This document shows, piece by piece, positions 1-64,000 of a DNA stretch of 64,000 nt. The stretch covers positions 10,106,001 through 10,170,000 of the forward strand of contig CP075494.1 in NCBI GenBank assembly GCA_021613535.1, given 5' to 3'. Made by a program: the position numbers and the translations under genes. Positions within the stretch are counted from its first letter, which is position 1. Each line of letters starts with the position of its first letter. The DNA is from Adineta vaga. Its lineage: Eukaryota > Animalia > Rotifera. Below the pieces are notes generated by a model. It worked only from the letters and a program-made list of their open reading frames with translations. It did not search any database and was not told the origin of the DNA.

Positions 1-894
1 AACTTTAGAATCATATGCATTTGTACAATCGATTTCAACATGTGTTAGGATACATCGACCTAATTCTACATCTTCATGATTAGTTAAAAGTTCATTTGTA
101 TAACAATGATCAAGCCAAGGTCCTAATTGAAGTAAAGTTTGTTGAGAAAGAATAATTCCACTACCACCCATACAAAAATACTATATGAAAAGAAGATCGA
201 ATGATGATAATCTATCAAATTAAGTTCAACTTACTTTTCCCAATGGAAAATGAACAGCAGGACCATTTCGTCGGCCTGTTCCACCCTGTCCAATATAGAG
301 AGCTTGCCGATGATCAATAGATTTTAACCATGGAAGTAACTGTTGAATATTAACATATGCATTGTCATCTAAACGTAATATCCAAGATGTTCGTTGCTGA
401 TAGAATGTATGCAGAAATTTCATGGCATAGAAACTTTTCTTCTGAGGAGGATAACTATTTTCCACATGTTTTAATTTAACAATAAAAAGACAAGATTGAA
501 TATTTGAACTTAATGTTGAAAAAAGTTTGTCAAGATAATCTTCATTTCCAGACGAATTTTCTTCGACAAAAATAATGATTTCAATTTCAGCTGTTGTTGT
601 CAATGCCCAGGTTTCGAGTATAGCTGGTAAATAATCATTTAATCGTTCATAAGATGAAAGAACAGCGATAGTTAAGAAAATTTTTGATTGATCATTGTAA
701 CATGTTTGCATAGTTCGATATTGAAAATGAGAATAGAATGAACTAGTTTGGTGAATATGTGATTCGGATAGAATTGATAAACAATGCTGTCCAATAATTA
801 ATTGCCAATATGATAAACCAAAGAAAAAGCCAATACAAAATGAATAGAATATCAATAAAATACACTGTCTACGATTGAATAATAGACGCCTCAT
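1..894 (-). CDS. CHSY1: Chondroitin sulfate synthase / Fringe-like (GT31) glycosyltransferase, 5' part; continues beyond window start
   Basis: N-terminal TM anchor; YPPQKKSF and WILRLDDNAY (DxD-like) motifs, then LYIGQGG. After the intron at 181-234, exon 2 reads YFCMGGSG...HEDVELGRCI. Confidence 0.8.
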
Positions 895-1616
895 TCATTA
901 TTTCTTATAAATAGAAAAATAATAGTCTAAAAACAAAACATGTCAAGGTTCGAATTCTATACATATGCAACGAAAAACACTTCCTATGGTTTACGTTGAT
1001 TAATTCTTACACTTTATATACGACATCAAATAGATTAAAAAACTATTTTCTTTTCATATTCACACTTTCTATATGTTGAAGAAGGAAGTTTTCGGTTTAT
1101 CGTTACATATATTCGTTGAATTGCTAACAAAAAGAAAAATCGTCAAGTAAAACGAAACTAAAACATCTAATCATGTTATGATCAGTTAAATATCGAATTA
1201 CAAATATCAAACGACGATTTATATCATACCTTTGTGAAAAAGCAAGAAAAACGAACGAATTTCTTTTTCTTCTGCATAAAAGAACGAACAAGAAGAATGA
1301 TTATGATTCATTAAAGTGATTTTATCAACTGAATAATAACGTTCTTTTTCTTCTCATCAGATCAAGGTCTATTATATAAAAACAGATTGAATTCCATGTT
1401 TGTTTATATCGGATAAGAAGATCTTTTAGAATCACAGATTAACATGAGTGTCAAATCAACTAGTATTATTTGATTGGAAATAGATGGATTTTATGGAAGA
1501 AGTAAAAAAAATAAGCTAAAGAAGAAGAAAGAAACTACTCTGAAAAGAAAACGATGAAGAAAATAGTCTACAATGTCGTTGAAAGTTATTCTTGATGAAT
1601 AATGTCCATGCGATTA

Positions 1617-3039
1617 TTAATTATTATGTGTACGATGTAAGAGAAAATTAACTAATCCACGCATTGTTCGTGTTTCTTGTTCTAGATGTGGTGCCCATGC
1701 ACGACAAGTTACACTAACAAGACGGTTCAATGGTAATTTTTTGAATTGAACAAGTACAAATGGTTGAACATGACCTAGTGCATTTCTATGAAGGAAATCC
1801 AAACGAAGTTTTTTAGACGAAATTTTGTTTTCTTTTCTAAAACATTACCGATATGGAAAGAAATGATTTGGTATTGTACCATATGATTTCGAACCATTTG
1901 GATCACCCATTGAATAATACACAACATCCGAAAGAATATCTTTATCAGCAGGATGCTAAGTTTTTTAAATAAATAGTTCCTACTTTTGTTTAATCAAATC
2001 GATTTTCAATCAACATACCGATCCTTCACATGTTATATAAACATCAGGATTTGTAACAACTCGATCATGATTTATACCTTGAAGATTTATAATTTCTTTC
2101 GGTAAGTGACCGGCTGTTGGCGTCCATCCATAAACCTTCGAAAGTTTGTTTTTTTCTTTGTAATAAAAAGTCATATTAAATTGCTTACTTTATTTAATTT
2201 AACTAAAACACATGGTTGTTCTTGTTTAAAGCCGTAGAGATTTCTTGCTGAACATGGATGATCTTCTGTTTTGACAATATCACTCCAATCAAATTCACAA
2301 GCAACACCTAGTGGTAATTCATGTGAGGGATTATCGGCTGAACAAACTTCTGTTTTTGCTTCATTGTTTTGAGTTAAATAAACTATAAGAAAACATAAGT
2401 CAGTTTTATAAGATAAATTACAGAAAAAAGATTTTACTATACTTTGACGATATAATCCAAGTGATGAAGCAATTTGCTTTTGTTGTTCGGGATCATTTGT
2501 AACTCGAATAAGATTATCATTAACATTTGGTTGAGGTCGAAAACCTAATCCGACTATAAACAAAATGAAAGAATATCAAAAATTAAAAAGAAGAAAACGT
2601 TTTGATTGTATTTTTAACAAACCAACAGTGGCTGTTGTTCGTACAGCCATTGTACTTTCTGCATTGGTATATCTTGGCTCATTTGAATCAGTAAAAAGAG
2701 CAAAAAGATAAAGTAACCCAACGAAAAAGCTTCCCAAACATAGGAAAAATATTGAATAAAACAATGCCAATTTTGCTACAAAAGGTCAAAGAATAGAATA
2801 TTTCTAGTTAAATATTGTTTATAATTACCCCAATTGAGTGAACTACGACCAAGAACTGTCTTTTGCCGTGGATTGTAAATAAAATTTCCTAACGATTGCA
2901 TTACATTCTTCTTCTTTTTTGGTGGAACAGTTGTTTTTACTGCCGATACTTTAGCTGGATTTGTCGTCGCAGAAGCATTGGTCGGAGCGACAGTTATATC
3001 TGTCGATGAATGTTGTTTTTCAATCCCTTTCTCACTCAT
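1617..3039 (-). CDS. Na+/K+-ATPase beta subunit (multi-exon)
   Basis: FIYNPRQKTVLGRSSLNW, TM segment LFYSIFFLCLGSFF, GLGFRPQP, YGFKQEQPCVLVKLNK, VYGWTP and QPFVLVQF...VTCRAWA, spread over 6-7 short exons. Confidence 0.93.
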
Positions 3040-4061
3040 TTTTATTCTATTCAAACAAAAAGTACAAAATAAGTAATAATCTACTACAGAAGAAGAAAAA
3101 AATCGACACTCACCTTTACTTATTTCCTAGATAGAAAATGTAAATGAAATGATGACATCGTTCGAGTCAACGCAAGCTTTTTCAAGCGGAACTAAAATCA
3201 TATATATGTTTACACGTCGAGGTATATAGAAAAAGTGACAGAGAGTATAAGAAGAGCCTCTGATTGTTTTTTTTACACAGGTAAAAAAGAAACGAATATA
3301 ACCACGTGGTCGTAATCAATCTATCATTAAAAATTAAAACACATCATTAGTATATGGAATATAGACACTAACGATGATTGGTAAATTTGATAATATATGT
3401 TGATTTATACTTCATATTTAGTCAAGAATTGTATTTGTAGATTATCATATTAAAATATTTTCTTTGTCATTATTGTTTCTGAATTGAATATTGCAGAAAA
3501 TCGATTGTATATCTACTTAACATATTGTAATTCTAGGAATCATCTGCATTTCAATACTATGATGAACTGAATTCGAATCTCCATCTATCAAATATGAATA
3601 TCTTTTGTGAATCTAAAATGATTCAGCCAGTTAAAGATGTGAATTTGTTAACAAAATATAAACTATTCGTAACATGGATTACTATCCTCTTTTGATCGTT
3701 AATAAACTAATTATCTTTTTAAAATCTAAAAATAGCTGAGCATATTGAAGTGTATATTTAGTCAATGATCAAAGTCTATCTTCTTTACAAATGACAATCT
3801 AATGTTACACTTTCCTAATAGTGGGTGGAGAGAAATTCCATTTGAATTCATTGAACGGAGGCGTTACTTTCAGTCGGAGGATGTTTTATCAAAAGAAAGT
3901 GCTCTATAGACTTGATTGATGATGAAAATCTAACGCATAGAAAACGACCGCTCGATTTTAGACAGTCGCCTGAGGTAAGACGACTAAAATGAATAAGAAC
4001 CGAAACAAAGAGACAAAACTCTTCTCATTTTTACGAACTGCAACATACAGACAAGATAATC

Positions 4062-4451
4062 ATGTTTCATCATTGCTTATTCTTCTCATTATTTCTTTCA
4101 ACAATTATTTTCCAAATTTCATTTATTCATTGTACAAATAATCATGTTTCTCAAGAACAGGATGGTTATGAACGTACACAAATGACTCTTTTATATTTAA
4201 TTAAAAATCTTCTCGACGAATCCAATCCATACGAACAAACAACAATACTCAATCAATTACGTGAACATCTTAATCATATGTGTACTGAAGGATATTTAGG
4301 GCCACTACGTACACATGCATGTCAACATATTGTTGATATTGTTCAACATTATGAACAATTGAATAATGAAGAGACCAATAATGAACAACATAGTGTACAA
4401 AAACGCTTCTTTTGCAATGGGTTTATTGGATGTAAGAATGCTGGTCGATGA
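4062..4451 (+). CDS. Neuropeptide precursor, CCAP-like (predicted FFCNGFIGCKNA-amide)
   Basis: Signal peptide, then a C-terminal KR cleavage site followed by FFCNGFIGCKNA-G-R-stop. The C-x5-C ring matches CCAP PFCNAFTGC. Confidence 0.85.
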   Translation: MFHHCLFFSLFLSTIIFQISFIHCTNNHVSQEQDGYERTQMTLLYLIKNLLDESNPYEQTTILNQLREHLNHMCTEGYLGPLRTHACQHIVDIVQHYEQLNNEETNNEQHSVQKRFFCNGFIGCKNAGR

Positions 4452-5218
4452 CTATCAACGGAAGATAAACATGAGGAAATAATAACTCCTCATAAACGAA
4501 CAAGACAATATATAATTAGAATTTAAAAGAAAAAGAAAACAAAGATTTATTTCATTTGTAATAAATTCGGAAAAATAAAATATATCAGATGGTGTTTTCT
4601 AGTTATTTGATCCATTCATTCATTCATTCATTACAAGAGAATTTCATATGAAGAATTGTATTCGATTGTGAAAATTTCTTTTCTTTCTCCTCTTCATTTC
4701 TATAGACTTTTTATTCATCAGAGAAAAATACACAAGAAGAGCAAAAAAACCAACCAACCAAACAAACAAACAAACAAACAAACAAGAAAAAAGAGACAAT
4801 GAAAACTGGACAATGTAGCAGAAATTCAATCACTGCTCAGAATCGAATAGAATTTTGTCGAATGTATATATATATGTATGTATAGAAATTTGTACGCGTC
4901 CTCTCCTTAGTTTTCGTTTGTAAACATACAGCAGACAACAACAAAAAGAAAATATGACAAAACAACAGAAAATAGTGACGAGAATAGTAAATGAACGAAC
5001 AAATGTCTTGAATAAAACAAAAAAGAAAAAGAGAAAAAACGAAAGAAGAAAACAAATGAACACATAGGTGCTTTGCCCAGAGGCATAAAGACAAAAAAAA
5101 TACCATGATCATCTTTTTTTCTCGAAAATGCGACTTCTTTTTCTGTCTTCATTTATTTGAATCAAAAAAAATGCACAAGAGAAGTATATATATTTATAAA
5201 GAGAATGAACTTGAATAA

Positions 5219-7737
5219 CTATTGGGTCAATGCAGAAATTGTGCTGTCTGATGAGGGAATATCACCCGATGAAGAATTTGATCGAGTCGATTTATCATCA
5301 TGTTCATCTTTTTCATCATCATGATTATTGTTTACAAATGGCTAAAAAGAAAAGAAAAGAATATGAATTTTGCTAGAGAGAAATTCATGCGCAATAATTT
5401 AATTATTTTTCTTTCCTTTAGTGGAATAAGTTCAAACTAATTGTGAGTTTACAAAGCGTACAAAGTATTAACTAATGAATAGATAAGATATATAATAATA
5501 AAGAGTAGAAGTACCGCATTGTTGGTGTCAACTTTTTTTGAAAGAGATAGTTTTCTTTTGATATTATAGTTTCGTTTAGTTGTCCCTGGGAAAGAAAAAA
5601 TTCGGTTAAATTACCCCGCTGGCGGAATTGTTTGTTGGATTTATTCCTTTCACCAAAGAATCATATGTTGTTTCGAAAACTGAACGTCTAGAGAAAAAAA
5701 AAGAAAAGAATGGAATTTTTCATAGATTGATCCTTTGAACAAATGTATTTTACTTTGATATAAATCCACCGCCTACTGGAAGTGCTTCACGAACTGATGA
5801 TAGTTCATTGAGAGATGTCACGACTTGTTGCCAAACTGTATTTGCATCCAAAGCTGCTTTATTTGGATAACGGCCACAAATTTCTAACAAAGAAATCAAT
5901 TTTCTCAATTAAATACAATAGACTCTTTTATAATCCAAAGATCTATTTTTAGAATTAATTACAGCAGATAAAAATTTATATAAAAGCCGCTTGAACTCAT
6001 ATAAAACCGGAGTATATTTTTTAGCTATATCAAGCTGCTTTTCTTTCCTATTCCTTGTAGAGAATTTTCAAAAGAAGCGGAAGGTAAAAGTCACGTTCCA
6101 TATTATGAAAGATTCAAAGTAAATCTATATATGAAATGATTATCTTACCGGCTGTTTTCTTTCGAATTTCATGATTAAGAGCTTCATCTTTCGCTTTAAA
6201 TTCAGGATTTGGTTTTGGTGCATTTTTAAATGCAATGATAATCAAACTCATATTATCTTTACTACCCTAAAAAAACAAACATTCTTTGACATATTGAAAT
6301 CAAATGACAAAAAAAACAATACAAACTTTATATAAACACATATCAAGTACTGTATTGGCTATTTCACAAAGATCATCTGTTACACGCATTCGACCAAGAA
6401 TATAAGTAGCTAATTCTTCATTAGTTAGAACATCCCATATTCCATCACAAGCAAGAACAGCACATGCAATCTGTTCATCTGCTTTTGTTGAACACGTATG
6501 ATAAGTTATTTCCGGTTCTGGTGAAACTAATTGTTGATCTGGACGACGATTGCAATTATTTTTATATTCAAAATCTCCAAGAGCACGAGATACAGCTAAT
6601 GAACCATTGACTCGTTGAATAAGTACAGTACCACCGGCTTCTTGGATTCGTTGACGTTCAGCTTGATCATCTAGAATTGTTATGTTTTTTTGTAATCATG
6701 AACAGAAAATTAAATTTGTAAAAGAAAAGATTTACTTGGCTTATGATCTTTCGTAGCAAGTAAGATTCGACCTTCAGTCGAAACAAGAATTGCTCGTGAA
6801 TCACCGACATTCAGGAAATAAATTCGTTCCGCATCAATTAAACATGATATAGCTGTTGAACCACTCTTATCATCTATGAATAAATTTCAAATTAGAAACT
6901 TTCTGTTTTACATCTTCTCTTATCTTTTGCTTTTACCTGGATTAGCATTACGATTTTCTTCTCTCCATTCATTATCAAATTTAAAATAGGCATCTTTAAT
7001 AGCCATTTCCAATTTATTAAAATCAAGTTGAGATGATGAAATCGTTGAAAGACATTTTAAATTTGCATTGTCTTGTACTAGACTATTCAATGAGGAAACA
7101 ATACGTAAATGAAGTTTTTCTGCTGATTTGTTTGCAGTACGAAATCCTGCATGACCATCGAATATACCAAAATAAGACCATTGTGACCAACGAGTATCAT
7201 CTAATTTAAGAACTGTAGTATGTGCATCTTCCATATCAACACTAGAAGAAAAGAAGAAAAAAAAGGGTTAAAGAGTCAAAGAAAAGAAATTGATTCTTAC
7301 CGCCATCCTTGCATTGATCCGAGACCATATCGAAGATCATCATTGTTTCCACTAGTGTTGTGTTTTTCAGTTTTAGGTTTTTCCAAGAACTGACCCATGA
7401 ATCTATAGAATACGAAATGAATATTTTTCTGTTGATTATTTTGGCGATGATTAATAAAAACAAAATCGATGAGTAATATGACAATGAATTACTAATAGTA
7501 GTTGACCTACCCGTATCTAGAAGAAGGTGATTGATATGTATCTCCTGTATTTGTCGGAGTAAAATTAAAAAACTTTCGAAATCGTGTCCAACTATCTTCA
7601 TTTGATGATACACAATTTGATCGATCACGTGTGGAACTCGATGAATCACTTTTTCCAAAAAATGTTTCAAACCACCACGATGATCCTGATGACGTATAAT
7701 TTTTCTCAGTAGATGATGATGATGTGTGATCCGACAT
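5219..7737 (-). CDS. PPM1A: Protein phosphatase 2C (PPM1A/B family), multi-exon
   Basis: [12 protein letters not shown] at 7398, [61 protein letters not shown] and GSKDNMS. An in-frame upstream exon lies at 7737-7511; the stop is at 5219-5221. Confidence 0.92.
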
Positions 7738-8907
7738 GGGCTTTTTTTCTCCTCTTCTTTATCTCACGAGTAGTCGAAATGCACGTTTCGTTTCTTTTTC
7801 TCAATCCTTTGTATATACATAGAAAAGAATTCTGTACTATTTACTATGATTATATTCTTTTCGTTTTCGAAAGACATGATAAAAAGAAAAATAACAAAAC
7901 GAAAGAGAACAAAAACTACTAAAATAACTGGATATGAGAATTAAAAGTACACACCTGTTTGTTTATTGTCACAAGACACTCACACGCACACACGAGTTTA
8001 AAAGTATCAAATAAGAATTGCTTGATTTAATCGTGATCGATGGGTATTCTAAAAGAATTGTATATTTGGTTTTTTTTCTCTTAAAATGATATCACCATCT
8101 TACTTCGAAGAAGAAGGAGAAAAAGAGAACATTCGTTGATAAACAATTTTGCAAAAAAAAGTTCAATTCTAAAATAGTTTAAAAAAAAAAGACAAACAAA
8201 TTATCTTTAATTGATTTGCAGAAAAGAACTTTCGTAATGATTAGATTCATTTATTTCTCCTTCAAGGGACGTTTGTGTCACTGAGAGGTGACAATAAAAA
8301 GAAACTAGAAAGAAAAGCTTTACTTTAACCAGTGAACTGCAAAACACTTTTCACTAATAGATATGAATAGAAAAACGATGACGAGACGTGTTCAAAAATG
8401 ATTTCTTTTTTCTTTTCTTGTTTCTTTTCTCTATATTTGACCGTCATCATCACCATTGACAATGCATATTTGTTCTCTATTTTGACGGGCTTAATTTTGA
8501 TTGGTAGATATATTAATCAATATAACGTGATAATAGATGTCGAGGTAATCATCATCGTTCTCTGTTCTCTCATCATCTGATGATTTTTCTTTATTTTTTT
8601 CATGTTCTCTTATCGATTGGTTTTCTTTTCCTTTTTTTTTTCGTTTCTTTTCTTTCTGAATAACTGATGTGAATTAAGTCAACATTCGAGTACGAAAAAG
8701 AAAAAAAAAAGAATCCAGGTGATAAGAATAGGTTTCTTTTATGGAAATGAATGTTTTCATTTAAATATTTTTCAATTAAAATATTTGATAGAGATCTTAA
8801 GATCAAATTCCACCTGAGATTGTTTATTAACAAAAACGAAACATATTGACAGATTATTTACGATAGATATTCACTTTCTCACTATTGTTTCTTTCAGATA
8901 TTGATCA

Positions 8908-11900
8908 ATGGGTCCATTAAAAGTCGTTCTTTTAACAGACTCGGATTCATTGAAACCTGATACAAATCTTCCATATAAATATTATGGACAGAAATTATGG
9001 GAAACAATTCGAACAGTTGTTGATGAACTTAAATATCGATGTGAATCCGTTGAATTACATAAACTTGACTTTCAAGAACATGAATCTGTTAATAAATTTC
9101 TCAATGCTGATATTGTTATTATGGTAATTCTCAACGAACAAAAACAAACAAACATAAATTTTGTTCTCTAGGATGTTACAAATCAAAATCGACGTCCAAC
9201 ATTTATGTATCATAAAGGCAATCGAGAAAGTATGGATTGTATGGATGATATTGTGTTAATTCAAGCCAGTGGAGTTGAAAATGATAATGCTATTCAAGAT
9301 CTTAAAGTAAAGATTTTTATGTAGGATTGAAGTTGATTCGAATATGTCTTTTCTTTCTGCGTAGACAACATGTAAAATAAAACGATTGATTGTTTATCGT
9401 TATGATGATAGCAAAGATGTATTTTATGATACAACACAACCAGCCAATCCTTTTCCATTATTGAGTACTAATTTAAAATGTTTTCTTAAACGTGCTGCTG
9501 ATAGTATTCAGTATGTTAATAATCGTTGAAATTAATTTAATTTTTCTATATTTCTCTCTGTAGAAAAGGACTTGCTGATCGATATATATCTCGGATGAAT
9601 ACACGAAAAATCGAAGCACAAGATGACAATACTTATCGTGATGTATATTTCTCTTCTATTGAATCTTTTCATTATATTACACGTAATTTCTTTTCTGATA
9701 GTTTTTATGGAATGATATATGTGAAGAAATCTTGAATGAAACCAATCAAGAATGTGTTACACCAAAACTGATTACTAAATTAATGTATGCTTTTCGCGAT
9801 ATTCAAGTAAGATTTTTGTTTATTGAATTTACTAACTTTACATAAACGAGAATGGATTTATTACGATTGAAGGACTATGAATCAATGATAAAATTAAATC
9901 AACGTTGTGAACAATTGGGAGGAATTGCTAAAAAAATAAAGAATAATATGATGATCTCGTATTTAACTGCGTTTGCCCATAGTCGGTAAAGTTATTCTTT
10001 TGTGTTGTTGAAAATCTTCTTCTAACTGATTATATGATTGAATAGACGAAATCAACCCGGTGATCGTGATGAAGCTTTAAATATTCTTGAACGTTTATGT
10101 CAAACGAAAAAAACTGAAAGTGAATTGTCCAATGATATTCTTTGCTTATGTGGAAGAATTTATAAAGATAAATTTACCGAATCATCATGTACAGATCAAG
10201 AATCATTGGAAAAAGCAATTGAATGGTATAGACGAGGTTTTGCAGCTGATCCAAACATTTAGTAAGAGAAAAAATGTTTACTTTACCTTCGAGCATTTAT
10301 TTCCATAAAAAAACTGCTATGATTTAGTGCCGGAATTAATTTACTCTTTCTATTGGCAATTAAAATAGAAGATTTGAAGGATAATAATGAAGCATATAGA
10401 ATCAGTAAGTTATTTGAATTTATGTATTTTTCTTTTGTGGCAAAAATATAAATGCTAGATTCAATTACAGAATGATAGTTAGAAGATTCTTCATTGTTCG
10501 ATATAAGGAAAATGAGATTGTCTAGTATGCCGGAAGAACAAGCAACACCAAATACACTCGTATACAAAGAGACGGTGTAAGTTTTGTTAATCACCGGAAT
10601 TCCGCACATGATCGGAACTCCATTTATGTCGTAAAAATGTCTTAGACTCAATGATAGACAATTTCCGGAATGTTCAGAGCGAGAAAATGTTGTTGCAGAT
10701 CAATAGTTGACATTTAGAGTCAAAATATACTTGCATCGATGAATATTTTTGTTTCTGTGAATAATGAGCATTCATAGACAAGAAAAAAGAATAACTAACA
10801 GATATAACGTTTTGTCATGAACTCAATAATGTCCATGAAAAGTGTCGATCATCATACGATTTCCCAAGTCAAAGAAAAGGCATGACCATGCACGGCTATT
10901 TCATTAACAATAACTTTGGCGAGACATTTCTATATTAATATGAAGATTTTGAGTGTACGAAACATCGGAAGAACCACATGAGTATTGATCTTATTGAAAT
11001 GATAAGGTATTCATTGAAAATGCCATACAATAAACTGGCAATAACCATATCTTCGACCTTTTCCAACAGATAAAACTAATTCGTGTTGCATCGTTTCACA
11101 TCTTAATGATACTGTTATTTTTCATAAATGAACATTTTCTCCTTTTTAGTTATTCAATTAAATGCATTACTCGGTAAAAAAGGTCGTTCACTTCGAGATT
11201 TAACGGATTATTGGGATGTTGCAGTTTATTTTGAACTTCATGCTGTTCAACGTGATTGGTCAAAAGCTTGTCTAGCTGCATTACATATGTATTTATTAAA
11301 TCCTCCTATATGGTATTTAAAATCCACAATCAATAATTTAAAAATTCTTCATCAAGCAACACGTATGCGTGATAAAGAAAAACTTCGTGAACAATCTTCT
11401 ACAACAAGTGATGATGAAACTGTTTATAGTTTCTGGATAGATTTTTTCAGTGATGCAATTAATTCAAATTCTACAACAACGGTAGAACGAGAATTGCCCG
11501 CACAAGTACCTGTAAGTTTTTTTTCCATTCATTGCAATGATGATTCTAATTGAATGTTGTTTTAAACAAAATAAAAAAAAACAGATTCTTGTTTGTGATA
11601 ATTATGAAAAACACGATGGAACAACATTGAAAAATGTCTATGTTGAATCACATTTACAATTAAATTTTCATACGGGTAGTGAACCGGAAACACTGGTAAT
11701 CTATACATTGACAAGTCAAAAATCAACACAAACAGATGTACTCGTAAAAACTATTAATATGGATTCTATACGATCAATTATGTATGTTGAATATTGTTTC
11801 ATTTTTTGTCGTGATACGAAGTTTTTCTGATTTGTAGAAATGTTAAGCGTGATAATCGTTCAGTTTTTCTTTATGCATATGAGAATTCTGAAGCATTTCT

Positions 11901-14900
11901 CTCAGTAGAATTACAAATATTTTTCTCATCAGCTGAACGTCGTACTGCGTAAGTAGAAATATAAATAGAAAGTATTTGATCAAATATTTGTTTGTTTCTT
12001 TTTCAATAAAGATTCAACGAAAAAATGTCGAAATATCGAGTTCAAACAAATATTCCTGAAGTGGAAACGAAGTTTGATGTAAGTAATTCCATCAAATTGC
12101 TTTTAAAATACAGTCATAGATTTTTCGTCTTACCTCGAAGCTTACTAACTGTTAATTGTTGTGAATTGTCTGATCTGTAATATACGGCTTGAAATGAATA
12201 TGAATTTCAATTTTAGTTTGTTTTCGATCGTGATCCACATGAACAACGAACAGCACTTGGCCAAGGAACTTATGGAAAAGTTTATGTTGCACACGATCGT
12301 TTTACATGGAAAAAATTTGCAGTTAAAGAAATTCCAATGCGTAATCCAGTATATACTGATGTGCTCGAAAATGAAATCAAAATCTTATCAACACTTAGTC
12401 ATAAGAATAGTTCGTTGTGTTACTTTGAATTTTCAAAGAAAAATTAATGAATATGATATTTTTTATTTAGTTGTAACATACTATGGTTCGGCAATTGATC
12501 GTTCAAAAAAACAACCGGTTTTTCAAATTATTATGGAATATGTCGATGGGTTAGTTCACTGGCAATAAAATGAGGAGAAAAATTAACTTGAATTTTTTCA
12601 ATCTTCTAGAGGTAGTCTGTCGCAACATCTTTCAAAATTTGGACAATTTCACGAAACTGTTATCAGAAATTATACAAGACAACTGTTGGAAGGTTTACAA
12701 TATCTTCATGAAAATCACATTTTACATCGAGATATAAAATCAGCAAATATTCTTGTTAATTCAAGAGGGTAAAATATATGTTTTACGTTGTTTTCATTTT
12801 AATTGACGTCTATTGTTCAATCTGATAGAGAAATCAAAATCGCCGATTTTGGTACATCGAAACGTCTTGCTGGACTTCAACTTTGTACAGAAGATAGTGT
12901 TGGTAAGACATAATCTATTTAAAAATATATACAGTGACAAAAAAAAAGTTTATTATTATTAGGTACACTTCAATATATGAGTCCGGATGTCGTGCTTGTA
13001 CCACCAATGGGTTATGGACCTGAAGTATGAGATTTAAATTAGTTGAATAACATTTTATTTTTCTCTATATTTAGGTTGATATTTGGAGTGTAGGATGTAC
13101 AGTGATTGAAATGGCTACTGGTAAAATGCCATTTCATAAGGGTAAGACGAATAAATCATCGATCGTTCATATTTTGTTTTCATTTATTTAGTGCTCAATA
13201 CGGGTGCATTGTTACTTAAACTTGGTAGTGAAAGGCAACCACCAGATATTCCACCAGAATTATCTGATATGATAAAAGATTTTCTTTCAAAGTTAGTATA
13301 ATCTAAGATTTCTTCCTCCATTGAATTGTACTCTTCTAGATGTTTTGAACCAAATGATAAACGACCATCAGCAAAAGATCTATTAAATCATCCATTCTTC
13401 AAGTAAGTTATATTAACATACTGAACAAGCGAACTAAAGAAAAACAAATAGAAACAAAATTGATTATATTCCTAGAAAGTGTTATTTTCGAATATGAATA
13501 TGAATTTTCTCGATTTAGATTAAGACCTGTATTACCACGAGATAATTCTGGAAGTAAGTTTGAAGATTTTGTCACAAGAACTGAATTCTGATATGGATGA
13601 TTTTTTTGTCTAGAAAATGGCGGAGAAAAAGGACATGATAGGTACGAATTCTTCAATTATTGATTAAGAATGAAATGGTTTTATTCAATTTTTAGTGGTT
13701 TACATGTATCTGATTATTCTTTGCCATATCATCGAAGTTTCAGTGAAGAAGCTGGTGTACTTGAGTATGTTATTCGAAAATTTAATATTATAATTCGAGA
13801 CTATTTATTTTTAATAGACCAGCTAAAAGTCTTGAACCTCAAATTTCAATTGATGATCGTCGTCGATCTGAATTAATGAATATTCTACGTGATAATGATA
13901 GTCGAGAAGATGTAAGAAATATTCTATCATGATCGGTAGAAGTTGACAAACGAATTTCTTTTAGCTTCTTGGTCAATGGATGGATTTAATTGATGAGAAG
14001 AACGAAACAGAAGTTTTAACTATTGTAAATATTCTCTTCGTTTATATCTATCTTGTTCGATATCAATATTTTGTATGTATTTAGGATAGACTTCGAATAT
14101 TATTGTCGGGTATTTGCGAATATTTAGAAGATTTAAATGAACATTCATTACAACTTGCACTCGGTAGACAACGCAAAATTTTGTTTTTTTAATATAATGA
14201 CGAAAGTCTATTTCTTCTTTGTAGAACAAATCTGTGATAATTCAAAATTGGATAGTGATTCAAGAACTGATCTCGAACGTTCATTTTATCTTTTTATTAA
14301 AGCGGTAAGTTCTTTTTCGAAGATAAAAATAAATTTAGAAGAAGCATAGTAATCATATTGTTGATATGAATTTATTCTATTTAGACTAATACTGTTCTTT
14401 CATCGAAAAATGGTCTCCCTCCTCATGTTTTATTTGCTCTCGATAATGTTATTCGTCGTGTTGCTGAATTTCTCGTCGGCTTTATTCGACCAGGTAATCA
14501 ATAATATATTCTGCTAAAACAAATACATGATTTTCTTTCTTTGGAAAAAATAGATTTTGTTCCTGCAATTAGTACTATCACACCTATGACACCCAATGAT
14601 TCGTCGTCAATGAGTTCAACGAATGTTCGATCACCATTATTTTCAGGTATTAATGAAGGAAATAGTGAAGAAGTTACCCGATTACATCAGCAATATCTCA
14701 AACTTGTTCAAACAAATCGAGAGTAAGAGAATAAAGAATTATTCTTTTCGAAAAAAAAACTCTCTGTCTTCTCTTTTTTAAAGTCAACTCAATCAATTGA
14801 TCAACATTGAAAATAATAATAACGTTAAACTAACTCAATTATTAAGCAATCACCAAGATGCCAATTCATCAAGGTAAATTCTTTCGTTCGTATTTCATAT

Positions 14901-15545
14901 ATCAGAGAAGAAAAAGTGACTCATTCAAATGTTTAATTTCTTTGTTAATCTTCTTCTTCTACACATACTTCCGTAGTTCTTCAATATTTCGACGTATATT
15001 TGATATCATATTCCGTACAATCAGGTTAGCTATTTTATATGTAAATATATCTAGAGTAATGCACGATTTTGAATGCATCTTTCTTGTTGATCTTTGCTTT
15101 AACAGATTCTCTACTGCGTTTTTTGTTCTTATCTAATTAACTAATGATAAATGATTATTTATTTTTTGATTTTAGTAAAACAGTTGGATTATTTCTACCA
15201 ACAGAAATATCACCAGGAAATGAAAATACGGTAAATAATACTTTAACTTTAAGTATCGAATCATGCATCAGATATGTTTTTTTTCTTCTTTCTAAAGAAC
15301 ATAGAATCATCGACTGTACCAATTCCAGAAGAACAAAAGTTATCAACTCATTTAACACCTATGGCAGCAATATCTAGACAAACAACGTAATTTTCATTTT
15401 TGTTTTTCGAACTGTAAAGAATTGCCTTAATTTTAGACGAGCACGGACATTTGTTACTATTGAACAAGAACACGATCAATTGATCAAATCTCTTCTTGAC
15501 AATCGAGCTCGATTTAATCAACTATTGAATTCTTCGAATATTTGA
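8908..15545 (+). CDS. ASK1: ASK1/MAP3K5/15-family kinase (TPR region, PH, kinase, C-terminal coiled coil), >20 exons
   Basis: [75 protein letters not shown] and [16 protein letters not shown]. Confidence 0.92.
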
Positions 15546-16205
15546 CAACACATATCAGTGACTTATCGTCATCTTCTTCTTTCGTAGCATTAGTAGATTC
15601 ATACTCATAATTATTATTTTTTCCTATTCGATTCATTTGTTCTATTTTTTCAAATCGAATTATTCTTTCTTGTTTGTGTAAGATCAAACTCTGACTTTAT
15701 TTTCATGTTAATAATCTGGCAAACTCTTTTGTGCTATGGTTCACAATTGTTTCTTTTTTCTATTCACATTTTATTACTATTATTTTCTCTCAATTCTCAT
15801 CTGTGCGTATGTGTGTGAATCTTGTATAATCAGTTGTTCTTGGCGATTAATAACATTCAGTTAAAAAGTTCACTAGAATATTCGATAACATAGATGTTTA
15901 TCCTAATTTTTGAATAATAACAAATATGTTTTTCTGAAACGGAATAGTTTGGCAAGGTTCATCTTAGAAGTGAATGTTTATGATAAATGTTTTATTTTAT
16001 TTGAAAATGATCATAAATGTCCAAAGAGATCAAATAGCATAAAACACGATGCAATAAAAAGAAAAACAAAACAAAACCAACCAAGACATAATGTTTAATC
16101 ATCTCTATTAACCTAATCGAATAACAAGAGAAAGAACAACAAAAACGAAGAAGAAGAAGAAGAAGAAAGTATGTTTCATCCGGATATTCAAATCATTTTG
16201 TATAA

Positions 16206-18279
16206 TCAATAGTGATTTAAAATCGACGTTATACGTGTATTAATGTCACGAAATTTATTGCGTATTAATTTTTCTTGTTCTAAATAAACGTCTTTTTGTA
16301 TTTTACCATTAACAAGCTTTTCAGCATGACCACTTAATGCTAATTGAACTTCACGTTGTTGTGCATCAAGTCTTTGTAATTCGTTAATCTACAAGTAAAA
16401 GAAATTCTCTTCATCATTCTAGAGAAAAAGAGATGTTCAATAGCAAACCTTTTCAGCTGCATCAGCGCTATCCATACGAAGTTTAGTTTGTAATTGTGTT
16501 AAATCTTGTTGAAGAGTTTTTAAATCATTTTCGATTTTTTTTCTTTGTTCATTATAATCTTTAAGAATTTTATTTGTTTTATATGAATTCAATGCGTCTT
16601 CTAATTTTTGATAAAAACCTGTTCGTTTGATATTATTATCCGTAATTTGGTCCCAAATAGCTTTAATACGAAGACGTGTTTCATTACTTTCATTATGTGT
16701 AATCGAAAAATTCAAGCGAACTAATATAATAACCAGACAAAATAAACCAAATAATGGAATAACAATTAACATTGGTTCATGTAATAACATAATCTTATCA
16801 AATGTATAATGAATTTCAAAATCTTGAATATGTTGAAATAACATATTACGTTTGGTAAGAACAACAACTGGACGACCAACTGTATCCAAATATGTATAAT
16901 GTTTTTCATCCGATAAACGTTGAACATCATAAGGTGGAGGATAGAATTCAATATTACGAGCATGTTCAGGAAGAACAATTTTTACAGTTACTTGTTCAAG
17001 TAATTGTTCATCATAAACATGATCAATCAAACGCATTTTTAAAACATATTGATTTCCTCTATAAACACAAGTTTAATGAAATATTGAAATTTAGTTTCTT
17101 CGAATCTTACTTGTTATAAAGATATTGATACGATGGAACATTATAACCAAGAATATAATGAGTTTTCCAACCGCCATATAATGGAAAACGTGGACGAATT
17201 TCCACTTCAACTTGATCTTGCATTTCACGAACATGACTAGTTGAAACATTACCAATTTCATCACGATAGTAAATATCACGTGCCGATGCTGGTAAAGATG
17301 TCTAAATAAATCAGAAGCATAAACTATTTCGAATGAATATTCTTGCTCTTACTTTGAATGTTTTCACAGCGGAAAAACTATCTTGTCGTCGTTGAAAATC
17401 GAGACGTGAAAAAGATCCTTTTAATTTTGCTCCACTATGATAGATATCAATTGTTTCTTCAACAGCAATATTTCCCCAATGTGATATTTCAATCCAACGT
17501 TTTAAATTACTAACAGTTAAAAATGGATTATTATTTTCAAAATGTAATGATAACTCATTGCTTGTTGATGCAGCGATATTTTCATATGGACCATAGGTGA
17601 TGGTTTGTTCACTTTTAACAACAGGTTTTGGTGTTTGACTGTAGGATTCCGCACGATCTGTTGGTAATGTAACGACAGTTTTTTGTGTTGTAGTTGGATA
17701 ACGTGAATAATAATAAGTATTTGTTTTATAAAGCACTAATTGTTTTTCGCCTTGTGTAATTTCAGCTGGATACATACGAAGAGCATTGGCATAAACGACT
17801 TCAATTTCGAGTGTAATTGTTTGACCAGCACGGAGGTCATTAGGTAATTCAATACGATAGATTGTTCCTCTAGAAATAGAGAAGATTAAGAACCGATGAC
17901 AAGGGTTATTCGATTGAAATTTACTTTGTTTTATCAGCAGGTTGCTTTTTTATTGCTAAACTAGCTTGGTCATCATTATTTTTACCTTTAACCTAGATTG
18001 AAATCTTAAATGAAATTCTTTTCTCAAAAAAAAAGCAAAAAAACTTACAACAGCTCCAACAAAAGCAACATTATTTCCTTGTTGTGGTTCAACTAAATAA
18101 TCATAATTGCGTGTTGCTTTCGTTCCTCGATTTTCAATTGTTACACTTATTGTTTCTTTTGGTAAATGTGAAACGAGATCAAGAGTTCGGTCAACATTAG
18201 TATTAACTAAATTATCTTGATCTTGTCCAACAACAAAACCAATTGTTAGAAATAGATAAATGAATGAAAATCGTATCAT
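16206..18279 (-). CDS. RPN1: Ribophorin I (oligosaccharyltransferase subunit 1)
   Basis: Signal peptide, [60 protein letters not shown] and a C-terminal TM plus coiled coil. Confidence 0.96.
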
Positions 18280-18717
18280 CTAAAAAGCGAAAAAAAGATC
18301 TTCTTTTTCTTTCAATAGATTGGTAAAATTCAATTTAACTAGTAATCCTCTGTCTGTCTACATGTATGTGGTGTGGTGGCGAGTACGAGTAAATGGTGAC
18401 AGCGCGTCGGAAGAGGGAAAGTGGTACTGTTGGACCAATAAGAAATAACTTCGTAACCTCGTTTTATCGTATTATTTAAATAAAATTTAATCTTAATTAT
18501 TAAAGATAATCATTAATGATTTTATACTATACAGATATGGAATTATTGAGAACATACAAAGTGCATAAGTGCATAAAGAATGTCCAAATGCATTGCAATA
18601 TCGCTAGATGATCAATTCATAAGGAAAGGAAAGGAAAGGAAAGGAGTTTTATAAATATAGCTTTTTGTTATTTTATTCAAATAAAGTAAAATAAATTATC
18701 ATCTGTAGCTGCTGTAT

Positions 18718-19227
18718 TCATGATGAGTTACGATTATCATTTGTAATAAATGATGTTGATTCATAATTTTTATGCATAGTATCACTTGTTTGTCGATATT
18801 TTGGTAAAACAGTAAACGAATTTGGTGCTGTAATCATTTCACTCGATGTATTTTCTACAGCTTCAAAATTCGATGATGATAGAGTCATTGGTACCGTTTG
18901 ACTTCGTGATAGATATATAGTTCTTGACTTATTGGGTACTATCGAATTATCTTCAAGAATTTCATTTGTTTGAGATGTTCTTGATGGTACTTGCATTTCT
19001 AATAGATTTGTTAAATTTTGTTCCTGTCGTTCTTGACATGTTTCAATGATTTGTAAAATAATAATTACTAAAATTGTTCCCATATAAAATACAAATATAC
19101 TTATTGCAATATAAACTAATGAGAAATGTTCAGGATGATTTTCAGCTTCAGTCACACAAAAAACAGCAACACCAGCAAGAATAAGATTAAACAATCCAAT
19201 ACCATAAACTAATTGTTGTGCAAGCAT
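18718..19227 (-). CDS. Uncharacterised 169-aa protein with two N-terminal TM helices and a Ser/Thr-rich tail
   Basis: ATG-initiated 510-bp ORF in AT-rich DNA with two hydrophobic segments. No family recognised. Confidence 0.6.
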   Translation of the reverse strand: MLAQQLVYGIGLFNLILAGVAVFCVTEAENHPEHFSLVYIAISIFVFYMGTILVIIILQIIETCQERQEQNLTNLLEMQVPSRTSQTNEILEDNSIVPNKSRTIYLSRSQTVPMTLSSSNFEAVENTSSEMITAPNSFTVLPKYRQTSDTMHKNYESTSFITNDNRNSS

Positions 19228-20263
19228 TCCTTCTCCTTATCTAATAGGATACGCTAAGAATAAGTCTTTGTCATTTGGAAAAGATAGTTTTTATATTCAT
19301 ATTAGTTGATATATGAGCTGATGAAAGTTCGTAACAGATGTTCTTCAGCCATGGTCGGTCGTTTTCTTTCTATCTTTCTTTCTTTTTCGTTCTAGCTATC
19401 TTATGAACATGTCAACTATTCATTAGATATGAAATATTCATATCTTTCCAGAGAATTTACAGATTATTGTTTACTCATGATTAAATCATTCAATAATCGA
19501 TCTTTATTCGAAAAAAAACAACGTTACTATCAAACTATTGATTTGCTATTAAAGAAAGAAAAACAGATGCGTTCGTTCCGAATTGTTAAAATCTATTCAT
19601 ACAGCGACTTGGCCTCAAGAAGTTCTACATGTCTATTCTAGTCGATAGAAATTTGATCTTTTCTTTTCTTTATCATTATTGATGGTTCGATTCACATAGA
19701 TGCATTTATGTAATACGTTGAATTTACGGTATTCGAGTGTATTTACTAAAAGTTGTTCGGAAAAATGACGTGACATTTGATGAGATCATTGCTACTAAAT
19801 TTCGTAGAAAAAGAAGTAGAAGAAATAAAGAGCATTTCTTTCTTTATTATTCTAAGAAAGATTCAATAGTAATATTGATGATAAATATCATTCGCGCTTC
19901 TTTAATTACATTGCACTTCTTATTATAACTTCAATAAAGCATCCAGACACCCTCAAAAATAGAATGCAATGCACATGTGTGTGTGTGTGTTCGATGCCAA
20001 TTATCAACTCATCATATCTTTGTACAATATACACACATACAAAAAAGTATTCCTCCAGAAAAAGAACACTAAATTGCTTAATAGAAGCGCAAGGTTTAGT
20101 TGTAATTGACACCAATCATTCTATATATACAAACACAATTACATTCGAAACTAAAACAAGAGAATCATAGATCAAATTAGAACGACGACGACGACGAGCA
20201 CTATCCTATTATTAGTGTTTACATCACATTTTTATTGTTAGAAGAAGAAAAAGAATCGATGAA

Positions 20264-23200
20264 ATGAAGTTCCGGCAATTAACTTTGATGATTAACATAC
20301 TATTTAGTATGATATATGATACAAAACAAAAGTCCATCAGACAGGTAAAATACCATCGAATTCTTATTGTTATTCAAATTTGACAAGGATACAAATGTCT
20401 TTACAACTACAAACGAAGAAAAGAAAAGAAAAGAAAAGAATATACGACTATAATCATAACATTCGACAGATTAAAGTCAGCTGCTTATCTCTCTGTCCTT
20501 TTCTTTTCCAAGACAATTTATAGAAACAAATGATTTTTCAAGGTTAACATTATTATCTCATATATATTTGAATTATATTAAGATTGAAACAACAAGTGAA
20601 TCGATTATAATTTCATCGACTTTCCAAGATAAAATGCAGGTAGAAATCATGGAAGAATCTTCTTTCACCTGACTTGAGTTTTCTAATTTTAGAAATATAT
20701 TCAAGCCGCTAAATCAAAACTTGATGTATGTATATATTAACATTCTTTACATGAGATATATCAGAAACATGTAATAGATTATTAAATAAACTTTTTGTTA
20801 ATTGAGAATGTTCTACTCGTCAGAAATAATAACGAAACGAGGTATCTTTTTCCCGTTTATTCATGTATAACTCATTAGGAGATGACATATGTGGAAAAAA
20901 AACAGCAGAAGATTGTCGCAGAGATAGACTAATGGTTAAACAGCTGCATTACAGTTTTCTTTTCTTCAGTCTTGTCTTATTAGGAAGAAACACATTATTG
21001 GTATGTGTATGTTTTTCGAGACTTAATCAAGATAGAGAAAATGATATCATCTTGGTTGATTTTTGTTCTTCTTCGTTTTGAAGATGTAAGTAAATTAGAA
21101 CAGACTAATTTAGATGAACTATATCGAATCAAAATCATCGATTCTTTTACTTAGCGGCCTCTTGATTAGAATATTTAGTAGGTTGATCTGTTATCCAGTT
21201 AATATTAGTTCTTTGTTTTTCCTCCAAGAAAAAAGAAACAATCTTCTTCGTCTCGTCTCGTCTTATATTATTTTTAGGCGATGAAATCAGGAAATATGAC
21301 TAGTAATAGTACATTTCCAAATAAAGTAAGTTTGAATTGACGAGATAATTATGAATATTAACAAATGAATATATTCCGTATTAGAATGTGAATACACCGC
21401 CGAATAAACTTTTCCGTGAATATTTACGTTGTCGTCAATTAAGTTCTCTCAATAGTTTACCTTGTAAGTCATTCGATACATATTTCATATGCATTGATTG
21501 ATGTTTTCATTTCATAGCTCCATATGCATGTCCATATGATTATGAAGATGATATTCGTGTTTGTTGGAGAGCGACAATGAATGGGACAATAGCAAGAAGT
21601 AACATTGAATATGATCATGGACAAAATAATTTTTACGATGGTGTTCGTTATGGAATTGAAAATTGTTTGATATTATATCTTTTACTGAACAGTTGAGAAA
21701 GATTTTTCTGTTATTTAGGTACTTTAGAACGTCTATGTTTGAGTAATGGTACATGGGATATGACTTTATCACCAGATATTCAATGTAAAACTTGTATTGG
21801 TGATGGTCGCCCAGTGAAAGTATATAATTTCAATTGAACTACTTTTCAATCAATTGTTTTTGTTATTGTTTAATTTTAGTTTAATTCAATTAGTATTATG
21901 ATAGAGACAATGAGTTTAAGTTTATCCCTTCTATCATTAACCATTGCTGTGTTATGCATGATGAATGTCAAGTATGTTTCATATTTTTATGTAAAAGTAT
22001 TTCGCTTAAAACTTTCTGACTTGAATCAACGTCCTCCTCATCAATTCTTTCAACAACCTAAATATCATTTTATTGTTATACCTCGTCATACACCGCTTCT
22101 ATGCAAATATTTCCTCTTATTTAGACGACTGCATTTACCCCGTAACCTGCTTCATATGCATCTTTTCGTTGCGTTTATTTTTCGTTCAATTGTCAAAATC
22201 GTTTTTATTCATTTAATTGTTGGTGGATATACACGTTCAATGATATCATATACACAAGATAAATGTGGAAATATTGAAATTTTATCGAAATCATCGAGTT
22301 TATTTCATGTAAGTATTCGATGATGGTTGAGAAAAGATTTGACGACATTTCTTTAGATTAATGGTTGTCGTGTATTATCTTCTTTATTTTGGTATACCGA
22401 TGCTGTTTCTCAAACATTTATATTTTGTGAAGCCATGTTTTTATTTACTGCTTTAACTAGTCATTTATTTCGTGATCGTGGATGTTTACCATTTGTTCTT
22501 TGGGGTTGGTTAAGTCCATTAGTTTGGTTAGCAATGTGGATTGCTTCACATTTATTAACAGATCGAGTAAAAGAACGTTCAACATGTTGGTTAGAAGCAG
22601 ATAATACAACATATTTTTATTATTTTTTCTATGTACCATATGCTTTTTATTTACTTGTTAATTTCGGAATATTTCTCTATCTTGTTCGATTACTCTATTC
22701 AAAATATCAATCAAATAATATTCAAACTAATCGAACAGGAAATCGGTACATATAACAAGTAGTTTTAGTTCTAATCTTCTATTGTTTTCTCTCATTTAGA
22801 CATTTAATTAAATCAATCTTAATCTTAATTCCTTTATTTGGTCTACATTCATTATTTGTTATTTGGGTTTTTTATCATAAAAATCAAGGACATACGATTT
22901 GGTATTATATGACTGTTATTTTCAAAGCAGTTTTCGGTGATTTACAGGTAAAGTAACGAATCACTTACGTTTATCCTTTTTTCACGATATTTTTCAGGGT
23001 TTTTTTACATCATTAATCTATTTTTATTTCAATACGGAAATTCGCTATGAAGTTCTTCGACAAGTTCAACGAACCATCCTCAATAATGATCCAATTCAAC
23101 GAAGTTCAACAGGTGAAACGTTATCAACAAGATTATCAACATTTCGTCGATCAATTAATCGACATCGTCAGTCATCATTACAAACTCGTCAACAAGAACG

Positions 23201-23663
23201 ACGACGGACAACGAAACCATCACATAATATATGGAAAAAGAAATCTCTTACATTTCTTTGTCCTTGTTTTCATCGAAATTTTCCAACGAAAAAAATCATT
23301 TCTGAACAAGCTCCTTTACATCAACAACAAACAATGGAACCCAATCATTTAAATGATACATTACCAGCTGTTGTACCTGATTTAATAATCGATGATGATT
23401 TAGGAGGACTTTCCTCTCCATTAGTTCGTATTAAAAATAACATTGAAAATGATTATATGACATGTGATACAATGTTAATGAAAAATGATCATGAATTATC
23501 AACTGATGAAAATGAAGTTACTATTCATCGCACATCAGTTTCAATTGAAACAAAAAGCAATATTCAACTGAATACATTACAACGAATGCGATCAAATAGT
23601 GAAGGAAATTTAGATAAGAATTCATCATTAAAATCTTCTTCTGATAACAAGTCATTAAAATGA
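20264..23663 (+). CDS. Class B (secretin-family; calcitonin/PTH/CRF-like) GPCR
   Basis: Hormone-binding domain CPYDYEDDIRVCW...RLCLSNGTW; TM2 RNLLHMHLFVAFIFR; CEAMFLFT; WGWLSP; CW; LIKSILILIPLFGLH; QGFFTSLIYFYFNTEIR. Putative signal-peptide exon at 20264 splices in frame via 20583-20639 and 20693-20725 to 21278. Confidence 0.88.
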
Positions 23664-23829
23664 ACACACAAGCAGTGTTTTTTATTATTATGATATTTGT
23701 ACAGTACAAGTTTCTTTTTTAACATTCCTCTATTGTTTTTTTTTATGATTGACAAAACGAAAAGTCGGAAAGATAGAGAATAAAAGTTTTTTTTTCTTTA
23801 AACCAAAACAGAATGATCTTCTGACGAAA

Positions 23830-26708
23830 TCATTTATCTAATTCACGTTCATAATTTATATTATCTTCACTGATTTGTTCAATTAAACTTTGACGAATAT
23901 GTATCTGTCTAGAATCTTCCGTCTGTTGTGAATCTATTCGTTGATAAAAAAGAACATAAGGTGTTGCCGATGTATATTGAGCACAATTATCCATCATTGC
24001 TTCATAAGATGATGATGTAACAAGATCATCATTCAATAAAAACCATTCACCATTCTGTTCAACACATTCAATTGTAAATGATTTCATATCTCTTGCATAA
24101 ACATAATAATGTCCACCATGAAGTGTATAACCTGTATGAATAATAAGAAGAATAAGACAATATTTCGTAAGAATAGAAACGTTTCCAGATGGATAGACAT
24201 GAACATTGAGAAGTCTAGGATAATTTAGTTTGGTAAAAACTTTACGAAAGACATTGCTTTGTCGATCGTATTCAAAACGATTTAATGATAAGATTAAATA
24301 TTTCGGTGCTGTTTGAAGAATAGTTAAACGTTCAGCATTTTGTAGCGATCTTATTGATGAAATAAAAAATGATCGGAGAGAAAGAATAACAAACATACCG
24401 ACAATGTTCACATCGATATTGATTTTCATCTTTTAATTCTTCTTTTTGGAAATAACAATCAAAAACTGTTTGCAAATTCAAAGATTTCGATGTTTTATCG
24501 TACGAAACCATTGGTAAGGCATTTTCATTCGATGCAGCATAGAATTTCAGTCCATTTTTCATCACTGATATTGGTGTAATCGAATGATTCGAATTGAAAT
24601 TTTCATGAGAAGAATCCGATGTTGGAATAGGTAAAAATAGATAATTATTCGATTCTTCTTGATAAGATTCAATAGAACAACGTTGACAACGATTTATTTG
24701 ACAAGTACGAATTGTAAAGAGATGTTGAATTTCATTTGATGAAAGATTCTTTTCTTCATCTTTGATCGTATCAAGTAAATAACCTAATCATGAAAAAACA
24801 GGCAATCAGAATTCATCGTTTTTTTTTATAGCTAAAGCAATACCAAGAAATTCAGCACAATCTTGTTGTTCATTCATTGTAAACCATGTTGGTCGAGCAA
24901 TCTTTACCTACATTCATTATTTACATAGATATTTAAAAAAATCAATAGGAAATTACTAAATTAATTGCATTTATATACGGTCGTTTGGATAAATTAAGTT
25001 GTGCAAAAACAATTTGTAATTCTCTTAAAACGATTTGATTAGAAAATTCTTGTTCTAAGATATACTTTCGAAATAAATCACATTGATATAATGCTTGTAA
25101 AATCGAATTGACATAACATGTATTTCCTAAATTAATAATTCCAACTCGATTTTTAATCTTTCGATCGTTTTCAATTGTAAGTGAATGTAATCTTGCATGA
25201 ACATTTTTATGATTAAGTAAAACATTTAAATCTGGTTGTGGAACACTATAAATAATTTGTTTTAAAATCATTTCATTCGATATATCATATTCAGGATGAA
25301 GAACAATTCCCATATGACATAATTCAATTAGTTTCATTTTTAAATCTTCATTTGAATTATTTTGTAATGTTTCGAAAAGTTTTGGTAGATGATCAAGAAT
25401 TAAACGAAAAGTTCCAAGACGTTTATCATAACGAACAAACCAAAAGAGAATTTGACAAGCATTATCAACAGTTCGAGAAGAAAATAGATCATCAATTAAT
25501 AATGATGTAGTTTCATCGATGATTTTTAATACATAATCATGATGATTAAAACTAATTAATGTCATACAAAAACCAGCAATCCATGTTTCATAGGAGATAT
25601 ATTGAGAGTATTCAACAGGAGCATCGATTAATTCAATTAATGATTTAATTATTCGTGCTAGACGTTCGCCAGTAAGACGATCATCTGAATACATGTTTTT
25701 AATAATTAAATCAATTGCATCGAGTTGAATACGAGGAAAGAGACAAAATATTGCAGGACTAAATGTTGTTTTAGTTGTAGATTGAACCGTAGATAGAACT
25801 TCGAAAAGATATTCAATTGATCGAGATTGAATAGGTGTTATTCGATCTAAACTAAAATATGAACAGAGTAATGATTTGAATATCTATTGAACTTACGTGT
25901 CATTTATGGAATAATCTGTCGAAAGATTTTGTTCCCATACGAAACCGATCGCTTTTGAAATAGTATCAGTTAATATAAGATCATGTTTAAGATCAATTGA
26001 ATTTTTCGAATTTACTTGATGATGAATCAATGTATTAATAGCATAAAGTGAATAATCAATAGCATCTTTTTGATTTTTGAAAATGAATTCGTTTGATACG
26101 AGATATTTTCTCGAATTTTCATAGAATTCATTAATTAATGCAGAAAATATTGCAAACCATTCGATATCATTTGGTATTACATGTAGATATCGAAGACAAT
26201 AACTCTCCAGAACAAAACGATAGAATTCTAAACCTAATGTTGAAATTAAATTCGATGGACATGAGGAATACAACATTTTGATATATCTAAACATATTATA
26301 AAGAATTTGTTGTAGAAGAATAAGAACAAACCGTATAATATGGATAGATTTTTTATTTGTCGAATTGAATAATAATTGAAATTGTATCTGATTATGTAAA
26401 AGAATTTCATAAAAAGTTTCACTTTTACTTAATGTATTGATAATTAATACGAAAAAACTTTCATTGATACTTTTTTCTGCAAGCAATTGTTCCAGATATT
26501 CAATGATAAGAAAACCTTGTTTATTTTGATGATTTACATTTGATAGAAATTGTAATTTCGTCCATAAATGATGAAGTTTTTCACGAATTAAATGGAGTTT
26601 CTCCGGCGATATTTCGTATTGTTCGTAATCCGTATGAATTCGTTTGATGATATTTATTAAGGAGAGATCATTTTCGATTGAAGTTGTGATTCGAGAAGAC
26701 ACGAACAT
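23830..26708 (-). CDS. Ubiquitin carboxyl-terminal hydrolase (USP35/USP38-like, peptidase C19)
   Basis: Cys box GIINLGNTCYVNSILQALY, QQDCAEFL, YRCEHC, PKYLILSLNRF and His box HTGYTLHGGHYY...WFLLNDD...TPYVLFY, preceded by a long helical N-terminus. Confidence 0.9.
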
Positions 26709-26788
26709 ATTTCGATTGGTTATTAATCATTGTATTTTCTTATTAAAGCGCGAATGAAAATTTTTTGAAGTTATATTTTGTTTTTATT

Positions 26789-27355
26789 TTAGGGAGTAAA
26801 AAATATCGTTAGATCATCTATGCTTTGTTCAAAAAACGTTTTCTTTGGTTTAGGCCAGATAGCGAGTAAGAATCGATAGAAAACAAATAATATAATTAGA
26901 ATTATTAGAAGATACATAGTTATTTGCCAACAATAATTATTTGTTTGATTGAAGACGAAGTTTTGATCATGTTGTTCGATGAATCGAGAATGTTTTCGAT
27001 TTCTATGTTGTTTAGAAATCGAACGATGATGATGATGATGATGATGATCACCCATTGCTTGTTGTTGAAGAGGAATAGCTGAATTATTTTGATTTCTTAG
27101 TGTACAAATCGTAGTCGATTCTTCATCATTATCTTGTCGAAGACAATCATGTATTCGAGATGACGGAGTTGTATAGACTTCTTCACTTCCACTTTCAAAT
27201 TTCGACGAAGATTTATTCGTTTTTTCACCTTTTTCTTTTTGAGTAATCGATCGAGTTATATGATGAATTTTTGATTGTTGTAAAATTGTATTCGTCGTTG
27301 TTTTATCTAGAGATGGCTCGAAATGATTTGTGATTGTTCGTTTTGATTTTGACAT
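26789..27355 (-). CDS. Uncharacterised 188-aa intronless protein with His tract and a single C-terminal TM
   Basis: ATG ORF with a polar, basic, disordered N-terminus, H7 tract and TM ITMYLLIILIILFVFY. Confidence 0.7.
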   Translation of the reverse strand: MSKSKRTITNHFEPSLDKTTTNTILQQSKIHHITRSITQKEKGEKTNKSSSKFESGSEEVYTTPSSRIHDCLRQDNDEESTTICTLRNQNNSAIPLQQQAMGDHHHHHHHRSISKQHRNRKHSRFIEQHDQNFVFNQTNNYCWQITMYLLIILIILFVFYRFLLAIWPKPKKTFFEQSIDDLTIFFTP

Positions 27356-27525
27356 CGAAAAGTTCTTCGATTAGAGAATTGTAGAGAATAGCGCGTAATT
27401 TTGGAGAGAATTTATCAAGCGGGAAGGAAAGTGTATATTTTTATTCGAATTTTAACAAATGAAAACAAAACAAAACAAACAATGCATTGTTGATTGTTTA
27501 CTTCGAAGTATATATTGACGAAATA

Positions 27526-29138
27526 TCACTTATGAATAAGAATAAGAAGAATTGAAAAAGTTATACAAAGAAGAATGAATAGATATTTGTAAATCGACAG
27601 TTTTGGATCACGTAAATGTTCAAGAATCTTCAAAAATACGTGTCCATTTGAAACTGCTGTTGGTATGATGGAGGATGAAAATTTGTCTGTTAAGATGATT
27701 GAGCGTTTCTTTTTCGTTTTACGCGAACGTAAACCACTTTGACATTCACTAAGAGATTCAAGAAATGAATTGCATAGCTATGCATATATGATCAAAAGTA
27801 TTCGACATACTCAGTAATAGCCGATAAAACTTCTGATAAATTTTCAGTTCCTGTAGTTTGTTCGTTTAGTTCATCAATAGAAGACACTTCCAAATCTTCT
27901 TGCCGATTGATATGTTTACTATTGAATGAATCATTCGGCTTTTGTTGTGATTTATTCTCATCCAAAATTAAATAATCTTCTTCTTTGTTAATTAATTGTT
28001 CTGTAAATAAAAGTAAGAAACTATTTTTATCGATATTCAAATAGATGAATTTTACCTGTATTAGTTGTTGCGAGAGCAGATTCAATCAATTGTTTTGTAT
28101 ATGGATTTGTGTTCGTTAATTTTCCGATTTGAGAAGAAATAAAATATTTTGTTTTAATTCTGAGAAAAATCGAAATAGACTCTTTTCTGTTTGATCAGCA
28201 TAATCAATTGCTGTCGTCGTTTGAAAACAATAATTCGATAAATTAATATAAAATTCTAATCTTTCTTCTTTTTCTTGTTCTATTTTTTTCATAGAATCAA
28301 AATATTCTAATGTGCCATATTTTAAACTTAATGGACATAAATATTTCATAATTAATGATAGATATAAACAATCATTCCATGTATGAATATAGAAATCTTT
28401 AATATAATTTGTAGTTGTATTAAAAATTTGATTTAAAAGATTATTAATCCATTTCAATAATAGACTTCGATCTTGTCCAAATGATAAAAGAGTATTTTCT
28501 GTAAAAAGATGTTTATTAGTTGTTATTCGAAAGGATGGAAAATCGAAGATTTTCATAATAATCCAAAGTAAAGCTAAGATTTGTTTTCGATTACCTGAAA
28601 CAATTTCATGAGGAGAAATATTAATATGTTGCATATGTAATTTTAAATAATCTAAAACATATTGAACATTTGTTAACGAATGGAAACGTGTTCGACCATG
28701 TTCACGTTTTAATTTTGTTGATGAAAATATTTCAATTAAATCAAGAAGAATATGTCCATTGGATAAATCTTGTGAAAGATCTTCAACAAATTTCGCTTTA
28801 TTTTGACAGGAAAGATGATAATTAATAAATTTAATAAAACTGGTTATTTGAATATCATCCATTCGTTCATATAATTGTTTGATACGTTTATTTGTGTGAT
28901 ATTCATATGAATGTTCTAATGGAAATGGTAACACATGTGTTACCTTATCTTTTTGTTTAGAAGAAATGATATCAGGAAGAATGTTAGTCTTAGAAATCGA
29001 TAAGGCTGAAGAAAGAGATGATGATGATGATGATGATGATGATAGGAGAGGACAAGGTTGTGTCGATGCATCAATATCGGAGAGATATAATGAATGGGCA
29101 GCAAATGAGAATTGACTTCGTCGTTCAGAAGAGGCCAT
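27526..29138 (-). CDS. Tandem calponin-homology actin-binding protein with C-terminal TM anchor (calmin/nesprin-like); 1-bp frameshift near 28120
   Basis: CH1 motifs SFIKFINYHL, VEDLSQDLSNGHILLDLIE, NISPHEIVSGNRKQILALLWII, and a CH2-like LLKWIN. Restoring one base links to exons 28000-27811 and 27748-27526, ending KYLFILLCITFSILLILIHK*. Confidence 0.72.
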
Positions 29139-29702
29139 GATGAATAATTATTCGGAATTGTTTCATCTATGAGATATGTCAACACTGATTAATTATGAGA
29201 ATATCAATTTGATTTGAGAGATACTAAATAGAAAATAAATAAACAATTACTTGATCGATCTTCATCAAACTACTTTTAAATCAATTATTCTTCATTGAAA
29301 TTGAGTAGGTCTGTCTCATATTGTATATATATATATATATACTTGACGATTAATGTTTTTTTGATTAATATTCTTCACATATGATTCCTTTTTCTTTGTA
29401 AAGAAGAAAAAAATACATCCGTATTCAATGTCACCATCTGTGGACAATATTCATAGAAAGAATACGAACAATCAACTATACTCACACATACATCTAACAA
29501 ATAATCTTTTCTGTTCTCTTTTATTTATCGTTATCTTCATATGTATAACTGACAATTGTTCACCCTTAAGTAAAGAGTGAACTTACTTTCTTGATAACGT
29601 GTTCTGATGTGAATGTATAGAATAATATTCAATCCAAAGAGACACATAGTTTATTTGATTTTAGTACAGAACAACAAATAGAACAAGAAAAAAATGAATG
29701 AT

Positions 29703-30732
29703 TTAACTACGTGGTGGACCAGGCGGTGCAGGACCATATGATCGTGCACTTGATGAATGATCGCCGGAATATTTATTCGATTCAAGTTTAAAAGCAAATT
29801 GAAGGAAGAACTATTTGAAAATAGAAAAATATTGTTTAGAGAAGTTTTTGTTTTCGAAAAAATAGAAAGAACAAACTTGTTTAGTTTCTGTATTGTAAGA
29901 TGTCCAAAATTTTCCTTCAGATTTGTCAACTTCACGACTTGGAATCTACAAAAGAAAAAACATTAGTAATAAATTGAGTGATAGAAAAACGTTACTTTAA
30001 AAGCGATTGTTTCATATGGTTCAGCTGCGAATAATAAATATTGCCAACGACGATCTGGTGCTTCAACATGTTGTTCAAAACCTGACATAAAACGATGTTT
30101 TGGTACGATATTATCCGATATTTCAGGATAATCAATTTGAAAAAGAAGTGATTGTTGTTTAGTATCTATAATGCATAAAATTTATAATTCTCTCCAATAG
30201 AATATAATCAAAACCTACCTGGATCACGTTGTTTTGTTACTAAAACGTAAAAACAACAAACATTTGAAATGTATATTATTAAAAAAACAAACAAATGATT
30301 ATGATTTACCTTTATAACCAGGACGACCAATTTTAATAAATTTACGAACTTCATAATGAGGTTTCATAGGTTGAACAAAATCTGATGATTGTTGATTTTC
30401 ACGAGCAGCACGTCGAGCTCTAGAATCAAATATATTTTTTTCTTATTCACTTTTACTTTTTTTTGTCATTATATTGTCTTAACTTACAAATTCGATTGAT
30501 GTTTCTTTCCTTGTGTATGAGCCAAATAGGAACCTTCATTGTTATGTAAAGTTAAACAAAGTTTACATTCATAAGTTCCCAAATGATTTTTCATAAAATA
30601 GGGATCTTTTGAAAGATTAATTGTTTCCAAAGCTAGTTGACGGAGTCGTTCGCGTCGATCACGATTCGATTCCGACGCACTAGCCACACCACCCATACCA
30701 GTTTTACCACCAGCTCGATGTTGAAAATCCAT
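29703..30732 (-). CDS. SF3A2: Splicing factor 3A subunit 2 (SF3a66/Prp11)
   Basis: Near-invariant MDFQHRAGGKTG...DRRERLRQLALETI...YECKLCLTLHNNEGSYLAHTQGKKHQ, KIGRPGYKVTKQRDP, and WQYLLFAAEPYETIAFK. Confidence 0.98.
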
Positions 30733-31106
30733 ATTTAATGAAATTTATCAATATGATGACTGACAAATAATTCTTATTCTTGCCTTTTATTGTTTCGAAA
30801 TAACAGCAACAATTTTTTCTATTGAAAGAAAGATTAAACCAATAATAAAGGTTCACTCAGTCATTGTACATTAGTGATCTCTTCAGATATATTTCTCACG
30901 TAGTGCATTACATTCTTCTTGATTGGTTTGTAGAAGTTAACCAATGAGAAAACTACTGCAAGTATATATGTCTGCATGCACACAACACAACACAACCACA
31001 CATGCATGAATGTCTACTGTACATATTTATTATCATAAAAACAATCGATAACAGTTTATCAATTGTTACATAATCCAACTAGGTTCTTGATTGATATTCG
31101 TTTTAG
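30733..31106. promoter_or_regulatory. Putative bidirectional promoter of SF3A2 and ATP12
   Basis: 374 bp between divergent ATGs. Inverted CCAAT boxes ATTGGTT (30922-30928) and AACCAAT (30939-30945), plus another AACCAAT near 30837. Confidence 0.5.
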
Positions 31107-31952
31107 ATGAACAGTATTTTTCTACGTCGTTCTATTCCTTCTCTCATTCGTTTATGTTCTCGTTCAACATCATCAAATTTTGGTTTAACAAATCGAGAAC
31201 GTAAACGTTTCTATAAACAAGTTTCAATTGTTGAATCATCTCAATCACCAACTAAATATGAAATTTTACTTGATCAACGAAAATTAAAAACTCCATTAGG
31301 AAATATCATTACAATCGAGAATGAACTTCTTGCATTATCTATTGCACAAGAATGGAATCAACAAATGAAAAAGATTGATCTATCATCAATGCATATGAAT
31401 TCATTGATCAATACAGTAATTGATAATCCCTTAAAACTAACCAAAACTCAATTGATTGATAAAATCATGTATTTTCTTGATTGGGATACACTACTTTATC
31501 GTTGTGATTATCCCGAAGAATTCAAACAATTACAAACCGAATCTTGGGATCCTCTACTCAAATGTATTAATGAACAATTTCATACAAATTTTCAACCCAC
31601 TTATTATCTTGATGTTAAAGATTTGGTAAAGAAATCTGATCGAAATATTATGGAAAAATATTTAGCAAACTTTGATGTACCATCATTAACAATATTCCTT
31701 TTTATTGTTGAACAATTAAAATCAATATTCTTAACGATTAGTTTGATCAAACAATTTCAACCAGTAGAAGATATTGCTACTTTATCACGATTAGAAACGG
31801 AATTTCAAATATCACGTTGGACGAATGTTGAATATCATCATGATTATGAATTGTTGGATATACGTTCGAAAATTTCTGCTGCTTATTTGATTTTTTATTG
31901 TCTAAACAACAATGTTACTAGTACAGTTCTATCGAAAGAAAAACTTCAATAG
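31107..31952 (+). CDS. ATPAF2: Mitochondrial F1-ATPase assembly factor 2 (ATP12), intronless CDS
   Basis: Mitochondrial presequence, RKRFYKQV, LDQRKLKTP, AQEW, DTLLYR and LSRLETEFQISRW..VEYHHD. Confidence 0.95.
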   Translation: MNSIFLRRSIPSLIRLCSRSTSSNFGLTNRERKRFYKQVSIVESSQSPTKYEILLDQRKLKTPLGNIITIENELLALSIAQEWNQQMKKIDLSSMHMNSLINTVIDNPLKLTKTQLIDKIMYFLDWDTLLYRCDYPEEFKQLQTESWDPLLKCINEQFHTNFQPTYYLDVKDLVKKSDRNIMEKYLANFDVPSLTIFLFIVEQLKSIFLTISLIKQFQPVEDIATLSRLETEFQISRWTNVEYHHDYELLDIRSKISAAYLIFYCLNNNVTSTVLSKEKLQ

Positions 31953-32218
31953 ATAATTGTTTAACTATAGTCTCAACATAACTATAGGTTCGTTTTGACT
32001 TTTTTTTAGATGTAACATTTTGTACAGTACTTTTCTTCAAAACAAACATATTCGAACAAATGTTCATATTTGTTAGATTTCAAAAATGTTGAATTATTCT
32101 ATTATCAACAATAAGAATTGCATATTCGATGTAAAATACTAGAGTGAGTTTATTCTAAATCTGACTAAGAAAATATTCGTTTCAATTTTTTAGTTCTCAA
32201 CAATTCTGTTTACGAAAA

Positions 32219-33322
32219 ATGTTGCACTTACCTTCGATGTTAACCTATGGGTTTTTCTCTTTTATCTTAGCATTTTTTAACAAAGCACTTTTTGAAATAG
32301 CTAATTTTCGAAACAGTTTATTTGTGATATTTTGTCAACTTACTTTTATTATTATTTCATTTCAAATTTTGGCTTGTATTCGTTTAATAACAATACCTAC
32401 TATGAACAAAAATGAGTTGTATACATTATTTATTCCAGCAATATTTTTTTGTTTAAGTACGGTTTTATCTTTGCAAGCATTGATGAAATTAAATGTTGCG
32501 ATTTATGTTGTCATTAAAGTAGGTTATTTATTTTCAGAAAAGATTATCCTATTCTTTTTTCTTAGCGTTGTACACCAGCTTTAACTCTTATTTTATCGGT
32601 TATTATCTTGAAAAAACAAAAATTAAATATGAAAGTAGGTTTATGTGTATTGATGATGACAATTGGTGCAATAATTACTTCAATTGGTGATGTTTCTTAT
32701 CATTTTCAATCGTATCTCATCGGAAGTTTAAGCGTGATATTTCATGCAATCTATTTACTCACTATTCAACGATTTAGTGAACAGAAAAATTCCAATGATG
32801 TTCTTTATATCAATAGTTTATTATCTCTACCCATGATTTTTCTTCTAATGATAACTTTATCAGATGAATTATCCGCTATCCAATCATATAAAGGTTATCG
32901 TACAATACATTTTTGGCTTTATTTTATCTTATCGACAATTGGTGGGGGATTACTCAATGGTGCAACATTTTGGTGTACGATTAAAAATTCCGCATTGACA
33001 ACAAGGTAACTATTTGAAGGGAATGTCGATTGATATGTTACTTTCCTTTTTCTTGAATAGTGTGGTGGGTGTTTTGAAAAGTATTCTTCAAATCTTTTTT
33101 GGTATGTTTGCATTTGATCGATTAGCAATCAATAGTAAGACAATTATTGGTATTGTTTTATCATTGATTGGTGGAACAATGTTCAGTTATTTTGAATATA
33201 CGAATAAGAAAACAAAATCAGTGATGACAACAAGTGATCCTATTCCTGAACAAAGATTAAACTCAACTATCGAAACGAAAGAAACAAGATTAGATACAGA
33301 AAAGTTTGTATTTTCTACCTAA
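32219..33322 (+). CDS. Nucleotide-sugar transporter, SLC35D family
   Basis: FFNKALF, VVIKRCTP across the intron, CTIKNSALTT/SVVGVLK and multiple TM helices; 3 coding exons. Confidence 0.85.
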
Positions 33323-33593
33323 ATTTTCATTTATTCTATATCTAGTTTTTGAAAACGAATCGAAAATCATTTAATCTATTTGTTGGTATTTAGATTGTTA
33401 AATTATTCAACTGATAACGTTCATGCAGATTCAACAACATATCATTTATAAAATTTAGAAAAAAATCTATTGTACTACTGTCTTTGTGAATCTCAAGAGT
33501 AATATTTATTGTTCATCGATATTTATTTGTTCAATCTTATTGTGATAAATCTCGCAATTTACTTTCATATTTCCTCTTTCAGATGGTATTATC

Positions 33594-34894
33594 ATGAATC
33601 TCTTACATTTATTTATCTGTATTTTTTATTGTCTATATTCTTCCATCATTTGTGATTCATCATGTTCACGTGAAAAAAGTCGAATTGTTCGTGATTATTT
33701 TACACAGGTAATTTCCTCAAAAACTTCTCATCATTTATTTATCGCCATTTTCAGGCACTTTATCCAATCTATGAAAAAAATCATATATCTATTCCATATG
33801 AATGTATCTTTTCTCCAAAACGTGATATATATTATGAACAAGAAATCAATAAAGTAAAAATTTCGCACGATGAATGGTTATGTAAATATTGTAATAAAAC
33901 ATTTTATTCTGAATATCATCTTGATCTGCATCTATTAATTCGACACAATGACACACTTACTCAAGTAAAAAAAACGATCTGATTTTGGCACTATGTTGTT
34001 ATTTGTTTACTTTTAGGATGAACAACCCGTTTGTTTGGCTGATCATTGTCTTATATTTCGTTGTGATGTTTTAAAACGATCAAAAATCTCAATACGATCT
34101 ATCAATCCGTTAGCACGAGGACCCGATGTTAACATTGTAAAATATAAAAAAATTCACAATGAACAACAACTCACTATTCTTAGAAGTCGATGCGCAGTAT
34201 GAAGAAAATTTTCTGACAAAAATTTTTGTTCAATTTGTTTTTCTTATTTTAGTCTATAATCAATCAATGTATTCCACATACGATACATCACGATGCACGA
34301 ATCAAAATACAACGTAAGTGATCTTTGTTTTCCTCCAATAAATTGAGCTTATGCGTCATGTTTTTGTTCACCAATGAAATGTTCGTATGAGTCATCAGCA
34401 AATACGTTACAGCTTTTGTTTTGTTTTTGTCAAATAACGTTCGGTTCTTTTTCTCTATTTAGATGAAATGTATGCAGAAGTATGTGCTTATTTAATCACG
34501 AATAAATATTTTGAATTGCCTGATTATTGTGTAAGAATATTCTTTTTCATCATATTTCTTTTACTTAAAAGAGACTTATTTCTAGAAACCATTGATTAAT
34601 TTTACAACTGTATTAGGTGCAGCAATCTTGATCTTTCTATGCTTGGTTGGAATTGGAATTATTCGACGATCTGATTGGAAGTATGTTAAAATGAATTCTA
34701 ATAAATATTTTATTTCTAAATATATATTTAGATTCAATGATGATGAGGATGAATCAGATAAACATCTTTCGGATGAAACGATCTCTTCAGCCACTGCTCT
34801 CCTAGCAAAAACACCCGCCAATGGAATAATTCATTCTTCGAAAAGTCCAACTACTACTATTCGCCATCGAGTTCGTTTTAAATCTGAAGACTAA
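33594..34894 (+). CDS. Signal-peptide, Cys-rich, single C2H2-like zinc-finger type I membrane protein
   Basis: Signal peptide, CSREKSR, WLCKYCNKTFYSEYHLDLHLLIRH, CLADHCLIFRC, then TM VLGAAILIFLCLVGIGII; about 7 exons. Confidence 0.75.
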
Positions 34895-35202
34895 GATCGA
34901 TCTTTGTCTGTTTTTCTTTTTTTGTGAATAATCTAGTCTTTTGCTTTGTCTCATGTAATCTTCATATTTTTCTTTTTGTATTTTCTATGTTGTCAATTAT
35001 TTATTGAATACTTTTTTATCTAAAAGAAAAGAAGCCATTAAATAAGACAAAAGATTCTTCATCGAGGTGAGTACATTTCTATCCAATCACTTTGCATCAG
35101 GCTGTTCAACAAGTAATTACAACATCGAGACAAAATTTACGCAGTATATAAGTAGCTGAAAAAGCTGAATTGCTTTCATTTTTTTCGTTTTTAGATCCTA
35201 GA

Positions 35203-38200
35203 ATGTCGAAGAATACTTTACATGAATCTGCATCATCGGATGCACTTCGTTTAAAAGCTCTTCAATCTGGTTTTGAAAGTCGCGTTGAAGTAAATCAACG
35301 AATGTTGATCGATAAAATGCTTGCACGTTATTCATCTGATTTTGTTGTTTGCCGAGAATTAATTCAAAATTCGGACGATGCCAAAGCAACATCGTTTCAT
35401 TTTGAAATTACATGTGATGGTGGAACATCATCAACATCGGAAAAAGATTTTCATAATCAAACTATTACAGAAATTCGTGCCATTAATAATGGTCTTGTTT
35501 TTAATGAAATCGATTGGAAACGTGTTGCAGCTATAGCAGAAGGAAATACAAGTGTAGAATCCGTTGGTCAATTTGGTGTTGGATTTTTTTCAGTTTTTTC
35601 ATTTTCTGAAGAACCAATCATTACATCAGGAAATGAATATATGGCATTTGTATGGCGTGATGACAATTCTTTAACAACATTTCGTCATAAATTGACATCA
35701 GAACAACAATCAAAATTAACGTCAATTATTCTTAAAATGCGCACAAACTATATTTTACATACAGAAACTAAACTAGATTTCGATTCGACATCAGATTTGA
35801 ATGAAAAATCGACTACGAAATCACCGAATAGGAAAAAACAAAAGAAAAGTATACCAACACCATCAACTTCAACGAATGATATTATTCCAACATTGAATCT
35901 TTCACAATTAAAAGCATATTTTACCAAAGGTATGAATTCCCTGCTGACTCATGTTCATTTTCATTTCTTTCCTTTTATTTTCAGTTTTATCTTTCACTAA
36001 ATATATCAATGAATTAATTATTAAAATTAATCAAAAAACTATTTTTAAAGTCACGAAAACTAAAAAACCAATTCCATCATCTAAATCTCGATCACAATTT
36101 AAAACAAATTCTATTCATAATATGCTTCGTCTTGATACATTCATTCAAACAGAACAAATCTTCTCAATCGATCATGGACCATCGATTACATTAAATCATA
36201 TATCTGTTGATGCAACATTAATTATTGATGAAAATTATCATAATCACATTCGACGAATACTAAAGAAAAGTTTACCATCCAATGTTCAAATTCAACTTCT
36301 ATACACACCGAATGATGTTAGTAAAATGAATATCTTGAATTTTGAAATTGAATTATAGGAAGAGAATATTTTAGGTTATCATAAAACAACAACAACAATC
36401 GTCGGCAACTAATGATCTTCATATGAAAATTCTCAATTCTTTAATTCCATTAAAATTTCAAAATGATGAAATTGATCCATCTGGTTTGATTTTCATCGGT
36501 CTTGGTACACATCAAACAACAGGAATAGGAATGCATATTTACAGCCATTTAATTCCAACGATTGAAAGAGAAAATCTTGATTTACAAGATCCATATATAT
36601 CAAAATGGAATCGAGAATTATTATTATCCGTTGGACAAATTGCAAGATTTGTTTATGATCAATTGATTCATGAAAATAAACAATTCTATTCAACATTAGC
36701 ATCTTATTCTTTTCAACCATCAGTACCAAATAATGAAATTGGTATGTAAAGACGTTTTAGATTGTAATTAATTCTGATACCTTTTCTTTTCGATCTACAG
36801 GTTCGATTCTACTCGATGGATTCTTTTCTTCCAATAAAGATCTTTTTGTTCCTGTCAAACGAACACCCACTGATATGAATCTCTCATTGATTCCATCAAC
36901 ACAAGCCTATCTAGCAAATTCTCAATATATTCATTCGTTTCTGTCTTTACCACTTGTTCCATATGAATTAAGTCAAAATGGTTTATTTCAATCTTTAAAA
37001 GATCGTGATTTAATCATTGAAGTTGATAATGATTTAATTGAATCAACAATAACTACAACAATACTTTTATCAAACCAATTTGTAGACTTTCTTCATTGGT
37101 TATCTAGTCAACATCAAGAAGATAAACAGTACATCAAACGTTTATTATCAATTGTACGTTTTCGTGAAACTATACAATCACCGATTATTACATTAGAAAA
37201 ATTAAAGAACTATGATAATTTTAATATATCAACAATTCTACCGTTACCATCACATGTTTTACCTGCTAGTGTTGCTGCTTATTTATCACGAGAAGAATTA
37301 CAAAAACAACTATCATTGACACCATTTGCATTAAAAGATTTTCTACATTTTTATTTTCTTAAAAGTCAACAATATTTATTTACAAAAGAAAATTCATCAA
37401 CTTGTTTATTAAGTATTATTTCTAAACATTCTGGACAAATGAATAAAACAGAATGGAATAAATTAAAAACAACTCTATCAACAATACCATGTATACCAAC
37501 AAATCAAGGAATGAAAATACCAAATGAATCCTATATTCCATCAGCTATTCTATCACCAGAGTTACCTGTTATTACATTAAATGTTCCACAAAATTTAACT
37601 GAAGATGATAATGAAGACGATGAAAATCAATCAATCGTTGAAAATTTAGAAAATCCAGTATCAGCAGAATTTCTTAAACGATTAGGGTGTAGAACATTAA
37701 ATGTTCAATCATTTGTACATGCACGATCTTCATTGACAAATTCCAATTCATCTAATTCACATAATATGAAAACATTAATTGAACATCTGATGGAAGAAAG
37801 AGATAACATGAGTGAAGGAGATTTCAATGCATTGAAACAAAGTGAATGTCTGAAAGGTAAATATGAAACTACTTTTCTTTTTTGTGAATTAGTAGAATTT
37901 TTTCATTATATTCTAGGCACCACTCTAATACCAAGTAAAGAAACTACAAGAAAATATACTCCTCAAGATCTTCATTTTCCTTCGATTGCTATTGAATTAC
38001 AATGGTCAACTTTACCAATTATAGATTGGCATGATATCGATCCACGTTCACGTGAATATGCATTTCTAAAAGAAATTGGCGTACGCGAAGTACCTGATGT
38101 ACATAAATTAATTGATCGAATTATAGAAGAACATAATGAACAAAAGGTCAAATCGATTGTTGAATATAAATTACCTATAGCATTGAAATTTCTTGCTGAA

Positions 38201-40782
38201 AATTTCCAACAATATTATTCAAAATTATGGAAAACAGCTAAAATTAAACAACCTTTTCTTCCATCGTATTCTACGTCAAAAGCGCTAACATTATCATTGC
38301 CCGAAGAAGTGTTTAAAGGTACGATTTCTTCTCTCTTTCTACTACCATACATCTATTTTATTATTTGAATTAGATGAAAGTCCATTATGTGCTACATTAT
38401 TACCTGATGTTGTACAATTATTTGAAGAACATTTCAATATTGGATTACTTGGCGTTAAAGATCGTCCAACTCTTACAATCGCTTTTGATATTCTTATGGA
38501 AAAGAAAGAAAAAATCCTGAATGTACAATCAGCATCGAAAATTTTTGCGTATATGAATGAACTTGATGGTCTTAGTCGACCATTGATTGAACGTGTGGCA
38601 AAACTTGCATTTATTCCTCTCGAGGGTACAGATGAATTTATGAAACCATCACAAGTTTTTATTCGTCCAAATACAACAATAAATACGGCATCATCAAGAC
38701 TTCGACAAATGAATGTTATTATTTTATTGTCTTCAGAAGATGATGATAATAATGATAATGATGAAATAACGCGAGCAAATGGTACTGGAGGTCGTCGACG
38801 ACGAAAACGAAATGTGAAAACAACAATATCGAAAAATAAGAAAAGTAAAACAGCTTCATCAACTCCATTGGTTATGGATGATACAGATAAGAGTGGTTTA
38901 ATTGATTATGTTGATTATGGTTCAGAAGGCAATTCATTTCTACTTGGTGTTGGTGTACTTCATCAACCATCTGCACTTGTTCTAGCTGAACTACTCATTG
39001 ATCGGCAAGCAGATTATTTTGCTAATTTAAATCGAAATAATCCGGATGATTTAAAACAAAAGTTATTAGCTTATACAAGTTGTCTTCGACAGTTGGCCAT
39101 AGCCGCAAATGAATTACAATCAGTAGCATTACTCAAACGATTAAAGAACGAAGCTTGGTGTTTAGGATATCAAACAGTTGAACGACGTTCTACTAATGAA
39201 AGACAACGAATGTTCAAAATTGTCGCACCGAATGAAATCTATCTAGATGATGATCATCAATGTGCTATTGATCTTCGACCTTTATTACCACCAGATGAAT
39301 CTGAATTAACGAAATTATATGAGAAATTTGGTGCACAATGGTTATCGGAATGTGTAAAACGAACCTTAGTACATAAAGGTAAAAGGATTATTCAATGATC
39401 TTTTAAATTCATCATGTAAATGATATTCTAGGAAAAGTAGCTACATCAGATCGTGGTAATAAATTACGTGATTTAATTCAACATCGTCTCGATATGTTAT
39501 TTGTTAATAATCGAGTAATAATTTATATAACAATTTCTTTTCATATTCTTTTCTATTTAGGGAGAAAAAATGGACAATCTAGATGATAAACATGTTGATA
39601 TGTTACGAACAAATCTCGCCGTCTATGAAGTAGAAGCTATTCAATGTCAATTAACATTTCAAAAAAAGACCATAACACTTGAAGTAATTTCTTCGATAAT
39701 TTTTCCTTTTTCAATCAATCTTTATATATTTTTTCAGTCAACTGATAGCAGTTCTTGTGCTCTGGAAAATGATAAAAATAAAGTTGGTTTATATTTTCAA
39801 AAACAAATTCGTGAATTTGATTATATTGATATTGCAAGTGAACTAGCTCGATTTGTATTCAAAAAACCATTGGACACAGCCGTACATGCAATTAGTGATA
39901 AACTTGCTTCACCTTTAGAAACACTTAAACGTCGTGGTGTACCTGTCGATCGATTACTGCAACAACAGCAGCAGCAACAACAACAACATAATAATAATAA
40001 TCATCAACAAAATCTTCGTCCAACTATGCAAATGATCGAACCACAAACACAAACAAATCATCATTATCAAGAAAGTCATGTTGAAATGTCTGGTCGAGTA
40101 GAAGATTTCAATCGTCATCAAATCAAAGATGATGCAAAATTATTTTCTATGCTAAAAAAAGGTCGATCTTATACACAAACAAAATTTATTCAACAAGAAC
40201 ATGTCAAAGATGAAATCGATCATTCATGTGAAGCAGTACCATCGGCGAATATGACACGTTATAAAGAAGTATTTCATAATATACCATTATATATTGAACG
40301 AGATGTTCGAATTACCGAACAAATGCTGGATCGAGCGAAACAATTAGCATGGGTTCTCATCGGTCTTGCAAATCATGTATTTAAAATACCAGTTGAAACT
40401 TTACATCTTTATCGAGATATTAATGGAGGTAATAATATATTGTTGTTGTTTTTTTATAACAGACGATAGATTTCAATATTTTGTTCTAGCTCGCATTGCT
40501 TTTAATGATCGACGTGCATTATTCTTTAATCTTCGATATTATGAACAAGTTTTTGCTAATGAAGTTCATCCATATTTACAAGCAACTTCACCATCAATAC
40601 CAATCATTCATACAATTCTCAATTTTTATTTTATTTTAACATGTCATGAACTAGCACATAATTTGGAAATTGCACATAACTCAAATTTTATCAATCACTT
40701 AGAAACAATAGCAGTCAAATTTATGACAGAAAAAGATTTGTTTTTACAGCAGTTTTCATTTCAGAATTACTTACAGAATTGA
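35203..40782 (+). CDS. Sacsin-type GHKL ATPase with C-terminal HExxH metalloprotease (fungal DUF3684-like family), about 1,690 aa, about 10 exons
   Basis: VEVNQRMLIDKMLARYS, RELIQNSDDA (N box), NNGLVF, VGQFGVGFFSVF (G2 box), IFIGLGTHQTTG, IPTIERENLDL, IAFN...LFFN and CHELAHNLEIAHNSNF. Confidence 0.85.
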
Positions 40783-41359
40783 ATGAAATTCATTGTTACT
40801 ATTATTCTTATCATCGTGATGTATTTACATAAATGAATAAATATATATATATAATATTTTTGAAAGATATTCTATTACTCTCATTCATCATTACTTACTT
40901 TGACTGTTGCACTAACAAGCATCATTCATTTATTTTTCGTTACAAGTATATATATCCTTTTAATTTTTTTTTCAAATCACATGATATATTTCGTGAGTAT
41001 TGCCTTCTTCTTCTTCTTCTTGCCGAATGTTTCTTAAATATTTAATTTTATTGGCTATCATAAAAAGAGTACGATGAAGAGGCGTTTTACTTTCATCCTT
41101 GAATATTAATAGATTTTTTCGAAAAGAAATATTGTGGATAGAAAATGAAATAGAATTATTTAATATAATATACATATAAATATCGATCTGGCCGGTCTAT
41201 TGCATGTTCGATTGAACTTAATACTTGTGAAGTAAATTGAAATGCATTAACTACTTCCGCCATCGCACTTACCTTCAAATAAATACAGATGCTAACTAAA
41301 CACTCATGATATTTGCATATATATAATATTTTTCTTTGATTCAATTGAACCATACCATT

Positions 41360-42011
41360 ATGCAGTATTCGTATAGTAAGTGAATGAGTTAGGAGCAAGG
41401 TATTGTAAATTACTATCCTCATTTTTCTCATAGTTTTCATCTTCATCATCTCTTTGACTATTATCAAAACAATAATTTTAGCAGATTTAATCAATGATGA
41501 AGCTAAACAAATTTCATCTTCGTCCTTACCATTTCAAAAGCCAGCGAATATGCCAGAATGTCTGTCAAAAAATCAACTTTCAAATATGTTAAATCGAGAT
41601 CGACGAGCATCCATTTCTCGTCCATATTTTCATCATTGGCGACCAGCTCGTGATAGTACTCGTTATTCAGCTAAGAATTCTTTGGCTTTTTCACCTCGTT
41701 TGGGCAAACGATCGTATGAAGATGAACAAGAATCGGATGAAAGTAACAACAAATTTGCTTACCGTTCTGTTGACCTTGAAACATTTCTTGCTATTCTGAC
41801 TGGCCATCTACAAGAGAAAAAAATTCATATTGTATATGAAGATTCTACAAAGATATGCTTATCTCAATCCATCAGCGACTCACTTATCCAACAACTTCTC
41901 GATAAAATTGACGCAAATCGACGTGATCAAAACACACAAGAAAAAGAAGAAATCTTTGGTCGACAATCATCATCCAAACATCCAATTTTATTTCGATATC
42001 GTCTAGGTTAA
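41360..42011 (+). CDS. PRXamide / pyrokinin-like neuropeptide precursor (AFSPRL-amide)
   Basis: ATG exon 41360-41375 plus a 58-bp intron gives signal peptide MQYSYIFIFIISLTIIKTIILA. Contains FSPRL-G-KR and C-terminal ILFRYRL-G-stop. Confidence 0.82.
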
Positions 42012-43844
42012 CTATGAAATTTTTTTTCTAATCGATCATAATAAGTTTAAATGAAATAAAACAGAAAGATAAGCTATAAAGAATCATTTGTTACTTTGAA
42101 GTTACTATAGGTAACTTGATCACTAGTACTTATTCAAATCAATAACTCATTTCAATATGCAAAAAAAAAGCAAAGATTGGTTACCAGAAATCTATAAACA
42201 TTCAATGTGGAATAAATGAAGAAAGCGCGATGTCGGCAAAAACATGTTACTGGTTAATATTCCTTTATTTTAAAATGAAGTAGGATGATACACATCCTAA
42301 TTCCAACAATAAGATCACATGACAAACGTAAGTAGCCTAAAAGAAAGAATACAGTCTAAAATAGAATTCTCATACACTATATAAAACTCATCCTTACATA
42401 TCTCAAATCCAAGAATACTGCATTGGGTAGTCAATGAAAAGATATCCCGAATGAAAAACAATACTTCATGGACGTCAAGAAGGATATATCCGTAAGTATA
42501 TAAGGATTAGACTGTTGTTACCCAGTCGAATATCACAATAAACAAGGACAATACGCATGTAAGTGAAAGATGCGAAATAGTGCCTATATCGATCCACCAT
42601 GTTGCTAAAATAGTCTAAAAATCCTCTAAATCAGCGATTAATTGTATTTCTTTTGGGTGGAAGAGTAAAAAAATCATTTGTTTTTCCCACATTAGATCCT
42701 CTCGTAGTGACGAGTACTTTGAGATCTGACGGAGGACTTTTTGCCAAAATGGAATCGCTAAATAGCGGGGACGCTCCATAATGATCTCCGTCATGCTAAA
42801 TCATAATTGTTGAAACTCTAACATGCAATTGAACAGAAATTATGGGAAGCAATAGGAATCTTTCCTATTATCTGAGGATTATTATGATCCGAAAGCCTAA
42901 CTTTCAAATACAAAAAAAGGTAGCTTCATAGATGAAACTAAATCTTTATAGATTGAAGAGTCATTGCTGTTTGCTATAAAAAAATCATTATACTATCGTT
43001 GCATAATTTATTTTTGCTTCAGCTATACATCTGATTACACAATATTCCAAATTTGAGACATGTCAAACAGTGATCGATGAACCGATATCTATCGTCACTT
43101 GAGAGAATTGATCGACAGAAAATACTCCTTGCTCATTCTCTTATATGTTTTTTATACTTATCCTGCGAGAAAATATGACACTATTAACTTTTTCAACAGA
43201 GTATTAAACAGAAAAACTTGGTATAATAGATGAAAGTAAAGTCGATAATCATTAGTTCAACAAATTCAAAATATGAGCTTGTCTGATCTACACGTAGTCT
43301 TTTTCTTTTCATCTTGGTATACGAGCTACGCCAAAATTGAGATCAGGAAGTGATGGATGTCATAATCCCACTACAAAGGGTATCCATATAATTGATGAGG
43401 GTAACAAGTTGGACACTCCTAATCAACCCATAATCTTCAACTTTCAGGATACACAGTTTAGTTCTGTTTTATTGAAGTCATTGCTTCTATGTCAGATATA
43501 TGGATTGATAGTAAATATTTTTTTTTTTTGGTAACAAAGCTTTATTGTAAAAAAGAACAACACTGTAACATAAAGTCAACGGAAGGTATTGTACTTCTAC
43601 ATAAGCTGGAGTAGAGAAAAAAAAAAGGACACATGACGTATGTCTTTTGTCCGTGACATAGTAATAAGAACGAGAAAAATTTTATATGCCAATAGTGAGT
43701 GTAGATGGGGTGACGCGTGTAAAGTCTTACATATGTGGTAGAAGAAAAAGAGAAAGAAAACAGAAAACAGAAGATATAGTGGTACTATATGGATAGATTG
43801 GAGAGGAAGAGAAAAGAAGCTGGATTGTATGTGACATGTTTTAA

Positions 43845-44255
43845 ATCAGCAAATATATTGACTCGATTTCATATTGCATATAAGAACGAGCAAAGAATTT
43901 ACTGGATATTGTAAGGATCAGCAAAGACGTTGACTCGATATCATATTGTATATAAGAACGAGCAAGGAATTTACTGGATATTGTAAGGATCAGCAAAGAC
44001 GTTGACTCGATATCATATTGTATATAAGAACGAGCAAGGAATTTACTGGATATTGTAAGGATCAGCAAAGACGTTGACTCGATATCATATTGTATATAAG
44101 AACGAGTAAAAGAATTTGCTGTATACATGAATCGGTTTAAAGATTGGCTCGATATTATATTATATATAAGAATGCGATCAATAAATAACTGAATAGAACG
44201 AAAGAACGATACAGCATATAGATTGAATCGACTTCTTATTTTGTATAAGAACGAG
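43845..44255. repeat. 72-bp tandem repeat in the LINE 3'UTR (about 3.5 near-perfect copies plus about 2 degenerate ones)
   Basis: ATCAGCAAA recurs at 43845, 43917, 43989 and 44061. TATAAGAACGAG-like motifs continue degenerately to about 44255. Confidence 0.92.
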
Positions 44256-44380
44256 TTAAACAAAGTAGCTGAATAGTATATTTGATTGCGATATATCGTT
44301 TTTTACATCGATTCGACTGACACAAGAATAGTCTATTCTCTCGATGCTACTATTATATGTAATGGTTGGTGATTTCTTTT

Positions 44381-47070
44381 TTAAATTTTGTCTAAGATGC
44401 ATTGTAGATGATTCTTCAGTGTAATGTCGTTGTTTGTTGTTGCCTTTTGAAGTGTATGTTTAAGTAGTCCTATTGCATAATCTTTGATTTTTGGAATGTT
44501 GCTGATCTTGTGGATATATTTGACAGATGTATATATGGGTAGTCCGAGTGCAGCTCTAATTGCTTTATTCTGCATGATTTGTAAACGGTCCCATACTTTT
44601 TGATCAGCAGTAAGGAGAATAGGATGTCCATAAATGATAACTGTGCGTACAATTGATTTGAAAATATTTATCATCGTCTTGTTGTTGGGTTCATATGCTG
44701 TTCTCGAAAGATATCGAAGTAGACCGATCCGAGGAGCAATCTTGCTTTCAATATGTTCGAGATGTGCTCGCCATTTTAATCTTTTATCTATAATTACACC
44801 CAAGTAACGTGTGGAGTCCAGTGGTTTGATGATGGTGTCTTCAACTTTAACTTTCACTGGATTCTTGTAGTGTTTTCTTGGATGTATGCTGAAGTGTATC
44901 AGCTCTGTCTTAGTTGGTTGAAGTTTTAATTTCCATGACTTGCACCAACTTTCGAATGCATCTATGGATTGTTGTAATCTGGTGTTAAGATTTGTTAAGG
45001 TGTTGCCAGATGTCCATAATGCAGTGTCGTCGGCGAACAACCCATGTTCTGTATGAGTTGGTATTCCATTCATCGAATCTGCCGTATACATAATATAAAG
45101 TAATGGTGATAACGGAGATCCTTGTGGTGTACCGCTCTTCAGATTAAACGGACGTGATAATATATTTTCGATTTCAATTGCAGCCGTTCTATTGCTTAAG
45201 AATGAGATCAGATAGTTGATGATGAAACAGGGAAGACGTAGATCATTAAGCTTGTATATCAAACCATCGTGCCATACCGAATCAAATGCGGCTTTGATGT
45301 CGAAAAGAATGACAGCTGAGTGACGTCGTCGACGTGGTCGTCTAAGTTGTCCTGCAGCGTATCTTTCTAATCGCACGATGTTGTATATAGTGCTTTTACC
45401 TGGTCTAAATCCGGCTTGTGTTGTGGTAAGATGTTTCGTCGTTCAAGTTCGAGCATTAAACGTTGTTTGATTATTTTCTCCAATAGTTTGCCTAAGCAAC
45501 TAAGGAGACTAATCGGTCGATAGCTAGACGGTTGTTGTTTGTCTTTCTTTGGCTTTAATAGAAGAATAATATTAGCCTTTTTCCACATTGCTGGAATATA
45601 ACCTTGTTTCAAAATTGCATTAAACAGATTTGTTAGATGCTGTACCAGTAATTTTGAATGATTCTTCAAACATCGGTTATGAATGTTGTCTGGACCAGTG
45701 GAGCTATTTCTAAGTTGTCTTATATGATTTTTGACTTCTTTTTCTTTGATTTGCTTCCACTTTGGTGTGTTTGAAGAGGTTATAGTTTTACTTTTGACTT
45801 TGTTTGCTTGGCGTGTTACTTGATCATGAAGTGGCAACGTATCAGCAGTGTGAGAGTAGACTTCATTTTCGAAGTAATCTGCAAATAAGTCTGCTTTCTC
45901 CTTGTCTGATGTTGCAGTTGTATTGTTGTATTTCATGATGTTGGCGTAGGTTTGCTTGATCCTTTTGTTGTGGAACTTGCGCACCGTCAGCCAAACTTTG
46001 TCCGAATACATTTTCTTATGGCATAAAGATGACATTAACTTGTTGAAGTTATTTCTTCTGTCGTTTCTAAGTGAATTTGTAAGCAAGACTTTGGAATTGT
46101 AATATAGATGTTTATCTAAGTTGTTTCCAGTCTTCTTCCATTTTCGATATGCTTGATGTTTTTGTTTTATCAGGCTTATCGATACTTCACTTGGTGTATA
46201 CGTTCGGATCATCTGCTTTGTTTGTGGAACGGCTTCTTTTGTTGCTTCTAGTATACTAGTGGTAATGAATGATGTATATTCTTCTATGTCTGCTGTTGAA
46301 TCTAAATGATGATCATTTTTCCACAGCATCAGTTGTTGATCTAACTTGCACCTAAATTTTGACCATTTTGCTGCTTTGAAATTAAATAAAATTCTTGACG
46401 AAGCCGGTTTGGGTTCAGCTCCGCAAGGAATATCAAATGTTAATGGTTTATGGCCATTTAATGCACCGATTGTTGGATGAGTCTCAACGTTTGATATGAA
46501 TGAAAGAAGTGGTTGACTTGCTAGAATCCAATCTAGTTTAACTTCATAATCATTTTTTTCGAAAGTTGGACTATCATCGTCGACACAATCAATAAGACCA
46601 TCTTTAAATAATTCTTGCAGCTGTCTTCCTCTAGCATTAGCTTGTTGTGATCCCATATTATATAATGTTGCATTAAGATCACCCATGATAATGCAGTTGT
46701 TGTTGACGTTATAAAGTTCGTGGAATAAGTTGATATCGATCTTTGCTTTTGGTGGTACGTAAATGGAGGATATTAGTATTGATTTGAATGATTTAGTTCG
46801 AATCTCTACTGCTATCGCTTCATTCTTGCAGGTTGTTTTGTTTAGTACTTCTTGACACTTGATATGTTGTTTCACTGCTAGTAATACTCCACCCCCAGCT
46901 TGTCCTATTCGATCATTTCTGAAGATGTTATAACCAAAAAGCGTGAATGGTCTTTCGCTCTTTAGATTAGTTTCATTAACAGAGATAATATCGTATTTGG
47001 AGAATCTGGCTAGGAGTTCATCTTTGTGTTTGGTAATTGAGTTAATGTTGATATGGCATAAACTAAGCAT
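44381..47070 (-). pseudogene. LINE ORF2 (APE endonuclease + reverse transcriptase), split by a 1-bp deletion near 45418
   Basis: HININSI, NET, RNDR, GDLNA, LDWIL, GPDNI and SYRPISLLSCLGKLLEK, then (Q)AGFRPGKST in the shifted frame, FDIKAAFDSVWH, GTPQGSPLSPLLY, FADD and YLGV. Confidence 0.92.
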
Positions 47071-48521
47071 CGTTGCTGCTTGTTTTAAGTGTTTTCTTGT
47101 CGTTTATAGATGCATCAGGAGAGTTGTTGGAAGAAAGGGCTCTCTTGTTTGTATTGGATCCTTCTTTTGTATTTTGTGCGTCTTTTGACGTAGTAGGAGT
47201 TGATGGCATAGTAGGTTTATTTGAAGTGACATTCTCTGTTGTAGACGATTTGTCAGCTTCACTCTGTTGTTTTTTTGGTTTTGGTTTGATGATCTTAACT
47301 GCTTGACTTTGTTCGTTGGAATCAGAGTCTGAATCAGTTAATATATATTTTTCTTCATTATTACGATCGAGGAGTCCGAATGATTTTTCGATCTTCTTGA
47401 TCTTCTGATGTAGTGCTTTGAATAGTCGATTGGTAGTTTTTTCGATGATGGTTTCCATTTTGCTGGTAAGAGCATTAATGATATCGTCGAATAAATTGTC
47501 CGTTAATAGTTGTTTTTGTGTTTGGTTGAATTGTGATAGAGGTGGGAAGTCATGTGTGCTGTAGATTGATGGTGCTTGTGTTACTTGTTTGCTTGTTGTT
47601 GCATATTGGTTAACCATGTTTTGCATCTTCTTTTCTTGTTCTCTATAATGTGAACATTCTTTGGAAGTAGCAATATGATTACCTTTACAGTTGTAGCACT
47701 TGACTGCGTCATCTGTAACAGTACATTTGTCGTTGCTATGATTTTCACCACATCGACTACATACTTGTTGCTTGGTTTTGCAGTATTTGGCTACATGGTT
47801 GTATTTTAAGCAAATGTAACATTGCACCGGTTTGGAATTTTGTGTGGCTGGTTCAGCGGTGAAGTGCATGCAATCCACTTGTAAACCAGTTTGCACAAAG
47901 ATATTTCGATTTGTTGCATCGCTAAATGATATCTTGACTGTTCGTGTTGGAGTCTTACCATCTTTGCTTGTTAATCGAATAACTTCTGTTACTTCAAGAC
48001 CAACGTTCTTTAGTGCTTCAGTTATTCGATCGTTTGGTAGTTCTAGATCGACTCTTTTTACGAAGGCGATCTTTTCTGTGTCCTTGATTCTTTGTATAGA
48101 TCTTGGAACGTATACCGTGGCTGATGGTTGACCGTTTGACGATAATATTGATGAAAAGTCGTTTAATATGTTGTTGAACGATTTAACATCTCTTGCATAT
48201 AATGTGAATATTCCATTTCGTCCAAGTTGGATGTCATGGATATTGACTTCAGCAAGATGTTGCTTCAATATATCATTTAGCTGCAATTTGTTTAAGTTAA
48301 CACCCTCTAGAATAAGAGGGGCGATACTAAATGTTGGTTGGCTTGATTTTAAAGCATATGGTCCTGCTTTGCCATCTTGTGTTGTTCGTTGTGGGCTTTG
48401 TATGCTTTGTGAGCTTTTGTGGCCCTTGTTTTCGTTGTGTGGTGGTTGCTCTTTGTTGGTTGTCCACGCTGTGATAGCGTCTCTGTTGACCACCGCCACC
48501 CCTTCCTCTCTTGGAAGGCAT
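47063..48521 (-). pseudogene. LINE ORF1 gag-like protein with three CCHC knuckles; 5' ATG out of frame
   Basis: Knuckles CYICLKYNHVAKYC, CSRCGENHSNDKC and CYNCKGNHIATSKEC. ATG at 48521 (MPSKRGRGGGG) is in a different frame from the main ORF. Overlaps the ORF2 start by 8 bp. Confidence 0.88.
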
Positions 48522-48699
48522 TAAAATCAGCACCAGTTCTTGATAATTTGATGTAGATTGTTTTTGTTTTCTTGTTTGGGTTGATGAAGTACAGAGGATC
48601 TCGATGAAAAACCAGTTTTTTTAAGTCCTAGGACTTTTTAGCTGGTCGAAAGAAAAAGTAGAAAGACGAGAGATAAGATATATATGTTTATTTCACTTG

Positions 48700-48740
48700 G
48701 ACGAATGCGACTGATCGCGACCAAGTCAACTAGACGAATG
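48700..48740 (-). promoter_or_regulatory. Internal Pol II promoter of the LINE (Inr + DPE)
   Basis: Element starts CATTCG. Taking its A as +1, AGTCG (RGWYV) lies at +28..+32 (48712-48708). CATTCGTC is repeated 33 bp downstream. Confidence 0.6.
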
Positions 48741-49170
48741 TGATAGTAAATAGACATTCATTAACATCGTGTGGGATATCATTAAGCTTGGCTTTACATA
48801 CCGAGAGTATTGGTATTAAGAGATCTATTATACAGAGTAGAAAAAAAGAGCAGGCAAAGTTAGAAACTCAACTGAAAGTTGCAAAAATATGGGGCATGAT
48901 ACTACAAAACTCGGAAAAAAGCAAGAAACTAAAATTCGCAAACTGCTCGCTCTAGCACGACTGATAAAAAGTTTTTTTCTCCGACAGTATGGGGAAGTAC
49001 TTGGATAAACGCTGCTGTACAACTTCGTAATTTTCGTTGTCTTCTGAGAGCGAGCGAAAATTCGCGAAAACTAATTTTCTAGATCACATGATAATCTTGC
49101 TATTCAATGTAATTAATCCAACCTGGAAAATAACATACCACCCAAACAAACTGCAAAGGAAAACTACAGC

Positions 49171-52100
49171 CAAACATTTAGGTATAGTATAACCCAACTT
49201 TGGATAACGAGAATCGTAAAGGTGAATCTCAGTGATCGACTCGCCAAAGACAAACATTTAGGCATAGTATAACCCAACTTTAGGGAAGGAGAATCATACA
49301 GGTGAATATGAATGATCGAGTCGCGAAAGACAAACATTTAGGTATAGTATAACCCAACTTTAGAGAAGGAGAATAGTAAAGGTGCATAAGACTGATAGAT
49401 GCACGAAAGACAAACATTAAGGTATAGTATAACCCAACTTTAGGGAAGGAGAATAGTACAGGTGAATCTGAATGATAGACTCACCAAAGACAAACATTTA
49501 GGTAAAGTATAACCCAACTTTAGAGATGGAGAATAGTACGGGTGTATCTGAGTGATAGATTCACGAAAGACAAACATTTAGGTATAGTATAACCCAACTT
49601 TAGAGAAGGAGAATAGTAAAGGTGCATAAGACTGATAGATTCACGAAAGACAAACATTTAGGTATAGTATAACCCAACTTTAGAGATGGAGAATAGTAAA
49701 GGTGCATAAGACTGATAGATTCACGAAAGACAAACATTTAGGTATAGTATAACCCAACTTTAGAGATGGAGAATAGTACAGGTGCATAAGACCGATAGAT
49801 TCACCAAAGACAAACATTTAGGTAAAGTATAACCCAACTTTAGAGATGGAGAATAGTAAAGGTGCATAAGACTGATAGATTCACGAAAGACAAACATTTA
49901 GGTAAAGTATAACCCAACTTTAGAGAAGGAGAATAGCACAGGTATATTTGACTGATAGATTCGCCAAAGACAAACATTTAGGTATAGTATAACCCAACTT
50001 TAGAGATGGAGTATAGTACAGGTGCATAAGACCGATAGATTCACCAAAGACAAACATTTAGGTAAAGTATAACCCAACTTTAGAGATGGAGAATAGTAAA
50101 GGTGCATAAGACTGATAGATTCACGAAAGACAAACATTTAGGTAAAGTATAACCCAACTTTAGAGAAGGAGAATAGTACAGGTGTATCTGACTGATAGAT
50201 TCACGAAAGACAAACATTTAGGTATAGTATAACCCAACTTTAGAGATGGAGTATAGTACAGGTGCATAAGACCGATAGATTCACCAAAGACAAACATTTA
50301 GGTAAAGTATAACCCAACTTTAGAGATGGAGAATAGTAAAGGTGCATAAGACTGATAGATTCACGAAAGACAAACATTTAGGTAAAGTATAACCCAACTT
50401 TAGAGAAGGAGAATAGTACAGGTGAATCTGAATGATAGACTCGCGAAAGACAAACATTTAGGTATAGTATAACCCAACTTTAGAGATGGAGTATAGTACA
50501 GGTGCATAAGACCGATAGATTCACCAAAGACAAACATTTAGGTAAAGTATAACCCAACTTTAGGGAAGGAGAATAGTACAGGTGCATAAGACTGATAGAT
50601 TCACCAAAGACAAACATTTAGGTATAGTATAACCCAACTTTGGAGAAGGAGAATAGTACAGGTGCATAAGACTGATAGATTCACCAAAGACAAACATTTA
50701 GGTATAGTATAACCCAACTTTAGAGAAGGAGAATAGTACAGGTGCATAAGACTGATAGATTCACCAAAGACAAACATTTAGGTATAGTATAACCCAACTT
50801 TGGAGAAGGAGAATAGTAAAGGTGCATAAGACTGATAGATTCACGAAAGACAAACATTTAGGTATAGTATAACCCAACTTTAGAGAAGGAGAATAGTACA
50901 GGTGCATAAGACTGATAGATTCACGAAAGACAAACATTTAGGTATAGTATAACCCAACTTTAGAGAAGGAGAATAGTACAGGTGCATAAGACTGATAGAT
51001 TCACGAAAGACAAACATTTAGGTATAGTATAACCCAACTTTGGAGAAGGAGAATAGTAAAGGTGCATAAGACTGAGAGATTCACGAAAGACAAACATTTA
51101 GGTACAGTATAACCCAACTTTAGGGAAGGAAAATAGTGCAGGTGAATCTGAATGATAGACTCGCGAAAGACAAACATTTAGGTATAGTATAACCCAACTT
51201 TAGGGAAGGAGAATAGTACAGGTGCATAAGACTGATAGATTCACGAAAGACAAACATTTAGGTATAGTATAACCCAACTTTAGAGAAGGAGAATAGTACA
51301 GGTGCATAAGACTGATAGATTCACCAAAGACAAACATTTAGGTAAAGTATAACCCAACTTTAGGGAAGGAGAATAGTACAGGTGCATAAGACTGATAGAT
51401 TCACCAAAGACAAACATTTAGGTATAGTATAACCCAACTTTGGAGAAGGAGAATAGTAAAGGTGCATAAGACTGAGAGATTCACCAAAGACAAACATTTA
51501 GGTAAAGTATAACCCAACTTTAGGGAAGGAGAATAGTACAGGTGCATAAGACTGATAGATTCACCAAAGACAAACATTTAGGTATAGTATAACCCAACTT
51601 TGGAGAAGGAGAATAGTAAAGGTGCATAAGACTGAGAGATTCACGAAAGACAAACATTTAGGTATAGTATAACCCAACTTTAGAGAAGGAGAATAGTACA
51701 GGTGCATAAGACTGATAGATTCACGAAAGACAAACATTTAGGTATAGTATAACCCAACTTTAGAGAAGGAGAATAGTACAGGTGCATAAGACTGATAGAT
51801 TCACGAAAGACAAACATTTAGGTATAGTATAACCCAACTTTGGAGAAGGAGAATAGTAAAGGTGCATAAGACTGAGAGATTCACGAAAGACAAACATTTA
51901 GGTATAGTATAACCCAACTTTAGAGAAGGAGAATAGTACAGGTGCATAAGACTGATAGATTCACGAAAGACAAACATTTAGGTATAGTATAACCCAACTT
52001 TAGAGAAGGAGAATAGTACAGGTGCATAAGACTGATAGATTCACGAAAGACAAACATTTAGGTATAGTATAACCCAACTTTAGGGAAGGAGAATAGTACA

Positions 52101-55100
52101 GGTGCATAAGACTGATAGATTCACCAAAGACAAACATTTAGGTATAGTATAACCCAACTTTAGAGATGGAGAATAGTACGTGTGTATCTGAGTGATAGAT
52201 TCACGAAAGACAAACATTTAGGTATAGTATAACCCAACTTTAGAGAAGGAGAATAGTAAAGGTGCATAAGACTGATAGATTCACGAAAGACAAACATTTA
52301 GGTATAGTATAACCCAACTTTGGAGAAGGAGAATAGTAAAGGTGCATAAGACTGATAGATTCACGAAAGACAAACATTTAGGTATAGTATAACCCAACTT
52401 TAGGGAAGGAGAATAGTACAGGTGAAGCTGAATGATAGACTCGCGAAAGACAAACATTTAGGTATAGCATAACCCAACTTTGGAGAAGGAGAATAGTAAA
52501 GGTGCATAAGACTGATAGATTCACGAAAGACAAACATTTAGGTATAGCATAACCCAACTTTGGAGAAGGAGAATAGTAAAGGTGCATAAGACTGATAGAT
52601 TCACGAAAGACAAACATTTAGGTATAGTATAACCCAACTTTGGAGAAGGAGAATAGTAAAGGTGCATAAGACTGATAGATTCACGAAAGACAAACATTTA
52701 GGTATAGTATAACCCAACTTTGGAGAAGGAGAATAGTAAAGGTGCATAAGACTGATAGATTCACGAAAGACAAACATTTAGGTATAGTATAACCCAACTT
52801 TGGAGAAGCAGAATAGTAAAGGTGCATAAGACTGATAGATGCAAGAAAGACAAACATTTAGGTATACTATAACCCAACTTTAGAGATGGAGAATAGTACA
52901 GGTGCATAAGACCGATAGATGCACCAAAGACAAACATTTAGGTAAAGTATAACCCAACTTTAGAGATGGAGAATAGTACGTGTGTATCTGAGTGATAGAT
53001 TCACGAAAGACAAACATTTAGGTATAGTATAACCCAACTTTAGAGAAGGAGAATAGTAAAGGTGCATAAGACTGATAGATTCACGAAAGACAAACATTTA
53101 GGTATAGTATAACCCAACTTTAGAGAAGGAGAATAGTAAAGGTGCATAAGACTGATAGATTCACGAAAGACAAACATTTAGGTATAGTATAACCCAACTT
53201 TAGAGATGGAGAATAGTACAGGTGCATCTGACTGATAGATTCACGAAAGACAAACATTTAGGTATAGTATAACCCAACTTTAGAGAAGGAGAATAGTAAA
53301 GGTGCATAAGACTGATAGATTCACGAAAGACAAACATTTAGGTATAGTATAACCCAACTTTAGAGAAGGAGAATAGTAAAGGTGCATAAGACTGATAGAT
53401 TCACGAAAGACAAACATTTAGGTATAGTATAACCCAACTTTGGAGAAGGAGAATAGTAAAGCTGCATAAGACTGAGAGATTCACGAAAGACAAACATTTA
53501 GGTATAGTATAACCCAACTTTAGAGAAGGAGAATAGTAAAGGTGCATAAGACTGATAGATTCACGAAAGACAAACATTTAGGTATAGTATAACCCAACTT
53601 TAGAGAAGGAGAATAGTACAGGTGCATAAGACTGATAGATTCACGAAAGACAAACATTTAGGTATAGTATAACCCAACTTTAGAGAAGGAGAATAGTACA
53701 GGTGAATCTGAATGATAGACTCGCGAAAGACAAACATTTAGGTATAGTATAACCCAACTTTAGAGAAGGAGAATAGTAAAGGTGCATAAGACTGATAGAT
53801 GCACGAAAGACAAACATTTAGGTATAGTATAACCCAACTTTAGAGAAGGAGAATAGTAAAGGTGCATAAGACTGATAGATTCACGAAAGACAAACATTTA
53901 GGTATAGTATAACCCAACTTTAGAGATGGAGAATAGTACAGGTGAATCTGAGTGATAGATTCGCGAAAGACAAACATTTAGGTATAGTATAACCCAACTT
54001 TAGAGATGGAGAATAGTACAGATGCATAAGACTGATAGATTCACGAAAGACAAACATTTAGGTATAGTATAACCCAACTTTAGAGAAGGAGAATAGTAAC
54101 AGGTGCATAAGACTGATAGATTCGCGAAAGACAAACATTTAGGTAAAGTATAACCCAACTTTAGAGAAGGAGAATAGAACAGGTATATTTGACTGATAGA
54201 TTCGCCAAAGACAAACATTTAGGTATAGCATAACCCAACTTTAGGGAAGGAAAATAGTGCAGGTGAATCTGAATGATAGACTCGCGAAAGACAAACATTT
54301 AGGTATAGTATAACCCAACTTTAGGGAAGGAGAATAGTACAGGTGAAGCTGAATGATAGACTCGCGAAAGACAAACATTTAGGTACAGTATAACCCAACT
54401 TTAGAGATGGAGAATAGTAAAGGTGAATATGAATGATAGATTCACGAAAGACAAACATTTAGGTATAGTATAACCCAACTTTAGAGAAGGAGAATAGTAA
54501 AGGTGCATAAGACTGATAGATTCACGAAAGACAAACATTTAGGTATAGTATAACCCAACTTTAGAGAAGGAGAATAGTAAAGGTGCATAAGACTGATAGA
54601 TTCACGAAAGACAAACATTTAGGTATAGTATAACCCAACTTTAGAGAAGGAGAATAGTAAAGGTGCATAAGACTGATAGATTCACGAAAGACAAACATTT
54701 AGGTATAGTATAACCCAACTTTAGAGAAGGAGAATAGTACAGGTGCATAAGACTGATAGATTCACGAAAGACAAACATTTAGGTATAGTATAACCCAACT
54801 TTAGAGAAGGAGAATAGTACAGGTGCATAAGACTGATAGATTCACGAAAGACAAACATTTAGGTATAGTATAACCCAACTTTAGAGAAGGAGAATAGTAA
54901 AGGTGCATAAGACTGAGAGATTCACGAAAGACAAACATTTAGGTATAAGTATAACCCAACTTTAGGGAAGGAGAATAGTACAGGTGAATCTGAATGATAG
55001 ACTCGCGAAAGACAAACATTTAGGTATAGTATAACCCAACTTTGGAGAAGCAGAATAGTAAAGGTGCATAAGACTGATAGATGCAAGAAAGACAAACATT

Positions 55101-58100
55101 TAGGTATAGTATAACCCAACTTTAGAGATGGAGAATAGTACGGGTGTATCTGAGTGATAGATTCACGAAAGACAAACATTTAGGTATAGTATAACCCAAC
55201 TTTAGAGATGGAGAATAGTACAGATGCATAAGACTGATAGATTCACGAAAGACAAACATTTAGGTATAGTATAACCCAACTTTAGAGAAGGAGAATAGTA
55301 AAGGTGCATAAGACTGATAGATTCACGAAAGACAAACATTTAGGTAAAGTATAACCCAACTTTAAAGAAGGAAGGAGAATAGAACAGGTATATTGACTGA
55401 ATCTGAATGATAGACTCGCGAAAGACAAACATTTAGGTATAGTATAACCCAACTTTAGGGAAGGAGAATAGTACAGGTGAAGCTGAATGATAGACTCGCG
55501 AAAGACAAACATTTAGGTATAGCATAACCAAACTTTAGGGAAGGAGAATAGTACAGGTGCATAAGACTGATAGATTCACCAAAGACAAACATTTAGGTAT
55601 AGTATAACCCAACTTTAGAGATGGAGAATAGTACGTGTGTATCTGAGTGATAGATTCACGAAAGACAAACATTTAGGTATAGTATAACCCAACTTTAGAG
55701 AAGGAGAATAGTAAAGGTGCATAAGACTGATAGATTCACGAAAGACAAACATTTAGGTATAGTATAAACCAACTTTGGAGAAGGAGAATAGTAAAGGTGC
55801 ATAAGACTGATAGATTCACGAAAGACAAACATTTAGGTATAGTATAACCCAACTTTGGAGAAGCAGAATAGTAAAGGTGCATAAGACTGATAGATGCAAG
55901 AAAGACAAACATTTAGGTATAGTATAACCCTACTTTAGAGAAGGAGAATAGTAAAGGTGCATAAGACTGATAGATTCACGAAAGACAAACATTTAGGTAT
56001 AGTATAACCCAACTTTAGAGAAGGAAAATAGTAAAGGTGCATAAGACTGATAGATTCACGAAAGACAAACATTTAGGTATAGTATAACCCAACTTTAGAG
56101 ATGGAGAATAGTACAGGTGCATAAGACCGATAGATGCACCAAAGACAAACATTTAGGTATAGTATAACCCAACTTTAGAGATGGAGAATAGTACAGGTGC
56201 ATAAGACCGATAGATGCACCAAAGACAAACATTTAGGTAAAGTATAACCCAACTTTAGAGATGGAGAATAGTACGGGTGTATCTGAGTGATAGATTCACG
56301 AAAGACAAACATTTAGGTATAGTATAACCCAACTTTGGAGAAGGAGAATAGTAAAGGTGCATAAGACTGATAGATTCACCAAAGACAAACATTTAGGTAT
56401 AGTATAACCCAACTTTGGAGAAGGAGAATAGTAAAGGTGCATAAGACTGATAGATTCACCAAAGACAAACATTTAGGTATAGTATAACCCAACTTTGGAG
56501 AAGGAGAATAGTAAAGGTGCATAAGACTGATAGATTCACCAAAGACAAACATTTAGGTATAGTATAACCCAACTTTGGAGAAGGAGAATAGTACAGGTGC
56601 ATAAGACTGATAGATTCACGAAAGACAAACATTTAGGTATAGTATAACCTAACTTTGGAGAAGGAGAATAGTAAAGGTGCATAAGACTGATAGATTCACG
56701 AAAGACAAACATTTAGGTATAGTATAACCTAACTTTGGAGAAGGAGAATAGTAAAGGTGCATAAGACTGATAGATTCACGAAAGACAAACATTTAGGTAA
56801 AGTATAACCCATCTTTGGAGACGTAGAATAGTACAGGTGCATAAGACTGATAGATTCACGAAAGACAAACATTTAGGTATAGTATAACCTAACTTTGGAG
56901 AAGGAGAATAGTACAGGTGAATCTGAATGATCGAGTCGCGAAAGACAAACATTTAGGTATAGTATAACCTAACTTTGGAGAAGGAGAATAGTAAAGGTGC
57001 ATAAGACTGATAGATTCACGAAAGACAAACATTTAGGTATAGTATAACCTAACTTTGGAGAAGGAGAATAGTAAAGGTGCATAAGACTGATAGATTCACG
57101 AAAGACAAACATTTAGGTATAGTATAACCTAACTTTGGAGAAGGAGAATAGTAAAGGTGCATAAGACTGATAGATTCACGAAAGACAAACATTTAGGTAT
57201 AGTATAACCTAACTTTGGAGAAGGAGAATAGTAAAGGTGCATAAGACTGATAGATTCACGAAAGACAAACATTTAGGTATAGTATAACCCATCTTTGGAG
57301 AAGGAGAATAGTAAAGGTGCATAAGACTGATAGATTCACGAAAGACAAACATTTAGGTATAGTATAACCTAACTTTGGAGAAGGAGAATAGTACAGGTGA
57401 ATCTGAATGATCGAGTCGCGAAAGACAAACATTTAGGTATAGTATAACCTAACTTTGGAGAAGGAGAATAGTAAAGGTGCATAAGACTGATAGATTCACG
57501 AAAGACAAACATTTAGGTAAAGTATAACCCATCTTTGGAGACGTAGAATAGTACAGGTGCATAAGACTGATAGATTCACGAAAGACAAACATTTAGGTAT
57601 AGTATAACCTAACTTTGGAGAAGGAGAATAGTAAAGGTGCATAAGACTGATAGATTCACGAAAGACAAACATTTAGGTATAGTATAACCTAACTTTGGAG
57701 AAGGAGAATAGTAAAGGTGCATAAGACTGATAGATTCACGAAAGACAAACATTTAGGTAAAGTATAACCCATCTTTGGAGACGTAGAATAGTACAGGTGC
57801 ATAAGACTGATAGATTCACGAAAGACAAACATTTAGGTATAGTATAACCTAACTTTGGAGAAGGAGAATAGTACAGGTGAATCTGAATGATCGAGTCGCG
57901 AAAGACAAACATTTAGGTATAGTATAACCTAACTTTGGAGAAGGAGAATAGTAAAGGTGCATAAGACTGATAGATTCACGAAAGACAAACATTTAGGTAT
58001 AGTATAACCTAACTTTGGAGAAGGAGAATAGTAAAGGTGCATAAGACTGATAGATTCACGAAAGACAAACATTTAGGTAAAGTATAACCCATCTTTGGAG

Positions 58101-61100
58101 ACGTAGAATAGTACAGGTGCATAAGACTGATAGATTCACGAAAGACAAACATTTAGGTATAGTATAACCTAACTTTGGAGAAGGAGAATAGTACAGGTGA
58201 ATCTGAATGATCGAGTCACGAAAGACAAACATTTAGGTATAGTATAACCTAACTTTGGAGAAGGAGAATAGTAAAGGTGCATAAGACTGATAGATTCACG
58301 AAAGACAAACATTTAGGTATAGTATAACCTAACTTTGGAGAAGGAGAATAGTAAAGGTGCATAAGACTGATAGATTCACGAAAGACAAACATTTAGGTAT
58401 AGTATAACCTAACTTTGGAGAAGGAGAATAGTAAAGGTGCATAAGACTGATAGATTCACGAAAGACAAACATTTAGGTATAGTATAACCCATCTTTGGAG
58501 AAGGAGAATAGTAAAGGTGCATAAGACTGATAGATTCACCAAAGACAAACATTTAGGTATAGTATAACCTAACTTTGGAGAAGGAGAATAGTAAAGGTGC
58601 ATAAGACTGATAGATTCACGAAAGACAAACATTTAGGTATAGTATAACCTAACTTTGGAGAAGGAGAATAGTAAAGGTGCATAAGACTGATAGATTCACG
58701 AAAGACAAACATTTAGGTATAGTATAACCCAACTTTGGAGAAGGAGAATAGTAAAGGTGCATAAGACTGATAGATTCACGAAAGACAAACATTTAGGTAT
58801 AGTATAACCTAACTTTGGAGAAGGAGAATAGTAAAGGTGCATAAGACTGATAGATTCACGAAAGACAAACATTTAGGTATAGTATAACCTAACTTTGGAG
58901 AAGGAGAATAGTAAAGGTGCATAAGACTGATAGATTCACGAAAGACAAACATTTAGGTATAGTATAACCCAACTTTAGAGATGGAGAATAGTACGGGTGT
59001 ATCTGAGTGATAGATTCACGAAAGACAAACATTTAGGTATAGTATAACCCAACTTTAGAGATGGAGAATAGTACGGGTGTATCTGAGTGATAGATTCACG
59101 AAAGACAAACATTTAGGTATAGTATAACCCAACTTTAGAGAAGGAGAATAGTAAAGGTGCATAAGACTGATAGATTCACGAAAGACAAACATTTAGGTAA
59201 AGTATAACCCAACTTTAGAGAAGGAGAATAGAACAGGTATATTTGACTGATAGATTCGCCAAAGACAAACATTTAGGTATAGCATAACCCAACTTTAGGG
59301 AAGGAAAATAGTGCAGGTGAATCTGAATGATAGACTCGCGAAAGACAAACATTTAGGTATAGCATAACCAAACTTTAGGGAAGGAGAATAGTACAGGTGC
59401 ATAAGACTGATAGATTCACCAAAGACAAACATTTAGGTATAGTATAACCCAACTTTAGAGATGGAGAATAGTACGTGTGTATCTGAGTGATAGATTCACG
59501 AAAGACAAACATTTAGGTATAGTATAACCCAACTTTAGAGAAGGAGAATAGTAAAGGTGCATAAGACTGATAGATTCACGAAAGACAAACATTTAGGTAT
59601 AGTATAAACCAACTTTGGAGAAGGAGAATAGTAAAGGTGCATAAGACTGATAGATTCACGAAAGACAAACATTTAGGTATAGTATAACCCAACTTTGGAG
59701 AAGGAGAATAGTAAAGGTGCATAAGACTGAGAGATTCACGAAAGACAAACATTTAGGTACAGTATGACCCAACTTTAGGGAAGGAGAATAGTACAGGTGA
59801 ATCTGAATGATAGACTCGCGAAAGACAAACATTCAGGTATAGTATAACCCAACTTTGGAGAAGCAGAATAGTAAAGGTGCATAAGACTGATAGATGCAAG
59901 AAAGACAAACATTTAGGTATAGTATAACCCTACTTTAGAGAAGGAGAATAGTAAAGGTGCATAAGACTGATAGATTCACGAAAGACAAACATTTAGGTAT
60001 AGTATAACCCAACTTTAGAGAAGGAAAATAGTAAAGGTGCATAAGACTGATAGATTCACGAAAGACAAACATTTAGGTATAGTATAACCCAACTTTAGAG
60101 ATGGAGAATAGTACAGGTGCATAAGACCGATAGATGCACCAAAGACAAACATTTAGGTATAGTATAACCCAACTTTAGAGATGGAGAATAGTACAGGTGC
60201 ATAAGACCGATAGATGCACCAAAGACAAACATTTAGGTAAAGTATAACCCAACTTTAGAGATGGAGAATAGTACGGGTGTATCTGAGTGATAGATTCACG
60301 AAAGACAAACATTTAGGTATAGTATAACCCAACTTTGGAGAAGGAGAATAGTAAAGGTGCATAAGACTGATAGATTCACCAAAGACAAACATTTAGGTAT
60401 AGTATAACCCAACTTTGGAGAAGGAGAATAGTAAAGGTGCATAAGACTGATAGATTCACCAAAGACAAACATTTAGGTATAGTATAACCCAACTTTGGAG
60501 ACGCAGAATAGTACAGGTGCATAAGACTGATAGATTCACGAAAGACAAACATTTAGGTATAGTATAACCTAACTTTGGAGAAGGAGAATAGTAAAGGTGC
60601 ATAAGACTGATAGATTCACGAAAGACAAACATTTAGGTATAGTATAACCTAACTTTGGAGAAGGAGAATAGTAAAGGTGCATAAGACTGATAGATTCACG
60701 AAAGACAAACATTTAGGTAAAGTATAACCCATCTTTGGAGACGTAGAATAGTACAGGTGCATAAGACTGATAGATTCACGAAAGACAAACATTTAGGTAT
60801 AGTATAACCTAACTTTGGAGAAGGAGAATAGTACAGGTGAATCTGAATGATCGAGTCGCGAAAGACAAACATTTAGGTATAGTATAACCTAACTTTGGAG
60901 AAGGAGAATAGTAAAGGTGCATAAGACTGATAGATTCACGAAAGACAAACATTTAGGTATAGTATAACCCATCTTTGGAGACGTAGAATAGTACAGGTGC
61001 ATAAGACTGATAGATTCACGAAAGACAAACATTTAGGTATAGTATAACCCATCTTTGGAGAAGGAGAATAGTAAAGGTGCATAAGACTGATAGATTCACG

Positions 61101-64000
61101 AAAGACAAACATTTAGGTATAGTATAACCCAACTTTGGAGAAGGAGAATAGTAAAGGTGCATAAGACTGAGAGATTCACGAAAGACAAACATTTAGGTAT
61201 AGTATAACCCAACTTTAGAGAAGGAGAATAGTACAGGTGCATAAGACTGATAGATTCACGAAAGACAAACATTTAGGTATAGTATAACGTAAGTTTAGAG
61301 AAGGAGAATAGTACAGGTGCATAAGACTGATAGATTAACGAAAGACAAACATTTAGGTATAGTATAACCCAACTTTAGAGAAGGAGAATAGTAAAGGTGC
61401 ATAAGACTGATAGATTCACGAAAGACAAACATTTAGGTATAGTATAAACCAACTTTGGAGAAGGAGAATAGTAAAGGTGAATCTGAATGATAGACTCGCG
61501 AAAGACAAACATTTAGGTATAGTATAACCCAACTTTGGAGAAGCAGAATAGTAAAGGTGCATAAGACTGATAGATGCAAGAAAGACAAACATTTAGGTAT
61601 AGTATAACCCAACTTTAGAGATGGAGAATAGTACGGGTGTATCTGAGTGATAGATTCACGAAAGACAAACATTTAGGTATAGTATAACCCAACTTTAGAG
61701 AAGGAGAATAGTAAAGGTGCATAAGACTGATAGATTCACGAAAGACAAACATTTAGGTAAAGTATAACCCAACTTTAGAGAAGGAGAATAGAACAGGTAT
61801 ATTTGACTGATAGATTCGCCAAAGACAAACATTTAGGTATAGCATAACCCAACTTTAGGGAAGGAAAATAGTGCAGGTGAATCTGAATGATAGACTCGCG
61901 AAAGACAAACATTTAGGTATAGTATAACCCAACTTTAGGGAAGGAGAATAGTACAGGTGAAGCTGAATGATAGACTCGCGAAAGACAAACATTTAGGTAT
62001 AGCATAACCAAACTTTAGGGAAGGAGAATAGTACAGGTGCATAAGACTGATAGATTCACCAAAGACAAACATTTAGGTATAGTATAACCCAACTTTAGAG
62101 ATGGAGAATAGTACGTGTGTATCTGAGTGATAGATTCACGAAAGACAAACATTTAGGTATAGTATAACCCAACTTTGGAGAAGGAGAATAGTAAAGGTGC
62201 ATAAGACTGATAGATTCACGAAAGACAAACATTTAGGTATAGTATAACCCAACTTTGGAGAAGGAGAATAGTAAAGGTGCATAAGACTGATAGATTCACG
62301 AAAGACAAACATTTAGGTATAGTATAACCCAACTTTGGAGAAGGAGAATAGTAAAGGTGCATAAGACTGATAGATTCACGAAAGACAAACATTTAGGTAT
62401 AGTATAAACCAACTTTGGAGAAGGAGAATAGTAAAGGTGCATAAGACTGATAGATTCACGAAAGACAAACATTTAGGTATAGTATAACCCAACTTTGGAG
62501 AAGGAGAATAGTAAAGGTGCATAAGACTGATAGATTCACGAAAGACAAACATTTAGGTATAGTATAAACCAACTTTGGAGAAGGAGAATAGTAAAGGTGC
62601 ATAAGACTGAGAGATTCACGAAAGACAAACATTTAGGTACAGTATAACCCAACTTTAGGGAAGGAGAATAGTACAGGTGAATCTGAATGATAGACTCGCG
62701 AAAGACAAACATTCAGGTATAGTATAACCCAACTTTAGAGAAGGAGAATAGTACGGGTGTATCTGAGTGATAGATTCACGAGAGACAAACATTTAGGTAT
62801 AGTATAACCCAACTTTAGAGACGCAGAATAGTAAAGGTGAATCTGAATGATCGATTCACGAAAGACAAACATTTAGGTACAGTATAACCCAACTTTAGAG
62901 ACGCAGAATAGTAAAGGTGAATCTGAATGATCGATTCACGAAAGACAAACATTTAGGTACAGTATAACCCAACTTTAGAGACGCAGAATAGTAAAGGTGC
63001 ATAAGACTGATAGATTCACGAAAGACAAACATTTAGGTACAGTATAACCCAACTTTAGAGACGCAGAATAGTAAAGGTGAATCTGAATGATCGATTCACG
63101 AAAGACAAACATTTAGGTATAGTATAACCCAACTTTAGAGAAGGAGAATAGTACGGGTGTATCTGAGTGATAGATTCACGAGAGACAAACATTTAGGTAT
63201 AGTATAACCCAACTTTAGAGACGCAGAATAGTAAAGGTGAATCTGAATGATCGATTCACGAAAGACAAACATTTAGGTACAGTATAACCCAACTTTAGAG
63301 ACGCAGAATAGTAAAGGTGAATCTGAATGATCGATTCACGAAAGACAAACATTTAGGTACAGTATAACCCAACTTTAGGGAAGGAGAATAGTACAGGTGA
63401 AGCTGAATGATCGCTTCACGAAAGACAAACATTTAGGTATAGTATAACCCAACTTTAGAGACGCAGAATAGTAAAGGTGAATCAGAATGATCGATTCACC
63501 AAAGACAAACATTTAGGTATAGTATAACGCAACTTTAGAGAAGGAGAATAGTACGGGTGTATCTGAGTGATCGATTCACGAAAGACAAACATTTAGGTAT
63601 AGTATAACCCAACTTTAGAGACGCAGAATAGTAAAGGTGAATCTGAATGATCGATTCACGAGAGACAAACATTTAGGTATAGTATAACCCAACTTTAGAG
63701 ACGCAGAATAGTAAACGTGAATCTGAGTGATCGATTCACCAAAGACAAACATTTAGGTATAGTATAACGTAAGTTTAGAGAAGGAGAATAGTACGGGTGT
63801 ATCTGAGTGATAGATTCATGAAAGACAAACATTTAGGTATAGTATAACCCAACTTTGGAGAAGGAGAATAGTACAGGTGAATCAGAATGATCGATTCACC
63901 AAAGACAAACATTTAGGTATAGTATAACCCAACTTTGGAGAAGGAGAATAGTAAAGGTGCATAAGACTGATAGATTCACGAAAGACAAACATTTAGGTAT
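49171..64000. repeat. 80-bp satellite array, about 185 copies, continuing past window end
   Basis: Consensus CAAACATTTAGGTATAGTATAACCCAACTTTAGAGAAGGAGAATAGTAAAGGTGCATAAGACTGATAGATTCACGAAAGA; units start at 49171, 49251, 49331 and so on. Confidence 0.99.

Follow-up and report, generated by a model that had tools for sequence, protein, structure and literature searches.

How does a bdelloid rotifer come to carry a gene that joins a sacsin-type ATPase to a Wss1-like zinc protease fold, and what might such a protein do? In the window, by which we mean the whole 64,000-nt stretch of Adineta vaga contig CP075494.1 that was analysed, positions 35203-40782 of the + strand hold a gene with 10 exons and 9 introns. 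Exact spliced mapping gave its product, at 100% identity, as the 1,692-aa A. vaga protein UJR22115.1 (I4U23_025179; P0160). A preliminary description, made from the DNA letters alone, had expected about 1,690 aa and about 9 host-type introns, and the mapping bears this out: all nine introns are GT-AG and 46-61 nt long.

35203-35929, 35985-36316, 36375-36741, 36801-37856, 37917-38318, 38374-39378, 39432-39514, 39561-39683, 39738-40428 and 40490-40782, + strand: the exons of I4U23_025179
35193..35202, + strand: trans-splice acceptor AG (35193-35194) and 8-nt 5′ UTR ahead of the ATG, from the X8 transcript contig

All nine introns are spliced out in transcript contigs from three studies (runs X1, X8 and X5). 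The X8 contig begins at the acceptor, and the 9 loose letters ahead of it, CTTACCAAG, represent the 3′ end of the bdelloid spliced leader. The genome has 54 copies of CTTACCAAGAG with GT after it, compared with 0-2 for the control, and these copies lie in divergent pairs, the arrangement expected of spliced-leader RNA genes. A 23-nt form of the bdelloid leader had no exact match in the genome, and it is the observed 3′ end alone that is confirmed. I4U23_025179 is a native, transcribed bdelloid gene that receives a spliced leader. Its composition is fully host-like and the adjoining genes are ordinary animal genes.

We then consider what the gene encodes. The N-terminal and central parts of the protein contain the following features, and every motif named in the preliminary description was found in the + strand ORF pieces.

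35308..36043, + strand: sacsin-type GHKL (Bergerat) ATPase domain, aa 36-262 (Pfam SACS)
35305-35334, + strand: LIDKMLARYS
35353-35382, + strand: ATPase motif I, RELIQNSDDA, whose Glu is E52
35482-35502, + strand: ATPase motif II, INNGLVF, a sacsin-like variant
35563-35598, + strand: ATPase G2 box, VGQFGVGFFSVF
36176..39496, + strand: DUF3684 region, aa 307-1318 (Pfam PF12449)
36489-36524, + strand: IFIGLGTHQTTG
36552-36584, + strand: IPTIERENLDL
38787-38849, + strand: basic NLS-like insert GGRRRRKR...KNKKSK, aa 1100-1120, a putative signal read from the sequence
39960-39986, + strand: run of nine Q, aa 1440-1448, read from the sequence, in a poorly predicted linker
40495-40506, + strand: IAFN

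The claim of an intact sacsin/Hsp90-type ATPase is upheld both by Pfam SACS (PF25794; 68.7 bits, cut-off 32.8) and by solved structures, with sacsin Hsp90-like domains matching at 1.6e-9 and Hsp90 N-domains at 1e-7. However, motif II has Asn in place of the adenine-binding Asp of Hsp90 and GyrB, as does sacsin, and ATP binding by UJR22115.1 is therefore not assured. Membership of the DUF3684 family, suggested in the preliminary description from the motif series, is clear: PF12449 scores 404.6 bits (gathering score 27, E 1.2e-120) over profile positions 135-1095 of 1098. The gene belongs to a protein family that is already catalogued. When exon pieces were scanned separately, Pfam SACS (5e-19) and DUF3684 (4e-25, 8e-49 and 4e-20) all remained above threshold. 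The basic insert and the poly-Q tract were likewise located (38787-38849 and 39960-39986), and in an AF2 model confidence falls to pLDDT < 50 at model residues 81-94, adjoining the nine-Q run.

The C-terminus had been likened to Wss1 on the spacing of a single short motif.

40173..40767, + strand: C-terminal Wss1-like zincin domain, aa 1511-1688, interrupted by intron 9 (AF2 models)
40645..40689, + strand: zinc-site motif HELAHNLEIAHNSNF (H1648, E1649, H1652, H1658), read from the sequence

Within this motif HELAHNLEIAH (40645-40677) forms the HExxH-x5-H zinc site, whose spacing proved identical to that of S. pombe and S. cerevisiae Wss1. AF2 modelled the last 315 aa as a helical linker plus zincin, the latter with pLDDT 84 and 89 in two models. 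When these two models were each compared independently with 48,161 PDB chains, Wss1 structures ranked first (5xbn, Z 7.7/7.8) and second (5ln5, Z 7.2/7.0), values below 8 lying in the range that the tool itself grades middling; SPRTN gave Z 5.2-5.3. The match to 5xbn has an rmsd of 3.2 Å over 112-113 of 128 residues, with 18-19% identity in the structural alignment. Foldseek lists for the same models consist almost wholly of zincins, at E values of only ~0.1. The structural check proposed in the preliminary description returned a zincin fold, with Wss1 as best structural match. A sequence-only search of the PDB with the C-terminus found no significant match, and Pfam WLM (PF08325) reached 17.0 and 14.2 bits against a gathering score of 26, matching around the motif only. 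A family profile searched against the PDB placed S. pombe and S. cerevisiae Wss1 first and third (E 0.045 and 0.079), and in that search the zinc motif lined up, with the same spacing, with that of Wss1 in 5jig and 5xbn. In 49-50 family members spanning fungi, unnamed eukaryotes and bdelloids, HExxHN never varies at H1648, E1649, H1652 or N1653, and at least 90% of these sequences retain the third His (H1658). The C-terminus of UJR22115.1 is thus predicted to be a zincin fold closest to that of Wss1, with an intact HExxH-x5-H site.

Several known systems share parts of this architecture. Fungal DUF3684 proteins (PF12449, "Sacsin/Nov domain-containing protein", about 1,650-1,800 aa) share all of it, from the SACS ATPase at the N-terminus through DUF3684 to the HE[LIVM][AGS]HN-x4-H tail at the C-terminus, although they are only 21-27% identical to the bdelloid protein and form a separate clade. 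Four residues past the third zinc-site His, fungi usually have another His, whereas bdelloids have Phe, as in Wss1; the gene is apparently single-copy in each listed fungal genome, compared with at least six copies in A. vaga. Acanthamoeba castellanii ACA1_183390 (XP_004345949.1) also combines SACS and DUF3684, but is longer (2,029-2,124 aa), has a GC3 of 0.85 and is about 26% identical to P0035. The ATPase of human sacsin is of the same type and has the NN(G/A) form of motif II too; sacsin has three ATPase repeats rather than one, and Pfam found none of its UBL, DnaJ or HEPN domains in UJR22115.1. The crosslink proteases Wss1 and SPRTN (WLM, SprT-like) share the zincin fold and the HExxH-x5-H spacing, yet carry it near ubiquitin, SUMO or Cdc48-binding motifs, whilst in UJR22115.1 it ends a 1,692-aa ATPase.

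The GHKL ATPase and DUF3684 core of UJR22115.1 are homologous to those of Tiamat (TmtA) of Bacillus cereus and of plant NO VEIN, and PADLOC TmtA profiles match the protein at 2.9e-27 over 4 stretches (PDLC03969) and at 1.1e-9 (PDLC03965). According to a preprint, B. cereus Tiamat is an ATPase, and Tiamat carries ahead of its effector a Wss1-like fold that is regarded as inactive in Tiamat proper (10.64898/2026.09.30.754977). In both proteins this fold follows the core, but UJR22115.1 ends at the zincin and keeps HExxH-x5-H, and Pfam found in it no PD-(D/E)xK (DUF3883) nuclease, a feature of Tiamat. By the InterProScan-based scheme of the same preprint (10.64898/2026.09.30.754977), which misses the zincin, we would probably place UJR22115.1 under "Type II-A", ATPase plus DUF3684 only.

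As a whole we favour, with some confidence, the explanation that I4U23_025179 is a native paralogue of GHKL ATPase-DUF3684-zincin type, a nuclease-less relative of Tiamat that was already in bdelloids before they radiated, did not come from the sampled fungi and may work as an ATP-driven protease. Driven by ATP, the N-terminal ATPase would close or dimerise as other GHKL clamps do; a client would be held by the long DUF3684 repeat region and cut by the effector, the Wss1-like zinc protease at the C-terminus. The protein may serve in crosslink repair or in immune-type sensing; the candidate roles in the preliminary description were proteostasis, DNA-damage repair or defence. [quoted passage not shown] Given the invariant HExxHN residues, the near-constant third His and the purifying selection described below, we consider this unlikely. 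A bolder scenario, which we hold to be rather improbable, is that bdelloids acquired an immune sensor of Tiamat type, with an active Wss1-like protease as effector, from an amoebozoan-like protist and expanded it to six or more copies per genome, alongside nuclease/DarT-like sister architectures, as an ATP-gated arsenal against viruses, transposons or post-desiccation protein-DNA damage.

The gene has been present in bdelloids since before the bdelloid radiation. The A. vaga genome has at least six paralogous loci, I4U23_025179 included; all 9 introns of the latter are common to paralogues P0175 and/or P0184, in column and phase; and family members occur in Adineta, Rotaria and Didymodactylos. 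The great age within bdelloids that had been suggested at the outset is in this respect well founded. I4U23_025179 is under purifying selection, with dN/dS of 0.11-0.16 against five environmental bdelloid-like orthologous contigs.

Where the gene came from before that is a separate matter. In maximum-likelihood trees all named fungi fall into one clade, without bdelloids (LG+F+G4, 100/100; LG+C20 PMSF, 99). This clade takes in Zoopagomycota, Mucoromycota, Basidiomycota and Ascomycota, in an order that resembles the species tree. The bdelloid genes fall in a second clade of which Acanthamoeba is the only named member, the rest being unidentified intron-bearing eukaryotes. Here their nested position within a grade of eukaryotes other than bdelloids is strongly supported, with Acanthamoeba basal rather than sister to them and the unnamed P0035, P0341, P0046, P0065, P0079 and P0126 as their sister sequences. 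These derive from runs DRR671440 (P0035), SRR33549326 (P0341) and SRR23272326 (P0046), assemblies ERZ17090024 (P0079) and ERZ17096035 (P0065) and a JGI/IMG metagenome contig (P0126). The genes adjoining sister-lineage sequences gave no more than a fragment of a urea transporter and an Mrr-like domain. A metagenome scan recovered mostly bdelloid-like contigs, together with five further GC-rich relatives. No named metazoan other than bdelloids was found among 212 matches in 1.84 billion representatives, a search that for animals covers annotated genomes, and Brachionus was absent from the family matches. A bacterial or archaeal origin was rejected, as family patterns run against 185,579 species genomes gave 31 pattern matches and no relative of the subfamily; a giant-virus route was also rejected, there being no viral relative of the subfamily in IMG/VR.

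An old horizontal acquisition from a fungus, with host introns added later, was the origin first proposed. Among named groups with the full architecture, fungi are much the largest, bdelloids are known for foreign genes, and the matches include no other named animal. However, a four-phylum fungal clade that excludes bdelloids argues against it, as does the grouping of bdelloids with Acanthamoeba and unnamed eukaryotes, and a tree constrained to join bdelloids to the fungal clade is worse by 54.6 lnL and is rejected by the AU test (p 0.0002). The trees indicate that I4U23_025179 does not come from the sampled fungi, and we regard the label "fungal-derived" as unsupported and a fungal source as very improbable. 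This corrects a plausible-looking case of fungus-to-animal transfer, in which the likeness to fungi reflects database sampling; the true nearest relatives of the bdelloid genes are non-fungal and mostly unnamed.

Two non-fungal histories deserve more weight. An old transfer into the bdelloid stem from an amoebozoan or other protist, followed by intron gain and duplication, is a serious contender at a little under even chances. It accords with the nesting of bdelloid genes (GC 30%) in a grade of eukaryotes with GC of 45-68%, with the absence of named non-bdelloid metazoans among the matches, and with the nearest outside gene, L010, which shares no introns with the bdelloids: its aa 231-1358 are encoded without an intron, and the L010 intron closest to a bdelloid one is 7 codons away from it. 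On the other hand, the long T-rich introns and microsatellite-like flanks of L010 would fit an animal too, and the searches of animals covered annotated genomes. Vertical descent from an ancestor shared by Amoebozoa, fungi and animals, with loss in most animals and retention in bdelloids and in some few lineages that are poorly sampled, is a tentative but credible reading. With Acanthamoeba as root, the topology is (Amoebozoa, (Fungi, (unnamed eukaryotes plus bdelloids))), which is the shape of the species tree if the unnamed eukaryotes are holozoans, and the host-like composition, ordinary animal neighbours and old shared intron set suit it too. It would require losses in nearly every annotated animal phylum, and the lack of a match in Brachionus or any other named animal speaks against it.

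The sacsin/Tiamat ATPase family has a widespread eukaryotic branch, in fungi, Acanthamoeba and bdelloid rotifers. In this branch the Wss1-like fold is terminal and its zinc site complete, compared with the fold of Tiamat proper, which is regarded as inactive, and this makes the product of I4U23_025179 a concrete candidate for a protease under ATP control, and one that can be tested. Lastly, the transposon and satellite zone said to lie close by is indeed present downstream in the window, with an endonuclease and reverse-transcriptase element at 44381-48499 (- strand) and an 80-bp satellite at 49171-64000.

In the window, which is C5:10106001-10170000 of the A. vaga assembly (6 contigs, 100.8 Mb), seven ORF pieces on the forward strand at 35170-40782 together hold all of the motifs quoted in the preliminary description. 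They belong to gene I4U23_025179 (35203-40782, forward strand), whose product P0160 (UJR22115.1, 'hypothetical protein I4U23_025179 [Adineta vaga]', 1,692 aa) is 100% identical to the window, exon by exon. When P0160 is mapped exactly with splicing, its coding region falls into 10 exons separated by 9 GT-AG introns of 46-61 nt. The motifs, the length of ~1,690 aa and the about 9 introns first described at 35203-40782 are thus all present, and I4U23_025179 is a real gene, correctly observed. Its GC content (0.28-0.32) equals that of its neighbourhood, and the neighbouring genes are of ordinary animal type (CH domain, ATP12, UCH and Fringe).

In full-length P0160, Pfam detects SACS (aa 36-262, 68.7 bits) and DUF3684 (aa 307-1318, 404.6 bits); the ORF pieces, scanned one by one, match SACS (5e-19) and DUF3684 (4e-25, 8e-49 and 4e-20). 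Against solved structures, the N-terminal part matches the Hsp90-like domains of sacsin (1.6e-9) and Hsp90 N-domains (1e-7). These matches bear out both the sacsin/Hsp90-type ATPase and the DUF3684 membership originally proposed. Both motif I (RELIQNSDDA) and the G2 box (GQFGVGF, the sequence it also has in Hsp90) are intact. In motif II (INNG), Asn replaces the adenine-binding Asp of Hsp90, as it does in sacsin and in the fungal DUF3684-family consensus; with this replacement, ATP use by P0160 is something we infer from the motifs rather than something assured. The PADLOC profile for TmtA of Tiamat, a bacterial defence ATPase-nuclease, matches P0160 in four stretches (2.9e-27), in agreement with a 2026 preprint linking DUF3684 proteins, NO VEIN and sacsin to Tiamat (10.64898/2026.09.30.754977). 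Unlike Tiamat, I4U23_025179 holds no PD-(D/E)xK nuclease. It is an uncharacterised member of an already catalogued family and no new kind of system.

The C-terminal domain of P0160 is, as modelled, a zincin nearest to Wss1, and its metal-site spacing is identical to that of Wss1. Sixty family proteins have a C-terminal HExxH, and in these HE[LIVM][AGS]HN-x4-H is found 8-95 residues before the protein end; alignments of 49-50 family members show H, E, H and N to be invariant and the third His nearly so. The last of the seven ORF pieces gives a weak Pfam WLM match (0.0067) at the HELAH motif, and the C-terminal domain of P0160 stays below the Pfam threshold for WLM. AlphaFold models of aa 1378-1692 (pLDDT 84) and aa 1508-1692 (pLDDT 89, pTM 0.86) each consist of a beta-sheet with helices. 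When both models were compared with all of 48,161 chains, the top match was Saccharomyces cerevisiae Wss1, with Z 7.7 and 7.8 and an rmsd of 3.2 A over 112-113 of 128 residues; S. pombe Wss1 was second (Z 7.2 and 7.0), followed by other zincins including SPRTN (Z 5.2-5.3). Foldseek lists consisted almost entirely of zincins (selecase, Wss1, jannalysin, M1 and M61 peptidases), but at E ~0.1, and a family profile searched against the PDB aligned on the motif with the S. pombe WLM protease first (E 0.045) and Wss1p third (E 0.079). The zincin proposed from spacing therefore passed the fold test. Tiamat proper has a Wss1-like but motif-less fold at the matching position (10.64898/2026.09.30.754977), whereas P0160 ends with a zincin whose zinc site is complete. 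In the Rotaria magnacalcarata paralogue P0008/P0157, Arg stands in place of the third zinc-binding His (HELAHNLVSQR...), such that protease activity may have been lost.

When 1.84 billion representatives were searched exhaustively with exon 4, only 212 proteins matched, and those with names were bdelloids or fungi. Seven sequences were neither: P0342, which clusters at 90% with Acanthamoeba castellanii ACA1_183390, and P0035, P0341, P0046, P0065, P0079 and P0126. Bacterial and archaeal species genomes yielded no relative, nor did viral contigs. The checked contigs of non-bdelloid, non-fungal relatives have a GC of 45-68%; those of P0035 and P0046 contain introns, those of P0065 and P0341 a single uninterrupted open frame each, and that of P0079 one frame change. 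The nearest non-bdelloid gene (contig L010) is intron-free over aa 231-1358, and its closest intron is 7 codons off the bdelloid one. The P0079 contig (L012, from ERZ17090024; 13,668 bp, GC 55-68%) carries long, mostly uninterrupted ORFs without a Pfam match, and a 1,192-aa neighbour of the P0079 gene contains a restriction endonuclease domain of the Mrr type.

The gene had been thought fungal-derived, and this failed in maximum likelihood trees (IQ-TREE, LG+F+G4, 42 sequences, 1,323 columns). Named fungi form one clade, its order resembling the fungal species tree, separated from the rest by a 100/100 branch. The second clade is (Acanthamoeba, (P0126, ((P0065, (P0079, P0046)), ((P0341, P0035), bdelloids)))), with supports of 98/97, 99.8/100 and 100/100. 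The picture is unchanged when 667 conservative columns are analysed under a site-heterogeneous model, and joining bdelloids to the fungal clade costs 54.6 lnL even in the best such tree (AU p 0.0002). The trees thus give no support to a fungal donor. What remains to be weighed is an old transfer from a non-fungal eukaryote against vertical descent with heavy loss. With Acanthamoeba as the root, the tree takes the shape of the species tree if P0035, P0341, P0046, P0065, P0079 and P0126 are holozoans, in which case descent with heavy loss follows; if these six are amoebozoans or other protists, it indicates an old transfer into bdelloids. As the gene is seen in no annotated animal other than bdelloids, which counts against descent, we tentatively rate transfer from a non-fungal eukaryote as somewhat more likely, at a little under even chances, and regard vertical descent as possible at about one chance in three.

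Within bdelloids the family is old. At least six loci exist in the A. vaga genome, 43-46% identical over exon 4, and named bdelloid relatives belong to Adineta, Rotaria and Didymodactylos. The trees resolve several orthologue groups, each with more than one bdelloid genus, and all 9 introns of I4U23_025179 match those of its paralogues P0175 and/or P0184 in alignment column and phase (5 are common to both), upholding the suggestion of host-type introns. Thus, duplication and intron gain are older than the bdelloid radiation. Eight metagenome contigs (L031-L037 and L041; up to 75 kb, GC 0.32) carry environmental rotifer-like orthologues, 71% identical to I4U23_025179 and 57% to its paralogue P0163; being more distant than Adineta-Rotaria pairs, these sequences stem from rotifer lineages not yet sampled. 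Against five bdelloid-like environmental orthologous contigs, with codons taken from the joined window exons, dN/dS is 0.11-0.16.

Transcript contigs of runs X1, X8 and X5 (three studies) cover the exons and lack the introns at the exact annotated GT..AG sites; unspliced DNA of the gene is present in run X11. One X8 contig starts at window position 35193, with CTTACCAAG ahead of it. Copies of CTTACCAAGAG with a following GT number 54 in the A. vaga genome, compared with 0-2 for the reversed control, and lie in divergent pairs ~168 bp apart, the arrangement of spliced-leader RNA genes. Together with the 23-nt leader reported on many bdelloid mRNAs (PMC1925144), the contig start and these copies make it most likely that the I4U23_025179 mRNA is trans-spliced at AG 35193-35194, 8 nt ahead of the ATG. 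Clusters of the copies, mostly divergent pairs and probably groups of spliced-leader RNA genes, lie for example at C5:9884354-9925971 and C5:10912929-10934589, the largest being ~0.2 Mb before the window. On the SRR33549326 contig of P0341 (L020), the 5' end AGCTTATACTTATTTGAG (positions 1-28) abuts the start region; speculatively, it resembles a spliced-leader remnant. The bdelloid leader presumably has a start similar to AGCTTATACTTATTTGAG; the form we assumed gave no exact match when tested.

Lastly, the window holds the following features downstream of the gene.

41454-42011, forward strand: ORF directly downstream of I4U23_025179, containing ...AFSPRLGKR and ending ...LFRYRLG
43845-44172: 72/144-bp tandem repeat, separate from the 80-bp satellite
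44381-48499, reverse strand: LINE-like retrotransposon of three overlapping ORFs, which encode an endonuclease/exonuclease/phosphatase domain as well as a reverse transcriptase split between two frames
47063-48499, reverse strand: upstream ORF of the LINE-like element, no Pfam match
49171-64000, continuing past the window end: 80-bp satellite, 185 copies, 93% matches, strong GC and AT skew

The ORF at 41454-42011 has no Pfam match. FxPRL-amide is the pyrokinin motif and, with Gly as amidation signal and KR as cleavage site, peptides with PRL-amide and YRL-amide ends are predicted from this ORF, which looks like a pyrokinin-like neuropeptide precursor.
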